NCBI GenBank assembly: GCA_052426225.1
Contig: JBNJNM010000006.1
Location: forward strand, 2,232,001-2,296,000
DNA length: 64,000 bases
From: Zancudomyces culisetae HAW-14-8
Taxonomy: Eukaryota; Fungi; Kickxellomycota
Reading direction: 5' to 3'
Program-made: the position numbers and the translations under genes
Part shown: piece by piece, positions 1 to 64,000 of the stretch
Layout: each line of letters begins with the position of its first letter
How positions within the stretch are numbered: position 1 is the first letter of the stretch
Notes under the pieces: model-generated
Database searches by the model: none
Told to the model about the DNA's origin: nothing
What the model saw: the letters and a program-made list of their open reading frames with translations, nothing else

Positions 1-1
1 T

Positions 2-2980
2 TGATTCTTCCTCAGTTGTTTCTATCAGACTACTTCGAGATAAATGGTCAGCAGGATTGACCTTCCCTGGTATATGCTCTATATCGAATTCGTAACTTCT
101 AAGAAACATAGCCCATCTAGCTAGCCTTCCACTTAATTCTTCGCCGTTAAACATATTTAATAATGCTTTATGATCGGTTTTTATTACAAACTTCCTACCA
201 TATAAATAAAACTTAAACTTTTTAACGGCCCAGACAACCGCCAACCCCTCCAAGTGACTGATCGAATAATTTTTCTCTGCATTACTGGTTGTTCTACTTG
301 CATACTCCACTGGTCTTTCTTTTCCTTCAATAACTTGTGATAGTATTGCTCCAACTCCACTAACTGCAGCGTCCGTCGTAACCACAAAAGAATAATCCCA
401 ATTTGGGTGCGCAAGCACTGGGGCTTCCGTCATCGCTTTTTTCAACTCTAAAAATGCTTCTTCTTGAGATTTTCCCCAGTTCCACTTTATTCCTTTCTTT
501 AATAACGCAGTTAGTGGGTTAGCTATTATAGCATATTTTTCAATAAACTTACGATAATAACCTGTCATCCCCAAAAATGACTGAACTTCTTTTATGCATG
601 TCGGTGACTTTAACTTTGAAATGGCTTCAATTTTTGTTGAACTAGTTGCAATACCTTCACCCGAAATAACATGACCCAAATAATCAATTTCTGTTAACCC
701 TATTTTGCATTTATCTTTATGCAACTGCATCTGGCCTTGTTTTAATAATTCTAAAGCTTCCTTAAGATCTTCTACATGACTGCTTGCACTTTTTGAAAAG
801 ACGATTATGTCGTCAACAAAAACAACTGCCTTCTTCCATAGAACTTTTTTCAACACAGTTTCCATTGTTCTTTGGAAAGTGGAAGGGCTATTTGTCAAAC
901 CGAAAGGCATGACGTTATAGTGGTAACTCCCCCCTCCCGGCAACGCGAATGACGTCTTTTCTCGGTCTTCTTCTGACATTTTTATTTGCCAAAAGCCGCT
1001 GAGTGCATCTAAAGTAGTAAAGATGCACGCACCAGCCAAGGCCATAAACAAATCCTGAATAATCGGTAGTGGGTATGAATCTTTGACTGTAACTGCGTTT
1101 AACTTCCTATAATCTGCGCAGATGCGCAGTTTACCGTTTTTCTTCTGGACAACCACCACCGGCGAGCACCACTCGGAGTTACTAGGTGCAATTACATTTT
1201 GCTCTAACATCCTATCTATTTCTTTTCCTACTTCTTCTTGTAGACGAAACGGTATCCTGTACGGTCTTTGCTTAATTGGCCTGTTATCCGTGAGTACTAT
1301 CCTGTGCTCGGCTACATTTGTTTGCTTTAACTTGTCGATATCATCTACAAATAATTCGTTATAGTCCTGGATCAAGGCCTCTAAACCTGCTACACCATCA
1401 CCTTGTATTCCTGTTGGTGATTCCGTGAAAAAATATAAATCCCAGGTTTCCTCTACAGTATGTGCTTCTTTGGTAGTAACTAGTGGTGTTACCACTTCTG
1501 CTCTATCCACAGGTAATCTTAGTTCTGGCACTGCTAGATTTAGACTGGCTTTATGTTTTAAAAGCCAATCCATACCTAATATTATTGTTGGTGACATATT
1601 TCCCAACACCACCAATGATGCTACGAACTCAATTTTACTAATCATAATTGGTACACCTGACACCACACCTAGAGTTTCATGACGTTTCCCGTCCGCTGTT
1701 ATAATAACGTGCGAACTCTTCATGTTAGGCTCCAAACCAATCTTGTTCAAAGCACCTGTAGTAATCACAGAGCATGCCGCCCCTGTGTCTACCACCGCTT
1801 TCCACTGTAACTGGTAAATCTCAACCGTCATACTACAGTTTGTAGTAGCTTTTTCCTGGATTCTTATCTCGTTTAGGGCGGTCTGCGGTGAAACTTCAAC
1901 TATGTTTTTCCAATCCTGTGCAATTTTTTCCGAATTTTGAAGTAATTGAATCATGCTAATTTTTGGATAGACTTTCTCCAACTCTTCCCTCAAATTGAAC
2001 TTTTTCACTCTATCAATCGTTCCTGACTCCGGTTGGGTGACTCTCTCCGCCCGAAGCTCCTGTGCGTCCATGTCTCCCGTATTTCTAATCTTAGCTGGTC
2101 TTCCAACTCGACCAGCCGCATCCGTTGCTTTTCTTTTTTCTACCATAAGTACTTCGTCTACTTCAGTAGGTTCAGTACCTATGGATAAAAAATTGACTTT
2201 CTTTTCCTCGTGCTCCTTTTGAAACCGTGGACATTCAAACTTCCGGTGACCTTTCTCATGACAATAATAACACTCCCATGTGCTTGCACGTTCCACCTTT
2301 GCTTGACTTCCCCACTTTTTAGTTGAAGCAACCGTTTGATCTAACTTTTCCAAGAGGCTGACACTAAGCTCTTGAAAGGTTTTGAGAAACTCTCCAAACT
2401 GCCCAGCTTCCGTAGTCAATTCTTTTACCGACTTGCCTGACCGGGTAGCAGCGTTCTTAGTAGTTGGCTTACTACTCTTAATTGCTGCCTGTATATCCCT
2501 CCTACAATTTGTACTTTGTTCCAACTTAGCCACTAACTTAAGTACCGCTTCTCTATCTAAACCTTCCTTATCTGAAAGTCTTTCCCTAATATCATCTGAG
2601 AACGTACTAACCAGTGAACCAAGTTTAGTCACCTCTTCCTTGATTCCTACTTGTTTCCATAACTTTTCCAATTCCATTTCTAGCTCCTCCAGACTTTCAA
2701 ACTCTGCTCGTTTGATTGTTCCAAGTCTGGTCCATGCTCCACTAGTAGAAAACACTGTACTATATTTCTTTTTGAACTCCTTAGTATATATTTCCCACGA
2801 CGTGAAACTATTCTTGTTCCTCTTATACCAGATTGTTTCAGACTTGCCTAGCCACAACTTAACTAACCCGACCCAATCCTCAGGGTCCCACTTGTTAATC
2901 TTCGCAATTAGTTGAAAGTCCTCAAGCCAGTCCTCGGCGTTTATTCCTTTCCCACTTTCGAATATAGTGACTTTGTCCAT
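2..2980 (-). CDS. Gag-Pol polyprotein of element A (partial, no stop within the window)
   Basis: ATG at 2980 (MDKVTIF). Zinc knuckle CYYCHEKGHRKFEC, protease VDTGAACS, RT YNVMPFGL and FVDD, RNase H TTDAAVSGVGAILSQ. Frame at both ends is consistent. Absent from the ORF track because it has no stop here. Confidence 0.9.
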   Translation of the reverse strand, partial: MDKVTIFESGKGINAEDWLEDFQLIAKINKWDPEDWVGLVKLWLGKSETIWYKRNKNSFTSWEIYTKEFKKKYSTVFSTSGAWTRLGTIKRAEFESLEELEMELEKLWKQVGIKEEVTKLGSLVSTFSDDIRERLSDKEGLDREAVLKLVAKLEQSTNCRRDIQAAIKSSKPTTKNAATRSGKSVKELTTEAGQFGEFLKTFQELSVSLLEKLDQTVASTKKWGSQAKVERASTWECYYCHEKGHRKFECPRFQKEHEEKKVNFLSIGTEPTEVDEVLMVEKRKATDAAGRVGRPAKIRNTGDMDAQELRAERVTQPESGTIDRVKKFNLREELEKVYPKISMIQLLQNSEKIAQDWKNIVEVSPQTALNEIRIQEKATTNCSMTVEIYQLQWKAVVDTGAACSVITTGALNKIGLEPNMKSSHVIITADGKRHETLGVVSGVPIMISKIEFVASLVVLGNMSPTIILGMDWLLKHKASLNLAVPELRLPVDRAEVVTPLVTTKEAHTVEETWDLYFFTESPTGIQGDGVAGLEALIQDYNELFVDDIDKLKQTNVAEHRIVLTDNRPIKQRPYRIPFRLQEEVGKEIDRMLEQNVIAPSNSEWCSPVVVVQKKNGKLRICADYRKLNAVTVKDSYPLPIIQDLFMALAGACIFTTLDALSGFWQIKMSEEDREKTSFALPGGGSYHYNVMPFGLTNSPSTFQRTMETVLKKVLWKKAVVFVDDIIVFSKSASSHVEDLKEALELLKQGQMQLHKDKCKIGLTEIDYLGHVISGEGIATSSTKIEAISKLKSPTCIKEVQSFLGMTGYYRKFIEKYAIIANPLTALLKKGIKWNWGKSQEEAFLELKKAMTEAPVLAHPNWDYSFVVTTDAAVSGVGAILSQVIEGKERPVEYASRTTSNAEKNYSISHLEGLAVVWAVKKFKFYLYGRKFVIKTDHKALLNMFNGEELSGRLARWAMFLRSYEFDIEHIPGKVNPADHLSRSSLIETTEEES

Positions 2981-3003
2981 GATTCAATTAGTATCGATGT
3001 AGA

Positions 3004-3021
3004 TTCCGACAGAAGGCACCA
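3004..3021 (-). promoter_or_regulatory. Primer-binding site of A (probably tRNA-Thr)
   Basis: + strand reads TT CCGAC AGAAGGC A CCA, a tRNA 3' end (T-stem, acceptor stem, CCA). Isotype inferred from the GCCTTCT acceptor stem. Confidence 0.75.
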
Positions 3022-3022
3022 C

Positions 3023-3388
3023 TGTCGTATAATAAAGAAATTTTATTTATACCTAATGTAAAAACAATATAATTTGTAACTCTAAGTAAGTATTATCCTT
3101 GATAACTAATACCACTTAAAGATTAACTTGTACTGATATATTGAGTGATTAGAATCTAATATTTATTAATGTGAACCAAAAAATCTGATAGATAAAACTC
3201 TCACAAAAACTCTACCAAACCTTAAATAAAAACTAATTACGATTAAAGGGATTCAATTTTCATTGTTTTTCCTTTACGTAATTTTAGCCAATAAAACCTA
3301 TCTAAAATAACTTTATAAAATTGAACTAAAAAATATACTAAAATAAACAAAACTAAACTAAAACATAGTACTATTGTACTATACGACA
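3023..3388 (-). repeat. 5' LTR of element A (366 bp)
   Basis: Terminal inverted repeat TGTCGTAT/ATACGACA, directly next to the PBS. Confidence 0.9.
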
Positions 3389-3391
3389 TGT

Positions 3392-3728
3392 TGTGGTGGA
3401 ATTTACTTCTACCAACGTTTACTAAATTTGTTATGATAATTATTTAATATATTTGTTATAAAACTAACTATACTGGTACGCTGCAAAAATTTGTTTATTA
3501 GCGTATCTTTATTTACTATTTTTGAGGACGCAGATTCAAATATTACTACTTAAACGTATTTAAATAAAAACTATTTTGATGAATTGCCAAGAAATCTTGA
3601 CTAAAAATAATTATAGATAAGAAATAAAATTGATAACTATTGAAAACTATTCCTTATCATATTCCCAAAAACCACAAGGGGAAAAAAATGGAATACGAAA
3701 CTCGTAATTTCCAATAATTCATACGACA
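3392..3728 (-). repeat. 3' LTR of element B
   Basis: Direct repeat of 8336-8672, TG...CA ends, preceded on the minus strand by PPT AAGGGGGGG. Confidence 0.95.
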
Positions 3729-3738
3729 GGTCCCCCCC

Positions 3739-5466
3739 TTAGCTCTGAGTGCCCCATGAAGAAACTGACGGCTGTCTAAATTGTCTTAACGTTGGTCTTA
3801 GCCGTGCTGTTTGTATCTCTGGTATCATATTTCTGTGTTCATGGTACTTCTTAAGCCTGTCGCCATTTACCACATCTTTGTTCCTTTGGTCGTCAGTTAT
3901 AGTATAAGTACCATTTCCATGCACTCGAATAACGGTGTAAGGGCCCTCCCATTTCGGGTCAAACTTTGAACTGGTTTGTTCCACATGCCTTAGTACTTTG
4001 TCGCCATTACCAAAACTCGATAGTCGCACCGTTTTGTCATATACTCCTTTTTCGTAGATCTTGTTTTTTATCATAGATTCGAATCCCGTTAGTCGAATGT
4101 CAGGGAGGTCCACACTGATATGCTCTATTCTTTCCTTCACGGCTTCATTAAAGTCATCAATCTCTGCTGCTGGTTTCCATGATATAGGTGTGTTTAACTC
4201 AACACCGTATAGTAATTCAGATGGGCTAAACCCAGTATTGCGATTTTTCATTGTTCTAAGAGTTAATAATAACTTACAGATATAATTATCCCAGTTCGCT
4301 TTATCATGTTGACACAATTTTGACAGTAAGTTTTTGATATTCTGGTTGAACCGCTCTACCTGACCATTTGTTTGCGGTCGGTATGCGGTTGTAGGTGTGT
4401 GGTGTATATTTAGAAATTTGTAGAAGTCAGTGGAGATGTCGCTCAGAAAATTGAATCCACGGTCTGTTATCAGTTGTGTTGGCACGCCGTAATATTGAAC
4501 TACATCATATATCAAAAAGTTAATAACAGTTTCAGTGTTTATGTTACTTACTGCTCTGCATATTGGCCATTTAGTCAAATAATCTATGGCTGACAATATG
4601 TATCGGTTTCCATTATTAGAAATTGGACTAATTGGGCCAACCGCATCCAGTCCCAAGATTTCAAACGGTTTTCTTGCCAGTATTGGTATGAGGTTTGTTC
4701 TCCTTGTCACACTTCCTTTATATCGTTGGCAGAGGTCACAGCTTTCCACTATCCGTTTTACCACTTGCAATAGATTTGGTCCTGTATACAACCTTTTTAC
4801 TTTCTCAAATGTGTTATTTATTCCTTCATGTCGCTCCAAGTGTATCTCTTTGATTTTGTCTTCTGCATTTACCTCGGTTAATACTTCTCGCAGGCCAAAC
4901 TTGGCTGAGTTTCTATGAAGCCTATCATCCAGGAGTCTGTATTTCAAAGCTTTGTTTCTGAGTCTTCTTCTAAATTCATCGTCGGCTCCTGGTGGATAAT
5001 TACCTGTCTCTAGATAATGTTTAATTGCTTGATAATAAAGGTTATCCATAGTAAATATATCCACCTCAACTTCACCCTCTTTTGTTCCTTCATTTGATTT
5101 ATAAAAATTTTCGTCTCTAGAAAGGTAGTCAGAAGGGTTGCTTCTTCCCGGTCTATGTCTGATGATGTAGTCATATTCGGACAATATAATACTCCACCTG
5201 GCTAACCTGCCGTTTAAATCTTTAGAGTCAAAAATTCTTACTAGCGCTGAGTGGTCAGTTACGATGTCAAATTGTCTACCCCATAAATAATTGCGAAACT
5301 TTGTTACTCCCCAAACTACCCCTAGTCCTTCCAAGTGGGTTGACGAATAATTTTTCTCCGCTGGACTTAAGGACCTGCTAGCAAATTCAATGGGATGGTC
5401 TTGATTATTTTTTTTTTGGGAAAGGATTGCACATATTCCGTTTTTTGAAGCGTCCGTTGTCAACAC
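3739..5466 (-). CDS. RNase H-integrase part of element B polyprotein
   Basis: TTDASKNG RNase H; HHCC motif (H-LERH...CDLC); DDE core (LDAVGP, TDRG, VERFN); WEGPY motif; no chromodomain. Confidence 0.93.
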   Translation of the reverse strand: MLTTDASKNGICAILSQKKNNQDHPIEFASRSLSPAEKNYSSTHLEGLGVVWGVTKFRNYLWGRQFDIVTDHSALVRIFDSKDLNGRLARWSIILSEYDYIIRHRPGRSNPSDYLSRDENFYKSNEGTKEGEVEVDIFTMDNLYYQAIKHYLETGNYPPGADDEFRRRLRNKALKYRLLDDRLHRNSAKFGLREVLTEVNAEDKIKEIHLERHEGINNTFEKVKRLYTGPNLLQVVKRIVESCDLCQRYKGSVTRRTNLIPILARKPFEILGLDAVGPISPISNNGNRYILSAIDYLTKWPICRAVSNINTETVINFLIYDVVQYYGVPTQLITDRGFNFLSDISTDFYKFLNIHHTPTTAYRPQTNGQVERFNQNIKNLLSKLCQHDKANWDNYICKLLLTLRTMKNRNTGFSPSELLYGVELNTPISWKPAAEIDDFNEAVKERIEHISVDLPDIRLTGFESMIKNKIYEKGVYDKTVRLSSFGNGDKVLRHVEQTSSKFDPKWEGPYTVIRVHGNGTYTITDDQRNKDVVNGDRLKKYHEHRNMIPEIQTARLRPTLRQFRQPSVSSWGTQS

Positions 5467-8158
5467 AAATCGTTCTTCCCAGTGGGAAAATCAACACAGG
5501 TGCTTTTATTATTGAATTTTTTAAATATTCGGCTGCTACACTACATTCAGATGTCCAATTATATTTAGTATCTTTTTTTAAAAGTTGATGTAATGGTCTT
5601 GCGTGTTGCGCATAATTCTGAACAAACTTCCTATAATATCCGGTTAGACCCAAAAAAGACTGAAGCTCCTTGACTGACTTTGGGTGTTCCAAATTCCTAA
5701 CCGCTTTTACTTTTGACTCGCTTGTTCTTATCCCTTCAGAGCTGATTAAGTGTCCTAAATATTCTAAACTGGTTTTTCCAAATGAACATTTTTCTTTATG
5801 AAGTTTAATATTATTGTCCCTCAGTAATCTGAACACCTCCTCCAAATCTTTTATATGTTGAAGTTTAGACTTTGAGAATATTATAATATCATCAATAAAT
5901 ACTAAGGCTGATTTCCATAGTACTGATGATAACACCCTTTCCATCAGTCTTTGAAAAGTCGCGGGACTGTTACAAAGACCAAAGGGCATCACATTATAAC
6001 AAAACATGCCCCCTCCTGGAATCGCAAAAGCAGTTTTGGGCTTATCAGAATCCTTCATCCTCACCTGCCAGAAACCGCTTAATGCGTCCAGAGTACTGAA
6101 TATATTAGCCCCTGCAACAGCAGTAAATATCTCTTCGATTACTGGTAGTGCATACTGATCCTTCTTGGTGACCGCATTCAACTTGCGGTAGTCCGAGCAT
6201 AGTCGAATCTTCCCATTCTTTTTCCAGACCGCCACTACTGGAGCACACCAATCAGAAACGCAAGGAGTTATGATACCTTGCTCTTCCATTTTGTTTATCT
6301 CCTCTGTTAGTTTTTCTCGCATATAATGAGGTACGCGGTAGGGCTTAGATTTAACAGGTTTTGCTTCTCCAGTGTCTATTTCATGAAGTATCCTATCCGT
6401 CTGTGTTAGATCTGACAGTTCAGTTGCCATAAGATCACTGTTTGCATCTATAATCCTCTGTATTTCCTCATCTATCTCCTCTTCCTGTAGCTCCGGTTTC
6501 TCTATCTTCTCTATTCCCACACCATATAACTCATACTCATTGTCTTTTGACTCAATTGTTATGTCTTTGCGCGTTGAAATTGACAGGGATATTTCATATT
6601 CTTCGTTGTTCAACACTAACTCATTGCTGTTTAAGTTGATAACTGCTCCGTGTCTTTTAAACCAGTTTGTTCCAAGGATTAACACATGAGTTTTCTGATC
6701 CATAACTGTCATGTCCACTGGAAACCTTTGCCCTGCAATTGTAAGTGGTACCTCTGAAATTATTCCCTTAGTCCCGTGTTTCCTCCCGTCTGCTGTCACA
6801 ATAATTTGGTTAGATTCTTTGTCAATATCTAATCCCAACACTTCAGCAAATGCATTTGACATTACCGAGCAGGCAGCGCCTGTGTCCAATATAGCCCAGT
6901 AGTTTCTTCCAAATATACTTATTATAGCCTTGCAGTTTGAACTTACATTTTCAATGCTGTTCACCTCTTTAATTTCATACTCCTCACCCCTTCTAACGTA
7001 ACTAATTAGCTCCTTTCGCACCTGTGGTGAAGCTTCTAGAAGCTGGGCCAAATTTATATTAGCTTGTATGCCTTGTAGCTCTTTCTTGATTGAATATTCA
7101 TCTTTGTCAGTTGTAAATTTAATAGGTACTGCTTTCTTCCGCTGAATTCTAGGTTTCAGGATGTCCCTATTAGGCTTAACTTCTATTGTTGACTCGCCTT
7201 CTCTTCTTTTTTTAGCTTCTTTTTCTGATTGTAATTCATTCTTCCTCTTTTCTGCTGCATAGATTTCAGCTTCATTTGCTTCACACTCAAAAACTTGACT
7301 GACTACGATATCATTTTCAACTTCCAAAAAATTTACTTCCCTCTTGTTAGTATTCACAGGCATTGCATTACTTCCCGATGCTACACTTGGTCCGGTTCTT
7401 GGATTAGCTTCCCTCCTAGGACATTGGTATGGCCAGTGTCCCGGCTCCCTACACTCGAAACAGAAAGGACTTTTTGGTGGTGGTCTGCTGTTGCCTGCCT
7501 TAATACTATTGATAATGTTGATACTGAGTTCGTCAAACTTTTTGACTATCTTTTCATACATAACTTCTGGATCATCTTTTATAGACCTAGCTTCTTGTAT
7601 TAGCCTTTCCTTAGTAACATTTTCAAAAAGATTTACTCCGCTACCCGTTGAAGTATCGTTGCACATACTTTCTAGTTGTTCATGTCTAACTAAATGATTT
7701 ATTGCTTCTTCCCATGATTCAGTACCTTTTTCAAAAATAAGCTTTTTAAATGTTGGTCTTAAGCAAGCGGTTAGGTAACGTAATTTATCTTTTTCTTCTG
7801 TTATACTTGCGGCTTTGAACAGTACTTGAAGTTTAGATGCAGTCTCTAGAATATCCATGCTATCCTGTTTGAATCCCTGGAGCTCTTCCCATGAAGCTAA
7901 CTCCCTTTCTTTGCTTTTAAACTGTTTCAAGAATAACTCCTTGCACTTTGTCCAATCCTTGAATTTGTCTTGATAAATTATGTACCATTGTTTTGCTTTA
8001 CCACCTAGATAAGACTCCACACAATCCACGTACTCTGCTTCTTCGAAATCGTTCTTTTTCATGTAAATCTCAAACCTTTTTACCCAATTTTCGGGGTCCT
8101 GCCATAGTGATCCGTTGAACTCTGTAGGTTCCAGTACTTTATAATTTTGTTTTTTCAT
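5405..8158 (-). CDS. Gag-PR-RT part of element B polyprotein (frameshifted near 5482)
   Basis: CFECREPGHWPYQC knuckle, LDTGAACS protease, RT motifs LCSDYRKLN, VMPFGL, FIDD. Confidence 0.93.
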   Translation of the reverse strand: MKKQNYKVLEPTEFNGSLWQDPENWVKRFEIYMKKNDFEEAEYVDCVESYLGGKAKQWYIIYQDKFKDWTKCKELFLKQFKSKERELASWEELQGFKQDSMDILETASKLQVLFKAASITEEKDKLRYLTACLRPTFKKLIFEKGTESWEEAINHLVRHEQLESMCNDTSTGSGVNLFENVTKERLIQEARSIKDDPEVMYEKIVKKFDELSINIINSIKAGNSRPPPKSPFCFECREPGHWPYQCPRREANPRTGPSVASGSNAMPVNTNKREVNFLEVENDIVVSQVFECEANEAEIYAAEKRKNELQSEKEAKKRREGESTIEVKPNRDILKPRIQRKKAVPIKFTTDKDEYSIKKELQGIQANINLAQLLEASPQVRKELISYVRRGEEYEIKEVNSIENVSSNCKAIISIFGRNYWAILDTGAACSVMSNAFAEVLGLDIDKESNQIIVTADGRKHGTKGIISEVPLTIAGQRFPVDMTVMDQKTHVLILGTNWFKRHGAVINLNSNELVLNNEEYEISLSISTRKDITIESKDNEYELYGVGIEKIEKPELQEEEIDEEIQRIIDANSDLMATELSDLTQTDRILHEIDTGEAKPVKSKPYRVPHYMREKLTEEINKMEEQGIITPCVSDWCAPVVAVWKKNGKIRLCSDYRKLNAVTKKDQYALPVIEEIFTAVAGANIFSTLDALSGFWQVRMKDSDKPKTAFAIPGGGMFCYNVMPFGLCNSPATFQRLMERVLSSVLWKSALVFIDDIIIFSKSKLQHIKDLEEVFRLLRDNNIKLHKEKCSFGKTSLEYLGHLISSEGIRTSESKVKAVRNLEHPKSVKELQSFLGLTGYYRKFVQNYAQHARPLHQLLKKDTKYNWTSECSVAAEYLKNSIIKAPVLIFPLGRTICVDNGRFKKRNMCNPFPKKK

Positions 8159-8315
8159 TTCGTTTTGTTATGAGTTTTAATTTTTATATTATTATTTTGT
8201 TATATTTATATTTATTTTTATATTATTTTTCTTGATGTTTAATATAAATTGTTGTAATGATATAATAAAAGATATTTTGTTTATATATAGATAATTCGAA
8301 TTAATAATTGTTTCA

Positions 8316-8333
8316 GCCTAGCTGGGAGCGCCA
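8316..8333 (-). promoter_or_regulatory. Primer-binding site of B (probably tRNA-Arg)
   Basis: TGGCGCTCCCAGCTAGG, 2 nt from the LTR; complementary to a tRNA ending TGGGAGC-G-CCA. Confidence 0.75.
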
Positions 8334-8335
8334 AA

Positions 8336-8672
8336 TGTGGTGGAATTTACTTCTACCAACGTTTACTAAATTTGTTATGATAATTATTTAATATATTTGT
8401 TATAAAACTAACTATACTAGTACGCTGCAAAAATTTGTTTATTAGCGTATCTTTATTTACTATTTTTGAGGACGCAGATTCAAATATTACTACTTAAACG
8501 TATTTAAATAAAAACTATTTTGATGAATTGCCAAGAAATCTTGACTAAAAATAATTATAGATAAGAAATAAAATTGATAACTATTGAAAACTATTCCTTA
8601 TCATATTCCCAAAAACCACAAGGGGAAAAAAATGGTATACGAAACTCGTAATTTCCAATAATTCATACGACA
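8336..8672 (-). repeat. 5' LTR of element B
   Basis: Direct repeat of 3392-3728, followed by the PBS. Confidence 0.95.
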
Positions 8673-8675
8673 TTG

Positions 8676-9363
8676 TGTTGTAATTTTAGTTTGCAGAAAA
8701 TTTCTCAGGAAATTTCCGCAACTAAACCTACAAAAAGTTCTGCTAATAGAGGGGGATTGTTACTGGAATAAGTTTTACTTTATTTAACCAGTCAACCCTA
8801 CCTTTTTAGCTTATATTTAATTTAGTTTTATGTATTTATTACTTCAATAAATGCGATAAAACTGGGTAAAATTACGCCCAACTCCTAAAATTTGGTGTGC
8901 AAAACAATTAATTTTGGTCCAAAAATTAGACTCTGATACCTTTCTGATACCCTTTGAAAATTGTGTTACGCTTCACTACCTATGTTTTTTTTTGGTTTTA
9001 GGTAGGTTTTTGCTCAATTCACAAATTTCAATTTTATAGAGTAAAATCAAGTATTTTAGAGCTAATTTGTATTTTATTTAATGAATAACTTTTAAAAATA
9101 AAAAGATAAAACCACCAAACTTGTGGTGAGGTTACTAGTAATATACTAGTACCTGACTAGCTATTTTATTAGAACTTTATATAATAGAAACTTAAAATAA
9201 AATAATTAAAACTGAATATTTCTCCAACATTTGGGTAATTTATTACCCAAGAAATCCCAGATTTCTTGCTCGAACACCCGAGATAACGGTGGTTATTCGG
9301 TGTTTGAGAAGCTGTATGCTGTTCATCCAATAGTTTAGCTTGGATAGAACTAAGCATACAACA
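8676..9363. repeat. Solo LTR C (688 bp), inverted copy of 10224-10911
   Basis: TGTTGTA...TACAACA termini, flanked by (A)TTG and ATTG. Confidence 0.85.
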
Positions 9364-9371
9364 ATTGTGTT

Positions 9372-10216
9372 TGTCGTAATAATCATAATTGGGAAGATCA
9401 TGATTATTATGTTCATCACGTGTCATACCAGTTCGGGTATGACCACTTGATGAGGATGCACCACTACCCCGTAGTGTGATGTGCATATAGGGGTGCTCGG
9501 GTGAGCTATTTCCCCTGTACAATGTCGGTGAGATGCTGCTCACGGACATTGGTTCTGGGCTCCTACGGATTTGGAGTTGACGGACACTTTCTGTCAACTC
9601 CCCAAGAGTCCGAGGGCTTAGTTCCCCGGTCTCTTGGTCCATGCTACTAGCCATACTCAGACTGGAGCTAGTTTCTGAATCCCTCTTGGATTCGCTTTTA
9701 CTATAAAAGAAATAGTTCATTTTTGGTTATTGGTTATTATAAATAATATTCTGAAGTCTGTTTTATTGTGTTTAAATAAATATACTATTTAATCCGTAAT
9801 TAGGACATGGATGAGGTTTTTCCATTTCCCTCTTCTTGTTCCTTAAATATAAATTTCTATTAAACTGCTACTATCTTCAAAACGTTTAAAATACTATTAC
9901 TTATGTACTATAAGAACTATTATGACTTGATACTGACTTCCTCTACATATTTTACTTGTGTAGTGAATGTTGAATTAGGTGTTGGGAACACCTAATAATT
10001 ATTACTTAATTTAGGATTTAGTATGAAGACATTTTTCATACTAAATTCTATCATTATTGAGTCGACTCAGCATGTAGAATTAATTTCATAATGTGTCGCT
10101 CATTTTCCAAATTGAATTTCATGCAGATACAAAAATTTAATTTTCATTCTGCGATGAGTGTACTTCAATTTGTACAACAATTGTACTTAAGTGTACAATT
10201 GCTCACTCATGCGACA
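9372..10216 (-). repeat. Probable solo LTR D (845 bp) containing an internal ORF
   Basis: TGTCG...CGACA termini like A and B. Flanks are not a direct TSD and boundaries are uncertain by a few nt. Confidence 0.6.
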
Positions 10217-10223
10217 AACGACA

Positions 10224-10911
10224 TGTTGTATGCTTAGTTCTACCCAAGCTAAACTATTGGATGAACAGCATACAGCTTCTCAAACACCGAATAACCACCG
10301 TTATCTCGGGTGTTCGAGCAAGAAATCTGGGATTTCTTGGGTAATAAATTACCCAAATGTTGGAGAAATATTCAGTTTTAATTATTTTATTTTAAGTTTC
10401 TATTATATAAAGTTCTAATAAAATAGCTAGTCAGGTACTAGTATATTACTAGTAACCTCACCACAAGTTTGGTGGTTTTATCTTTTTATTTTTAAAAGTT
10501 ATTCATTAAATAAAATACAAATTAGCTCTAAAATACTTGATTTTACTCTATAAAATTGAAATTTGTGAATTGAGCAAAAACCTACCTAAAACCAAAAAAA
10601 AACATAGGTAGTGAAGCGTAACACAATTTTCAAAGGGTATCAGAAAGGTATCAGAGTCTAATTTTTGGACCAAAATTAATTGTTTTGCACACCAAATTTT
10701 AGGAGTTGGGCGTAATTTTACCCAGTTTTATCGCATTTATTGAAGTAATAAATACATAAAACTAAATTAAATATAAGCTAAAAAGGTAGGGTTGACTGGT
10801 TAAATAAAGTAAAACTTATTCCAGTAACAATCCCCCTCTATTAGCAGAACTTTTTGTAGGTTTAGTTGCGGAAATTTCCTGAGAAATTTTCTGCAAACTA
10901 AAATTACAACA
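10224..10911. repeat. Solo LTR C' (688 bp)
   Basis: Near-identical reverse complement of 8676-9363 (one mismatch seen), flanked by GACA and GAC. Confidence 0.85.
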
Positions 10912-10914
10912 GAC

Positions 10915-11168
10915 TGTTGTATGCCTACAATAGGTGAAACATTTCCATTGGTTAATTGTGTTTTGTAATTTTTAGTTTGATTTTTTGTAGATTTTATTGT
11001 ATAAAATTGAAATTTTTGTTTAACTAAATAAATGTCCTCTTTTGCAAAATCCAAAGTACTATATAATAATTTGCAGCATATAGTAAAAGGTAAGTAAAAT
11101 GACCCGTCCCGTGTGTTATTTGGTGTAAAAAACACTAAATGGGACGTTAAACATGGCAACACACAACA
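10915..11168. repeat. Solo LTR E (254 bp)
   Basis: TGTTGT...ACAACA termini, AGAC on both sides. Confidence 0.75.
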
Positions 11169-11172
11169 AGAC

Positions 11173-11635
11173 TGTTATATAGTGGCTAGAGCTACCTCTA
11201 GACATTATTAATTATAACTTACCAATTACATATTTATTTCTATATATTAATATTTAGGTTTATCAATTAATATAAGTTAATATAATTATAGGTTATTTAG
11301 TATATTATGTGTTGCCTAGTTTTTTTCATCCTTCTGGATTTTTTCTACAGCAACATTCTGGTTTATTATTAATATTTAGTTTATGTTTTAAGTTTAAGTA
11401 TATATTTAGTTTTCAAGTATATAATAGTCATTTAATTATAAGTATAAATAGGGCTAGGAAACTAGCTATGAAAACATCATCAAATAAAAATATAACAAAA
11501 GGTTTGGTCTATATTCAATAAGTGTATAACTTTTATTTTGAAAATTACAAAGAATAGCACATAGGATAGTTAGTTATAATTAGAATATATTTACAAAAGC
11601 AATACGAAAATAGTGAATCTGTATTTTCGTCAACA
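11173..11635 (+). repeat. 5' LTR of element F
   Basis: TGTT...AACA ends, direct repeat of 16079-16541. Confidence 0.95.
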
Positions 11636-11636
11636 G

Positions 11637-11654
11637 TGGCGTCAGCGACAGGAT
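11637..11654 (+). promoter_or_regulatory. Primer-binding site of F (tRNA-Ser-like)
   Basis: TGGCGTCAGCGACAGGAT, complement of ATCCTGTCGCTGAC-G-CCA. Confidence 0.8.
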
Positions 11655-11682
11655 AAAGTTTAAAACCTATAGTAGTACAAAC

Positions 11683-14484
11683 TTGAAAATGAACGTACCT
11701 AAAACTTATGTAGCTAGTACAGGTATGGATCCAGAAGAATGGGCAGAAGAGTTCAGATTAATAGCAAAACTGAACAAATGGGACCCAAATGACTGGATCG
11801 AATTTATTAAACTGTATTTAGGCAACAACGAAAAGATTTGGTACAAAAAGAATATTAAGTCATTTACTAGTTGGGAAAACTTTGTCATTGCATTTAAAGA
11901 AAAGTTCAAATCAGTAAAATCTAAATCTCAGATTTGGGAAAGATTACACACCATCAAACAGGGCGAGTTTGATACCGTAGAAGAGTTGGAGTTGGAGTTA
12001 ACTACACTACTAAGTAGTGCAGAAATAAGTGATAATAAGCTCAAGTCAGATTGGTTGATTAGTACCTTAAGGCCAGAATTTAAAAGAATTGTTGAAGCAG
12101 AACAGCTTGACGACTGGGATAAAATTGTTACTAGAGTATTAAAGGAAGAGCAATCTATTCGTACAAACACTAAGAAAACACATTTAAAAGAATTGGAAAC
12201 AAAACAAAAGGACTATAATCGCAATGCAGCTTCTAAGACAGGAAAAAATGTAAAAGATTTGGTTAAAGAACAAAAGCCTTATGGACAATTTCTTAAAATG
12301 TTTGAAGAAATGAGCGTAAATTTATTAAATAAGGTTGACGAGGTCGTAGATAAAAAGATAAAAGAACTAGAGACTACTAAGCAGCGTTTTAACGGTCCTA
12401 GGAAACTAATATGCTATACTTGTCAGCAAGAAGGGCATACGAGAAATAATTGTCCACAATTGGTAAATAAGTCTGTAACTAACATTCAAAGTGAATCGTC
12501 AGAAAAAAATATAAACTTTATACAAATTTCGGATGAAACTGAAAATGAAGATATTGATATATATTCAGTGGAGAAGCGCAAGTCTAGTGCAGAGCAAGAT
12601 AAGGAAACCCCAAAAAGAGTTGGCAGACCCAGGATACATGAGCCAACACAGGTATCCACTAATAACGTAGAAAGTGTTCAAAATAATGTAGTAGCTGAAG
12701 ACTCTCAAAACATGTCCAATAGTACCACAAAAAAATCAGCAAGGTCCTTATCGTTAATTGACGAGTTAGAGAAAGTATACCTTAAAGTAAACTTACTACA
12801 GTTGTTAGATAGCTCAAAGACAATGTCGAAAGAATTAGTGGAGTATATAAATAAACAAAAATTATCAGAAGTTAATGAATTCGATGTTGAAGAAAGGAGA
12901 TTGACGAATTGTAAGGCTGTAGTTAAGGTTTTTGGACAAACCCTGTGGGCGGTAATTGATACAGGTGCAGCCTGTTCCGTAGTATCCTCAAGTTTAATGG
13001 AGGAATGGGATTTAGACCCAGAGACTTTTAATAAGCAAACCATAGTTACCGCTGACGGGAAACGCCACACTACCTTAGGCAAATTGAGTAACGTTCCACT
13101 TAAAATTTCTTCATTTGCATTTCCCGTTAATTTATGGGTCATGAACCGGAATGAGGATATACTCATACTAGGTACAGATTGGCTCCTGGAACATAAGGTA
13201 TCCCTAAATTTGCGTATTCCGGAGTTGCGATTACCAATTGAGAATGCTGAAATTACAACCAAGTTAACAACTTTTTCTAGCAAAAAATTATTTAAAGAAG
13301 AACAAGAAATATATTTATTACTCAAAGAAGAAACTCAAAGTAAAGTTGATGTAAATGTAATATTTAAGGATGTATTGGACGAGTTTACTGATATATTTGT
13401 TGATGACATCTCTGAGTTAACACAGACAGAAGTTATGGAGCACAAAATTGATTTGATTGATGAAAAACCAATTAAACTTCGACCTTATCGCATGCCACAA
13501 CAAACTCAGGAAGCAGTAAGATTGGAATTACAAAAAATGGAAGATAGGGGTGTGATATCACCATGTATTTCAGAGTGGTGTGCACCAGTTGTAGTGGTAC
13601 ACAAGAAAAACGGGCAATTGAGAATATGTGCCGATTATCGCAAATTGAATGAGGTGACGAGAAAGGACTCTTATCCTCTACCTATAATCGATGACTTGTT
13701 TATGGCTCTGGCGGGTTCAACCATTTTTACTTCACTTGATGCCTTAAGTGGTTTTTGGCAAATCAAGATGAGAGACTCTGATAAGTGCAAAACGGCATTT
13801 GCTATCCCAGGAGGGGGTAGTTACCAATATAACGTTATGCCCTTTGGACTTACAAACAGTCCAGCTACTTTCCAACGGGCCATGGAGGTAGTATTGAAAG
13901 ATGTGTTGTGGTCAAAAGCCGTAGTTTTTGTTGACGATATTATAATATTCTCGAAAGACGTTAATCAACATGTTGAGGATTTAAAAGAAGTATTTTTATT
14001 ATTGAGAAATAATGGAATACAGTTGCATAAAGAAAAGTGTATTATTGGCCAAACAAAACTGGAATATCTAGGACACACTATTTCCCAAGACGGTATTGGT
14101 ACTAGTCCAACCAAGATAGAATCTGTAAAAAAGATTCAAGTACCTAGTAACGTAAAAGAACTGCAATCGGTTCTTGGTCTCACCGGTTACTATCGTAAAT
14201 ATATACCTGGATATTCGAAAATTGCTAGCCCACTTACGACTCTATTACGGAAAAATAATCGCTTCGCATGGGGTCCGGAACAAACTTCAGCACTAAACGA
14301 GTTAAAAAATAAGCTTATTACTGCTCCAGTATTGGGTTTTCCTATATGGGATAAAGAGTTTGTACTTACTACGGATGCTTCTGTGGTAGGACTCGGTGCA
14401 GTATTATCACAAATTATTGATGGACAAGAACGGGTGATTGAGTATGCTAGCCGTACAACAAACAAGGCTGAAAAAAAACTATAG
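11683..14484 (+). CDS. Gag-PR-RT-RH part of element F polyprotein (probable start ATG at 11689; frameshift in the A8 run 14471-14478)
   Basis: CYTCQQEGHTRNNC knuckle, IDTGAACS, ADYRKLN, VMPFGL, FVDD, TTDAS. Confidence 0.93.
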   Translation: MKMNVPKTYVASTGMDPEEWAEEFRLIAKLNKWDPNDWIEFIKLYLGNNEKIWYKKNIKSFTSWENFVIAFKEKFKSVKSKSQIWERLHTIKQGEFDTVEELELELTTLLSSAEISDNKLKSDWLISTLRPEFKRIVEAEQLDDWDKIVTRVLKEEQSIRTNTKKTHLKELETKQKDYNRNAASKTGKNVKDLVKEQKPYGQFLKMFEEMSVNLLNKVDEVVDKKIKELETTKQRFNGPRKLICYTCQQEGHTRNNCPQLVNKSVTNIQSESSEKNINFIQISDETENEDIDIYSVEKRKSSAEQDKETPKRVGRPRIHEPTQVSTNNVESVQNNVVAEDSQNMSNSTTKKSARSLSLIDELEKVYLKVNLLQLLDSSKTMSKELVEYINKQKLSEVNEFDVEERRLTNCKAVVKVFGQTLWAVIDTGAACSVVSSSLMEEWDLDPETFNKQTIVTADGKRHTTLGKLSNVPLKISSFAFPVNLWVMNRNEDILILGTDWLLEHKVSLNLRIPELRLPIENAEITTKLTTFSSKKLFKEEQEIYLLLKEETQSKVDVNVIFKDVLDEFTDIFVDDISELTQTEVMEHKIDLIDEKPIKLRPYRMPQQTQEAVRLELQKMEDRGVISPCISEWCAPVVVVHKKNGQLRICADYRKLNEVTRKDSYPLPIIDDLFMALAGSTIFTSLDALSGFWQIKMRDSDKCKTAFAIPGGGSYQYNVMPFGLTNSPATFQRAMEVVLKDVLWSKAVVFVDDIIIFSKDVNQHVEDLKEVFLLLRNNGIQLHKEKCIIGQTKLEYLGHTISQDGIGTSPTKIESVKKIQVPSNVKELQSVLGLTGYYRKYIPGYSKIASPLTTLLRKNNRFAWGPEQTSALNELKNKLITAPVLGFPIWDKEFVLTTDASVVGLGAVLSQIIDGQERVIEYASRTTNKAEKKL

Positions 14485-16066
14485 TATTAGCCATTTGGAG
14501 GCTTTAGCAGTTATTTGGTCAGTAAAAAAGTTTAAGTATTACTTATGGGGACGTAAGTTTAAGATACGTACAGACCATAAGTCATTATTACAAATATTTA
14601 ATGGCACGGAACTTACTGGTAGAATTGCCCGCTGGGCAATGATACTGCGTAACTACGATTATTATATTGAGCACCTTCCTGGGAAAAATAATCCTGCTGA
14701 TACATTGTCTAGAAATAAAGAAGATTTTAATATGAAAGAAAATATCGAATTGGATATACTTTCAATGGATTTAGTTGATTATATAGATATAATACAGTAC
14801 CTTACAACAATGCAGTATCCTAAAGGAGCTTCAGCCAAAGAAAGAGAGAAAATACGTAACCGTTCTAGACAGTATCATTTAAATCAAGGAAAGTTATATA
14901 AAAAAGTAAATAAAGAATTAAAAGAAGTTCTACATGAAAGGAATTTTAAGGAAATTGTCACAAATATTCATAATGAAGGGCATGAAGGAATTGAAAACAC
15001 TTGGAATAGAGTTTCAAGTAAATACACTGGAAAAAATTTATATCAAGATGTTGTGGATATTGTAAAATCGTGTCACATTTGTCAACTTCACAAAGGTGGA
15101 AAAACGAAAAAAAATAAATTAGTGCCAATTGTTTCTTCAAGACCGTTTGAAATTTTTGGAATAGATGCTATTGGACCAATTGCACCAATTACAAAAAATG
15201 GGAATCGTTATATTTTGACAGCAATTGATTATTTCACTAAATGGCCAATTGCCATTCCAGTTTCTAATTTGCTAAGCGAAACAATTATAAATTTTATTAT
15301 TAACGAAATTATCGCAAATTATGGAGTCCCTCAACAAATAATTAGCGACCGTGGTTCAAGTTTTGTTTCGGACAATACAACAAATGTTTTTAAATGGTTG
15401 GGACTGAAACATAGTCCTACAACATCCTATAGGCCACAAAGCAATGGCCAGGTCGAACGATTTAACAGAACATTAGTAAACATACTTATTAAACAATGTA
15501 AAAGCGATAAGGAAAATTGGGACGAATATATTTGGAAGACTCTTATGGTGGTAAGATCACTAAAAAATAAATCTACAGGTTATACGCCTTCTGAGTTGTT
15601 ATATGGAGTAAATATTTGTTTACCTTCTACTTGGACTTACAATGGCGAGATTGAAAATGTGGAAGAAAATATTTTGAGTAGAATAAAAAGTTTTAAAATA
15701 GATATTCCTGAACTACGTGAACTTGCGTTCAAAAACTCGATAATTGCGAAACGATCGATGGAAGAAAGGTATAACCGCGATGTTCAACATTTTAAATTTC
15801 GAATCGGCGACACGGTATTGAAACGAGTAGAAATGGAAAGAAGCAAATTCGAAAGTTATTGGGAAGGCCCCTATACGGTTCAAAGAGTATTCTCAAAAGG
15901 AGCTTATATTATTAACGATCATCAAGGTAACCGTGAATTAGTAAACGGTGATATGTTAAAAATGTACTTCACAAATAAGAACATGATACCCGAAGTAACA
16001 ACTACGCTTAAATCCAAACTAAAAAGGTTTAAAAATAGAGAGCGGGATGAGGGCATCCACGCTTAA
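14438..16066 (+). CDS. RNase H C-terminus and integrase of element F
   Basis: HNEGH...CHIC, IDAIGP, SDRG, VERFN, WEGPY. Confidence 0.93.
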   Translation: MSMLAVQQTRLKKNYSISHLEALAVIWSVKKFKYYLWGRKFKIRTDHKSLLQIFNGTELTGRIARWAMILRNYDYYIEHLPGKNNPADTLSRNKEDFNMKENIELDILSMDLVDYIDIIQYLTTMQYPKGASAKEREKIRNRSRQYHLNQGKLYKKVNKELKEVLHERNFKEIVTNIHNEGHEGIENTWNRVSSKYTGKNLYQDVVDIVKSCHICQLHKGGKTKKNKLVPIVSSRPFEIFGIDAIGPIAPITKNGNRYILTAIDYFTKWPIAIPVSNLLSETIINFIINEIIANYGVPQQIISDRGSSFVSDNTTNVFKWLGLKHSPTTSYRPQSNGQVERFNRTLVNILIKQCKSDKENWDEYIWKTLMVVRSLKNKSTGYTPSELLYGVNICLPSTWTYNGEIENVEENILSRIKSFKIDIPELRELAFKNSIIAKRSMEERYNRDVQHFKFRIGDTVLKRVEMERSKFESYWEGPYTVQRVFSKGAYIINDHQGNRELVNGDMLKMYFTNKNMIPEVTTTLKSKLKRFKNRERDEGIHA

Positions 16067-16078
16067 GGGAGGAGGTTC

Positions 16079-16541
16079 TGTTATATAGTGGCTAGAGCTA
16101 CCTCTAGACATTATTAATTATAACTTACCAATTACATATTTATTTCTATATATTAATATTTAGGTTTATCAATTAATATAAGTTAATATAATTATAGGTT
16201 ATTTAGTATATTATGTGTTGCCTAGTTTTTTTCATCCTTCTGGATTTTTTCTACAGCAACATTCTGGTTTATTATTAATATTTAGTTTATGTTTTAAGTT
16301 TAAGTATATATTTAGTTTTCAAGTATATAATAGTCATTTAATTATAAGTATAAATAGGGCTAGGAAACTAGCTATGAAAACATCATCAAATAAAAATATA
16401 ACAAAAGGTTTGGTCTATATTCAATAAGTGTATAACTTTTATTTTGAAAACTACAAAGAATAGCACATAGGATAGTTAGTTATAATTAGAATATATTTAC
16501 AAAAGCAATACGAAAATAGTGAATCTGTATTTTCGTCAACA
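16079..16541 (+). repeat. 3' LTR of element F
   Basis: Direct repeat of 11173-11635, follows the PPT. Confidence 0.95.
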
Positions 16542-16545
16542 AGAC

Positions 16546-17008
16546 TGTCATATAGTGACATGAACCCTTGGTGATAAACTAATATTATATGTTTATCATC
16601 AAGTGAAATAATTAAATTATTAATATACTTTTAGTTTTAGTTTTTTTAGTATTCAATGAAACTGATTCATTGATGTTTTTTCTAAGAGTATTAGTTTATT
16701 ACTCAATTAAATTGTTTCAGTATTAGTTTATTTAGTTAGTATTAGTTCAATAGTTAGTTATTAGTATATTTATAATACTAGGAAAAGTATTTAAAGGGTT
16801 AGTTATTGCATAAGGAAATAAATATCATTCTATCATACAAGCTTTATAGTAGTAAATAAATAGTTATGATCAACTACAGATGTTTATATTAAGTTTATAA
16901 TAGTTTCAACTAAGTTTATAATTTATAACAATAATTATACGATACATATTATACATATATAAATAAGAAAAATATAAATAATTATAAGTAAAATTTAATT
17001 ATACAACA
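16546..17008 (+). repeat. Solo LTR G (463 bp), related to the F LTR
   Basis: Starts TGTCATATAGTGAC (F starts TGTTATATAGTGGC), ends ACAACA, same length as the F LTR; flanks AGAC and AG-AGAC. Confidence 0.8.
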
Positions 17009-17016
17009 AGAGACAT

Positions 17017-17089
17017 GGGGAACTAGCTCAAATGGTAGAGCGCTCGCTTAGCATGCGAGAGGTACGGGGATCGATACCCCGGTTCTCCA
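17017..17089 (+). tRNA. tRNA-Ala(AGC)
   Basis: GGGGAACTAGCTCAAATGGTAGAGCGCTCGCTT-AGC-ATGCGAG...GGATCGATACCCC...TTCTCCA; cloverleaf with G3:U70. Confidence 0.97.
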
Positions 17090-17091
17090 CT

Positions 17092-17164
17092 GCCCGGCTA
17101 GCTCAATCGGTAGAGCGTGAGACTCTTAATCTCAAGGTTGCGGGTTCGACCCCCGCGTTGGGCT
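17092..17164 (+). tRNA. tRNA-Lys(CTT)
   Basis: GCCCGGCTAGCTCAATCGGTAGAGCGTGAGACT-CTT-AATCTCA...GGTTCGACCCCC...TTGGGC; cloverleaf. Confidence 0.97.
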
Positions 17165-17169
17165 GTAAC

Positions 17170-17174
17170 TTTTT
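17170..17174 (+). terminator. Pol III oligo-T terminator
   Basis: T5 run starting 6 nt after tRNA-Lys; no T-run between the two tRNAs. Confidence 0.7.
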
Positions 17175-20138
17175 CATACGGTAGTATTTTTTTGCTAGCG
17201 AATCAAATTTGATTACTGAACTGAAGATAATCACCAATGAGAGTAAACATGATCAATAGTAAAAACTATCTAGAATAGGAAAGTGAATAGCAAACTGAAT
17301 AGAACGCGCGTGGACAACGAAAAGAAGCACCTTTACGTTTCTTAACGGAGTATACTTTAAAATAAGTTTATTCATACTTATTCATTGCAACTAGTATTAA
17401 ATACAACTATAGTTTTAATTAGATATAATTATTATTATAACAGTAATAAGATAAGTTAAACATTCTTAATACGGCAATCAGAACTAGTGATGAGGTCCGA
17501 GATCTGAATAAAACTGACATAATCTGTACTATTCCAATTTCAGCCATCACATTAGATGAATACTATTTAGACTTTTACTAACATCAAATTATATTACAGT
17601 AAATGCATTAACTTTTATTTTAACACTTTATTATTTTAACAGTTATTTTGTTATAATTATACGTTTTAATCATTACGCACGGGTCTAGAGTAGTGTTTGA
17701 TATCCAATAGAAATCAAGTAGAACATTAACTTTTCTTGCAAGTCATAGCGCTATGAATTTTTTTTTGTACTTTATATACATTCATGCAGTTAAGGCTACG
17801 TTATGAGTCCTAGTGTTTAAATAGAAATTTTTATATGAATATTGGGATGTTTGATCGTTGTGACATTTTTGATTATTTAAGAATTATTTATTTAACTATA
17901 GTTTATTTAATTCAAATGTTTAAAACTCTGTTTTTTCATGTATCTCTAATAACAATAAATAACTATGTTTTACTCTGTATTTACTTTATGAGTTAAATGT
18001 AAATGTGACCATTTCTAGACTGAACTTTATAGAATCTGATTCTAAGGCATATTTGTATTCCTATTTTATTTCAACTGTTATCTTTTAAATTATATATTTA
18101 ATAGTTTATAAATACCATTTATAATACATTTCATAACTTTTTTAGGTTAACATATTGAATAAGACTATAATGGCTACTAGCAATATCGTTAATATTTAAT
18201 ATCCATGTTATACTATGTTGAATGTTAGGAAAATCAGACTTATAATTTCACCCTAAAATTTTATACGTTTTTTACCTGTTATAATAGTATGATCTTCAAA
18301 TTTAATGATAAACGAAATAATAATTTTTTTAGGCCATCCAAATTAGAAATATTATTTAAGATGGCATGATTTAGATTTTTGTTGCCTATTCTCAATGAGC
18401 TATAAACTTAAAATTGTATCAGAATAATATATTTTTAGATTTTAGAATTAGTATTATATATAATATAGTTAGTACTTTAACGAATATGACTAGTTTTAAA
18501 CCATATGTTTTTATATATTCTGTCAGTTTATAATCAATGAAGTTTTGTAAATTAGAATATGCAAAAATTGTTAGGATTTATAATGATAAAGTTCAATTTC
18601 GTAAAGAAAAGTACAAAATGAATATATAGGCTGTTTCAAAATAATTAGAGTTAACATTTATGAGATGCTAATATGTTATTCAGCTCTGATGGAATAAAGA
18701 ACTCATAAGATTTAACCCACACGCCTGCGGCTACTGGATTAAAAAGCGCTTTACTACTCTGCATATCACTTTTAAAAATATACTGATTTTTTATTAAACT
18801 AAAATATTATTCACATGAATAGTTAGAGTATTTCATTTTGATTTATTTATTAATCATGTTCAAATTTATTAAATAGATCAATTATAATAATAATTACCTG
18901 AAACTAAACATAAATTGATTCGGTTAATATAATATACTAAAACTATTATTACCAGCTTAAGAATACAGTTATTGTAAGAAATGCATGATTCTGGAGCTTT
19001 GGTCACTGTGGTGTTAATTTATATTATTTGAACTCTTAGATACTACACTAAAAACAAATATTGATATTTGTAAAAGAATTGAATATTACAAGTGATGCTT
19101 GTCCGATAATCAAAAGTAGCAGACTTTATCAGTACGGACTATCTCTACGGTTACGTATTTACCTGTACTTTCGATTTTAAACACAATAGACTGCATTTTG
19201 GATCTGTCAAAGTCAAACCAAATATTTAATTTGATTTTAATGAATGATATTTTATAATACCAACCTCACCTATTTAAAATACTACTTTACCCAAAATATT
19301 TACATATCCTTAATAGCTTTATTTAAATACCTTTATATCAAATGATTTGAAAGCATTTTCATATTAGGGATAACAGTTTCTTAATGTATATACACCCTGT
19401 TTATTTCTTATTCATTTTTACTCTCAATCTTTCAACTTTATACAGAATTAATTAATTACACCTTATTTTTATTTAGGGCTTCAAATTTTGATATATTAGT
19501 AAATACCATTTTTAAAAATAGACGACTAAATTACTATTTAGCATAGTTTAATTAATTTTGAATTAGATCTTAGGTTTTCTTAATTAACATATCAGAGTTG
19601 GAAATTACTTGTCATAAATATTGTATATCTAATTCAACATTATCTTTCGTTTAGACTCTTTATTATTTAATTATTTATAATTTTTTCTAATTTGAAGTAC
19701 AAAATTATTATAAAAATTAGCGTTTTTTACAGTTTACCTTGTTGCTTATTAGAAATAATATATATAATATTTAATTTTATTACACAATATTTAAATATTA
19801 ACCGAATTTTCATTTTTAATGTTCATTGGAACACAAATAACAATCATTGTTTGAATTTTTGTAATTAGAATTTTTCTTATTAATTATCTTTTTTTTTCAT
19901 TTTAAAAGCCAGCCAATTTTATATATAGCCTTCCAATTATTTCAGAATAAACCATTCGAATTATTTGTATTATTGATTTTTTGACTACAATTTTATGAAT
20001 CGAATAAATATTTTTAGTATATTATTAACATAACTTGTTAGAGTTATCTTTAATTTTAAATGTATATAAATTTCATATTATAGAATAATCCCTAACGACA
20101 TTGCAAATATTAAATAAGGTTTTGGATTTTATACCAGA

Positions 20139-21428
20139 ATGGACTCACTGCTCTCAGAATTAGCAATGAAAACTGCTTCGATGGTAGGCCGTGCAGCATT
20201 TGGAGCAGCTAGTAGTTTAATTGTCAAACAAATAACCGAGTATATTAAGAAAGGAGCTAGCTTGGATAATAACCTAAATTCAAAAAAACGATACAACGAA
20301 CTTGTTACATTGAAGCATGAATTGCAATTGAAACTAAATGTATTACTCCCCATTGTACAATATATTGAAATTATGGCTACTAATCGGACCGATTCAATAA
20401 TAGAATACGCACTTCCGATTGTCGATGAAATAAAAATGATGATTGAGGAATTTTCGCTAGAGGGTCCATATCTAAAGATTGAAGAATCAAAAACAACCAA
20501 AGCTGTCGAACCTCTGAGAAAGGATACTAATTCACAGATTCCTCTACCTACCGAAATCAATGAAAAAATCCGCGCTCTATTGAGCAATATAAATGGGTAC
20601 CTACCTATTCTCAATCTGATTCTTTCAACTATCCAGAATTGCTCATCATCATTCCAAATTCATTCTACATTACCAATTTCGAAAACTATCGAGGCATCTA
20701 AACTAATCAGCTCCGGCTTGAAAATTACTTTCCCTGTTACATTATTCTATCTCTTCAAGTGTTCAGAGCGACCTCAAAATAAATCAGATTTTACTTGGAT
20801 GGAAAAAGTCTACAAAGCAGATTTGAAAATAATGACTAATCAAAAGTATAATCGCACGATAAACATTCTAAGAGATTTTAATGATGGCAGATTTCACAAT
20901 GAAGATGAAAAGGAATTCGAAATGCATTTTGATGTTTCGAGTATCCACAAAATGTTTTATTCGACTTCCGGATTGCTCTTGAATATCGAGGATTCAAATT
21001 CAGCTGTTTTAGTCTTGAAAATTACTTATAAAAACGAAATCGAATATTATGCTGTCAAAATGTTTGAAGATTCGGAAACAGTGCCTGAGTCATGCTCTGA
21101 TAGTGATTCTGAACTTGAGCTTGAGTCGGACTCTGCTAAGTCACTAGTTCGTAGGGCCTCCGATTGCGAAACGCAACTGTCGACCTGTAAAGATATCCAG
21201 CAGAACAATTCAGAAAATAAAAAAGATGACGGCTCTGGAATCTATCTATGCTCTGACATACGCCTGTTGGAGATTATCCTAAAACTAGCAGGGTTGGAGT
21301 CTTCTATGCAAAAGAGCCATCTTTTGATTCCGGATGAAATTCTCTTGTCTTATTTGGCCGAGCATAATTCACGCAGCGTATCCACTTCTAGTGCAAAGTT
21401 TAACAGTTCATCTACTTTGAATAGCTAA
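20139..21428 (+). CDS. YRB30: Ran-binding protein, Yrb30-like
   Basis: N-terminus MDSLLSELAMKTASMVGRAAFG, and motifs DFNDGRFH and MFYSTSGLLLNIED typical of the fungal RanGTP-binding family. Confidence 0.75.
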   Translation: MDSLLSELAMKTASMVGRAAFGAASSLIVKQITEYIKKGASLDNNLNSKKRYNELVTLKHELQLKLNVLLPIVQYIEIMATNRTDSIIEYALPIVDEIKMMIEEFSLEGPYLKIEESKTTKAVEPLRKDTNSQIPLPTEINEKIRALLSNINGYLPILNLILSTIQNCSSSFQIHSTLPISKTIEASKLISSGLKITFPVTLFYLFKCSERPQNKSDFTWMEKVYKADLKIMTNQKYNRTINILRDFNDGRFHNEDEKEFEMHFDVSSIHKMFYSTSGLLLNIEDSNSAVLVLKITYKNEIEYYAVKMFEDSETVPESCSDSDSELELESDSAKSLVRRASDCETQLSTCKDIQQNNSENKKDDGSGIYLCSDIRLLEIILKLAGLESSMQKSHLLIPDEILLSYLAEHNSRSVSTSSAKFNSSSTLNS

Positions 21429-21982
21429 AGTACAAATCAGTAGCACCATCCGCTATAGCATTATATTTTCTGTCGTAGTCTAGCACTTTTAGTTTTGGAT
21501 TCTTTGTACTAAATAGTACACATGTAATATTGATTTTATGTAGGCCCTTTTCGAAAATGCATGTCAGAGTTAATTTACGGCTGTTGTTCCCATGATATTG
21601 GTATGTTTTCAATTACTGGTAGTAGCATACGAATAACAGGGAGTGTGAGGACTACGAGATCTGAATGATAAATCAAGTCTCTGAAAACCAATGGCAAGTT
21701 AATTCTAACCACGTTTTCTTCCCCACCCTTTTTTTTCGTCACACTACATTTAGTAAATGATGTTCATACTTATCTTGCGAACACAAAACTAACACTGATT
21801 GCTCAGTATCTTATAACCTAAAGCCCCATAATTTGTGTTTCTTGTTAATGGATAACACAAATACTTTTGTTATGCTAGATCAAAGAAAGGGTTTACAAAT
21901 TCGTTTGCAATTTGATCCAATTGTATTTACTTTGCTTCCACAAAATATATTTTGAGAAACGTTTCAATATGTATGGCATATC
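21412..21982 (-). CDS. Candidate 3' exons of an unrecognised spliced gene
   Basis: Four phase-compatible exons (21931-21982, 21818-21874, 21579-21743, 21412-21508) with 56-74 nt GT-AG introns; no recognisable domain; 5' part unresolved. Confidence 0.35.
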
Positions 21983-24360
21983 CTATAACTCATAGAATTG
22001 ATGCTTAAATGATAAAACAGAAATTGTAGCCAAAATCATGATTTTTCTGCAGTGAATTCTCACATTTTAACTCATTTACAGTTTTCAATGAGTGTTATCT
22101 CTTCAAACACAATTCTACATAGTCATGCTTGATCTCACAATTACGACCGAATCAAGAATGGTGCTTAGAGATTATATATTCATATAGTAGGCTAAGGTTA
22201 TTCCCCATATTGAATAAAATTCAATGATTCATGTTTCTCTAGTTGCTTGAAATCTCTATATCTCAATCAAATTACTCAAGCTTCAAGCATCTTTACTATT
22301 CCCAAATTCCTGATTTTGAAGGCATCAGTTTTCAATAACTTTAGATACAATAAATCAATACAGGGATAAATATGGATAATACCCCTCAACTACGGACCTC
22401 TACCCCTCTATACACTGGAGAAAAGTCAAGACAAACAAAATAAAAATGCAAACACATGGCATCCCATCAACTAGTTCAAAGTCGACTTTGCTCATATCTG
22501 CCTCAGCCCTTTGCTGAAAAAATCACCCCCCCCCCTCAATTTTTTAAAAAGGAATTGCAATAAAAAAAATTTTAAACATTAATATATTTTGCAGACACAT
22601 AATATTAACCGATAAACTTGTATTTCCAACTATACCGAAAACATTTAAAAGTTAATACCTAACTTTGCTTTCGTAAACACCGGAACATTCTTTTGGTAAA
22701 ATACTCTGTAGTCTCTGAAAAAAAGACTAGATTCTTAAACTATAGTTTTTTTAGTTATGATAAAAACCACCTTTTCAACCTTCCCTTTACCTAAAAAAAA
22801 TCAACTCACATTTTTTCGCTTAGAGAACACAAATATGCATTTTCATTAGTACTCAATATCTTGCACTACCTATTGAATAAATTTTTTCTCCTTTTTCTTG
22901 ATATACCTGTATTTTCAAGTACAAAGATTAACTTATCCTGAGAAAAACTCTATAGGGTTAGATTACCACCCCCAATATTTCCTTAGGCTTGTTTGACTTT
23001 GTATTACAATATTCAGTTTCATCAAAATTCACTCAGCCACTACAAATCCTATTCCCTTCCTTCTAACAACATGTTAATTTACTAGCTATATCCTTAGTAT
23101 TCTTCTATAAATCAATAACTTTAATTTGATTTATATACACTAATATATACAAAGCTATAATAAGAAAATGTGACTTCATCCTGTAAGTATCATTTTGGAG
23201 AATGCAAGTAAATCTCAACCAAAATATAATCAATTAGAAATAGACAAAGTAAGAAAAAAAACATTTTCCGCAGGATAATTTCAACTGCTTCTCTTACCAT
23301 ACCATATCGTACCACTAAACTTAAAACTAAAATTCAACTCTTGCTATTAAAATACGGAGCTACTCACAAATCTTTAAATTCTCATGCTTTTTCCTATAGG
23401 ATTTTAAAACCAATTTTGGTAAATTACCAAAAATATATCAAAAGTCATGTTTTACCTTACTTATAGCTATTTTCTCTTCTTAAAACATTAACGATATTAA
23501 TACATGCTTCTACTTATCCAGGTTCTTATTACAAGTTTTTATAAAGTAGAAAGGTAGAATTTATAAGGCTAAGGTTCTAAAGTAAACTGAATCTCGTAGA
23601 GTCAATCAGCCTTTCGCAAAATATTGGGTTAATGATTACAGAATGTATTCAAGTTCGGCTCCAATTTCCATTTTATCATCTGTAATCCGCTTGTCTTGAT
23701 CTTGTTGTTAGTTAATCAATTGTGTTTTTTACAAAAATATTTTTTATTTCTTTTTTACTCCATAAAAATACTTTACCATTTTATTTACCAAGTTATTTAA
23801 TCTTTACATTAATTTTCATCACATACATTTCTCCTCTCTCCCACACATTACCAAATCAGGTGAGATTGAAAATAAAATGGGTGTTTAATTCTTTTTATCA
23901 TAATCTCTGGATTTGAAGGATACATAAAAAAGATTCGTTAGATTTCTATTTCCAGCCTAAATATGATTTACTAGCAACTTATTGGTACAAGAGTTACAGT
24001 ATTTTGAATACCAATTAGAGTATTAACCTTAACTAAGCTTCTATCAAAGCAGTATATTTATTTCCAACTTTATAGATACCAGCTGTTTAAAAATAAGAAT
24101 CTTTTATTAATTTTATAAATTGTAGTACAAGTAATATATTTGAATATGGCCTAAATTGGCGGTAAAATTTGTGCATATTAAACATTTAAAGTAAAATAAA
24201 TCATCTGCCCTTAATTTACGTTCTTGTGTAATAATGAGACCATTAATTAAATCCTTCCTTTTGCATTGATGACCTACATTAAGTCCAGCGTTTACAATCG
24301 CAGCTGAAACTTTGTGTCTTCTTTATCCATTAATTTAATAAATGGCCAAAAGAAGCATAT

Positions 24361-25703
24361 CTACAGCGCAATATTCCTATGCCTTTGATCAGTAGAAAAA
24401 TCCTTATGAAATTCCAACTGGTACTCGGGAAATCCAGAAGAAACACTCTTAAAGCCATTATTATCATACGGAATCCCACCACACCCATTTAAATCCATTT
24501 TTTTTTCGCTTTCCATGATACTCGATGGTGGGGTTAACAAGGCATCTATTGAATCAATTCTTCTGACCTTGGGTAGCTTGGCTTCAAAAACATTGAATGG
24601 GTTTTGTTTGCTATAAAGATTGTCTAGATTAAATTGCCGGTGACCTTCGTTGGGCTTATAACTCTTTATATATGAATATGTGTTGAAAAAATCATGGTCT
24701 GGTAGATAGTTTCTATCAAACTCCAAGCCCAGACCCCCAAACCCAGTTTCAGTATGATAGTTGTTAAGATGGTTTCCCATGAGCATATTTTTCTGAGCGT
24801 TCACATCTAGAAACTTGGAGTTTCCTAGTCCCGAAACATTTGGCTGTGGAAAAGTGGTGTTTTGGTATGGATCAATTTTGGTACTGCCTCTTTTAATGTA
24901 TCCGTTGTTTAAAAGACTGTTGTTAAGCAAAGTAATATAGCTCAGTTGATGGGTATTTTCATTCATCTCGCTGTAAACATCACTGTTTGTTTTGCAATTG
25001 ATATCAGAATCGCCTAGTAGACTAAGTTTATTGACTCCAGTATTCAAGTCTTTAGTGAGCCTGCTACCCTCAACCTGTGATAGACCATCAAGTTTCTTTT
25101 TCAAAACCTTAGCAAATAGTGGGTTGTTATCTACAGCACTAAATAACTTTTGTTGCTCGCTTTCAACCGTTTTAATAGGAGGCTTTGTTTTATTTTTTGA
25201 AGGGTCATCTATTGGATTGAGTTCGTTTATACTATGAGCAAAGTTGCATCGTATTCCAAATGTACATTTTCCAAGCGGAAAATCTTTACAGAGCGATGTT
25301 TTATACTTTTTATTTCTCTCCCTACGTCGCTGTTCGACTAAACCATGAGCAAACTTACAAGAATCCCCATATCTATATTAGTTAAAGTTTTGAAAACAGT
25401 TATTTTACATGTGGTTAATGGTAGTTTGTACTACAAGCTCAAGAGCTATTCAATAGTGCAGAAAATACAACCAGGTATACAATCAAACAACCAAAAAACC
25501 AAAAAAACGTGTTCTGTTTGTAACTGTTAAATATGAACACATTATCTTGAGATTTTAAACAAAACTGATATTTACCTGCAAGTTCCGTACATACTCCAAT
25601 TTTTGCACTGTTCGGTTTTGAAGAGCTCTTCCTTGATTACTACAGCATCTACTTTTGAGCTTTTATCTTCTACTTTTTTTGTTGTTCTTTTATGTTGACT
25701 CAT
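24361..25703 (-). CDS. Tandem CCCH zinc-finger mRNA-decay factor (TIS11/Zfs1/Cth family); exons 25576-25703 and 24361-25372
   Basis: Spliced product FKTEQCKNWSMYGTCRYGDSCKFAHG...YKTSLCKDFPLGKCTFGIRCNFAH; GT-AG intron in matching phase. Confidence 0.9.
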
Positions 25704-28386
25704 ATTTATTACTTTTATAACGACTTTTTTTGGTTGGGATAGAAAATGGTCTAAGGTGTTAGTACGAGTATATCAGGGAATTGGATCCAAGCAGTAAACC
25801 TGAATTTTTATCTAAGATGCGATGTGTCTAGGGATATTTATGGTTTTTCTGTTTGTATTGGTTTCTGGACACTTTTTAAGTTGATTATTATAGTGGTCGC
25901 AAGAGTTTTATGATATATATTTCTGAAACTAAATCAAGCTGGAAAGGTCGTTTGGGTTATTATATACTCGTTTTATATATTCCACTAAACAACAACTGTT
26001 TGACTCTGGTATGTTGAGTTTTTCTTTGACTTTGATATGCAAAATAGTGGGATTTTTATGGTTTTTGTTGTTTACTGTAATGCAATGAATCGTTTTCGGA
26101 ATGCCTTACTTTTTAAGCTCTTATTGTATAACTTAACAATTAGCCTACACAATAAATCCCAATTTACTGAATTGATTGAATTAACCACAAACCAGGCTAT
26201 GACTCCCTTTAATATTGTAGATCAATTTGTTTCTGTGATTTATTGTTTGACTTTTACTAATTTCTTTTTTACTTCCAAGTAGAATAATAGAATTCTAATT
26301 TTAATGTCAGCAGCATTTACACCTTATTTGTGGTTCCAATTGAAAAGGATAATTTTCGAAATGGGTTGGCCAATTTGAGCAAACTATTTCTGGTGATTGC
26401 AAGAAATCTTTATTGTCCAGGGATAGAAATATTTAGTTGGATTTACATATATGTATTTTAATACAATCAGCGGAGTTGTAAGCACCTTATTTATATTTAA
26501 AGTATCTACTCAGTTAATTTGTTTAAAATGATGTATGCTATTATAAGAGTAAATTGTTGCGATTTAAAAATGACTTGAAGGACTTATATATGTTTAATTT
26601 TTTTTAGTGCACCTGCTTCGAATAAAGTTGTGGAACTAATAAATATAGATTAAAATGCTAAATAATTGTTACTAGTATTCACCGCCAAAGGTAAGAAAAA
26701 GAATGCATAACATAAACGAATGTGAGTTTGCCTTTTTTCGTCAGCTGGTTTTAGTAACAAAAATCATTTAGTAGTATTTACTTTTCTTAGTGATTATATT
26801 GTATTAATCTTTCCATAGACACGATATTAAATATAAGACCAAGTTTGGCATAATGATTGGAGCCTAGTAAAGTTCACAAGTATTTCAATTACATTGTGTC
26901 TAGGTTTATAAGAGCTATATATTTTAGAAAAAATATAAATCTTGGTAATTGTTGCAAACTTCAAAAGTGCTATAATATAATACCTGTCAAGACTTCCCCT
27001 TCGTTCAATGCTTTTTATTATTCCGTATCTTTTTATTTTTCAAACTTTTTGAATCCAAAGTAGTTACTGGCTAATAAACAGTAGTGAACAGCACCTAAAT
27101 CTAATTTAGTTTCATCATGGAAAATAAAAGCACTACGCATAGGGAGAGGATACTAGTTCCCTTAAATCTATTAAAGCACTAAGATTCATAATCATCATTT
27201 CTGCATTCAACAACTGATTGTAGAACTAGATACACTGAGTATAAAAAATAAACACCAAGGAAAAAACCAAGTTGTTTTATAAAAAGTTAAATTTATTCAC
27301 ACAAGAACCAATCTATTTTGTGTAAATATTGAAGATATGCTCTTGGAATCAACTTTGAAGTACAATTTTTCAGAAAATGTGAGTTTTGGTAGAAAATGAA
27401 AAACAATTATGAGCAAGGAATATTTAAGAATAATGGGAAATAACCTAGAGAAAAAAAATAAGAATACGAGCTATTTTTCTACAAGACAACCAGACTAATC
27501 GTACTCTCAAGTGTATATTTGTGGGTGTCGAAACTTTTTTCTCTGTGCAGACTTGCAATTATTTGCTATTCGAACCTATGTATAATATTCTAAAAGTGAA
27601 CGGCTAATATCCATTGTCTCTAACTTTACCAACACTTAAAATTCAAAAGCCTGTTTAGTTAAATGTTCTACAGTATCTAAAATAAACTTTGATTACTTTA
27701 ACTTGAAACAGATATACTAAACAGTATTCTGATATCTGAACCCAGTATGTTGTGATATTGTTTAGAGCTCGCTTTGTGTTTTATAGTGGAAAAATGCGTT
27801 AGTTGAATAGTAGTAAAAGTATGAGAATTTCAAAACAGAGTCTGGATTGAGTTGTTCTTGTCCCTAGTGACAAAATACCAATACCACACTAATCTTTCTA
27901 CTTTTATGCACATAGTATCATACTATATATACAGTTTTTATTGAGATTATCTCATACTCTTGTGTTTTATAACTTAATTATGTAGTCTAGAATTAAATCA
28001 TTTTACCATTCTCGCATTTGATTATACACTAAAACAGATTGTGAAGGTTCGGGAAACGGATTTACTTTAAAAAGAATAACAAGGTTTTCCAAATGGAAAA
28101 ATGGAAAAAGGGCATAAAGGCAAAAGGGCAAAATGAAACTAAACGTGACTCAGAAAAATATTTTGCTGTTTATTTTGTTAACTCTATCAAGAAACTCGGT
28201 GTGGGAGTGGGAAGGGGTGGTAACTTGATACAAATAATGTCACAAATCTGAAGCTAATAATAAAGTTGTATTATGGCATAAACAGAGTGAAGTTTTTAAC
28301 GGGTAGCGATCTCTTGCGTTAATATACAATAGGTGCATATGCCTCTAGGACTACAAAAATATATTGTAGTTCAAAAATAAACAAAT

Positions 28387-30058
28387 TTATATTTGTTTAA
28401 ATGCAATTGTCAAGGGGCTGGTATAAGTGTAGTTCAGCATGCTTTTCGGATCATTTGCATACGAAAGATTTATCCCTGTATTTATTTTCTAAATGGAGAT
28501 TTAATATGAGAAAGATGTTAGACGTTTAAATAATCGTATCTGTATACATTGAGGAATTGTGGAAAGTATTTGTTGACAAGTCCATTACATAATGAGTTAG
28601 GGAAAGTTATATTAGGCTTACATCATGGTCTATAATAAATCCAACCTCAGAAGCTAGTAAAATAATCTCGTTGAAAGCAAGCTCTAGTGTTTTGGATTTC
28701 GTATTACCCTCGGTATGCCAAAGCAGCGGGCCAAGATTAATCCATAGCCCGCCAGGCTTTAGTATTCCCAATATTGTTTCTAGGTACTCTATTGGGTTTC
28801 TTGCAGTGTCCAGGAAAAAACAAGTTACCACCGCATCCCATTTATCTAGTTGCAGGAAATTTATACTTCTTTACTTTTTTAACTCCAAAGAGATCGATAT
28901 TTTATAGAATATTTGAAAAATGTTTACTTTGCTCGCCGTGTTTATAAGACTGTACAAAATCACCTGCTGCCATGGAGAAGTTACTTGTACTTCTCATCAA
29001 AAGCGTTGAAGGTAGTATCTCAGGAACATTTATTTGTCTAAACATATCTCCCGAATTCAATATATTGCTGAACGAATGAATGTAAGGGTAGATTGTACAT
29101 TGTCTTTCTTGCTGAGTGTAGTTCAAAATGAAATTCGAAATCATTAGCATTAGATAATCGTTTTCGTTTCCTTCACAGTTGAATCCAAGGTTCGCTATTT
29201 CAAAGGCTAGCCGACCCAACCCTGCTCCGGGAACCAAAATGTCAATGCTATTGAGTTTCTCCTTTGGGACATCGCAAAAGATGTCTTTTAGAACACCAAG
29301 AATAATTCCGTACGTAGCCGCCCGCTCCTCTGAGCCTTCTTCAGACCAATCTCTGACTAGAATTTTTAAAGCAGAGCTTAGCTTGTCCATATATCGTGGA
29401 TCGAAGGGCTCCTCGACCTCTTCTGAAACCAAATTGATAAAATTGTATATTTCCTAGTAGGTAAGGTATGTGAAAAATGACTTGATAGTTGATTATAAGC
29501 TGCTTTAATGTACAAAATATAAGAAGAGGTGATATATATATATAATTAACCAATTTCAAGATTGCTTACCTGTTTTGAAGGCACTTCAGCATTGTTATCT
29601 CTTTCTCCGCTCTCAGTTGCTTTGTCTTCTTTACTAGAAAATAAATCCTTGTCAAACATCATTCTATTTGCATGAGCAACTTTTAAGAAAAACAAGCTAT
29701 TTCTTTCAATACACCGGTGAATAGTTTTAAATTTTTCGTTTAATCCAATGTTCAAGAGTAGATTTCTGTGTTTTTGAGGTAGGCCCGAGATGTACCTAGC
29801 ACGCCTATTTAATACACTGTCAACAGTATATTCATTATATTTTATCATACTAGTCAACACCTCGTAATACGCGGTCTTTTCTAATTGCTCCATTTCGGCG
29901 TTTGGTAATTCATCGCTCGAATTTTGAGAATTTATTTTATCGTCATAGAGGGCGTCCTGAGCTGGATCTCGGCACCAAGAAAATAGGTCGAATTCTCCAG
30001 CATCGCTGTCCTCATTATTCTTGCTGACCTTTGTATTTTTTTGGGTATTTAAAGACAT
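28387..30058 (-). CDS. Carnosine N-methyltransferase (N2227 family), multi-exon
   Basis: VRDWSEEG, LVPGAGLGRLAFE, SMAAGDF, VTCFFLDTARN, WINLGPLLWH; last exon ends in TAA at 28387. Confidence 0.9.
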
Positions 30059-32284
30059 TTTATTTATTTCAAGCCCTATTTTTTTAAATAGGTTAAATTC
30101 CTTAAATCCATAACTACCGCAAAAGCAAAACAGCCTTTACTTTCAAACCTTAAATATGTATTTATTTAAATTTTTCTGCCAATCCTTGGATTACATTTTT
30201 GCAATTTAACTCGTAGCCATACTTTCAGGATATTAAAAAAGGGGGGGGGGTGGTGATACGCTGCCACAATTGTAGGTGAAAAATGAACGTAGATAGTTGT
30301 ATTTTAAAGGTATATGAGAGAGTATAAAAGTACTCGATGATACCTTAGTAGGTACATAGGATTGGTTGTTTAATGGCAATACTTGAACAGTTTGTAAGGT
30401 TAGTTAGAGCTTAGTCTAATAGAGGGTTTGTTGTATTGCTAAAGGAATTGACAATACCTGACACTTGGTATATTCTAGATATCACGAATATACCAAAAAA
30501 AACATTAACAGAACGTTAACAAAACTATAACAAAAAAACATATACTTTATTGTCCTGGTGGTAGTTCTGCAATACTAGTAATAGATAAAAAGAATAGTAA
30601 TCTTTACTAATACACACTAGTACAGATGTCTAAGGTTATTTGTGGTTTCAAGTTGATGTCTCAGCATTGATAATCTACATTAAATCCTGCAGTTAGCATC
30701 AGTCCCAACTAACATAATGGTGCTAAAAAATTGACTAATTAACCAAATCAAAAAGGTCACAGATGAGGTAAAAAAGACAAAATAATAAAAGCGTAATATA
30801 AAAAAGGCAGGCGTGTTGAACGGAGGTATTGAATTTTGATCTTTGGGATAGGGGATATTGGTAAATAGGCGCATTTCTTTTTTTAAAAAATTAATTATCA
30901 ACCATCGGCATTTTACTAGCGTATAGATATAGTTAATGAGAGAAAATGATAAAGTAAGATTAGTAAAAGTTAGATGATTAATGGCTTGGTCATGTATTAC
31001 AAGATATAAAAACAATGATCACAACACATATTGTTACTCTCCAGTGTTTTTTACTTGTTTAAGCATATGAAGTTAATTATCAAAGAAAAAAACAACCATT
31101 CACAGTAAAAATGGTAATCCTGTGTAGAAAAAACACCTTTTAAAGTGTATTAACATTAGTATATACGAAACACACATGGTACTGATGATTTTAGTACTAG
31201 AATGATGTTTAGGATTACAAGAAATCTATCAACTTTTTAGTCGCGAAAATTAAAAAAAAATTAAATGCTTTTCAGAAACAAATGGTCGATTTACACATGT
31301 TGGTGTTGATAATTGCGCCAACAAAGTCAAAAAAAAAGAGGAATATCACCAAAAATGGAGTAAGAGGTAATTGTGATTATGAGAATCAAGCAAATACTGG
31401 GGCTTATGTGGAAACTAGCCAATACCATGAAAATGAAAAGAGATTCGTAATATTTTTATATATTTTTAGCGTTTGGGATTTACATTTGAAATTCCACTTA
31501 AATCCATGACTATAAGTAGCGAATGAAAAGGAATAAAATACATTTGGAAAAGCGAATTCAGCTAATGGATAATTTATAAATCTGTTTATTTATGTTCGGT
31601 AAAATCTGACCGATGTTGTTGGCCGGAAATAAAAAAATAAGTAAAAATTGAGTGAAAAATTGCAAGTAAAGCTATGGGTGGGGGTGAGTGGATGAGTAGG
31701 AGAGCGGGAGAGCGGGATGAAGCGGAAAATTTAAAGAACGACGGAACAGTGGGTGGGAATAGCTTGTTAGTCGCAAACTAAAACTAAACTAAAACTAAAA
31801 CAAAAATAAAGAGTAAAAAATAAAAGGGTAAAAAACGAGAAACAATTAATCGTCCAACTTGACTAAAAGTGAGTTTAATGAATGCCAAATTGGGAAATAA
31901 AACAGAACAAGCTCAGAGGCATTATTGTAAAGATATCATAAATATACAAGCCCTTGTGCTTAACTCGACCAAAATTTTTTGTTTTCTATCAGTCAATCCA
32001 CTACTGAAACAATAATATTTAAAATATATTAAAGTGTTATACCCTGTTGAAAGAAGAAAAAAACAACAGAAGGAGTAGACATTTGCATAGATACAGAGCT
32101 AATAGAATATGTGTATTTCGATGAGGACCAAAGAGACAAAAAACTAAGCGGAGAAAACAAAAATCAATAAATTGTTACTATTTGAAACTCAAGCAAGAGG
32201 TGGCAAATTTACAAAGAAACGGATATATTCGCAGTTTAAATGTAAATAGATGTGACAGCACAAGATACATACAGATCCGCAGCT

Positions 32285-35032
32285 ATGACATCGATAATAA
32301 AAAGAGGCAATCTAATACTAAAGGAATCGTGGACTTGGTCGAAAAGATGGGCTGTGCTAAGGGCGCAAACATTGACTTTTCATAAAAGCGATTCTTCAAA
32401 CCAAGCAATACTCCTAATATTTCTAAAAGAGGTGACAGGGATTAGCCGGTCCGAGATCAAAACATACTGCATTGAAATCAGGACCAAAGAAAAGGATTAC
32501 TATGTACAATGTAAAAACGACGACGATTTATATTCGTGGTTGGATGCCATTTATGCAGTTAAGTGCTTATTAGCATGAAACTAATATATATTTTTTGAAA
32601 TAATATAAATGGACAAGATGAAAGGAATACATAATAATGTGTAGTTTGGAATCGGTAGTGTTGAAACGATAGAATATTAAAAGATATTCAGTACTAAAAC
32701 TTGTAATTATAATAGAACTGCCCATTGTTGAGCGATGTTTCCAGACCATCTAATTTTCATCATAAGGTTCATGTGGATTTTGATCCTCAGAGTGGAATGT
32801 TTACAGTAAGTGGATAAAAAAGTATATATATAAATATGAAATTAGCATTAAAAAAGAAAGAAAGGAAGAAAGGAGAGGAATTAAAAACTGGGGGGAAAAT
32901 GTGAAATAAATTAGGGGTTGCCAGACAAGTGGGCCAAGCTGTTGCAGTCGTCGAATATAACACAGCAAGATTATGCACAAAACCCACAGGCGGTATTGGA
33001 CGTGCTGGATTTCTATACCAAGAACAGCTCTCTTACAGAAGAAAGGGAAGCAAGCGAAGGATATTATAGCAGGGAAAACTCTAAGGAACGGTCGGTGGGA
33101 TCAGAAAGAAGCAGCAAAACCGATGAAGGTAGAGGAATGGAACGTCAGGGATCAATAAAAGAAAAGGGATCAACGTGGAGCAAAGGGTCAACAAGCGAGG
33201 CCATTCGAGCGAAATATAAGGACTCAAAACTAAGCGAAGATGAGGAAAAGAAAGACTTGGAAGCAAGAAAGGTGCAGCAGCAACTAGAACAGCTACAGAA
33301 GCTACAGATGTTGCAAAGGCAGCAAATGGAAAACGGAATTCTGACAAACGATTCGGCTAGCTATGAATTACAGCAGGAGCAGATTAGAGAAAAGAAAAAC
33401 GAGATACTTCGTGAACAAAAACTAAGAGAAGAAATGAACAAAAAGGTGGCGCTTGAGAACCAAAAGCAAGTCGAAAAGATCAAGCGTTTGCAGGCGCAGA
33501 TCCAGAACCAGCAGAACCAGATGATAAGTAATCAGCAGAAGTTTGAGCAGCAACGTGTTGAACAAGCACAGCGATTCCAGAATGCACAGATGCAACAACA
33601 AGTTCAGCAACAGCAACAGCAACAGCAACAGGCTCAGCAGGCTCAACAGGCTCAACAGCAGAAACAACAACAACTACAACAGCAGCAACAAGTTCAACAA
33701 CAACAACTACAGCAATTACAACAGCAACAACAACAACAAAAGAGGGAGATGTTTGAGCGACAGATGAAATTACAACAACAAAAGCTACAGGTACAGCAAC
33801 AACAACAGCAACAAATACAAGTGGCACGAAGTGCAACTGAATTGAACAAACAGCAATATATTGCGCAACAGCAGGTGCAGCCAAACATGAGTTTTAATAT
33901 TAATTATGGACAGCCCATGTATAAAGGACAGCCAGGCCAACAAATGGCGAATATGAAAGGTATGCTACCCTCAACACTCCCACCACCACCGCCACCTCCC
34001 CCTCCGCCATCAGCAGCAGCAGCAACAAAGTTAGCGGGTGGTGGTGTAAACAAGCAAGAGGCTCTGAACATTTTGTCTGGACAGGCAAAGGCAGCCAAAG
34101 TAGTGCTAGATGATAAGGAGCGAGCAGCTAAAATGAAACAGTTGACGGAAATTCAAACAATGGAGAGACTTGCGGGGATGGTTTCACGCGAAGATCCACG
34201 AATCTTATACTCGCGGGTTAAAAAGATAGGGCAGGGTGCGTCTGGCAGTGTGTATTTGGCCAAATCACTGCGGAATAAGCGGCTGGTGGCCATCAAACAG
34301 ATGGATTTGAAGACACAGCCGCGCAAAGAGTTGTTGGTGAACGAGATTGAAGTAATGCGCAGTTCACAGCACCAGAACATTGTTAATTATATCGAGTCAT
34401 TTTTGGTTACCAGGGCGGAACTATGGGTTGTGATGGAATACATGAATGGCGGTGCGCTTACCGATGTGATCGATAATAACCAGCTAAATGAGGTTCAAAT
34501 AGCCACAATTTCGCTAGAGGTCTGTAAAGGGCTGGATCATTTGCACAGCCAGAGCATCATCCATCGTGACATCAAGTCCGACAACATTCTGCTGGGCGAA
34601 GATGGTCAAGTTAAAATCACCGATTTTGGATTTTGTGCAAGGCTTTCTGAGCAGCGAAACAAGCGCGCAACAATGGTGGGCACGCCTTACTGGATGGCGC
34701 CTGAAGTAGTAAAACAGAAACCATACGGATTCAAAGTCGATGTATGGTCATTAGGAATTATGGTTATCGAAATGATTGAGTCTGAACCTCCATACCTTGA
34801 CGAAGAGCCTCTCAAGGCTTTATATTTAATTGCTACCAATGGTACGCCAGCACTGAAAAATCCCGAGCTGCTGAGCTCGCAGATTAAGCGGTTTCTGGCC
34901 GAGTGTTTGACCGTCGACGTTGATAGTCGGGCTACGGTGAGGGAGCTGCTACAGCATGATTTTATTAGAAAGTCTGCAAGGTCGATATCTGTTTTGCGGC
35001 CCTTATTGCAGTTCATTAATAATAAGCAATAA
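32285..35032 (+). CDS. CLA4: PAK kinase, Cla4 type (PH + CRIB + kinase); exons 32285-32557, 32716-32805, 32915-35032
   Basis: PH domain (WSKRWAVL), CRIB motif VSRPSNFHHKVHVDFD, kinase motifs GQGASG, HRDIKSDN, DFG, MVGTPYWMAPE. Confidence 0.88.
33590..33815 (+). repeat. CAA/CAG polyglutamine tract in the PAK kinase
   Basis: Long CAA/CAG run, followed by a poly-Pro tract near 33980-34010. Confidence 0.9.
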
Positions 35033-35191
35033 CTTTTTTAAACCCCCATTATTTCCTGTAATAAAAACTTTACGCATTTGTTTATTAGCAGTTGTATTTT
35101 GATTTACAAGAACAAGAACAAAAGAAAGAAGAAGAAGAAAAAAAAGAAAGGTTAACTAAACAGATAAATGGGTGTTGGAGTGAATAAACAT

Positions 35192-38100
35192 TCAATTGTT
35201 AGATTTTGCCCGGATGCGTGTTTTGATTCCCGAAATAAGCCCGCCAATTTCCAAAATGGTTTCCTGCAATTCCTGCTCACGGCCATTCTCCTTATACCGC
35301 CTCTGTTTGTGCGGAATGCGGGATAGTTCCCGCTGGCTTTTTGCACGCTCGTACTCCAACCGCGCAAGCTTTTCGTCCAGCAGATACAGCGGGTCGTGAC
35401 CAGCACCCCGCAGCAGCGAGAATAGTTGCTTAACAGGTGTTGAATAATCCCGGATTTGTTGGATCATGGCTTTGTGTTCCTCGGGCATTTCTGGCGGGCT
35501 TTCATTACCTTCATCGCTGTCGTTACCAGCAGATGTGCGGCTGTTAAGCATTGCACCAATAGTACCGAGCTGTTGGATATTGCTGGTTGTACCACCACTT
35601 TGCTTTTTTTCGGTTTCTTTGGCCATACCGTATTCAGCGCCACCGACATTCTTTTGCTCAACTTCTTGCAAAGCACGTGCCATACGAAGGCTCAAAAACT
35701 CGAGCAACTGTTCCAAATTGTAGAAACAAGTTTCATCACTGTCGAGCGAGGAATGTTGCAGCAGAATGTCTTGTGATTGTGGGTGTGGTTGTAGTAGTAC
35801 ATTGTTGTCATTGCCGCTTTTCTTACAGTCTTGAATGTGTTCAAGGGTTGGGGAATGTGATGATGATGGTGATTGTGGCTGTGGCTGTGGTTGAGACAGA
35901 GAGCACTGCTCAGTCTGGTCATTAACAGTTGAGCATCCTTCATTTTCATCATCCTCCCCATCTTGCTCCTTACCACCACTTCCTAGCATTGGCTTTGGTT
36001 TCAATCCAAAATCAGATCGCTCTCCTACCCGCCTTTTATTGGGTCCTTTTGTCGTTTCTGTGATGTTTACCAGTATTTGACTCTTAACAGCTTTGGTATT
36101 GCTTTGTACTACACCTCTCCGTGTCTTTTCTCCCTCTTGTTCTGGATTTATTCTAACTGTAAATTTGCACCCGAGCACCTTTCCAACTACAGACAGTGTT
36201 TGATTAACAAAGTGAACCATCTCCTCTAATATTTCATGGTGAGAGTTGTCTTGGTTCTCATAACTTTTTCTATTTTTATGCATTTCCTCGTCATTGCCAG
36301 AGTCATCGTCCTTCTGTACTACATCTTTGTGTTTAGTTTCATCTAACAGGCTACTCATCTTGGCTTTTAGCTGATCCCGTTCGACAATCAGCGTATTAAT
36401 TGTCTTTTCATACATCTTCATTTCTAGCGGATGTCGTAGCTTCTCAATATCCTCTTCCAATTCTGCGCGTCGCTCCACTGCCTCCTTCAATGCTGCACTC
36501 AGAGATTCAGTTGCCACCTGTTTATCCTCTATTTCCTTCTCCTTGGTTGCCAATTCTGCAATAAGAGCCTCGTTTTCTGCCCGGCTCTCCAAAACTTGCT
36601 CCCACATTACCTCTGCCTCTTCGGTTAGTTTTCCAATAGTCTCATCTCTATTTTTGAGTTCACTTAGTAGTTTTTCAACTTCAGCTTTACTATTGGCCAT
36701 GTTTTGTACATTTAACTTTTCTAGTTTTGCTATCTCGGCCTTATAGCGTTTCTCCAACTTTTCTATCATTTGATTCACATTTTTATTGTTTTCAATATCG
36801 CTTTGCTCTCCTTTCTTTTCTATACTAGCTATTCTTCTCTTCTGACTCTCTTCAATTGGGTTAGCTCCTAATCCACCTCTTTCGGATGTTAAACTTCTTT
36901 GTGCCAACACATTGACTTTTTTTTGAACTGCCACACCTGCCTGCTGGAATGTCGCTTGATTCGTCCTATTTTTATTTTTCATCTCTTCTATTTGCTCGAT
37001 TTTAGGAAATACTGTCCTGGCTTTCCCTTCCACACTCGTTTTGGCTTCGTCCTTAACCACCGTTCCCTGTGTTTTACCCTCAACGATCCTTTTTTCTCTG
37101 CCACTACTGTTGCCATAGCCGTACCGAATATCTTTTTCACCACCTCCAGCCACCTTAACGCTACCACTACCGATATTCGCTCTTTGTCGATGGTCCATCA
37201 ACCGCCTAACGCCTGCTGATAGCGCCTCATTTGGTAGTTGTGCTTTTGTATCCTTACCCACTCTCGATGCCGGTTTTCTTTCACTAGCACTGCTCACAGA
37301 ATTACCTGTACTCTTCACACTAGTGCAGCTGTTGTTGTTTACTATGTGTGCTATTTCTCCGTCCCCTTTTTTACTATCTTTTGTAGTAACATTGCTCTGT
37401 TGAGCACCCCCAGTTCTCACATGTGTATCTTTTTCTCTTTCTCTTTCTCTTTCTTTGCTAGACACACTGGTGCCAATAGTTGCCATCTCTGGTCCTCTTT
37501 TACCCTCCACACTGCCACCTCGACCTGCAAATTGTCCTTTTCCACTAATATCACCGCTGTTCTTACCCCCATCATTTCTATTTTCAACTACACTGGCCCT
37601 AGCGCCACCAACCCTAGCCATCGTTTGTATCTCTCGCCCACCATATCCTACTGCATCTTTTCCTTGTGACCGTATACTGTTGTTCGGCTCCCATTTGCTA
37701 GTCTTTTTTCCAAGTCCAAGTCCAAAGACGTTTAATATTTTACCCACTCGTTTGTCGGATTTGCTAGCTATGCTTTTCCGATCTGCCCCACTATTTACAT
37801 CAAAGCTCTCTGTCGGCCTTCTTACTAGTTTTGATACATCTGCTGGATCCCCCTTTACAAAATCCCGGCTTGGATTTGATACATCTTTTCTGGATGAGCT
37901 ACTAGATCTCGTTGTGGGCGAGTTTCGTTGCAACTTTGCTTTATGGCCTAGCGATGTCGTGCTTTTGTTCGCATTGTCCTCAAGGTGTATGGGGGGACCG
38001 ATCGCCGATACCGTCACATCCGCCTGTTTCACCGCATCTATACTATTCGAGGTGACTCCAGTGATTGTACTTGACCTGCTTTCTTTGATTCCTTTTATAC

Positions 38101-38548
38101 TCGGGGCCTCTATCTCTCGGATACCACCCACATAATTGTTATTGATGCTCCCATCACCTCTTCCTACTTGAAACCCTGCTTTACTTATACTTTTTTTTTC
38201 CACTTGCATGTTTATCTGCGATTTTCTGAATACTGAAAGAATACTTTTGCTCCTCTTTCTTTCCTTATTCTGCTGGCTTTTATCCCCTATCATTTGTCTA
38301 CATTTTTGAAACGTGTAAATAGTAAGTATTTGGCTATTAATTAACGAATATAAAACACCAGACCACATGCTTTGACTGTTTATACCAAATAATAACCCCG
38401 GAAAATCAAAAAACACCAAAAAAAAGAAAAAAAGAGGCTCATGTAGCCATTTTAGGTATCGAAACGAATGAGATACAACTGTTTTCATATATTCAAGCTC
38501 TGCTACATCAATATTTTTTTTCTTTTCACTCTTTCGCCCATTTACCAT
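35192..38548 (-). CDS. Large low-complexity coiled-coil protein (true start possibly ATG 38293, or spliced)
   Basis: 1118-codon ORF with central heptad repeats; C-terminal helical motif loosely resembling enkurin/MPHOSPH9 C-termini. Confidence 0.75.
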   Translation of the reverse strand: MVNGRKSEKKKNIDVAELEYMKTVVSHSFRYLKWLHEPLFFFFLVFFDFPGLLFGINSQSMWSGVLYSLINSQILTIYTFQKCRQMIGDKSQQNKERKRSKSILSVFRKSQINMQVEKKSISKAGFQVGRGDGSINNNYVGGIREIEAPSIKGIKESRSSTITGVTSNSIDAVKQADVTVSAIGPPIHLEDNANKSTTSLGHKAKLQRNSPTTRSSSSSRKDVSNPSRDFVKGDPADVSKLVRRPTESFDVNSGADRKSIASKSDKRVGKILNVFGLGLGKKTSKWEPNNSIRSQGKDAVGYGGREIQTMARVGGARASVVENRNDGGKNSGDISGKGQFAGRGGSVEGKRGPEMATIGTSVSSKEREREREKDTHVRTGGAQQSNVTTKDSKKGDGEIAHIVNNNSCTSVKSTGNSVSSASERKPASRVGKDTKAQLPNEALSAGVRRLMDHRQRANIGSGSVKVAGGGEKDIRYGYGNSSGREKRIVEGKTQGTVVKDEAKTSVEGKARTVFPKIEQIEEMKNKNRTNQATFQQAGVAVQKKVNVLAQRSLTSERGGLGANPIEESQKRRIASIEKKGEQSDIENNKNVNQMIEKLEKRYKAEIAKLEKLNVQNMANSKAEVEKLLSELKNRDETIGKLTEEAEVMWEQVLESRAENEALIAELATKEKEIEDKQVATESLSAALKEAVERRAELEEDIEKLRHPLEMKMYEKTINTLIVERDQLKAKMSSLLDETKHKDVVQKDDDSGNDEEMHKNRKSYENQDNSHHEILEEMVHFVNQTLSVVGKVLGCKFTVRINPEQEGEKTRRGVVQSNTKAVKSQILVNITETTKGPNKRRVGERSDFGLKPKPMLGSGGKEQDGEDDENEGCSTVNDQTEQCSLSQPQPQPQSPSSSHSPTLEHIQDCKKSGNDNNVLLQPHPQSQDILLQHSSLDSDETCFYNLEQLLEFLSLRMARALQEVEQKNVGGAEYGMAKETEKKQSGGTTSNIQQLGTIGAMLNSRTSAGNDSDEGNESPPEMPEEHKAMIQQIRDYSTPVKQLFSLLRGAGHDPLYLLDEKLARLEYERAKSQRELSRIPHKQRRYKENGREQELQETILEIGGLISGIKTRIRAKSNN

Positions 38549-39776
38549 CGAATTGACAAAATATTTTTAGGAGCTTTGATACATGTGTCATATTTTATTA
38601 TTGCCTCTTACCTATAAATGTACTCTGTAGTTTATGTATCGATTGTTGTTTATATATCCGGGTCATAAGCTTGACTACTCGCTAAACCCGGTTTGTATAT
38701 ATTTCTCTCGATTTTCCCTCCTTCCTTCTTTAGAATTTTAGGACCAGCAACAAATTCAACAAATGTTGCTATCAGGTATCTATAACTATTTCAAATATGT
38801 TGGCTTAATGATTTTAACTATCCATAAGTTTGATTGAGGCTTGATAAATAACAAACTGCAAAGAAAAAAAAAGGTAAAAAGTAAACAAAATATACAAATC
38901 CCCCTACATAAAAAATGCATCTCTTTTTACTTTGCACAAATCTAGTGGATTCGCCTTGTGGATTACTAAACATTAGCCCATTTAAAAATTAACTATATAA
39001 TTGCTGTAACCCTTTCAGTCAATTATCTAATTTATTTCTTTAATTTATCACATAAATGCAAATACAGATATTGGCTTGCCAGCCATGTAACACATCTTTT
39101 CGCATTTTTCCCATCACCAGCTTAATCTAGGTTGAATCTGACAAATGTGGATTTACAAGTGCAATTTTCAGCATTAGGTTTGTGTATTTAATTTTTTTTT
39201 AAAATAAAAGTGTTTTGAAAGAAATGTAGCAGAGGACAGGTAATCGTCTTTCATTATGAGAGTTGCTTATTCCTCCCAGATCAGGTACGATTGTTAATAT
39301 ATCTCCGCAGGCTAACCCGAGACATTTTTGTCTTTTTTCTCTAGAGCATTGTCTGGTCCCAAAAACTACTTGATTAAGCAATTGGGAAATTTAGATGCAC
39401 ACAAAAAGTTCGCCTCGGGCGCCTTATTAGTTTCTACTGATAAAGAAAAACCACAAGAAATCGTTCCGTGTTTGTTTTTATACTGATTCTGTCTGCGCTT
39501 TTTGTTAAAATTCATTCATTTATGGGGTTCTTCAAAAGAATTCTGCTCAGTAATTGGCCAAATCCATAATTTCACTTTTTGTGTAATTTAATTTATTCAG
39601 GAAAAGCAAAGCCAATAGAAACAAAATCAGATCAAAAGAAAAAGAAAAACATAGATCTACAATATTTCATTTCAAAAAAACTCTTCATGATGATAATCTG
39701 ACTAACTGCTGCTAAGGTATATTTGCAGAGCAAAAATAAAAAGCCCCACACTCGCGTTTGGTGCGACTCCTAATAC

Positions 39777-42298
39777 CTACTCATTCACAGCATCCAATCG
39801 CCTTTTCATTACCCATACTTTTGGCGAGGTTCTCACAGTACCCCTGAGACATTTCTTCATGTTTAAAAAGACTGATTTTACGGAAATGTACCTCTCATTT
39901 AGGGATACTTGCCTTCCCTTGAATGTTGCTACCAATTCCTTACCCAATTGAAGAATGTTGGGACTCAGTCCATCAAATCCTTCCACATAACCCAAAACAT
40001 CAAAATTTGTCGTGTAGTTTTTATACTCGTGGGTTAATAAGTGCGTATACTGGGTATATTGATTGCTTTGCATTATGTTTTCATCCTTGGAATACCTATT
40101 TATCACGAAAACGTATGCGTATGAGCCTTATTGCCAAATTTTAACATTACATCACAATATAAACAATTAAAAACAAAAGCAGGCAAGTATGGAGCTGATA
40201 ATACACCAAAATACTTACATCCAATCTTTACGGAGTTCACCAAAACGCGTCACCCCTGTCATTGCCGAGTACGTATCAATATGTACATTCGCTATTAGTG
40301 ATAAGTGAATAAATCCATAGATCAGTTAGCATTTAACTCTTCGTTTTTGTTAATGAAAAAAATGATCTCAAGTGGTTGTCAAAATCGAAGAGTAGCAACA
40401 GGTACAGAAATATCAGTGATGATCTATTTTCACATTTTACCTATATATATCTGTGTTAATGGGAAAAAAAAGAGCTAGATAACTTACCATTGTTAAAGGA
40501 TTTTTCAATCTTGTGGAGCTTTGCAAATGCATATCCTCCTGGATAGTTTAATGAAGATACATACAAAGTGAACAGCGACAAACAAGAACTCAGACAAATA
40601 ACCAAAACAACAATAAATCTTCCTAAAATACTCAGAATGGCTAATCTACTGGTTCTCTGTCTTTGACTAATACAGTACAAGTTCTATTAATACTGATCGC
40701 TAGGGAGCAATTACGTGTAAAAACAAATCACTTTTATCTTCTGATCATATGTCTACGTTAAAATATGGCGCACTTACAAGTATTCCATGCCGATGGCAGC
40801 GTACATATTGTATATGGGGATTGCATACATTATAAACCTCCATTCTTTGTGTGGGAGCGCAGAAAACAAAATTATTGAAAAAGTTGTCGTAATGAAAAGC
40901 ACGGACGTCTTCCTGCTAATAACAACTCCAATCGGTACAAAAAACATTGCCCCAGTGAGTATCTTTGGTAGAAACCGAGTAAAATAGTAGTGCCAAGGAC
41001 TTGTCTATTTATAGCATTGATATTTGGTACAATTAGGTGTATATTAAAAACGCGTATGAATAATAACATGGATGAGGCAGAACATCAATAAACAAGAATT
41101 AAAAAAGCAAGGATTTTATCCAGGCCTTGGTTAACATCTTATTATGAATATACACTAGAATATGCAAGTTCTCAACTTTATAAACTTACACCCCACAATG
41201 AACTCTTATTCTCGAGAATATTGAAAAAGAAGGATTGGAGTTCCGGCCACATAAACCTCGACTGCCAGTAGTATGAATCTATTGGTATCACCACCAATAA
41301 GGAGAGTATACATGTCATAATAGCCACTTTTAAGGCGCTTAAAAAGCCAACATGACGTTGAAATACTTCAGCTAGTATCATGGGGATGGAAAAGGCAACT
41401 GTATCGAATCTGAAGACAACAGCAGAAAACACCAGCAGTATTATCATTTTGGTGCAGTTGTTTTTAGTATAATGTGCGGAAGACATGGTGTTAGACTTTA
41501 TCCAATAGCTTTGTGAAAGTATCACTTGCACAAAAATACCAATCAAAAGGTTTGTTAGTTCAATTATTTTGTTTATGAAAATACACTTTAATGCGAATAC
41601 GACTATACTTTGCAAGACTATATCGTGTACTCACTTGTAATAAACGCAAATGTATTTCCAATGGTTCTGCTGCTCCAAAATACAAGGTGGAATTGACAAA
41701 TACACAACAAGAGAAAAATAAAAGATACTCTTTTGCCAAAACATTCAGCTATCGAGCGCCTCAGCTTGCCTAACGACAAAGACACTAGGACTCCCAACAT
41801 TATTCTAGCTATATTGTGTTATCATTTTTCAATATCGGTTTGTGTTTGGAGTAATTGAACAATAAAAGCGCTTCTCCATTTGAATCTACTTTGTAAATGC
41901 ACACGGCTGTAAAGGTTGGCCCTTACCAGTAATCTGAGTCCAAAATTTCACCTCTTCAACCCCAAAGGTTACTAAAAAACGTTTGATCGGATAGGTCAAT
42001 GCTGAAAGGGCCAGTGGACCTACAAAAGAGCGTGGAACTGCACCCGGAAATTCAAAATGATCGTACTAATGTTTTTTTATAGGTGTTGTTTTTTGAATTT
42101 CTTCATTTTTGTATGTTTTTGGTAGTGCACAAACAAATATTAAATATGTCTATCACAGCAAACACTCACCTTATTGTTAACAAAAATTGAGTTCAAGATG
42201 TCGTGAATGGCCTGGATAAAGAAGCTTTCTTCTACTTTTGTGTATGGGCAAACCAATACGTAGAATGCCGCTACCAAAGCAAACAAAATGTCCAACAT
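39777..42298 (-). CDS. ALG12: Dol-P-Man alpha-1,6-mannosyltransferase, multi-exon
   Basis: [79 protein letters not shown]. Confidence 0.9.
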
Positions 42299-42778
42299 TT
42301 CTCAAAGGTCGAGTATATTGAATAGCTGTTTTTGTAAATGCCTTCTATTTTTTTGTGCACTTTTGAATCTCTTGATATTGCTGAGTTTCGTTTCAGTTAA
42401 TGCAAGTGTGTTTATTTTTATTTTTCTTTAATGAAATCTGGTAATTATGTAATTCGTCAAGTTTGATTTTACCACATGGAGTTAGTCAAATATACCAAGC
42501 TCATTTTTTTTACACAAAACATTTGCATACAACATCACTTTAATCACTGGCATAGTTCAGCAAGATAGATTGGTTTTATAAAAGGTGTACCAAAAAAAAA
42601 ACTAGCTATATTAACACATGGTGAATAATGATATATTGCACATAATTATCTTGAATGAATGTTAGTATGGTCAATGCAGTAGTTAGAGTATGAAATGTTT
42701 TATTGAGTTTAATCAACGGCTATATCCATGGTATAAACAAAATAATAATAATAATAGTAAAACTAAATCTACACAAGT

Positions 42779-45073
42779 CTAACTTCCTGGTGGTTTTGGT
42801 ACAATGTATGGTCTAACTGAAAGTGGGCAGTTTACTAGTTGATCATTTCCCCACCAGTTAGGAGGGGTGAATGGGCTAAACGAAGATATCATAACAGAAA
42901 TAACACCACCAACAACAATACCAAATTCAAGTCCCGAGCTTAGCAGATAGTTGTAACGTGTCCACCATGCATGCTTGTATCTATAGACCCAATAGTTAAA
43001 TACAAAACAGATGCAAATAGCGGTTATGAGCGAAGCCGAAGTAGCTGGAGGAAACATTCTTGCAGAGATAAAAATAATTGGTACGTGGATATAGGAAATC
43101 CAGGTTCCGGGATATTTCTTGGTTAGAATATACGAAAATACTGGTAAAATCGAACCTATGCCTAAAGAAATCCAGATGTGAGAATATTCGCGACCAAAAC
43201 TGAATAGCTCTGAGGGACCAATTAGTCCCCAAATGTGGGTTGCTGTTATTATCGATCTCAACTTTGTGCAAGACCAGTTTTGTGAAGTTGACATGCAGAG
43301 GTCTTCCACATTGTGCTCGACTACCCTCAAAGTAAATATTGTAACAAACATTGAAACAACAGTACCAACAATCTGCATAATCCACAGTTCTCTGGGTGGG
43401 ATTTTCATATAGTGACCCATTTTGAAATTTTCAGCAGCGTTAATCGACTGATCGAGAATACAGTTACCAATTGTCCTTGCTCCAAGGTTTCCAACAGGGT
43501 TTCCTGGGTCCAAATATCCAACTACAATCTGAAGTAAAATAGAAATATCCATTCTCAAGTTCGAAACGCCATAAACAATTCCGGTGGGGAAAAACAGTAG
43601 CAGTGAAACAGAAAGTGAAAATAAGTATATGTACCACTTGACTCCAACGTCCCATATGATTGTTGTTAAGATCGCAGTACCAATAGAAAGTATGAGCAGA
43701 CAAATATTCCACCACAATGGTACCTTTTTATAGAATGACATTAATTTGTTATGGATATCACTAAACCCGCTAGCCGATTTACGATTTTCTATTATCGAGT
43801 TTTTTAGATACTGAGTCAGATCCTTTGTGTAATAAAGCATGAAATGAACTATCACTGAGGAAAATGCGGCCAACGACGAACAATAGGCCAGAAATACCGA
43901 AACGTTTAATTTGATTGGGCTGTATGCTAGATATTTCTCGACGTCAAGCATATTGTTGCTATCCAAAACCTGCGAAGTGGAATATACACTACCATACATG
44001 TCATAAATGTTTGAAGAGTTTATAGGAAGTCTAGCAAAATTCAGATAGTTCGCGTAGTATAGAATCGGTGTTACTATCCATGCAACAAGCACAAACCCCA
44101 CCAATGAGTTGGCAGCTGACCATAAGGGAATAACCATAGGAGATCCGAAAAAGGATACTATTGTAGACCAATCAAAAGATGCGGATAGCATTCCGAGTCC
44201 GCTCAAACCAGAGCCAAGCTGATGTGCAACCTGGTTGTTCGGGAATATGTAACACAGGGGGCTAAAATAGCTTAGACATCTAAATAAAAGAGATGGTATC
44301 ATTTGATACAGTGCCGATACCCCGCCTACAATCATTACAAATTTTGTACCATTGATGCCACCTGTGCCAAATGAGTTTTTCTCGTTGAGTGATCTGATCA
44401 GTGATATGGCAACCAAGAGAATCGGAAACAGCATGTCTGGGGATCTTGTCAGATATCCACCCAAAATTCCCTGAATTGAAAAACCAACAACAATGGTAGA
44501 TCCCAGCAAAAGCATTGTAACACCAAGAGGCCATTTGGGCTGATAGAATACGTCTTTTTGGAGCATAAATATCATGAGGTCGGTTACACCCAGTGTGAGC
44601 CCACAATAGATCGTGATTGCAGAATGCTCCTTGATGTTAAATGGACCTGGGTTCAGACTAAACTTCCATCCCAAAATGCTAAATCGCGTCGTCGGTAGTA
44701 TGCGCTCAAGCAATTTTCCTACTGGGTATGATATAAGCAGTACAAAGATTACTGAAAAGGCCAGTGGTTCTGACCGAAGAAAATACACCGTATTGACTAC
44801 TGTTAATGCTATTGCAAATACATTCGCTATAAACCAGAACCTAAATGTCAATACTGGAAGTGATGTATCGTCTTCTGAGCTAACGACTGCCTTTACCAAT
44901 TCATTTGTTCCGCTGTCATCCATATCCTCATCGTATTCCATATACGACATATCTTCTGCGGCAAAAAACTCATTGTCGCTTCCATCTTCGTACTTTTCAC
45001 CTACACTTTCCGTGTATCGAAGTCTGCTATACCTTGCATCGTATCCCGATGCGTTAGACTCTCTATACTCCAT
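42779..45073 (-). CDS. OPT-family oligopeptide transporter
   Basis: LPVLTFRFW, NPGPFNIKEH, KMGHYMKIPPR, WWTRYNYLLSSGLE, PNWWGN. Confidence 0.95.
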   Translation of the reverse strand: MEYRESNASGYDARYSRLRYTESVGEKYEDGSDNEFFAAEDMSYMEYDEDMDDSGTNELVKAVVSSEDDTSLPVLTFRFWFIANVFAIALTVVNTVYFLRSEPLAFSVIFVLLISYPVGKLLERILPTTRFSILGWKFSLNPGPFNIKEHSAITIYCGLTLGVTDLMIFMLQKDVFYQPKWPLGVTMLLLGSTIVVGFSIQGILGGYLTRSPDMLFPILLVAISLIRSLNEKNSFGTGGINGTKFVMIVGGVSALYQMIPSLLFRCLSYFSPLCYIFPNNQVAHQLGSGLSGLGMLSASFDWSTIVSFFGSPMVIPLWSAANSLVGFVLVAWIVTPILYYANYLNFARLPINSSNIYDMYGSVYSTSQVLDSNNMLDVEKYLAYSPIKLNVSVFLAYCSSLAAFSSVIVHFMLYYTKDLTQYLKNSIIENRKSASGFSDIHNKLMSFYKKVPLWWNICLLILSIGTAILTTIIWDVGVKWYIYLFSLSVSLLLFFPTGIVYGVSNLRMDISILLQIVVGYLDPGNPVGNLGARTIGNCILDQSINAAENFKMGHYMKIPPRELWIMQIVGTVVSMFVTIFTLRVVEHNVEDLCMSTSQNWSCTKLRSIITATHIWGLIGPSELFSFGREYSHIWISLGIGSILPVFSYILTKKYPGTWISYIHVPIIFISARMFPPATSASLITAICICFVFNYWVYRYKHAWWTRYNYLLSSGLEFGIVVGGVISVMISSFSPFTPPNWWGNDQLVNCPLSVRPYIVPKPPGS

Positions 45074-47774
45074 TCTTTTTACCTATATTTTCTCTATTCT
45101 TTCTCTACGACTCTTCTATAATTTTTCTAATTTGTTTTCTTTCTAATTGTTGAAGGTTAGTAAAACCTATTGTAAATAATCTGATATCTTTTAATGAAGT
45201 TTAGGAATTATGTGTACACTTATGTATATGAGCTGTTGCTTTTAGGATACAAAGGGAGGCTATTCTTTCAAGATATTTCTTTTCCCGTTTTCAAGGCAGC
45301 TAATGCTTTATTTGTACTTCACACCAGTTTTATCTAATGCAGAAAAAAAATTTTATAAAGAACTTTGCTTTTGCTGAGAACTAAAAAAACTGCAAGTATA
45401 TGTATGTACGCTATATTTTTGACAGAGCTGATGCTTAAATTGGCGATTTCTATTTTTAGATTTCACGTTAACATTAGATATAAATATTGGCAATTCATGG
45501 ATATAATCTAACATTAAAATCCACAGAAACTTTCATTTGTATTGGAAAAGTTACGTAATAAAAGATACTCAAAGTAATTTCATTATCCTATTGGAATACC
45601 AAAATCCCAGCATATAAACTACATATTGTTGCAGGACATTTCATCATTTAGCGTTTTTACTTGCCAACAAAATTAAAAAACAAGGACATCATAAATGTTC
45701 ATATTCTCGTCTGCACCCCTGATTTGAGCAGTTAGGTTCTTTTGCATAATCCAGGTTGAATTTTATCCTATAAGTCAATACAGAATCAGCCATAAATACA
45801 CCACCGCCCCCCTAGCCGCCCGCTTCTTTTATCAACCCCCCCCCCCTCCATTCCTATGTTTAGATAAGCAAGCTCAAATATTGCACAAAACAGTAGTCTT
45901 GAGATCGTTTTTAATAAGGAAGGGGGGTGCTGAGCCGATTAAAGGTGTGTGACTAGTTAATACCACAGTAAAAAGTAAGACTAATGTGGTTAGGCTTGAG
46001 ATATGTCAATGACACTGTTTTCGTATCAGATAACTGAACTGAACCTCCCCTCCATTTATAAACAAATGTGCAGATACATCTACCAAGCTTTGGTGTGTGA
46101 AAAGTGCTTGAAAACGTATACACACTCGATCATTTCTAGGTTTAAATTAACTACTTGCAAATTGGATGGCATGGTATTTATTTATCCAGTAGCTAATCGG
46201 AAGTTGTAGCTTACTCAATATTAAACCCCTTCTTCAACTTGAATACGAGAATGCGTGTACTCAGAGATTAGTTCCAAAGAACAAATGCCATTTTCCCTTA
46301 CGAAAGAGTATATTCGAGAATCGTTTAACTAGTTTAAGCGCCTTTACTAAAGATTACATCCAGGATTTCATCCGTTTATAACCACAATTTTGTAGATCAA
46401 AATATAAAAAACTAAAACGTGCTAGAGTCTACAGAGTTAATTGCCTTTATTTTACAAGTACGCCAAATCCCCCTTTAGTTCCGCGTAATTTTTATGAATT
46501 TCGGCCAAAAAAAAGGCTATTGGGTGACAGGAGGAGGAAGGGGTGGCGGGGCTTGAATAATATATCAGAAGGGGCTAACTGGACATTTAATCCCATTTAT
46601 TTAATGTGGTTGTCGACTTTATTGTTATTAAAAATCATATTTGTTGTCTTTAAATTACTTGTGTTCGGCTCGATGATAAAATGAAGTAAAAAGATGACTG
46701 TTATAGTTGGCCATGTTTTGGCGTCTAAATTCTTTATGATTAGCTATGAAATGCAAGTATGAAATAGACAATGGACTTGAAAATCACATGTAAAGGTCCT
46801 AATACCCTGGCCAGCTACCTATCTATCTTAGATAACCAACCGTGTTCCATATTATCATTTAGCATAACTAGTCTCTTTTTTACTTTTCATCCCCCCCCCC
46901 CCCTCCCCATATGATCTGGGTTTACCGATAGTTATGACAGGGAGTGAAGATAAAGGTATTCTGAGCTGTGTGCACTTGTAAAAATAATTGGCTCTTAACA
47001 CTTCCAACCTTTTTTCACACAGGTGACTTGCTGGATATATGATTCCAGAAAAAAATATCCCTGAAAATAAAGAAAGGCGGACCAATGGTAGAGCCCTCTC
47101 TCGCTCAACAAAAAGTGCTCATCCCTTTTACAATGATCAACACGTCTCTCTTCCACTAGGTTTGCTTCTAAAAATATAAAAGTTTGTATATTAATAGCAA
47201 CTTTATTCGTGTTACTCCGCTTTTTTCAGCTAATTTTTTTCCTTAAGAAACAATAAAAAAGTCCAATTCGGAGGAAGGTCAGTATAATTTCTAATACAGC
47301 ACAGAGCGTGGTTAAATTTACTAACTTCTCTGGTCTTTACAAGGTGGCAAAGGCTATCCCACTAGGTTCTTATCTGGCCTAGAACAACCTAACCTTTTAT
47401 GCTATTTCTTGCAACATGCAGTCCGTTATTTACACAGGGTAAATTAAAATTTTATTAATTTTCAAGCAAATGAAAATCCACAAACCTGTTTTATGCACAA
47501 GTTTACAAAACCAAGCCATACTCATGGAAAATAAAGAGTACAAGCTTCATTGAACATAGAAACAGCATTTAGCCACCCTTCCCCAACTGTTTGGTTTCAC
47601 TTTCGCCTCCATAAAATCCAATATAAATACAACTGCTATTCTCTTTTGACTTTCTTTTTCCTAACAATAAAAATAGATATTCTCGTAAATATATGCACCC
47701 TTGTGGTTATGAGGGCATAAACAAAACAATAGTGGGTACGACCGCTGAAATAAAAACACATACACACAGAAAAC

Positions 47775-48035
47775 ATGGACGAGTTTAAGAAAAAAGACAT
47801 ATTTGGCATGTTGGCAACAGTGATATTCATTCTATGGCTAGTAGTTGTAGTTGGGTCGGCAATAGTATCTGCTCTATTCTTTGTGGCTTTTTTGGAATCA
47901 CGAGCATTTATTTTACTTTTGAAGAAAGTAATGAGTGCAAAGCTGTTTATAGGACTATTTATCAATTCCGCTACAAACTATACCTTTAGAGGGTATGTAA
48001 TATACCCAAAACCGCATAAAAAACACAGAGCATAG
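47775..48035 (+). CDS. Possible small membrane protein (may be spliced)
   Basis: ATG ORF with a hydrophobic stretch; no family recognised. Confidence 0.25.
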   Translation: MDEFKKKDIFGMLATVIFILWLVVVVGSAIVSALFFVAFLESRAFILLLKKVMSAKLFIGLFINSATNYTFRGYVIYPKPHKKHRA

Positions 48036-48507
48036 CTGGGCTGTAGTTGTAATAAAAAGTAAAATAAAAAAAGCAGATAGGAAGTGAAGCAATGCAAGGA
48101 ACCATTTAAATACACCAACCATACTATGTATTGAAATGAATTGTTTGTGACTTTGTGTATTCTTGTATTCATAATAAATAAAAGCGAGGTTTTACTCGTA
48201 AGTTTCAGGGACATAGATTGAATGTTATGAAACCGACCAACCAAATATAGATAAATGGCTCATAATTTATCACACCTAGATTAAGAAGCGGATTTACTAT
48301 ATACAACATTGGTCGAACCTTATTTATAAGGACAGGTGTATCGAATAGACACTCAGAATAGTGTATATTATAAGCGTATGTAATATTGGCTTTGTCACGT
48401 GTGAGTATATAGCATGTCGGCTGAAATTGTATAGCAGCTATGAACATGTTTTGTTGGGGTTAGCGGTGGTTTTATAGTGCTATACAAGCCTGGCCAAATA
48501 AACTACA

Positions 48508-50329
48508 CTAATTTTCAATAACATAATCAAAGACCACAGTATCTATGTTTTCTGATATAAATATAGAATTCAAATCGTCGTTGTTTTCGATTCGAGAAAC
48601 CGCCCCTTCGTAGGTATCAGCTATCAATACAAAGCTATGTTTTAGTGGAATACAAGTTGTGTATGAAGTATTATCTGTTTATGTGTATATATCACACTGA
48701 AAGGCAAAGGGGTGAGTACATACTCGGTTTATACCCTCACCCCTCCCCCCTTCTCCCCTATACGTGAATTTACAGAAAAGAAATTGGCACGGAGGTATGT
48801 ACCAACCTCTGTGAAAAGCTAATTTACAGATACCATGTAAACACTCACCAAGGTTCGAATTCAAATGTCGCGTGGCAAGTCTGTGCCTTGTTACAGATAC
48901 GCTTTTAGGTTTAATCAACACTTTGCAGTCGTAAATAGGAAGTAGCTCAGACCACGGATGAACTTTGTCTATGCAAGTATAGAGACCCTCTATCACCACA
49001 ATTTTGTGACTATATTGGTATATTTACATGTACATTTTATTTGCTTAATCACTATCCTTTAATTCTGCAACACTGAACTTGTATATCAGTGGATACACTA
49101 ATAACATGTTTAATCCGATAAATAATAAAAGTCATAAAGTAAAACATGATGAATAATAAAGTACTGAGACCAACCTTGGGAGTATTTCTATGGCATTTCT
49201 CTCTGGGTCGCCAATGCCATGATCAAATTTTGGAGCAAAGATTGGTTTGTTATCTTCAATAATCGTCAGGGACTTGACAAAGGCAACGAACCCTGTAAAC
49301 GTACATTTTTGTAAAGTATTATTAACAAATTAAATAAGATATTAATCTTATTGAGAAGCTAAGCGATAGAACAGATAGATGTTCTTACCAGAGCCATCAA
49401 ATGTCCAGTAAGCTCCTCGGCGTTTGTGTGACAAGGCTGGATCCTATGACATAACCAATAGAATAGTACGTTTGTCTATGCCAACAGTAATAGTCTTTTT
49501 CTCTTTAATAAAAAATAAGGTCCAAAGATGGATTGGTAAACGGTAAAAGGCAAATGTAAATTAAAAGGATAACTGACTGGTAACTCGTTAAGCTGAGCTT
49601 TGGTTAAATGAAAACCATCCATCGGCAAACAGATAGAAACTAGTGGGGATTAGTATAATCAAAAGTGAGAAAAAAAAAACTCAATCGCTTCATTAATTTA
49701 CAAGATATAGAGTTTCAAAGTGCAGCAAAGACCAAAGAGTACGATAAAACACAAAAAATGAATGGGTGCAGACCAAGAAATGATGGGAATGACGACTAAA
49801 ATACGTGATACTTACCATTCTTTCTTGAAGCTTCATTGATCAAAGCAACGAGTTTATTGGATATAGTTGTTTTGCCAGAACCTGCTATTCCTATGAGAGA
49901 GTAAAAGCGAAAGTGAAAGAGGTTGAAAGAAAAGTAGAAATAGTTGGCATAAATTTTAATTATTAATAATCATGTACATATATATGTGCAAACATAAAAT
50001 GTGCCTCTACAAAAGTTTTGCGCAGTTTGTTTCCAAAATGATGGATTTCTAGCATGATAACTATATGATAGCTAGTTACCTGATACTCCAACTAAATAGC
50101 GACCATTCCCTCCATTTCTATTTTGCATATATGTATATATATATAAAACCATCTGTTTCTTAAAAATGTCGCTTGAGGAAGGTTGAAATTGCAAAACCAA
50201 GTAGTAGATGAATGCTGGGGTATGTACCGATAAATATAGTTAAAAAGCAATTTACCGTTTGGAGAACTCGATAATGTGATTGGCAAGTTGTTGTAATTCT
50301 CCATCCGAGAGGAATTTTGTAGCAGTCAT
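48508..50329 (-). CDS. YFH7-like P-loop (uridine/pantothenate kinase-like) protein, multi-exon
   Basis: Exons give MTATKFLSDGELQQLANHII, GVSGIAGSGKTT, LPMDGFHL, RRGAYWTFD, PKFDHGIGDP, VIEGLY, RLATRH, RIENNDDLNS. Confidence 0.8.
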
Positions 50330-50653
50330 TTGGGTATAGTTTCTAGTATTTCACGTTGATGAAACAAGGATATTCTGTGTGATATAACAAACTGAGCTTA
50401 TGGAGCAAACAGGGTTGTTAGCATCACTTAGCACTTCACTTTTATACTTGGTATATAATTTTAATATTAGCGTGTATTTAAAAAGTAATAGCGAGATTTA
50501 GCTAAAGTGTAGCAATTTTTGGCCTTGCTAGTACCAAAGCTAACAGAAATTAAAAAAATTAATGAAATTCAGCAGTATAATAAGCAAAATTGCTAGAAAC
50601 AGCAACAAAAAGGAAAAAAAAGCATTTATTCACACATCCTTGCCTTTAAACAT

Positions 50654-53600
50654 TTATTTTTTAGAGGTCAAATACTCCTCCCATGACTTCACTGGGATGG
50701 GTGTCTTGGAGGACAGATCAGATACACCAGCGAGACTGTCAATCAATAGGCTTGCACATCTTTGGTCGTTGACCAGAGGAATAGCAAAGTCTACAGCCAT
50801 TCGTCGCATGGCATAGCAGGAATTGCCTTTAGATAGTGGTTTGAGCTTGGATAAGTTGACAACAAATTGGAGATTCAAAGATTGGACTAGAGAGTACAGG
50901 GACTTTTTGTCAGTGTATGCAAAATCTTGAACTTTTAGTGCAGATGGGGACGAGGAAGATGAGAGCAGAAGGTCGTATGCCTCTTGGTTATCAACCAAGA
51001 CGGTGTAATTCTTGGATGTGAAGAATGAGACAACTTTTTGCACTATAGACATGTCCGAAAGAGCATCAAAGCCTACAAGCACCGAAGATCCTGGGGGAGG
51101 AATGCGGAACGCCAGTGTGGATAAGAGGGAAGTGAGATATGCCTCATTAACGTTATCGCCAAAGCAAGCGACCTCACCTGTACTGGCCATTTCAACGCCC
51201 AAGAATGGATCTGCACCAGCAAGTCTGGTCCAACTAAACTGAGGAACTTTGGTTGCAACATAGCCCCAGGATTTGGAGGCAGCCATTAGGTCTTTTGGTG
51301 CAGGTACGTCTTTGTCTAGAATAGACTTGATGGCGGTTTCGACAAAGTTTGTGTCTGTGACTTTGGATACAAATGGCAGCGATCGAGAAGCGCGCAAGTT
51401 GCATTCAATGACCTTGTATAGGTATGGGGGAGTGGTGGTATCTTGATCATTGTGTGATGGGTTTTTCATCATTATTACCTGCATATTGAAGGGACCAGAG
51501 ATTTTGAAGGCTTCAGCAACCTTGTCAGCTATAGTTTTAACACTGGCTAGAGTATCGTCAGAGAGGGTTACAGGGGGGAGAACCAAAGAAGCATCGCCAG
51601 AATGTACGCCAGCATCTTCGACATGTTCACTGATTGCGTGAACAAGAACCTTTCCTTTGTGGGCAACAGCATCAATGTCCAACTCGCGAGCATTGGAGAT
51701 GAACTTTGTCATAACGACAGGATGAAGAGGGGATACAGAAGCGGCAAGGGCAAGGAATCTGTGGAGAGCCTTGGCATCATGAGCCACGTTCATGGCTGCA
51801 CCACTTAGCACATACGATGGACGAACCAACACGGGATAGCCAACCTGTTCGGCAAATTCCATTGCTTCATCGTAGCTGCGTAGTTCTTTCCATGCAGGTT
51901 GGTCAACGCCAATCTGGTCGAGAATAGAGCTAAATCGGTGACGATCCTCAGCAGCATCAATCATCTCGGGGTCTGTGCCCATAACTCGGAACCCATTAGT
52001 CTGGTGCAGTTTCAAAGCTATATTTTGTGGTAGTTGGCCACCTACGCTCACAAATACACCAGATGAGTTTTCCAATTCGTATATGTCCTTTACACGCTCA
52101 AGCGATAATTCGTCAAAGTAAAGTCGATCGCACTCGTCGAAATCTGTACTAACGGTTTCTGGGTTGTAGTTTATCATTACTGTTTTGTGGCCTAGCTGGC
52201 GGAGAGTTCTGACAGCTGAAACTGCACACCAATCAAACTCTACAGATGACCCGATACGGTAAACACCTGAACCAAGCACCACATAGCCCTTGTCAGTAAA
52301 TTCAACATCGTTTGTTGATGCGTTGTATGTCGTATACAGGTAGTTTGTGGGTGCGGGGAACTCTCCAGCAAGTGTATCAATTCGCTTTACAAATGGTGTG
52401 ATTCCTAACTCTTTACGCTTTTCACGAACAGTGTCCTCTGTTGCTGATGCCTTGTCTGAAACTAGTTTTGCTATCTGAGCATCTGAAAATCCATTTCGTT
52501 TGGCAATCTCCATCATTGTTTTGCTTATCGATTCAGTACTGTATTCACCAAGCTTGGTCTGGGTGTTAACCAGGTTCTCTAGCTTCTGGAGGAACCACAT
52601 ATCAATTCCGGTAAGTCTATGGATGCGGTCCGCTGAGTAGCCGCGATCAATCATTGCGTGTGCAATATAGAACAATCGTCTGTCGGTGGCGTTTTGCAAC
52701 TCGGAATCCAACTCGACTTCCGAAGCTGGTTTGCAATCTTTCAATACATCAAATCCAGCGAATGAAGGATCTACCTGTCGAATGGCCTTTTGCAGACTCT
52801 CCTCAAAGGTTCTACCTATTGCCATCACTTCTCCTACACTCTTCATACTACTACCTATGGCTCTGGATACATGGTTGAATTTTGCCAAATCCCATCGTGG
52901 AATTTTGGTTACAATATAGTCCAAACTTGGCTCAAAACATGCTGTTGTTGTTGTTGTCACACTGTTTTGCAGTTCTGGCAGTGTCCATCCAAGCCCAATC
53001 TTGGCTGCCACAAAGGCAAGTGGGTATCCTGTGGCTTTACTAGCCAAAGCTGATGAGCGGGACAATCGGGCATTCATCTCAATCACACAATACTCCATAG
53101 ATTTTGGATTCAGTGCATATTGAACATTACATTCTCCTACCACCCCCATGTGTCGTACTATCTTGATCGCTGCTGTTCTAAGCATGTGGTATTCGGCATC
53201 GCTCAGTGTTTGACTTGGTGCGACTACTATACTATCACCAGTGTGAATACCCAGTGGGTCAAAGTTCTCCATGTTACATACGGTTACGCAGTTATCTGCC
53301 GCATCTCTAACCACCTCGTATTCAATCTCTTTCCAGCCCTTCATCGATTTTTCCACGAGAATCTGGGGTGCAAGTGACAAGCTTTGTCCACTAAGCTGTC
53401 GCAACTCTTGCTCAGTTTCAGCAAAGCCTGATCCTAGCCCTCCAAGAGCATAGGCTGAACGAACGATAACGGGGTATCCTATATCCCTTGCTGCTTTAAG
53501 TGCATCATCTACTGTGTTTACTGCAATCGACTGTGCCACTGGGATTCCAATTGACTTTAGTGCTTGTGCAAACAAGTCTCGGTCTTCACTAAGCTCTAGT

Positions 53601-54331
53601 GTCCGAACCGATGTACCCAAAACCTTGACATTATGCTTATCGAGCACTCCCATCTTGTTTAGCGCAACACCACAATTCAATGCTGTTTGTCCTCCAAATG
53701 CCAACATGATACCATCTGGCTTTTCCTTTTCAATCACCTTCTCCAAATACTCTGGAGTCACTGGGACAAAGTAGACTGAATCTGCTAGCTCATGCGATGT
53801 CTGCACTGTAGCTATGTTTGGGTTGATAAGTATTACTTCGATGTTTGATTCCTTTAGTGCCTTTATCGCCTGACTTCCAGAATAATCGAATTCTCCTGCC
53901 TGCCCAATTGTCAACCCACCACTTCCTACAACCAAAACCTTTTTCACATCAACTTTGTTTGCTGGTTCTGAAACAGCACCTTGTTTTTCATTGTGAATCC
54001 CTCCGCTTGTCATACTCGCATCTGCCGCGGCTGAGTAGTGCGCAACTGCTCCTCTATACCCATTTACTCCAACATACTTACCACCACTTTTGGCCGCCTT
54101 TGTGGCTTGCATGAACTTGTTGGATCGAAGCATACCATTCACGCTTGTACCAGCTACGCTGCTATACATCCTTCCGGACCCCATCACGCTTTTACTTTGA
54201 GCCAAATCGTATTTCTTACATTGTTCTAGCCGCTGAGTACTATGTACAATTCCTCGTTTCAAGAGTTTTGAAGAGTGGGTTATCGGTTTTACGTTCTTTG
54301 GAACGCCTGTTTTGGTGAATAGTCTATTCAT
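50654..54331 (-). CDS. CPA2: Carbamoyl-phosphate synthase large chain, arginine-specific, with mitochondrial presequence
   Basis: GSGGLTIGQAGEFDYSGSQA, NPETVSTDFD, two ATP-grasp halves, basic N-terminal leader. Confidence 0.97.
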   Translation of the reverse strand: MNRLFTKTGVPKNVKPITHSSKLLKRGIVHSTQRLEQCKKYDLAQSKSVMGSGRMYSSVAGTSVNGMLRSNKFMQATKAAKSGGKYVGVNGYRGAVAHYSAAADASMTSGGIHNEKQGAVSEPANKVDVKKVLVVGSGGLTIGQAGEFDYSGSQAIKALKESNIEVILINPNIATVQTSHELADSVYFVPVTPEYLEKVIEKEKPDGIMLAFGGQTALNCGVALNKMGVLDKHNVKVLGTSVRTLELSEDRDLFAQALKSIGIPVAQSIAVNTVDDALKAARDIGYPVIVRSAYALGGLGSGFAETEQELRQLSGQSLSLAPQILVEKSMKGWKEIEYEVVRDAADNCVTVCNMENFDPLGIHTGDSIVVAPSQTLSDAEYHMLRTAAIKIVRHMGVVGECNVQYALNPKSMEYCVIEMNARLSRSSALASKATGYPLAFVAAKIGLGWTLPELQNSVTTTTTACFEPSLDYIVTKIPRWDLAKFNHVSRAIGSSMKSVGEVMAIGRTFEESLQKAIRQVDPSFAGFDVLKDCKPASEVELDSELQNATDRRLFYIAHAMIDRGYSADRIHRLTGIDMWFLQKLENLVNTQTKLGEYSTESISKTMMEIAKRNGFSDAQIAKLVSDKASATEDTVREKRKELGITPFVKRIDTLAGEFPAPTNYLYTTYNASTNDVEFTDKGYVVLGSGVYRIGSSVEFDWCAVSAVRTLRQLGHKTVMINYNPETVSTDFDECDRLYFDELSLERVKDIYELENSSGVFVSVGGQLPQNIALKLHQTNGFRVMGTDPEMIDAAEDRHRFSSILDQIGVDQPAWKELRSYDEAMEFAEQVGYPVLVRPSYVLSGAAMNVAHDAKALHRFLALAASVSPLHPVVMTKFISNARELDIDAVAHKGKVLVHAISEHVEDAGVHSGDASLVLPPVTLSDDTLASVKTIADKVAEAFKISGPFNMQVIMMKNPSHNDQDTTTPPYLYKVIECNLRASRSLPFVSKVTDTNFVETAIKSILDKDVPAPKDLMAASKSWGYVATKVPQFSWTRLAGADPFLGVEMASTGEVACFGDNVNEAYLTSLLSTLAFRIPPPGSSVLVGFDALSDMSIVQKVVSFFTSKNYTVLVDNQEAYDLLLSSSSSPSALKVQDFAYTDKKSLYSLVQSLNLQFVVNLSKLKPLSKGNSCYAMRRMAVDFAIPLVNDQRCASLLIDSLAGVSDLSSKTPIPVKSWEEYLTSKK

Positions 54332-55405
54332 TGTTTTTGTTTTACTTTTTCAAGTATACCTTTTGACCTGTTTTATCTCTTTATGTTGGTTAGTTTATAC
54401 AGATACTTTCGTTAAAATTGCCTTATTGTTCTACGTTAGTTACAGTAACGATCTTTTGCCTAGCTTTTCCTAATGCTTTACTGTATTTGATGCTGGCTTA
54501 TTTATTTTTTCTCCCTCGCCTTTAAATATTTGCTTATAAAAAACAAGGGTATTTCGCAATAATTTTGATCCTTCAAACCGAAAAAAGCGATTTCTTTGCC
54601 TATAAATCTGTTTATGAACTTACGTGCTTATGTAATGTGCTAATTACGCTGATAATATAATTATTACAAAACTTTCCACAAACCGCTTTTAAATATTTGG
54701 CCACAATCAAAAAAACAACGATTTCCCTTTCCAAGTCCATTTTCTGGCGTATGGCAAGGTTTTCTTTTTTCCGCCAGCAAATCAAGTATTTGGTTAACTC
54801 TTTTACAGATTAAATAGCACTCAATCGATTATAATATCTATCCGTAATCAGCAACCCTCCCTCCATCACACTGTTAAAAATTTTTTGTCCTTAGCACAGC
54901 AAAGATAACGATGTATAAGAAATGGGCACCGCAATAATATCCATCACCTTTTTTTTGTAATTTTTCTGTTCCACTGAAATTTCTTTGTTTTCTACAATAA
55001 TCTGATTTATTTAGCAACAATCCCCCCCCCTCTCTACTTGTATAAATCACGTAAAACGAACATAAATTCTTTATTGTTTTGCAATTTCTTTAGTCTGTTC
55101 TCCATTTTGTCGCTTGGTGAAATCCAATAGGTGATTCATGTAGTAATTTAAATTCGTCATTAAATCATATTAGTGACTAAAGTCTGATAAAGCGTTATAT
55201 AAAAAACCACGAATATATCTTTGTAAAAAAAATTTTTTAATAAACACCACAAAACCTAAAGATAAAGCATTGTATAATGTAATAGATGGTAGAAAGCCAA
55301 AAGTGCGGTATTACTAAAACTAATTTGGCAAAACGACTGGCTTTTAGCACACTGTAGATATTTCTATCACAAATCAGTGTATATCCTTGCACAGCCCTAG
55401 CATTT

Positions 55406-57667
55406 CTAGCTGGCCCTAAACCTTTTGTTTGAAGCAAGACTTTCAATATCAATCGTACGTCTTCGTTTATATGAACTACTCTCACCATTACTGTCACTAT
55501 AACTATTACTATGACTATGACTGCGACTGTGACTATGACTGTGATCTCCACTGCTGTTTTTTACAAGTGATTGGATTCTGCTATTAAACTCTTTTTTCTC
55601 TAGCAATTTAACTTTTTCAGACAAATCAGAGTTTTCTGCAAGTAGCCGTGCATTCTCGGCCCTCAGCTCATCATTTTCATAAACCATGAGCTCAAATGTA
55701 TCTTTATACTCAGTACATTCATTTTTAATGTTCAAAAGCTCCTCATTCATCCTACTCATTTGCTCCTGCACGCGAAGATACGATTTTCGTAAAAACTGCA
55801 ACTCTGTATGATTTGATTTTCCGGATTGCTCATCACCAACATAAACCGAGTGTTTGTCTTGTGCTCTATATACATTGTTTGGAGTTGTCTCGGAGCTTTG
55901 CATATGCGATGGTTGGTGTGCTTTTGAAATCAATGTGTTTTTCTTGATGTCGTCTTTCAAATTGGTAATTGTTCGGATATCCGAAACCAAGTGCTGAAGC
56001 TTATGCTGAAGCGAAACTAAATGGGTGGAGATTATTTCTGTGCCTTTCTCTGCAAAAGAAGTCGAAGAAATATCAGTATCCCCGGCCCCTTCAAATTCAT
56101 TTTCCCCATCTTCAAAAATAGCCTTATGGGTATAGTCAATATTACCATCCTCCCCGACAACACAACTGCCAGTCTCGGTATACGCAGTGGGTGACTCAAC
56201 AAGTGTTAACGGATGTGAACCTGGTCTGTTGACATCAAGATTATCGAAATCCTGTCCCTGAAGTAGAGGTATCATGTTTTCATCTGCGTCAAGCTGTACG
56301 TCATGTTCAGATGTGTCTTCTTGATACGAATCCATTCCATCGGACCCCAGCTCGTTTTCAGATTGAAAATTCTCCTCCTGATCATAGTTCTCATATGTGC
56401 CTTCTTCCGAGTCTTCAGACGACGATCCGATTTCAATAACATCATCTGCACTCGAGCACTGGTTCCCACTCTCTCTTGATCCTACGTCTCCAGTGTTTTC
56501 AAAAAATCCAGACCCATTACCAGGTTTTAGATCATATTTTTTTTCAAATCCAAAAAAGAATTCTGGTTCGTGGATCGCATCGTCCTCTGGTCTATAAATA
56601 TTTGTAGCCGTGTTGTCGTATATTGTGGTCTGATAGCTATTGTCGTATTCTAATACACTAGACGTGTTACAGGTCTGACTGGTGAACCCCTTCAGAAGAG
56701 TCTGTTTTGTATGCTGTTCAGTTATACCACCACTTCCTTCTTTATCACCACTCTCACTATCACCACTTTCATTATTACCACTTTCATAATATCCTTCTTG
56801 TTCTTCCTCTTCCTCTTCATCCTCTTCTTCATCCTCTTGTTCATCGACAACCATGGAAACACTCTCGTCCTCACTAGTGTAACTTCTATTTTCATCTATA
56901 TCAGAAATATAACATTCCTTATTCGCATTCTGTTTCTCGTCGAACCGGACACCTCCATCCACAATATCTCCTTCTCCTTCCCCTTCTCCTTCACTATATA
57001 CTACAATTGATCCGTCATGTTCTTTTTCACTACTCACGATATCGCTGTCATCCCCTGAATATTCGCCTTCTGTTGCATACGCATAACCCCCTTCTAATAC
57101 ACCTCCACTTTCGTCACAATTATTTATACCACTGACCCTATCACTATCAAACAAACCTTCTTTTTCTTTTACGAGTGAATTAAAATGGTCTTTTGAAGTT
57201 CCTCCTTGTAAAGATAGATTGTTTTTTCGCTTTTTAAACGGTTCTATTACCATTTCACTTTCATATTCCTTCCAATTTAAGGCGTCATTTTGCTCTGTGA
57301 TAATTTCAGCGTCATTTATAACCACTAGCTCTGAAATACCGTATTGGTCCTTTATATTATTGCTTTGATTCATATATACACATTCATAGTCTGTTTTTTC
57401 TCCCTTTTCCTTTGTAGCTGTCAGAACTGTATTCTCCAAATTATTGTTAATTTTCTTTGCCTCTTTCCGTTTATCCTGCAAATTTTCGTTGAATCCATCA
57501 TCCATAAGTTCGCACGCACGTTCATTAATAGTATTAATATTTTTTTTCAAAGAGATTTTCGGTTTTCTGTTATTGTTAGAGATATGAATACCTACAGCTT
57601 CGGAATTCTCATTTTCGTTCCCCATTTCCGTACTTTTCCTTTGTGCTAGGCTGAAATTAATTACCAT
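55406..57667 (-). CDS. Acidic low-complexity protein with C-terminal coiled coil
   Basis: 753-codon ORF with D/E tracts, heptads, SH repeats and KRRR motif. Confidence 0.75.
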   Translation of the reverse strand: MVINFSLAQRKSTEMGNENENSEAVGIHISNNNRKPKISLKKNINTINERACELMDDGFNENLQDKRKEAKKINNNLENTVLTATKEKGEKTDYECVYMNQSNNIKDQYGISELVVINDAEIITEQNDALNWKEYESEMVIEPFKKRKNNLSLQGGTSKDHFNSLVKEKEGLFDSDRVSGINNCDESGGVLEGGYAYATEGEYSGDDSDIVSSEKEHDGSIVVYSEGEGEGEGDIVDGGVRFDEKQNANKECYISDIDENRSYTSEDESVSMVVDEQEDEEEDEEEEEEQEGYYESGNNESGDSESGDKEGSGGITEQHTKQTLLKGFTSQTCNTSSVLEYDNSYQTTIYDNTATNIYRPEDDAIHEPEFFFGFEKKYDLKPGNGSGFFENTGDVGSRESGNQCSSADDVIEIGSSSEDSEEGTYENYDQEENFQSENELGSDGMDSYQEDTSEHDVQLDADENMIPLLQGQDFDNLDVNRPGSHPLTLVESPTAYTETGSCVVGEDGNIDYTHKAIFEDGENEFEGAGDTDISSTSFAEKGTEIISTHLVSLQHKLQHLVSDIRTITNLKDDIKKNTLISKAHQPSHMQSSETTPNNVYRAQDKHSVYVGDEQSGKSNHTELQFLRKSYLRVQEQMSRMNEELLNIKNECTEYKDTFELMVYENDELRAENARLLAENSDLSEKVKLLEKKEFNSRIQSLVKNSSGDHSHSHSRSHSHSNSYSDSNGESSSYKRRRTIDIESLASNKRFRAS

Positions 57668-60600
57668 TTTTGGCTATTATATCGCCAAAATAAATATAAA
57701 ATAAAATAAAATCGATACTATGCCAAGTCCCGTTTTATTGCGATTAAAATTTCTCGTTGGCTAACAAAATGCAAAATCTTAAATTCGGTGCCAGCTGTTC
57801 GTTATAAAGGTTACTATCCTATTGAGCTTTTTCTCTATTGCTTTCTTGCTATGAAAAAGTATACCTGAGTAATGTGTGCCCCAGAAACGGAGTAAATGTA
57901 TAGATGTCGATACAAACTCGCGGAATGGTTTCTAGATATGCCCAGTTCTATTTGTCTTTGTGTTCTAGCTCTAGAAAGGCTGCCAAGTGTATTTTTGTTA
58001 ACGTGCTGCGACCATTTTTTTCAACTATTTTTCGTGCTAACTGCATCACGAAAAAATTTGATCGATATTTTTTTACCCAATTAAATTACAGTGACACATA
58101 TAAAGATTTGACAAAACACTTGGTATTTTGCTTGGAAACACCCGGATTGCACATAAAACGCTGATCTCCGTGTCACTTTTTTCGTAAAAGTGGCCTAAAT
58201 TGCCTTGATTTATGTCCTTTGACAATTAGCACAGCTATACAACATATTCGTTGTCTATGCTCTTAAAAGAAGTAAATATATTCGAATGTGATATATAGTC
58301 TATCAGTGCAGTGTTAGTTTACAAATATTTCCAAAAAACATATATACGGATTAGGGACGGATTTTTTATTATAGTGTGAACACTAATAAAATATATTATA
58401 TTCATTTCTGCACCAACATCAGACATTTTTAAAAAGCTAGTATTTAACACCCATAAATATACCTATACAAATTTATGTCATCGATAACCACCACCACCAC
58501 CACCCTATGCATGCAATGTAATTACATGTACTTTAAAAAATAGAACAATGTTGTGTATTAGTAGTAAATAAAACAGACATCCAAATGTTTGGCTATTTTT
58601 TTTAATCCGGCAACCATGGTAATTAATGATTATATATTTTTGATACACTAGGTAAGCAGTTAGCTAAACTTATCGGACTATTATTTTTTAAAATATAGTT
58701 ATCTACACTTCAGTTGATCAGTAAGTTTTATTAATTAATTTATTTTTTGGAAAGAATTTTAATAATCCCAGAGTAATAATAAGCAAAATATGTATGCGTA
58801 TAACTTGGTCAAAAGTAGTCGCACAAAGACTCCATCTGCTGTGTTGTATGTAATGAAAATATCAAATAGTAGACACTAGTAACAGCATGATAAGCCTACA
58901 TCAATATAAAAATTGTATTTTTATTTGCCCAGCTATAATGTTGGGCTCGGCTATTTAGATTACATCTCATTTTTTACCACCCTGTACACTTTTTTTGAAA
59001 AATCAAGTACATAGAAAGAGAGAATTGGTTAATTGATTGTTAATTTACAGTGTGTGCTAAATGTCTCATTATTCTCTGAGGTGTTCACAATGAATTTAGT
59101 CTTCTTAGTTTACCCGCTCGCAACGCAAATAGAGGTCAGGGCATCACTAATTTTCCTGAGAAAATAGCTGGTATGGTTAGGTATCTTCTCAAGCTTTCAT
59201 TTAGCTAGCTCTTTGTTGATTTTTTATTTTTGATACTCATAAACCAACAGAATAAGAATGGTTTACACATGATGTATGCATGATGTACAAAGATACACTT
59301 ATGATGCCTAGTTTTTTTTTTCCTTTTTCAAATTTGCAGTTTTCTATGTGCATGGGCTTTGACAAAGCAAATTCTATTTTTACTCATAAATCCAGTCTGA
59401 AAGTGTTGTGGAGAATCTAAATATTAGATAGATAGCTACAAATAGTAATAAAAATGAGGTATATCCCATCCTTATTCTCATAAAGATAAAACGAGTTAAC
59501 TGCAAAATTATGCATGGATATGCAAAAAGAACAACTGGTTTCCATATCTACGTGTATAACCAGTGTTCATTCGATCTTTAGATATTACAACTATTACGCC
59601 TTTTCCTGATTTGCACACAGCCTGTGTTTTAACTAAGTTTCATATGATTCTATGAGCAAGAAATCGGTTTTCATGGATATTTCATGTCAAAACATTTTTT
59701 TCATGGTAAAACAGTTTTAGGCACAATGGATCCCTTGAGAATGCTCTACACAATTATGACTAGCGTCAATAAAAAATGTGTACCAAAACCTATGTCAAAA
59801 ACAGTAACCACACACCCTTATGGTTATATTTTGAACAAAGGATCCTCCTCCTCCCGGCCCACCTTGAAGCAGGATTGATCAGTGCTTTTATACGCTATAC
59901 CAACGTGACCTACACATGGTAACAAAAAAATTTCTCTTGTTCGGATTTGTTTGTGTTGCTTATAGGTGGGGCTTTGAAGGGGCAGTAGCAAATAAAGATT
60001 TATTAACCTTACAGTTTAAAATTGTTACTTTCTGAAGATGTTGAAGGATGGGGACTCACTCATAAACACCTGGTTTATTTTATTTTTAAGTGCTCGGTTT
60101 CTAAAAGCGTAAACATATCCCACATCTAATTCCACTTTGTTCACTTCTGGCCAAAAATTAAAAATTAAAAAAGTACCATTCACTTTTTTATATTTCAAGC
60201 CTATGTGACTTGCGCCCACAAAATTAAATATTGGTGAGTGGACCTAAAAAAAAAAACTAATATTCTGAGATTCTCAAATAAGCTAAATCCCTCCCCATCA
60301 ACGTTTAGTGTTGTTTAATGCCTATTCCAATTTCTAAACACACATAATTCGCCTCACGAGAGTTGTGCTTGTTTTTACTGGTGCATAAACAGCCCTAGTT
60401 CCTACTTTTTGTGGTGTATTCTCGCCCCCTCCCCAATGAGGAAACCTCTTTTTTTCTTCTTGATAAAGCCAATTACTGTGGACGGCTCTCACTGTAAGCC
60501 GCCTCGCAAGCTGCCTGAAATACAACCTCAAAGGTTACATGAAGACCTATGAGAATCACTTCGCACTGAGTTACTTGTGGTAGCTATTTTTTTTTGTTGA

Positions 60601-61732
60601 AACTAACGAGGGAGGAGAAAGGAAAGTAGCGTGGCGATTGTCCCATTATTTTAGAACCCACTTCATGCTAACTTTGGGATATGGTATCAAAAAAATGATT
60701 TGCGTATAAACTCGTTTTATAAATAAATACAAAAAGCAGAAGAGTGACAGACACACGCCAAATACACTATTGGTGTTGCGAGTAATTTCCCATCGCATTT
60801 ATTGGTCACCAGGTTTGAGCGTGGCATCCATTGTTATTATAGTTTAGCCTACAAACGTATTTACACCATAAAACTTTAAAATCAATCACTTGTAAGAGCT
60901 GTTAATAGGACAAAATAAAAACAAACAGTAATGAAGATTCAACATATACAACAGAGGTCTCAGTTTAACATGTTTGCAAATAAATCTATATATATAGAAA
61001 TACTCTGCTTAAGCAAAGATTTATGTTTTTTCTTTAATATTGGTTCACCCTTTTTCAAATTATCAATATATACTGAGAATCCTTAGTCTGTAAAGTGATC
61101 GTTGAAGCAAAAGAAAAAGCAAAGAATTGATTTTTTGTTGGTTATGATATAATACCAATATATTTTACCAAGAGCTACTCGAAAATAACTAAAGGCTTGC
61201 ATTTCAGACAACGAAAGTACTTGAAATAAAAATAAAGATATAAATAAAAAAGCTTATGCTTTTGAATAAAGGGTGGAATCAACCAAAAGCTAATAAAACG
61301 ATTTGTACATCTGCCTCGCAGCACTGAGTAAATTTAAAAGGTAAAAGAATTAACATCAAAAGGTAGATATAGTTTAATAGGAAAAAGGGGTCTACTCAAT
61401 TTATTTTGTCAGGATATACAAATAAATATTGACATTGTGCTATTATATTTTATAGGAAAACCAAGTATCAGTGAAAGTACAAAAAACTAACAGATATATG
61501 CTTAAGGTTTATAAGAAATAATTAAACTTCTTAAAACCCCTACAAAGAACAACGTAAAATTGTATCCATATAATAAAGGTACTACATTTAATTTACATAT
61601 CCCTTTGCATGCTGTGATTGCGATAAAAATCAAGTTAGATGCACTCTGGTTACATATTGAATAAAAAAAAGTACAAAATATGTGAGAACTATTCTAATAG
61701 CAAGGTTTCTGTTTACAAAATACAAATAGAAA

Positions 61733-62683
<951 letters not shown>

Positions 62684-63695
62684 ACCAAAAAACTAGATAA
62701 TGCGCTTCCCTTGTTGATTGCTGATAGTGAACATGGAGTGTGTCTCTGTCTTAGTTATGTAATATTAGTTTTATTTTTCTGATTTATCACTCAGTATACC
62801 ACCTCATGCTTGCTCTAAATACTTTCTTTTTTATACAAATGGAGCCATAGGACCGGCCCATTAATTAGAGATGTATTAGTTCTTGTACAATATGATTAAA
62901 TAAAAGAGTTAAAAACGTAAATAATTCCAAATGTGGATGTTGTGAACACAAGTAATATCTGAATAAACAGATCCTACCAAGAATCAAAAAAAAAAGGCGG
63001 AGGAGTGTATTATCCCAACCACGATGTGTAGATCTAACCGAGTATTCACATGAGTAATGGCAAAACTAATTTATCCTCAGGCAGTTTATGTACACCCAAA
63101 CTAAGCCTTGATGGGCTAGCTCAAGACGACAATCTTGGTGTTATTTATTCTGTTATGGGTATTGATGCTTGCTAGCTCAGTCTCCAAGTAATAGTTGCGA
63201 CACCTTTTTTCATTTTCGTAGGTCAACTGATCAAAGTTATAAAGCTTTTCTCGATTAATCTTAATAATAATTGTGCATACAGTGATCCTTCACACAAAAA
63301 AATTTTTTTTATAGCTTTTATTGTTGGTGTCCTGATATTTTTCAAATGAAATGTGGTATAATGCAGATTTATAATTAGCATCCAATGTTATCGTAGAATT
63401 CAGTCTAGCGAATAATTCTTTAAAACCTTTATCTATTTTCTCAATATTCAGTTTGCACTAAACAGCAAATGAAATGCATTTTCAAGAAAATAGCTGGAAA
63501 AAAAAATAACATTAAAAAAAACCAGGAGCTGGCCTTTGAGGTTAGATAAAGCCTATATAGCGTTTTTAAAATCTGCTTAAAAACCGCAAAATACCTATAA
63601 AAAACTAATCTTGATTCAAGATAGGCAATAACAACCTTTGAACATCTGTGTCAAAATATCAAAAGAGAAAAAGAATCCTCTGCGAGAATCCGAAG

Positions 63696-64000
63696 ATGGC
63701 AAATACTATATTCAGATCGCTCTATAACACCTTTTTCAGAAGAGAATCATCATATTTCACCACCATTGTGATTGGAGGAGTAGCGTTTTCAATGTGCTTC
63801 TCAAATGTATTCGATAAGGTTTGGGATAACACTCATAAGGTATGACTTGTGTATAATTCTTGCGTTTTCTTTTGTTTCACATTTATTTATTCTATAAAAT
63901 CAACTATTTTGATCAAAGGAAAGTATAAACTAATTTAAAAAATAAATAAAAATAGACACAATGGAAAGATGTAAAGCACAGATTTATCAAGGATGAATAA
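63696..64000 (+). CDS. QCR9: Cytochrome bc1 complex subunit 9; exons 63696-63839 and 63956-64000
   Basis: LYNTFFRRESSY, one TM helix, WDNTHK|TQWKDVKHRFIKDE*. Confidence 0.88.

Follow-up and report, generated by a model that had tools for sequence, protein, structure and literature searches.

Introduction

The window analysed here, a stretch of 64,000 nt of the insect-gut fungus Zancudomyces culisetae HAW-14-8 (contig C6, positions 2232001-2296000), contains LTR retrotransposons and solo LTRs which stand end to end with a few nucleotides between them and point in two directions. This arrangement raises the question of how so many elements came to lie side by side and what determined their positions. 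Based on the window alone, the initial annotation had read three of them (A, B and C) as successive insertions growing leftwards, each shifted by 1 nt, and had predicted that the stack ends at an unseen minus-strand Pol III gene beyond the left end of the window.

The genome carrying the locus comprises 27.09 Mb in 25 contigs. The published assembly of Z. culisetae, which is based on PacBio HiFi reads, comprises 27.2 Mb in 26 contigs, 3.03 Mb of which are retroelements, and the genome paper makes no mention of LTRs or tRNA genes (PMC12611240). A host gene at 20139-21428 of the window matches a Z. culisetae protein with 100% identity.

The structure of the locus was read from one genome assembly, including 29 kb to the left of the window; negative coordinates denote the C6 position minus 2232000. 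The tRNA gene to the left of the window was called with ARAGORN and confirmed with Rfam. The genome-wide sample consisted of the present locus and 60 loci around LTRs of the Z' and C families, which were chosen by LTR and not by tRNA gene.

Two stacks between divergent tRNA genes

The predicted gene was found. The single tRNA gene in the 29 kb left of the window is a tRNA-Arg(ACG) on the minus strand, which lies 13.6 kb from the window and 14 nt from the nearest element, Z (Table 1). Between the 5' ends of this gene and of the tRNA-Ala gene on the plus strand extend 30,660 nt (~30.7 kb), which hold ten insertions and merely 54 nt of junction letters. Two Ty3/gypsy stacks meet here back to back, one anchored on tRNA-Arg and the other on tRNA-Ala. 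According to primer sites and purine tracts, Z, A, B, C and the central solo LTR Z' point towards tRNA-Arg, and C', E and F point towards tRNA-Ala, the sense of C being taken from the primer sites and purine tracts (PBS/PPT) of full-length members of its family.

Table 1. Features of the locus from left to right; positions refer to the window unless preceded by C6.
Feature	Position	Strand	Remarks
tRNA-Arg(ACG), left-arm anchor	C6:2218284-2218356 = -13716..-13644	-	ARAGORN and Rfam
Junction tRNA-Arg to Z, 14 nt			TATAT, TGTT, TGTCG after the tRNA 5' end
Z, full-length	C6:2218371-2230308 = -13629..-1692	-	identical 846-bp LTRs; TSD GTCG
Y, chromovirus-type, nested in Z	C6:2222234-2227944 = -9766..-4056	+	5-bp TSD ATACC
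A, part outside the window	from C6:2230309		distal LTR split by Z
A, part in the window	1..3388	-	366-bp LTRs (proximal 3023-3388); TSD TGTT; landed 9 nt from tRNA-Arg
B	3392..8672	-	337-bp LTRs (2 mismatches); TSD TTGT; landed 8 nt from tRNA-Arg
C, solo LTR, 688 bp	8676..9363	-	TSD ATTG; landed 7 nt from tRNA-Arg
Z', central solo LTR, 845 bp	9372..10216	-	~80% like the LTR of Z; flanks TGTT / AACG, without TSD
C', solo LTR, inverted copy of C (1 difference)	10224..10911	+	TSD GACA; first unit of the right arm
D, solo LTR, 254 bp	10915..11168	+ (sense taken from neighbours)	TSD AGAC
E	11173..16541	+	463-bp LTRs (1 mismatch); TSD AGAC
F, solo LTR, 463 bp	16546..17008	+	TSD AGAC; identical to three other genomic copies
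Tandem tRNA-Ala(AGC) and tRNA-Lys(CTT), right-arm anchor	17017..17164	+	

Classification of the elements

A, B, E and Z possess direct LTRs with TG...CA ends, a pair identity of 99.4-100% and 4-bp target site duplications (TSDs), as well as TGG-type primer sites at a distance of 0-2 nt from the LTR and, before the 3' LTR, G-rich tracts. According to Pfam, the domains of A, B and E are arranged in the order protease, RT, RNase H and integrase, and the best PDB match was Ty3 Gag-Pol (E 6e-83). By LTRs, domain order and PBS/PPT, the elements are Ty3/gypsy (Metaviridae) LTR retrotransposons; their nearest named homologues were detected in Zancudomyces, Smittium and Calcarisporiella. A contains one uninterrupted gag-pol frame of 1432 codons. 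In B (gag-PR-RT-RH-IN) and in the gag-pol region of E, the frame is broken once within RNase H, close to a stretch of adenines (~5400-5490 and ~14440-14480, respectively).

The element Y, which is nested in Z, is of a different kind. It carries Chromo and SH3_Tf2-1 domains, and a 9-nt match between its primer-site region and its own LTR suggests that it may be self-priming; in these traits and in its 5-bp TSD it resembles the Tf1/sushi-like chromoviruses. Y nests in other elements away from tRNA genes and stands outside the tRNA-targeted group, from which it differs in TSD length and integrase type.

Order of insertion

The junctions between A, B and C are those given by the initial annotation (A, TGT, B, TTG, C, ATTG), and its TSDs for the three elements proved to be exact 4-bp duplications once Z, A, B and C were peeled off in turn, as was that of Z. 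Some junctions measure 3 nt because an element landing further out than its predecessor clips the first bases of the predecessor.

A TGTT flank had furthermore been expected beyond A. It lies directly before the first five bases of A, TGTCG, which are followed by Z and then by GTCG and the rest of the LTR, Z having landed in nt 2-5 of the distal LTR of A. The six letters ATTGTT before the first base of A were fixed by the inference from within the window, and their chance occurrence at the local base composition amounts to ~9e-4; the 5' end of a minus-strand tRNA gene within 15 nt adds to the significance of this match. The distal LTR, which had been placed about 2 kb away, was indeed located 1.3-1.7 kb left of the window (-1691..-1327), but it is split by Z, lacks its first base where it abuts the LTR of Z, and the stack runs on for another 12 kb.

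From the centre outward, the landing distances upstream of the mature tRNA end were 7, 8, 9 and 14 nt for C, B, A and Z of the left arm (tRNA-Arg) and 5, 6, 6 and 6 nt for C', D, E and F of the right arm (tRNA-Ala). F is now 8 nt away from tRNA-Ala, the interval consisting of AGAC and an unexplained extra AG. The leftward order C, B, A, with Z as the next insertion, is confirmed by the far flank and consistent with divergence. Z' is the most diverged unit of the stack, with 15 differences to its nearest copy; C shows 4 to the nearest fetched copy outside the locus, the LTR pairs show 2 (B), 1 (E), 0 (A) and 0 (Z) differences, and F has identical copies elsewhere. The divergence thus agrees with the insertion order derived from the duplications.

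These distances bear on the shift of 1 nt per insertion. Z landed 5 nt further out than A, and the distances in the right arm run 5, 6, 6, 6, so that a fixed shift was rejected for both arms. That C, B and A lie 1 nt apart reflects scatter within a narrow window of insertion.

Recurrence in the genome and in Smittium

The same positioning was observed throughout the genome-wide sample. In all of the 17 tRNA genes standing 5'-most at the sampled loci an LTR end lies 2-14 nt upstream (17/17), a count which describes precision and side of insertion and not the share of tRNA genes hit, since the loci were chosen by LTR. Fifteen of these LTR ends were recognised by library match and two by terminal motif alone. 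Further cases at 7-9 nt from a tRNA gene were found in the A, C and D families (from coordinate lists only), and the stacks of the sampled loci contain ~28 additional LTR-like units.

Most families share their direction with their neighbours, and the A, C and F families have the same sense as the tRNA gene where this could be tested. The Z family does not follow this rule: its members point in the same direction as their neighbours in 6 cases and in the opposite direction in 7, and at tRNA genes 4 have the same and 3 the opposite sense.

In a relative from Smittium culicis, whose integrase is 50% identical to that of E, the 3' LTR ends 6 nt upstream of a tRNA-Met(CAT) gene in the same sense. 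This is the single Smittium case next to a tRNA gene, and the second LTR of that contig is inverted. Two other Smittium contigs contain LTR-like ends a few nucleotides apart. No tRNA gene was detected in the fetched stretches of relatives from Calcarisporiella, S. mucronatum and two further S. culicis contigs, short contigs being uninformative in this respect.

With positions, duplications, order and both anchors read directly from the locus, and with the recurrence observed in the genome and in Smittium, we consider it very probable that Ty3/gypsy families insert here in stacks targeted to tRNA genes. Several related families would target the Pol III initiation region, inserting 2-14 nt before the mature 5' end and generating a 4-bp TSD. 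Since the promoters of tRNA genes are internal, the target would stay usable after each insertion. The next element would land between the tRNA gene and the previous element, often clipping the first bases of the latter, and the stack would grow away from the gene with its youngest unit adjoining the tRNA.

Random insertion followed by selection, or a preference for other elements, with tRNA genes lying nearby by tolerance, is hardly credible as an explanation. The nesting of Y in elements away from tRNA genes could serve as a precedent for it, but, as described above, its TSD length and integrase type set Y apart. Furthermore, selection cannot place independent insertions in a 12-nt window, on the 5' side only, with ordered overlapping TSDs and mostly in one orientation, so that the distance data largely refute this explanation.

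The centre of the locus

If the later insertions are removed, the locus reduces to tRNA-Arg, 11 nt, the solo LTR Z', 8 nt and tRNA-Ala. The initial annotation had pictured two divergent Pol III genes whose shared upstream gap had expanded by more than 17 kb. The divergent pair exists at the distance given above, but the preservation of the gap was overstated, with ~19 nt of non-element DNA left. The flanks of Z' show no duplication, and later insertions cannot have hidden it because both flanks are intact. The missing duplication implies either a loss of the original spacer or a later joining of two tRNA loci.

The insertions of the Z and Z' type whose two flanks can both be read divide into 11 with an exact 4-bp TSD, 3 with a single mismatch in the TSD and 4 without any. 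Three of the four TSD-less cases, namely the present locus, L015 (AATG / ACAC) and L030, are found at the transition from a left-pointing to a right-pointing arm; for the fourth, the Z' element of L007/L005, a position at a polarity switch is not clear. Outside the three TSD-less centres, the TSD is present in 14 of the 15 Z-family insertions. At a further polarity switch, L054, the centre is a TSD-less LTR of another family, G13 (GTTT / CAAC), a family without demonstrated two-way insertion; some of the minor families were assigned their direction from two or three neighbours.

An error of the assembly, introduced through the Z' LTR or the inverted pair C and C', could in principle mimic such a centre or the whole join. 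It is very improbable, as the published assembly is based on PacBio HiFi reads far longer than 845 bp (PMC12611240), the private variants of Z' are spread evenly over its length, and a consistent TSD of its own brackets each of C and C'. An inversion of the centre between C and C' was likewise rejected, each of the two keeping matching inner and outer TSDs.

Z' is probably a recombinant solo LTR, the original spacer having been deleted by LTR-LTR recombination. One LTR of the Z' family may have stood in the sense of tRNA-Arg at 11 nt from this gene, and a second one against the sense of tRNA-Ala at 8 nt from the latter; because the family inserts both ways, the two would have formed direct repeats. 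Recombination between them would have removed the original spacer and left the solo LTR at which the two arms now meet. LTR-LTR recombination is common at this locus, which contains four solo LTRs besides Z'.

The absence of a TSD in all four evaluable centres would also be expected if the centre arose from one abnormal integration, in which the element ends were joined at the sites of the two divergent promoters and the DNA between them was deleted. Both ends of Z' lie at targeting distance (11 and 8 nt), as does the visible side of the L015 centre (10 nt), and Z' carries no chimeric signal. Nevertheless, we regard this scenario as unlikely. Two target sites would have to be captured by a single intasome or in two half-reactions, a rare event according to what is established about integrase chemistry, whereas LTR-LTR recombination demonstrably is common here; moreover, the left junction of L030 lies ~47 nt inside another LTR and not at a tRNA gene.

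Alternatively, the stack could mark a rearrangement breakpoint, at which distant tRNA loci were joined by translocation or inversion through ectopic recombination between LTRs of the Z' family. The TSD-less centre and the lack of remaining unique spacer DNA are compatible with such a joining, for which dozens of near-identical LTRs at tRNA genes could have served as substrates. However, the reciprocal junction (AACG followed by the start of Z') is absent from the assembly, and the flanks of the Z' copies that were fetched do not contain it either, although it could have been hidden by a later insertion or lost. A comparison of Z' with 13 other copies revealed no chimeric breakpoint, the differences being evenly spread. 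Taken together, the missing breakpoint and the missing reciprocal junction favour deletion over translocation without proving it, and we consider the joining of distant loci improbable. To the explanation as a whole, targeted stacks with a centre formed by spacer-deleting recombination, we assign a probability of roughly 80%.

Targeting and comparison with known systems

Ty3 of Saccharomyces cerevisiae generates a 5-bp TSD and inserts in both orientations. The elements described here share with it the Metaviridae domain order, the insertion in the Pol III start region and the best match to a solved structure. They differ in their distance of 2-14 nt from the mature end, in the 4-bp TSD and in an integrase without room for a vestigial chromodomain. 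[quoted passage not shown]

By analogy, a Pol III tether similar to that of Ty3, connecting integrase to TFIIIB, may be presumed for the present elements. Of the 1547 residues of Ty3 Gag-Pol, the match covers none beyond residue 1444; A continues for ~30 residues after the integrase CTD, B and E end in a similar way, and no Chromo match was obtained with Pfam in the integrases of A, B and E. Since these integrases are too short for a vestigial chromodomain, the tether contact cannot be assumed to be identical to that of Ty3. The integrases of A, B, E and the Smittium element end in a common short basic tail, from which that of the two-way family Z differs. A link between tail and orientation would be a lead only, as a single two-way family enters the comparison. 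It is rather improbable that the Harpellales lineage evolved a Pol III tether of its own, in which the short tail takes the place of the chromodomain and also fixes orientation, with stacks being founded by single spacer-deleting integrations steered by two divergent tRNA promoters.

The closest system in behaviour is Tj1 of Schizosaccharomyces japonicus, which is likewise a Ty3/gypsy element inserting just upstream of tRNA genes. Tj1 is found 5-12 bp upstream of mature tRNA 5' ends, always in the orientation of the gene; its TSD measures 5 bp, its PBS is self-priming, and gag is separated from pol by a stop; multi-family ordered stacks are not described in the available parts of the Tj1 paper (PMC4600332). 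In contrast, the present elements have a 4-bp TSD, TGG-type primer sites and, in A, a fused gag-pol frame, and Z inserts both ways.

The closest system in build is DGLT-A of Dictyostelium, which combines a single gag-pol ORF, the lack of a chromodomain, a TGG primer site near the LTR and many solo LTRs, and which is inserted 13-33 bp from tRNA genes in either orientation at low copy number (PMC5006619). All of these structural traits and the insertion just upstream of tRNA genes are shared by the present elements; the distance of 2-14 nt distinguishes them from DGLT-A, as do the insertion of the latter in either orientation, its low copy number and its occurrence in another kingdom. The elements of Z. 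culisetae work like Ty3, Tj1 and DGLT-A, yet by TSD length, priming and integrase tail they are neither Ty3 proper nor Tj1, the likeness being one of behaviour and build.

Significance

A mechanism of this class is already known from yeasts and slime moulds, and a literature search retrieved no report of precise tRNA-gene targeting by LTR retrotransposons in this fungal lineage. The present findings extend such targeting to early-diverging gut fungi, in two genera. The locus contributes a full record of two arms and, together with the sampled loci, a pattern of TSD-less centres, and its overlapping TSDs provide a base-exact order of invasion by many families. Furthermore, orientation-locked and two-way families on one target offer a natural comparison for how integrase fixes direction, a question left by the Tj1 paper (PMC4600332). 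The TSD-less centres finally suggest that tRNA-anchored LTRs also delete or rearrange the DNA between tRNA genes.

Elements of the stack

The RNase H regions of the Ty3/gypsy elements B (window 5400-5490) and E (window 14440-14480) each contain one frame break near an A run, which reflects either a genuine change or a residual sequencing error. Element E (window 11636-11655) and element Z, left of the window (L001:6440-6462), have a primer-binding sequence of about 18 nt in common, despite an identity of only 34-46% between their proteins. The primer-binding sequences of A and B are different ones.

The solo LTR C (window 8676-9363) and its inverted copy C' (window 10224-10911) differ at a single site, whereas at least 3-4 differences separate them from all other fetched copies. 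They either originated from the same burst or were subject to gene conversion between inverted copies. The solo LTR F, nearest to tRNA-Ala, is separated from the expected AGAC duplication by two surplus bases, AG (window 17009-17016), and we can only guess at slippage as their origin.

Related elements and neighbouring genes

The double unit of Z (Table) ends 4 nt from another tRNA-Arg(ACG), and a single ACAA duplication flanks the entire array. Element Y is present in many copies, and its nesting inside other elements was observed. Nucleotides 336-344 of its LTR are complementary to a 9-nt stretch downstream of its 5' LTR, which suggests that Y may be self-priming.

Table. Repeat arrays, nested element and host genes (G000, genome of strain HAW-14-8; C6 and C12, contigs)
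Feature	Location	Description
Three Z LTRs, 5376-nt spacing	G000:C6:1001075-1012672 (L026-L028)	Two Z units with common middle LTR
Four F-like LTRs, ~2379-nt spacing	G000:C12:1891537-1899135	Tandem array of short unit, from coordinates only
Element Y	G000:C6:2222234-2227944 (L002:9234 to L001:4944)	Chromovirus-type, nested, 5-bp target-site duplication
Ordinary host genes beyond the stack	Window 20139-57667	Ran-binding protein, PAK-type kinase, OPT transporter, carbamoyl-phosphate synthase large chain

No Pfam match was obtained for the ORFs at window 35192-38548 and 55406-57667.

On the Smittium culicis contig LSSN01000175.1, both copies of one LTR (L065:6014-6339 and 9499-9823) flank a lone pol region in opposite orientations, owing to either an assembly error or a rearrangement.

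Tandem tRNA genes

Tandem tRNA pairs spaced by 1-3 nt are frequent (Ala-Lys, Glu-Met, Gly-Pro; window 17017-17164 and loci L021, L022, L047 and L054). Such a pair likely forms a single transcript, and the LTR is located in front of the upstream gene only.
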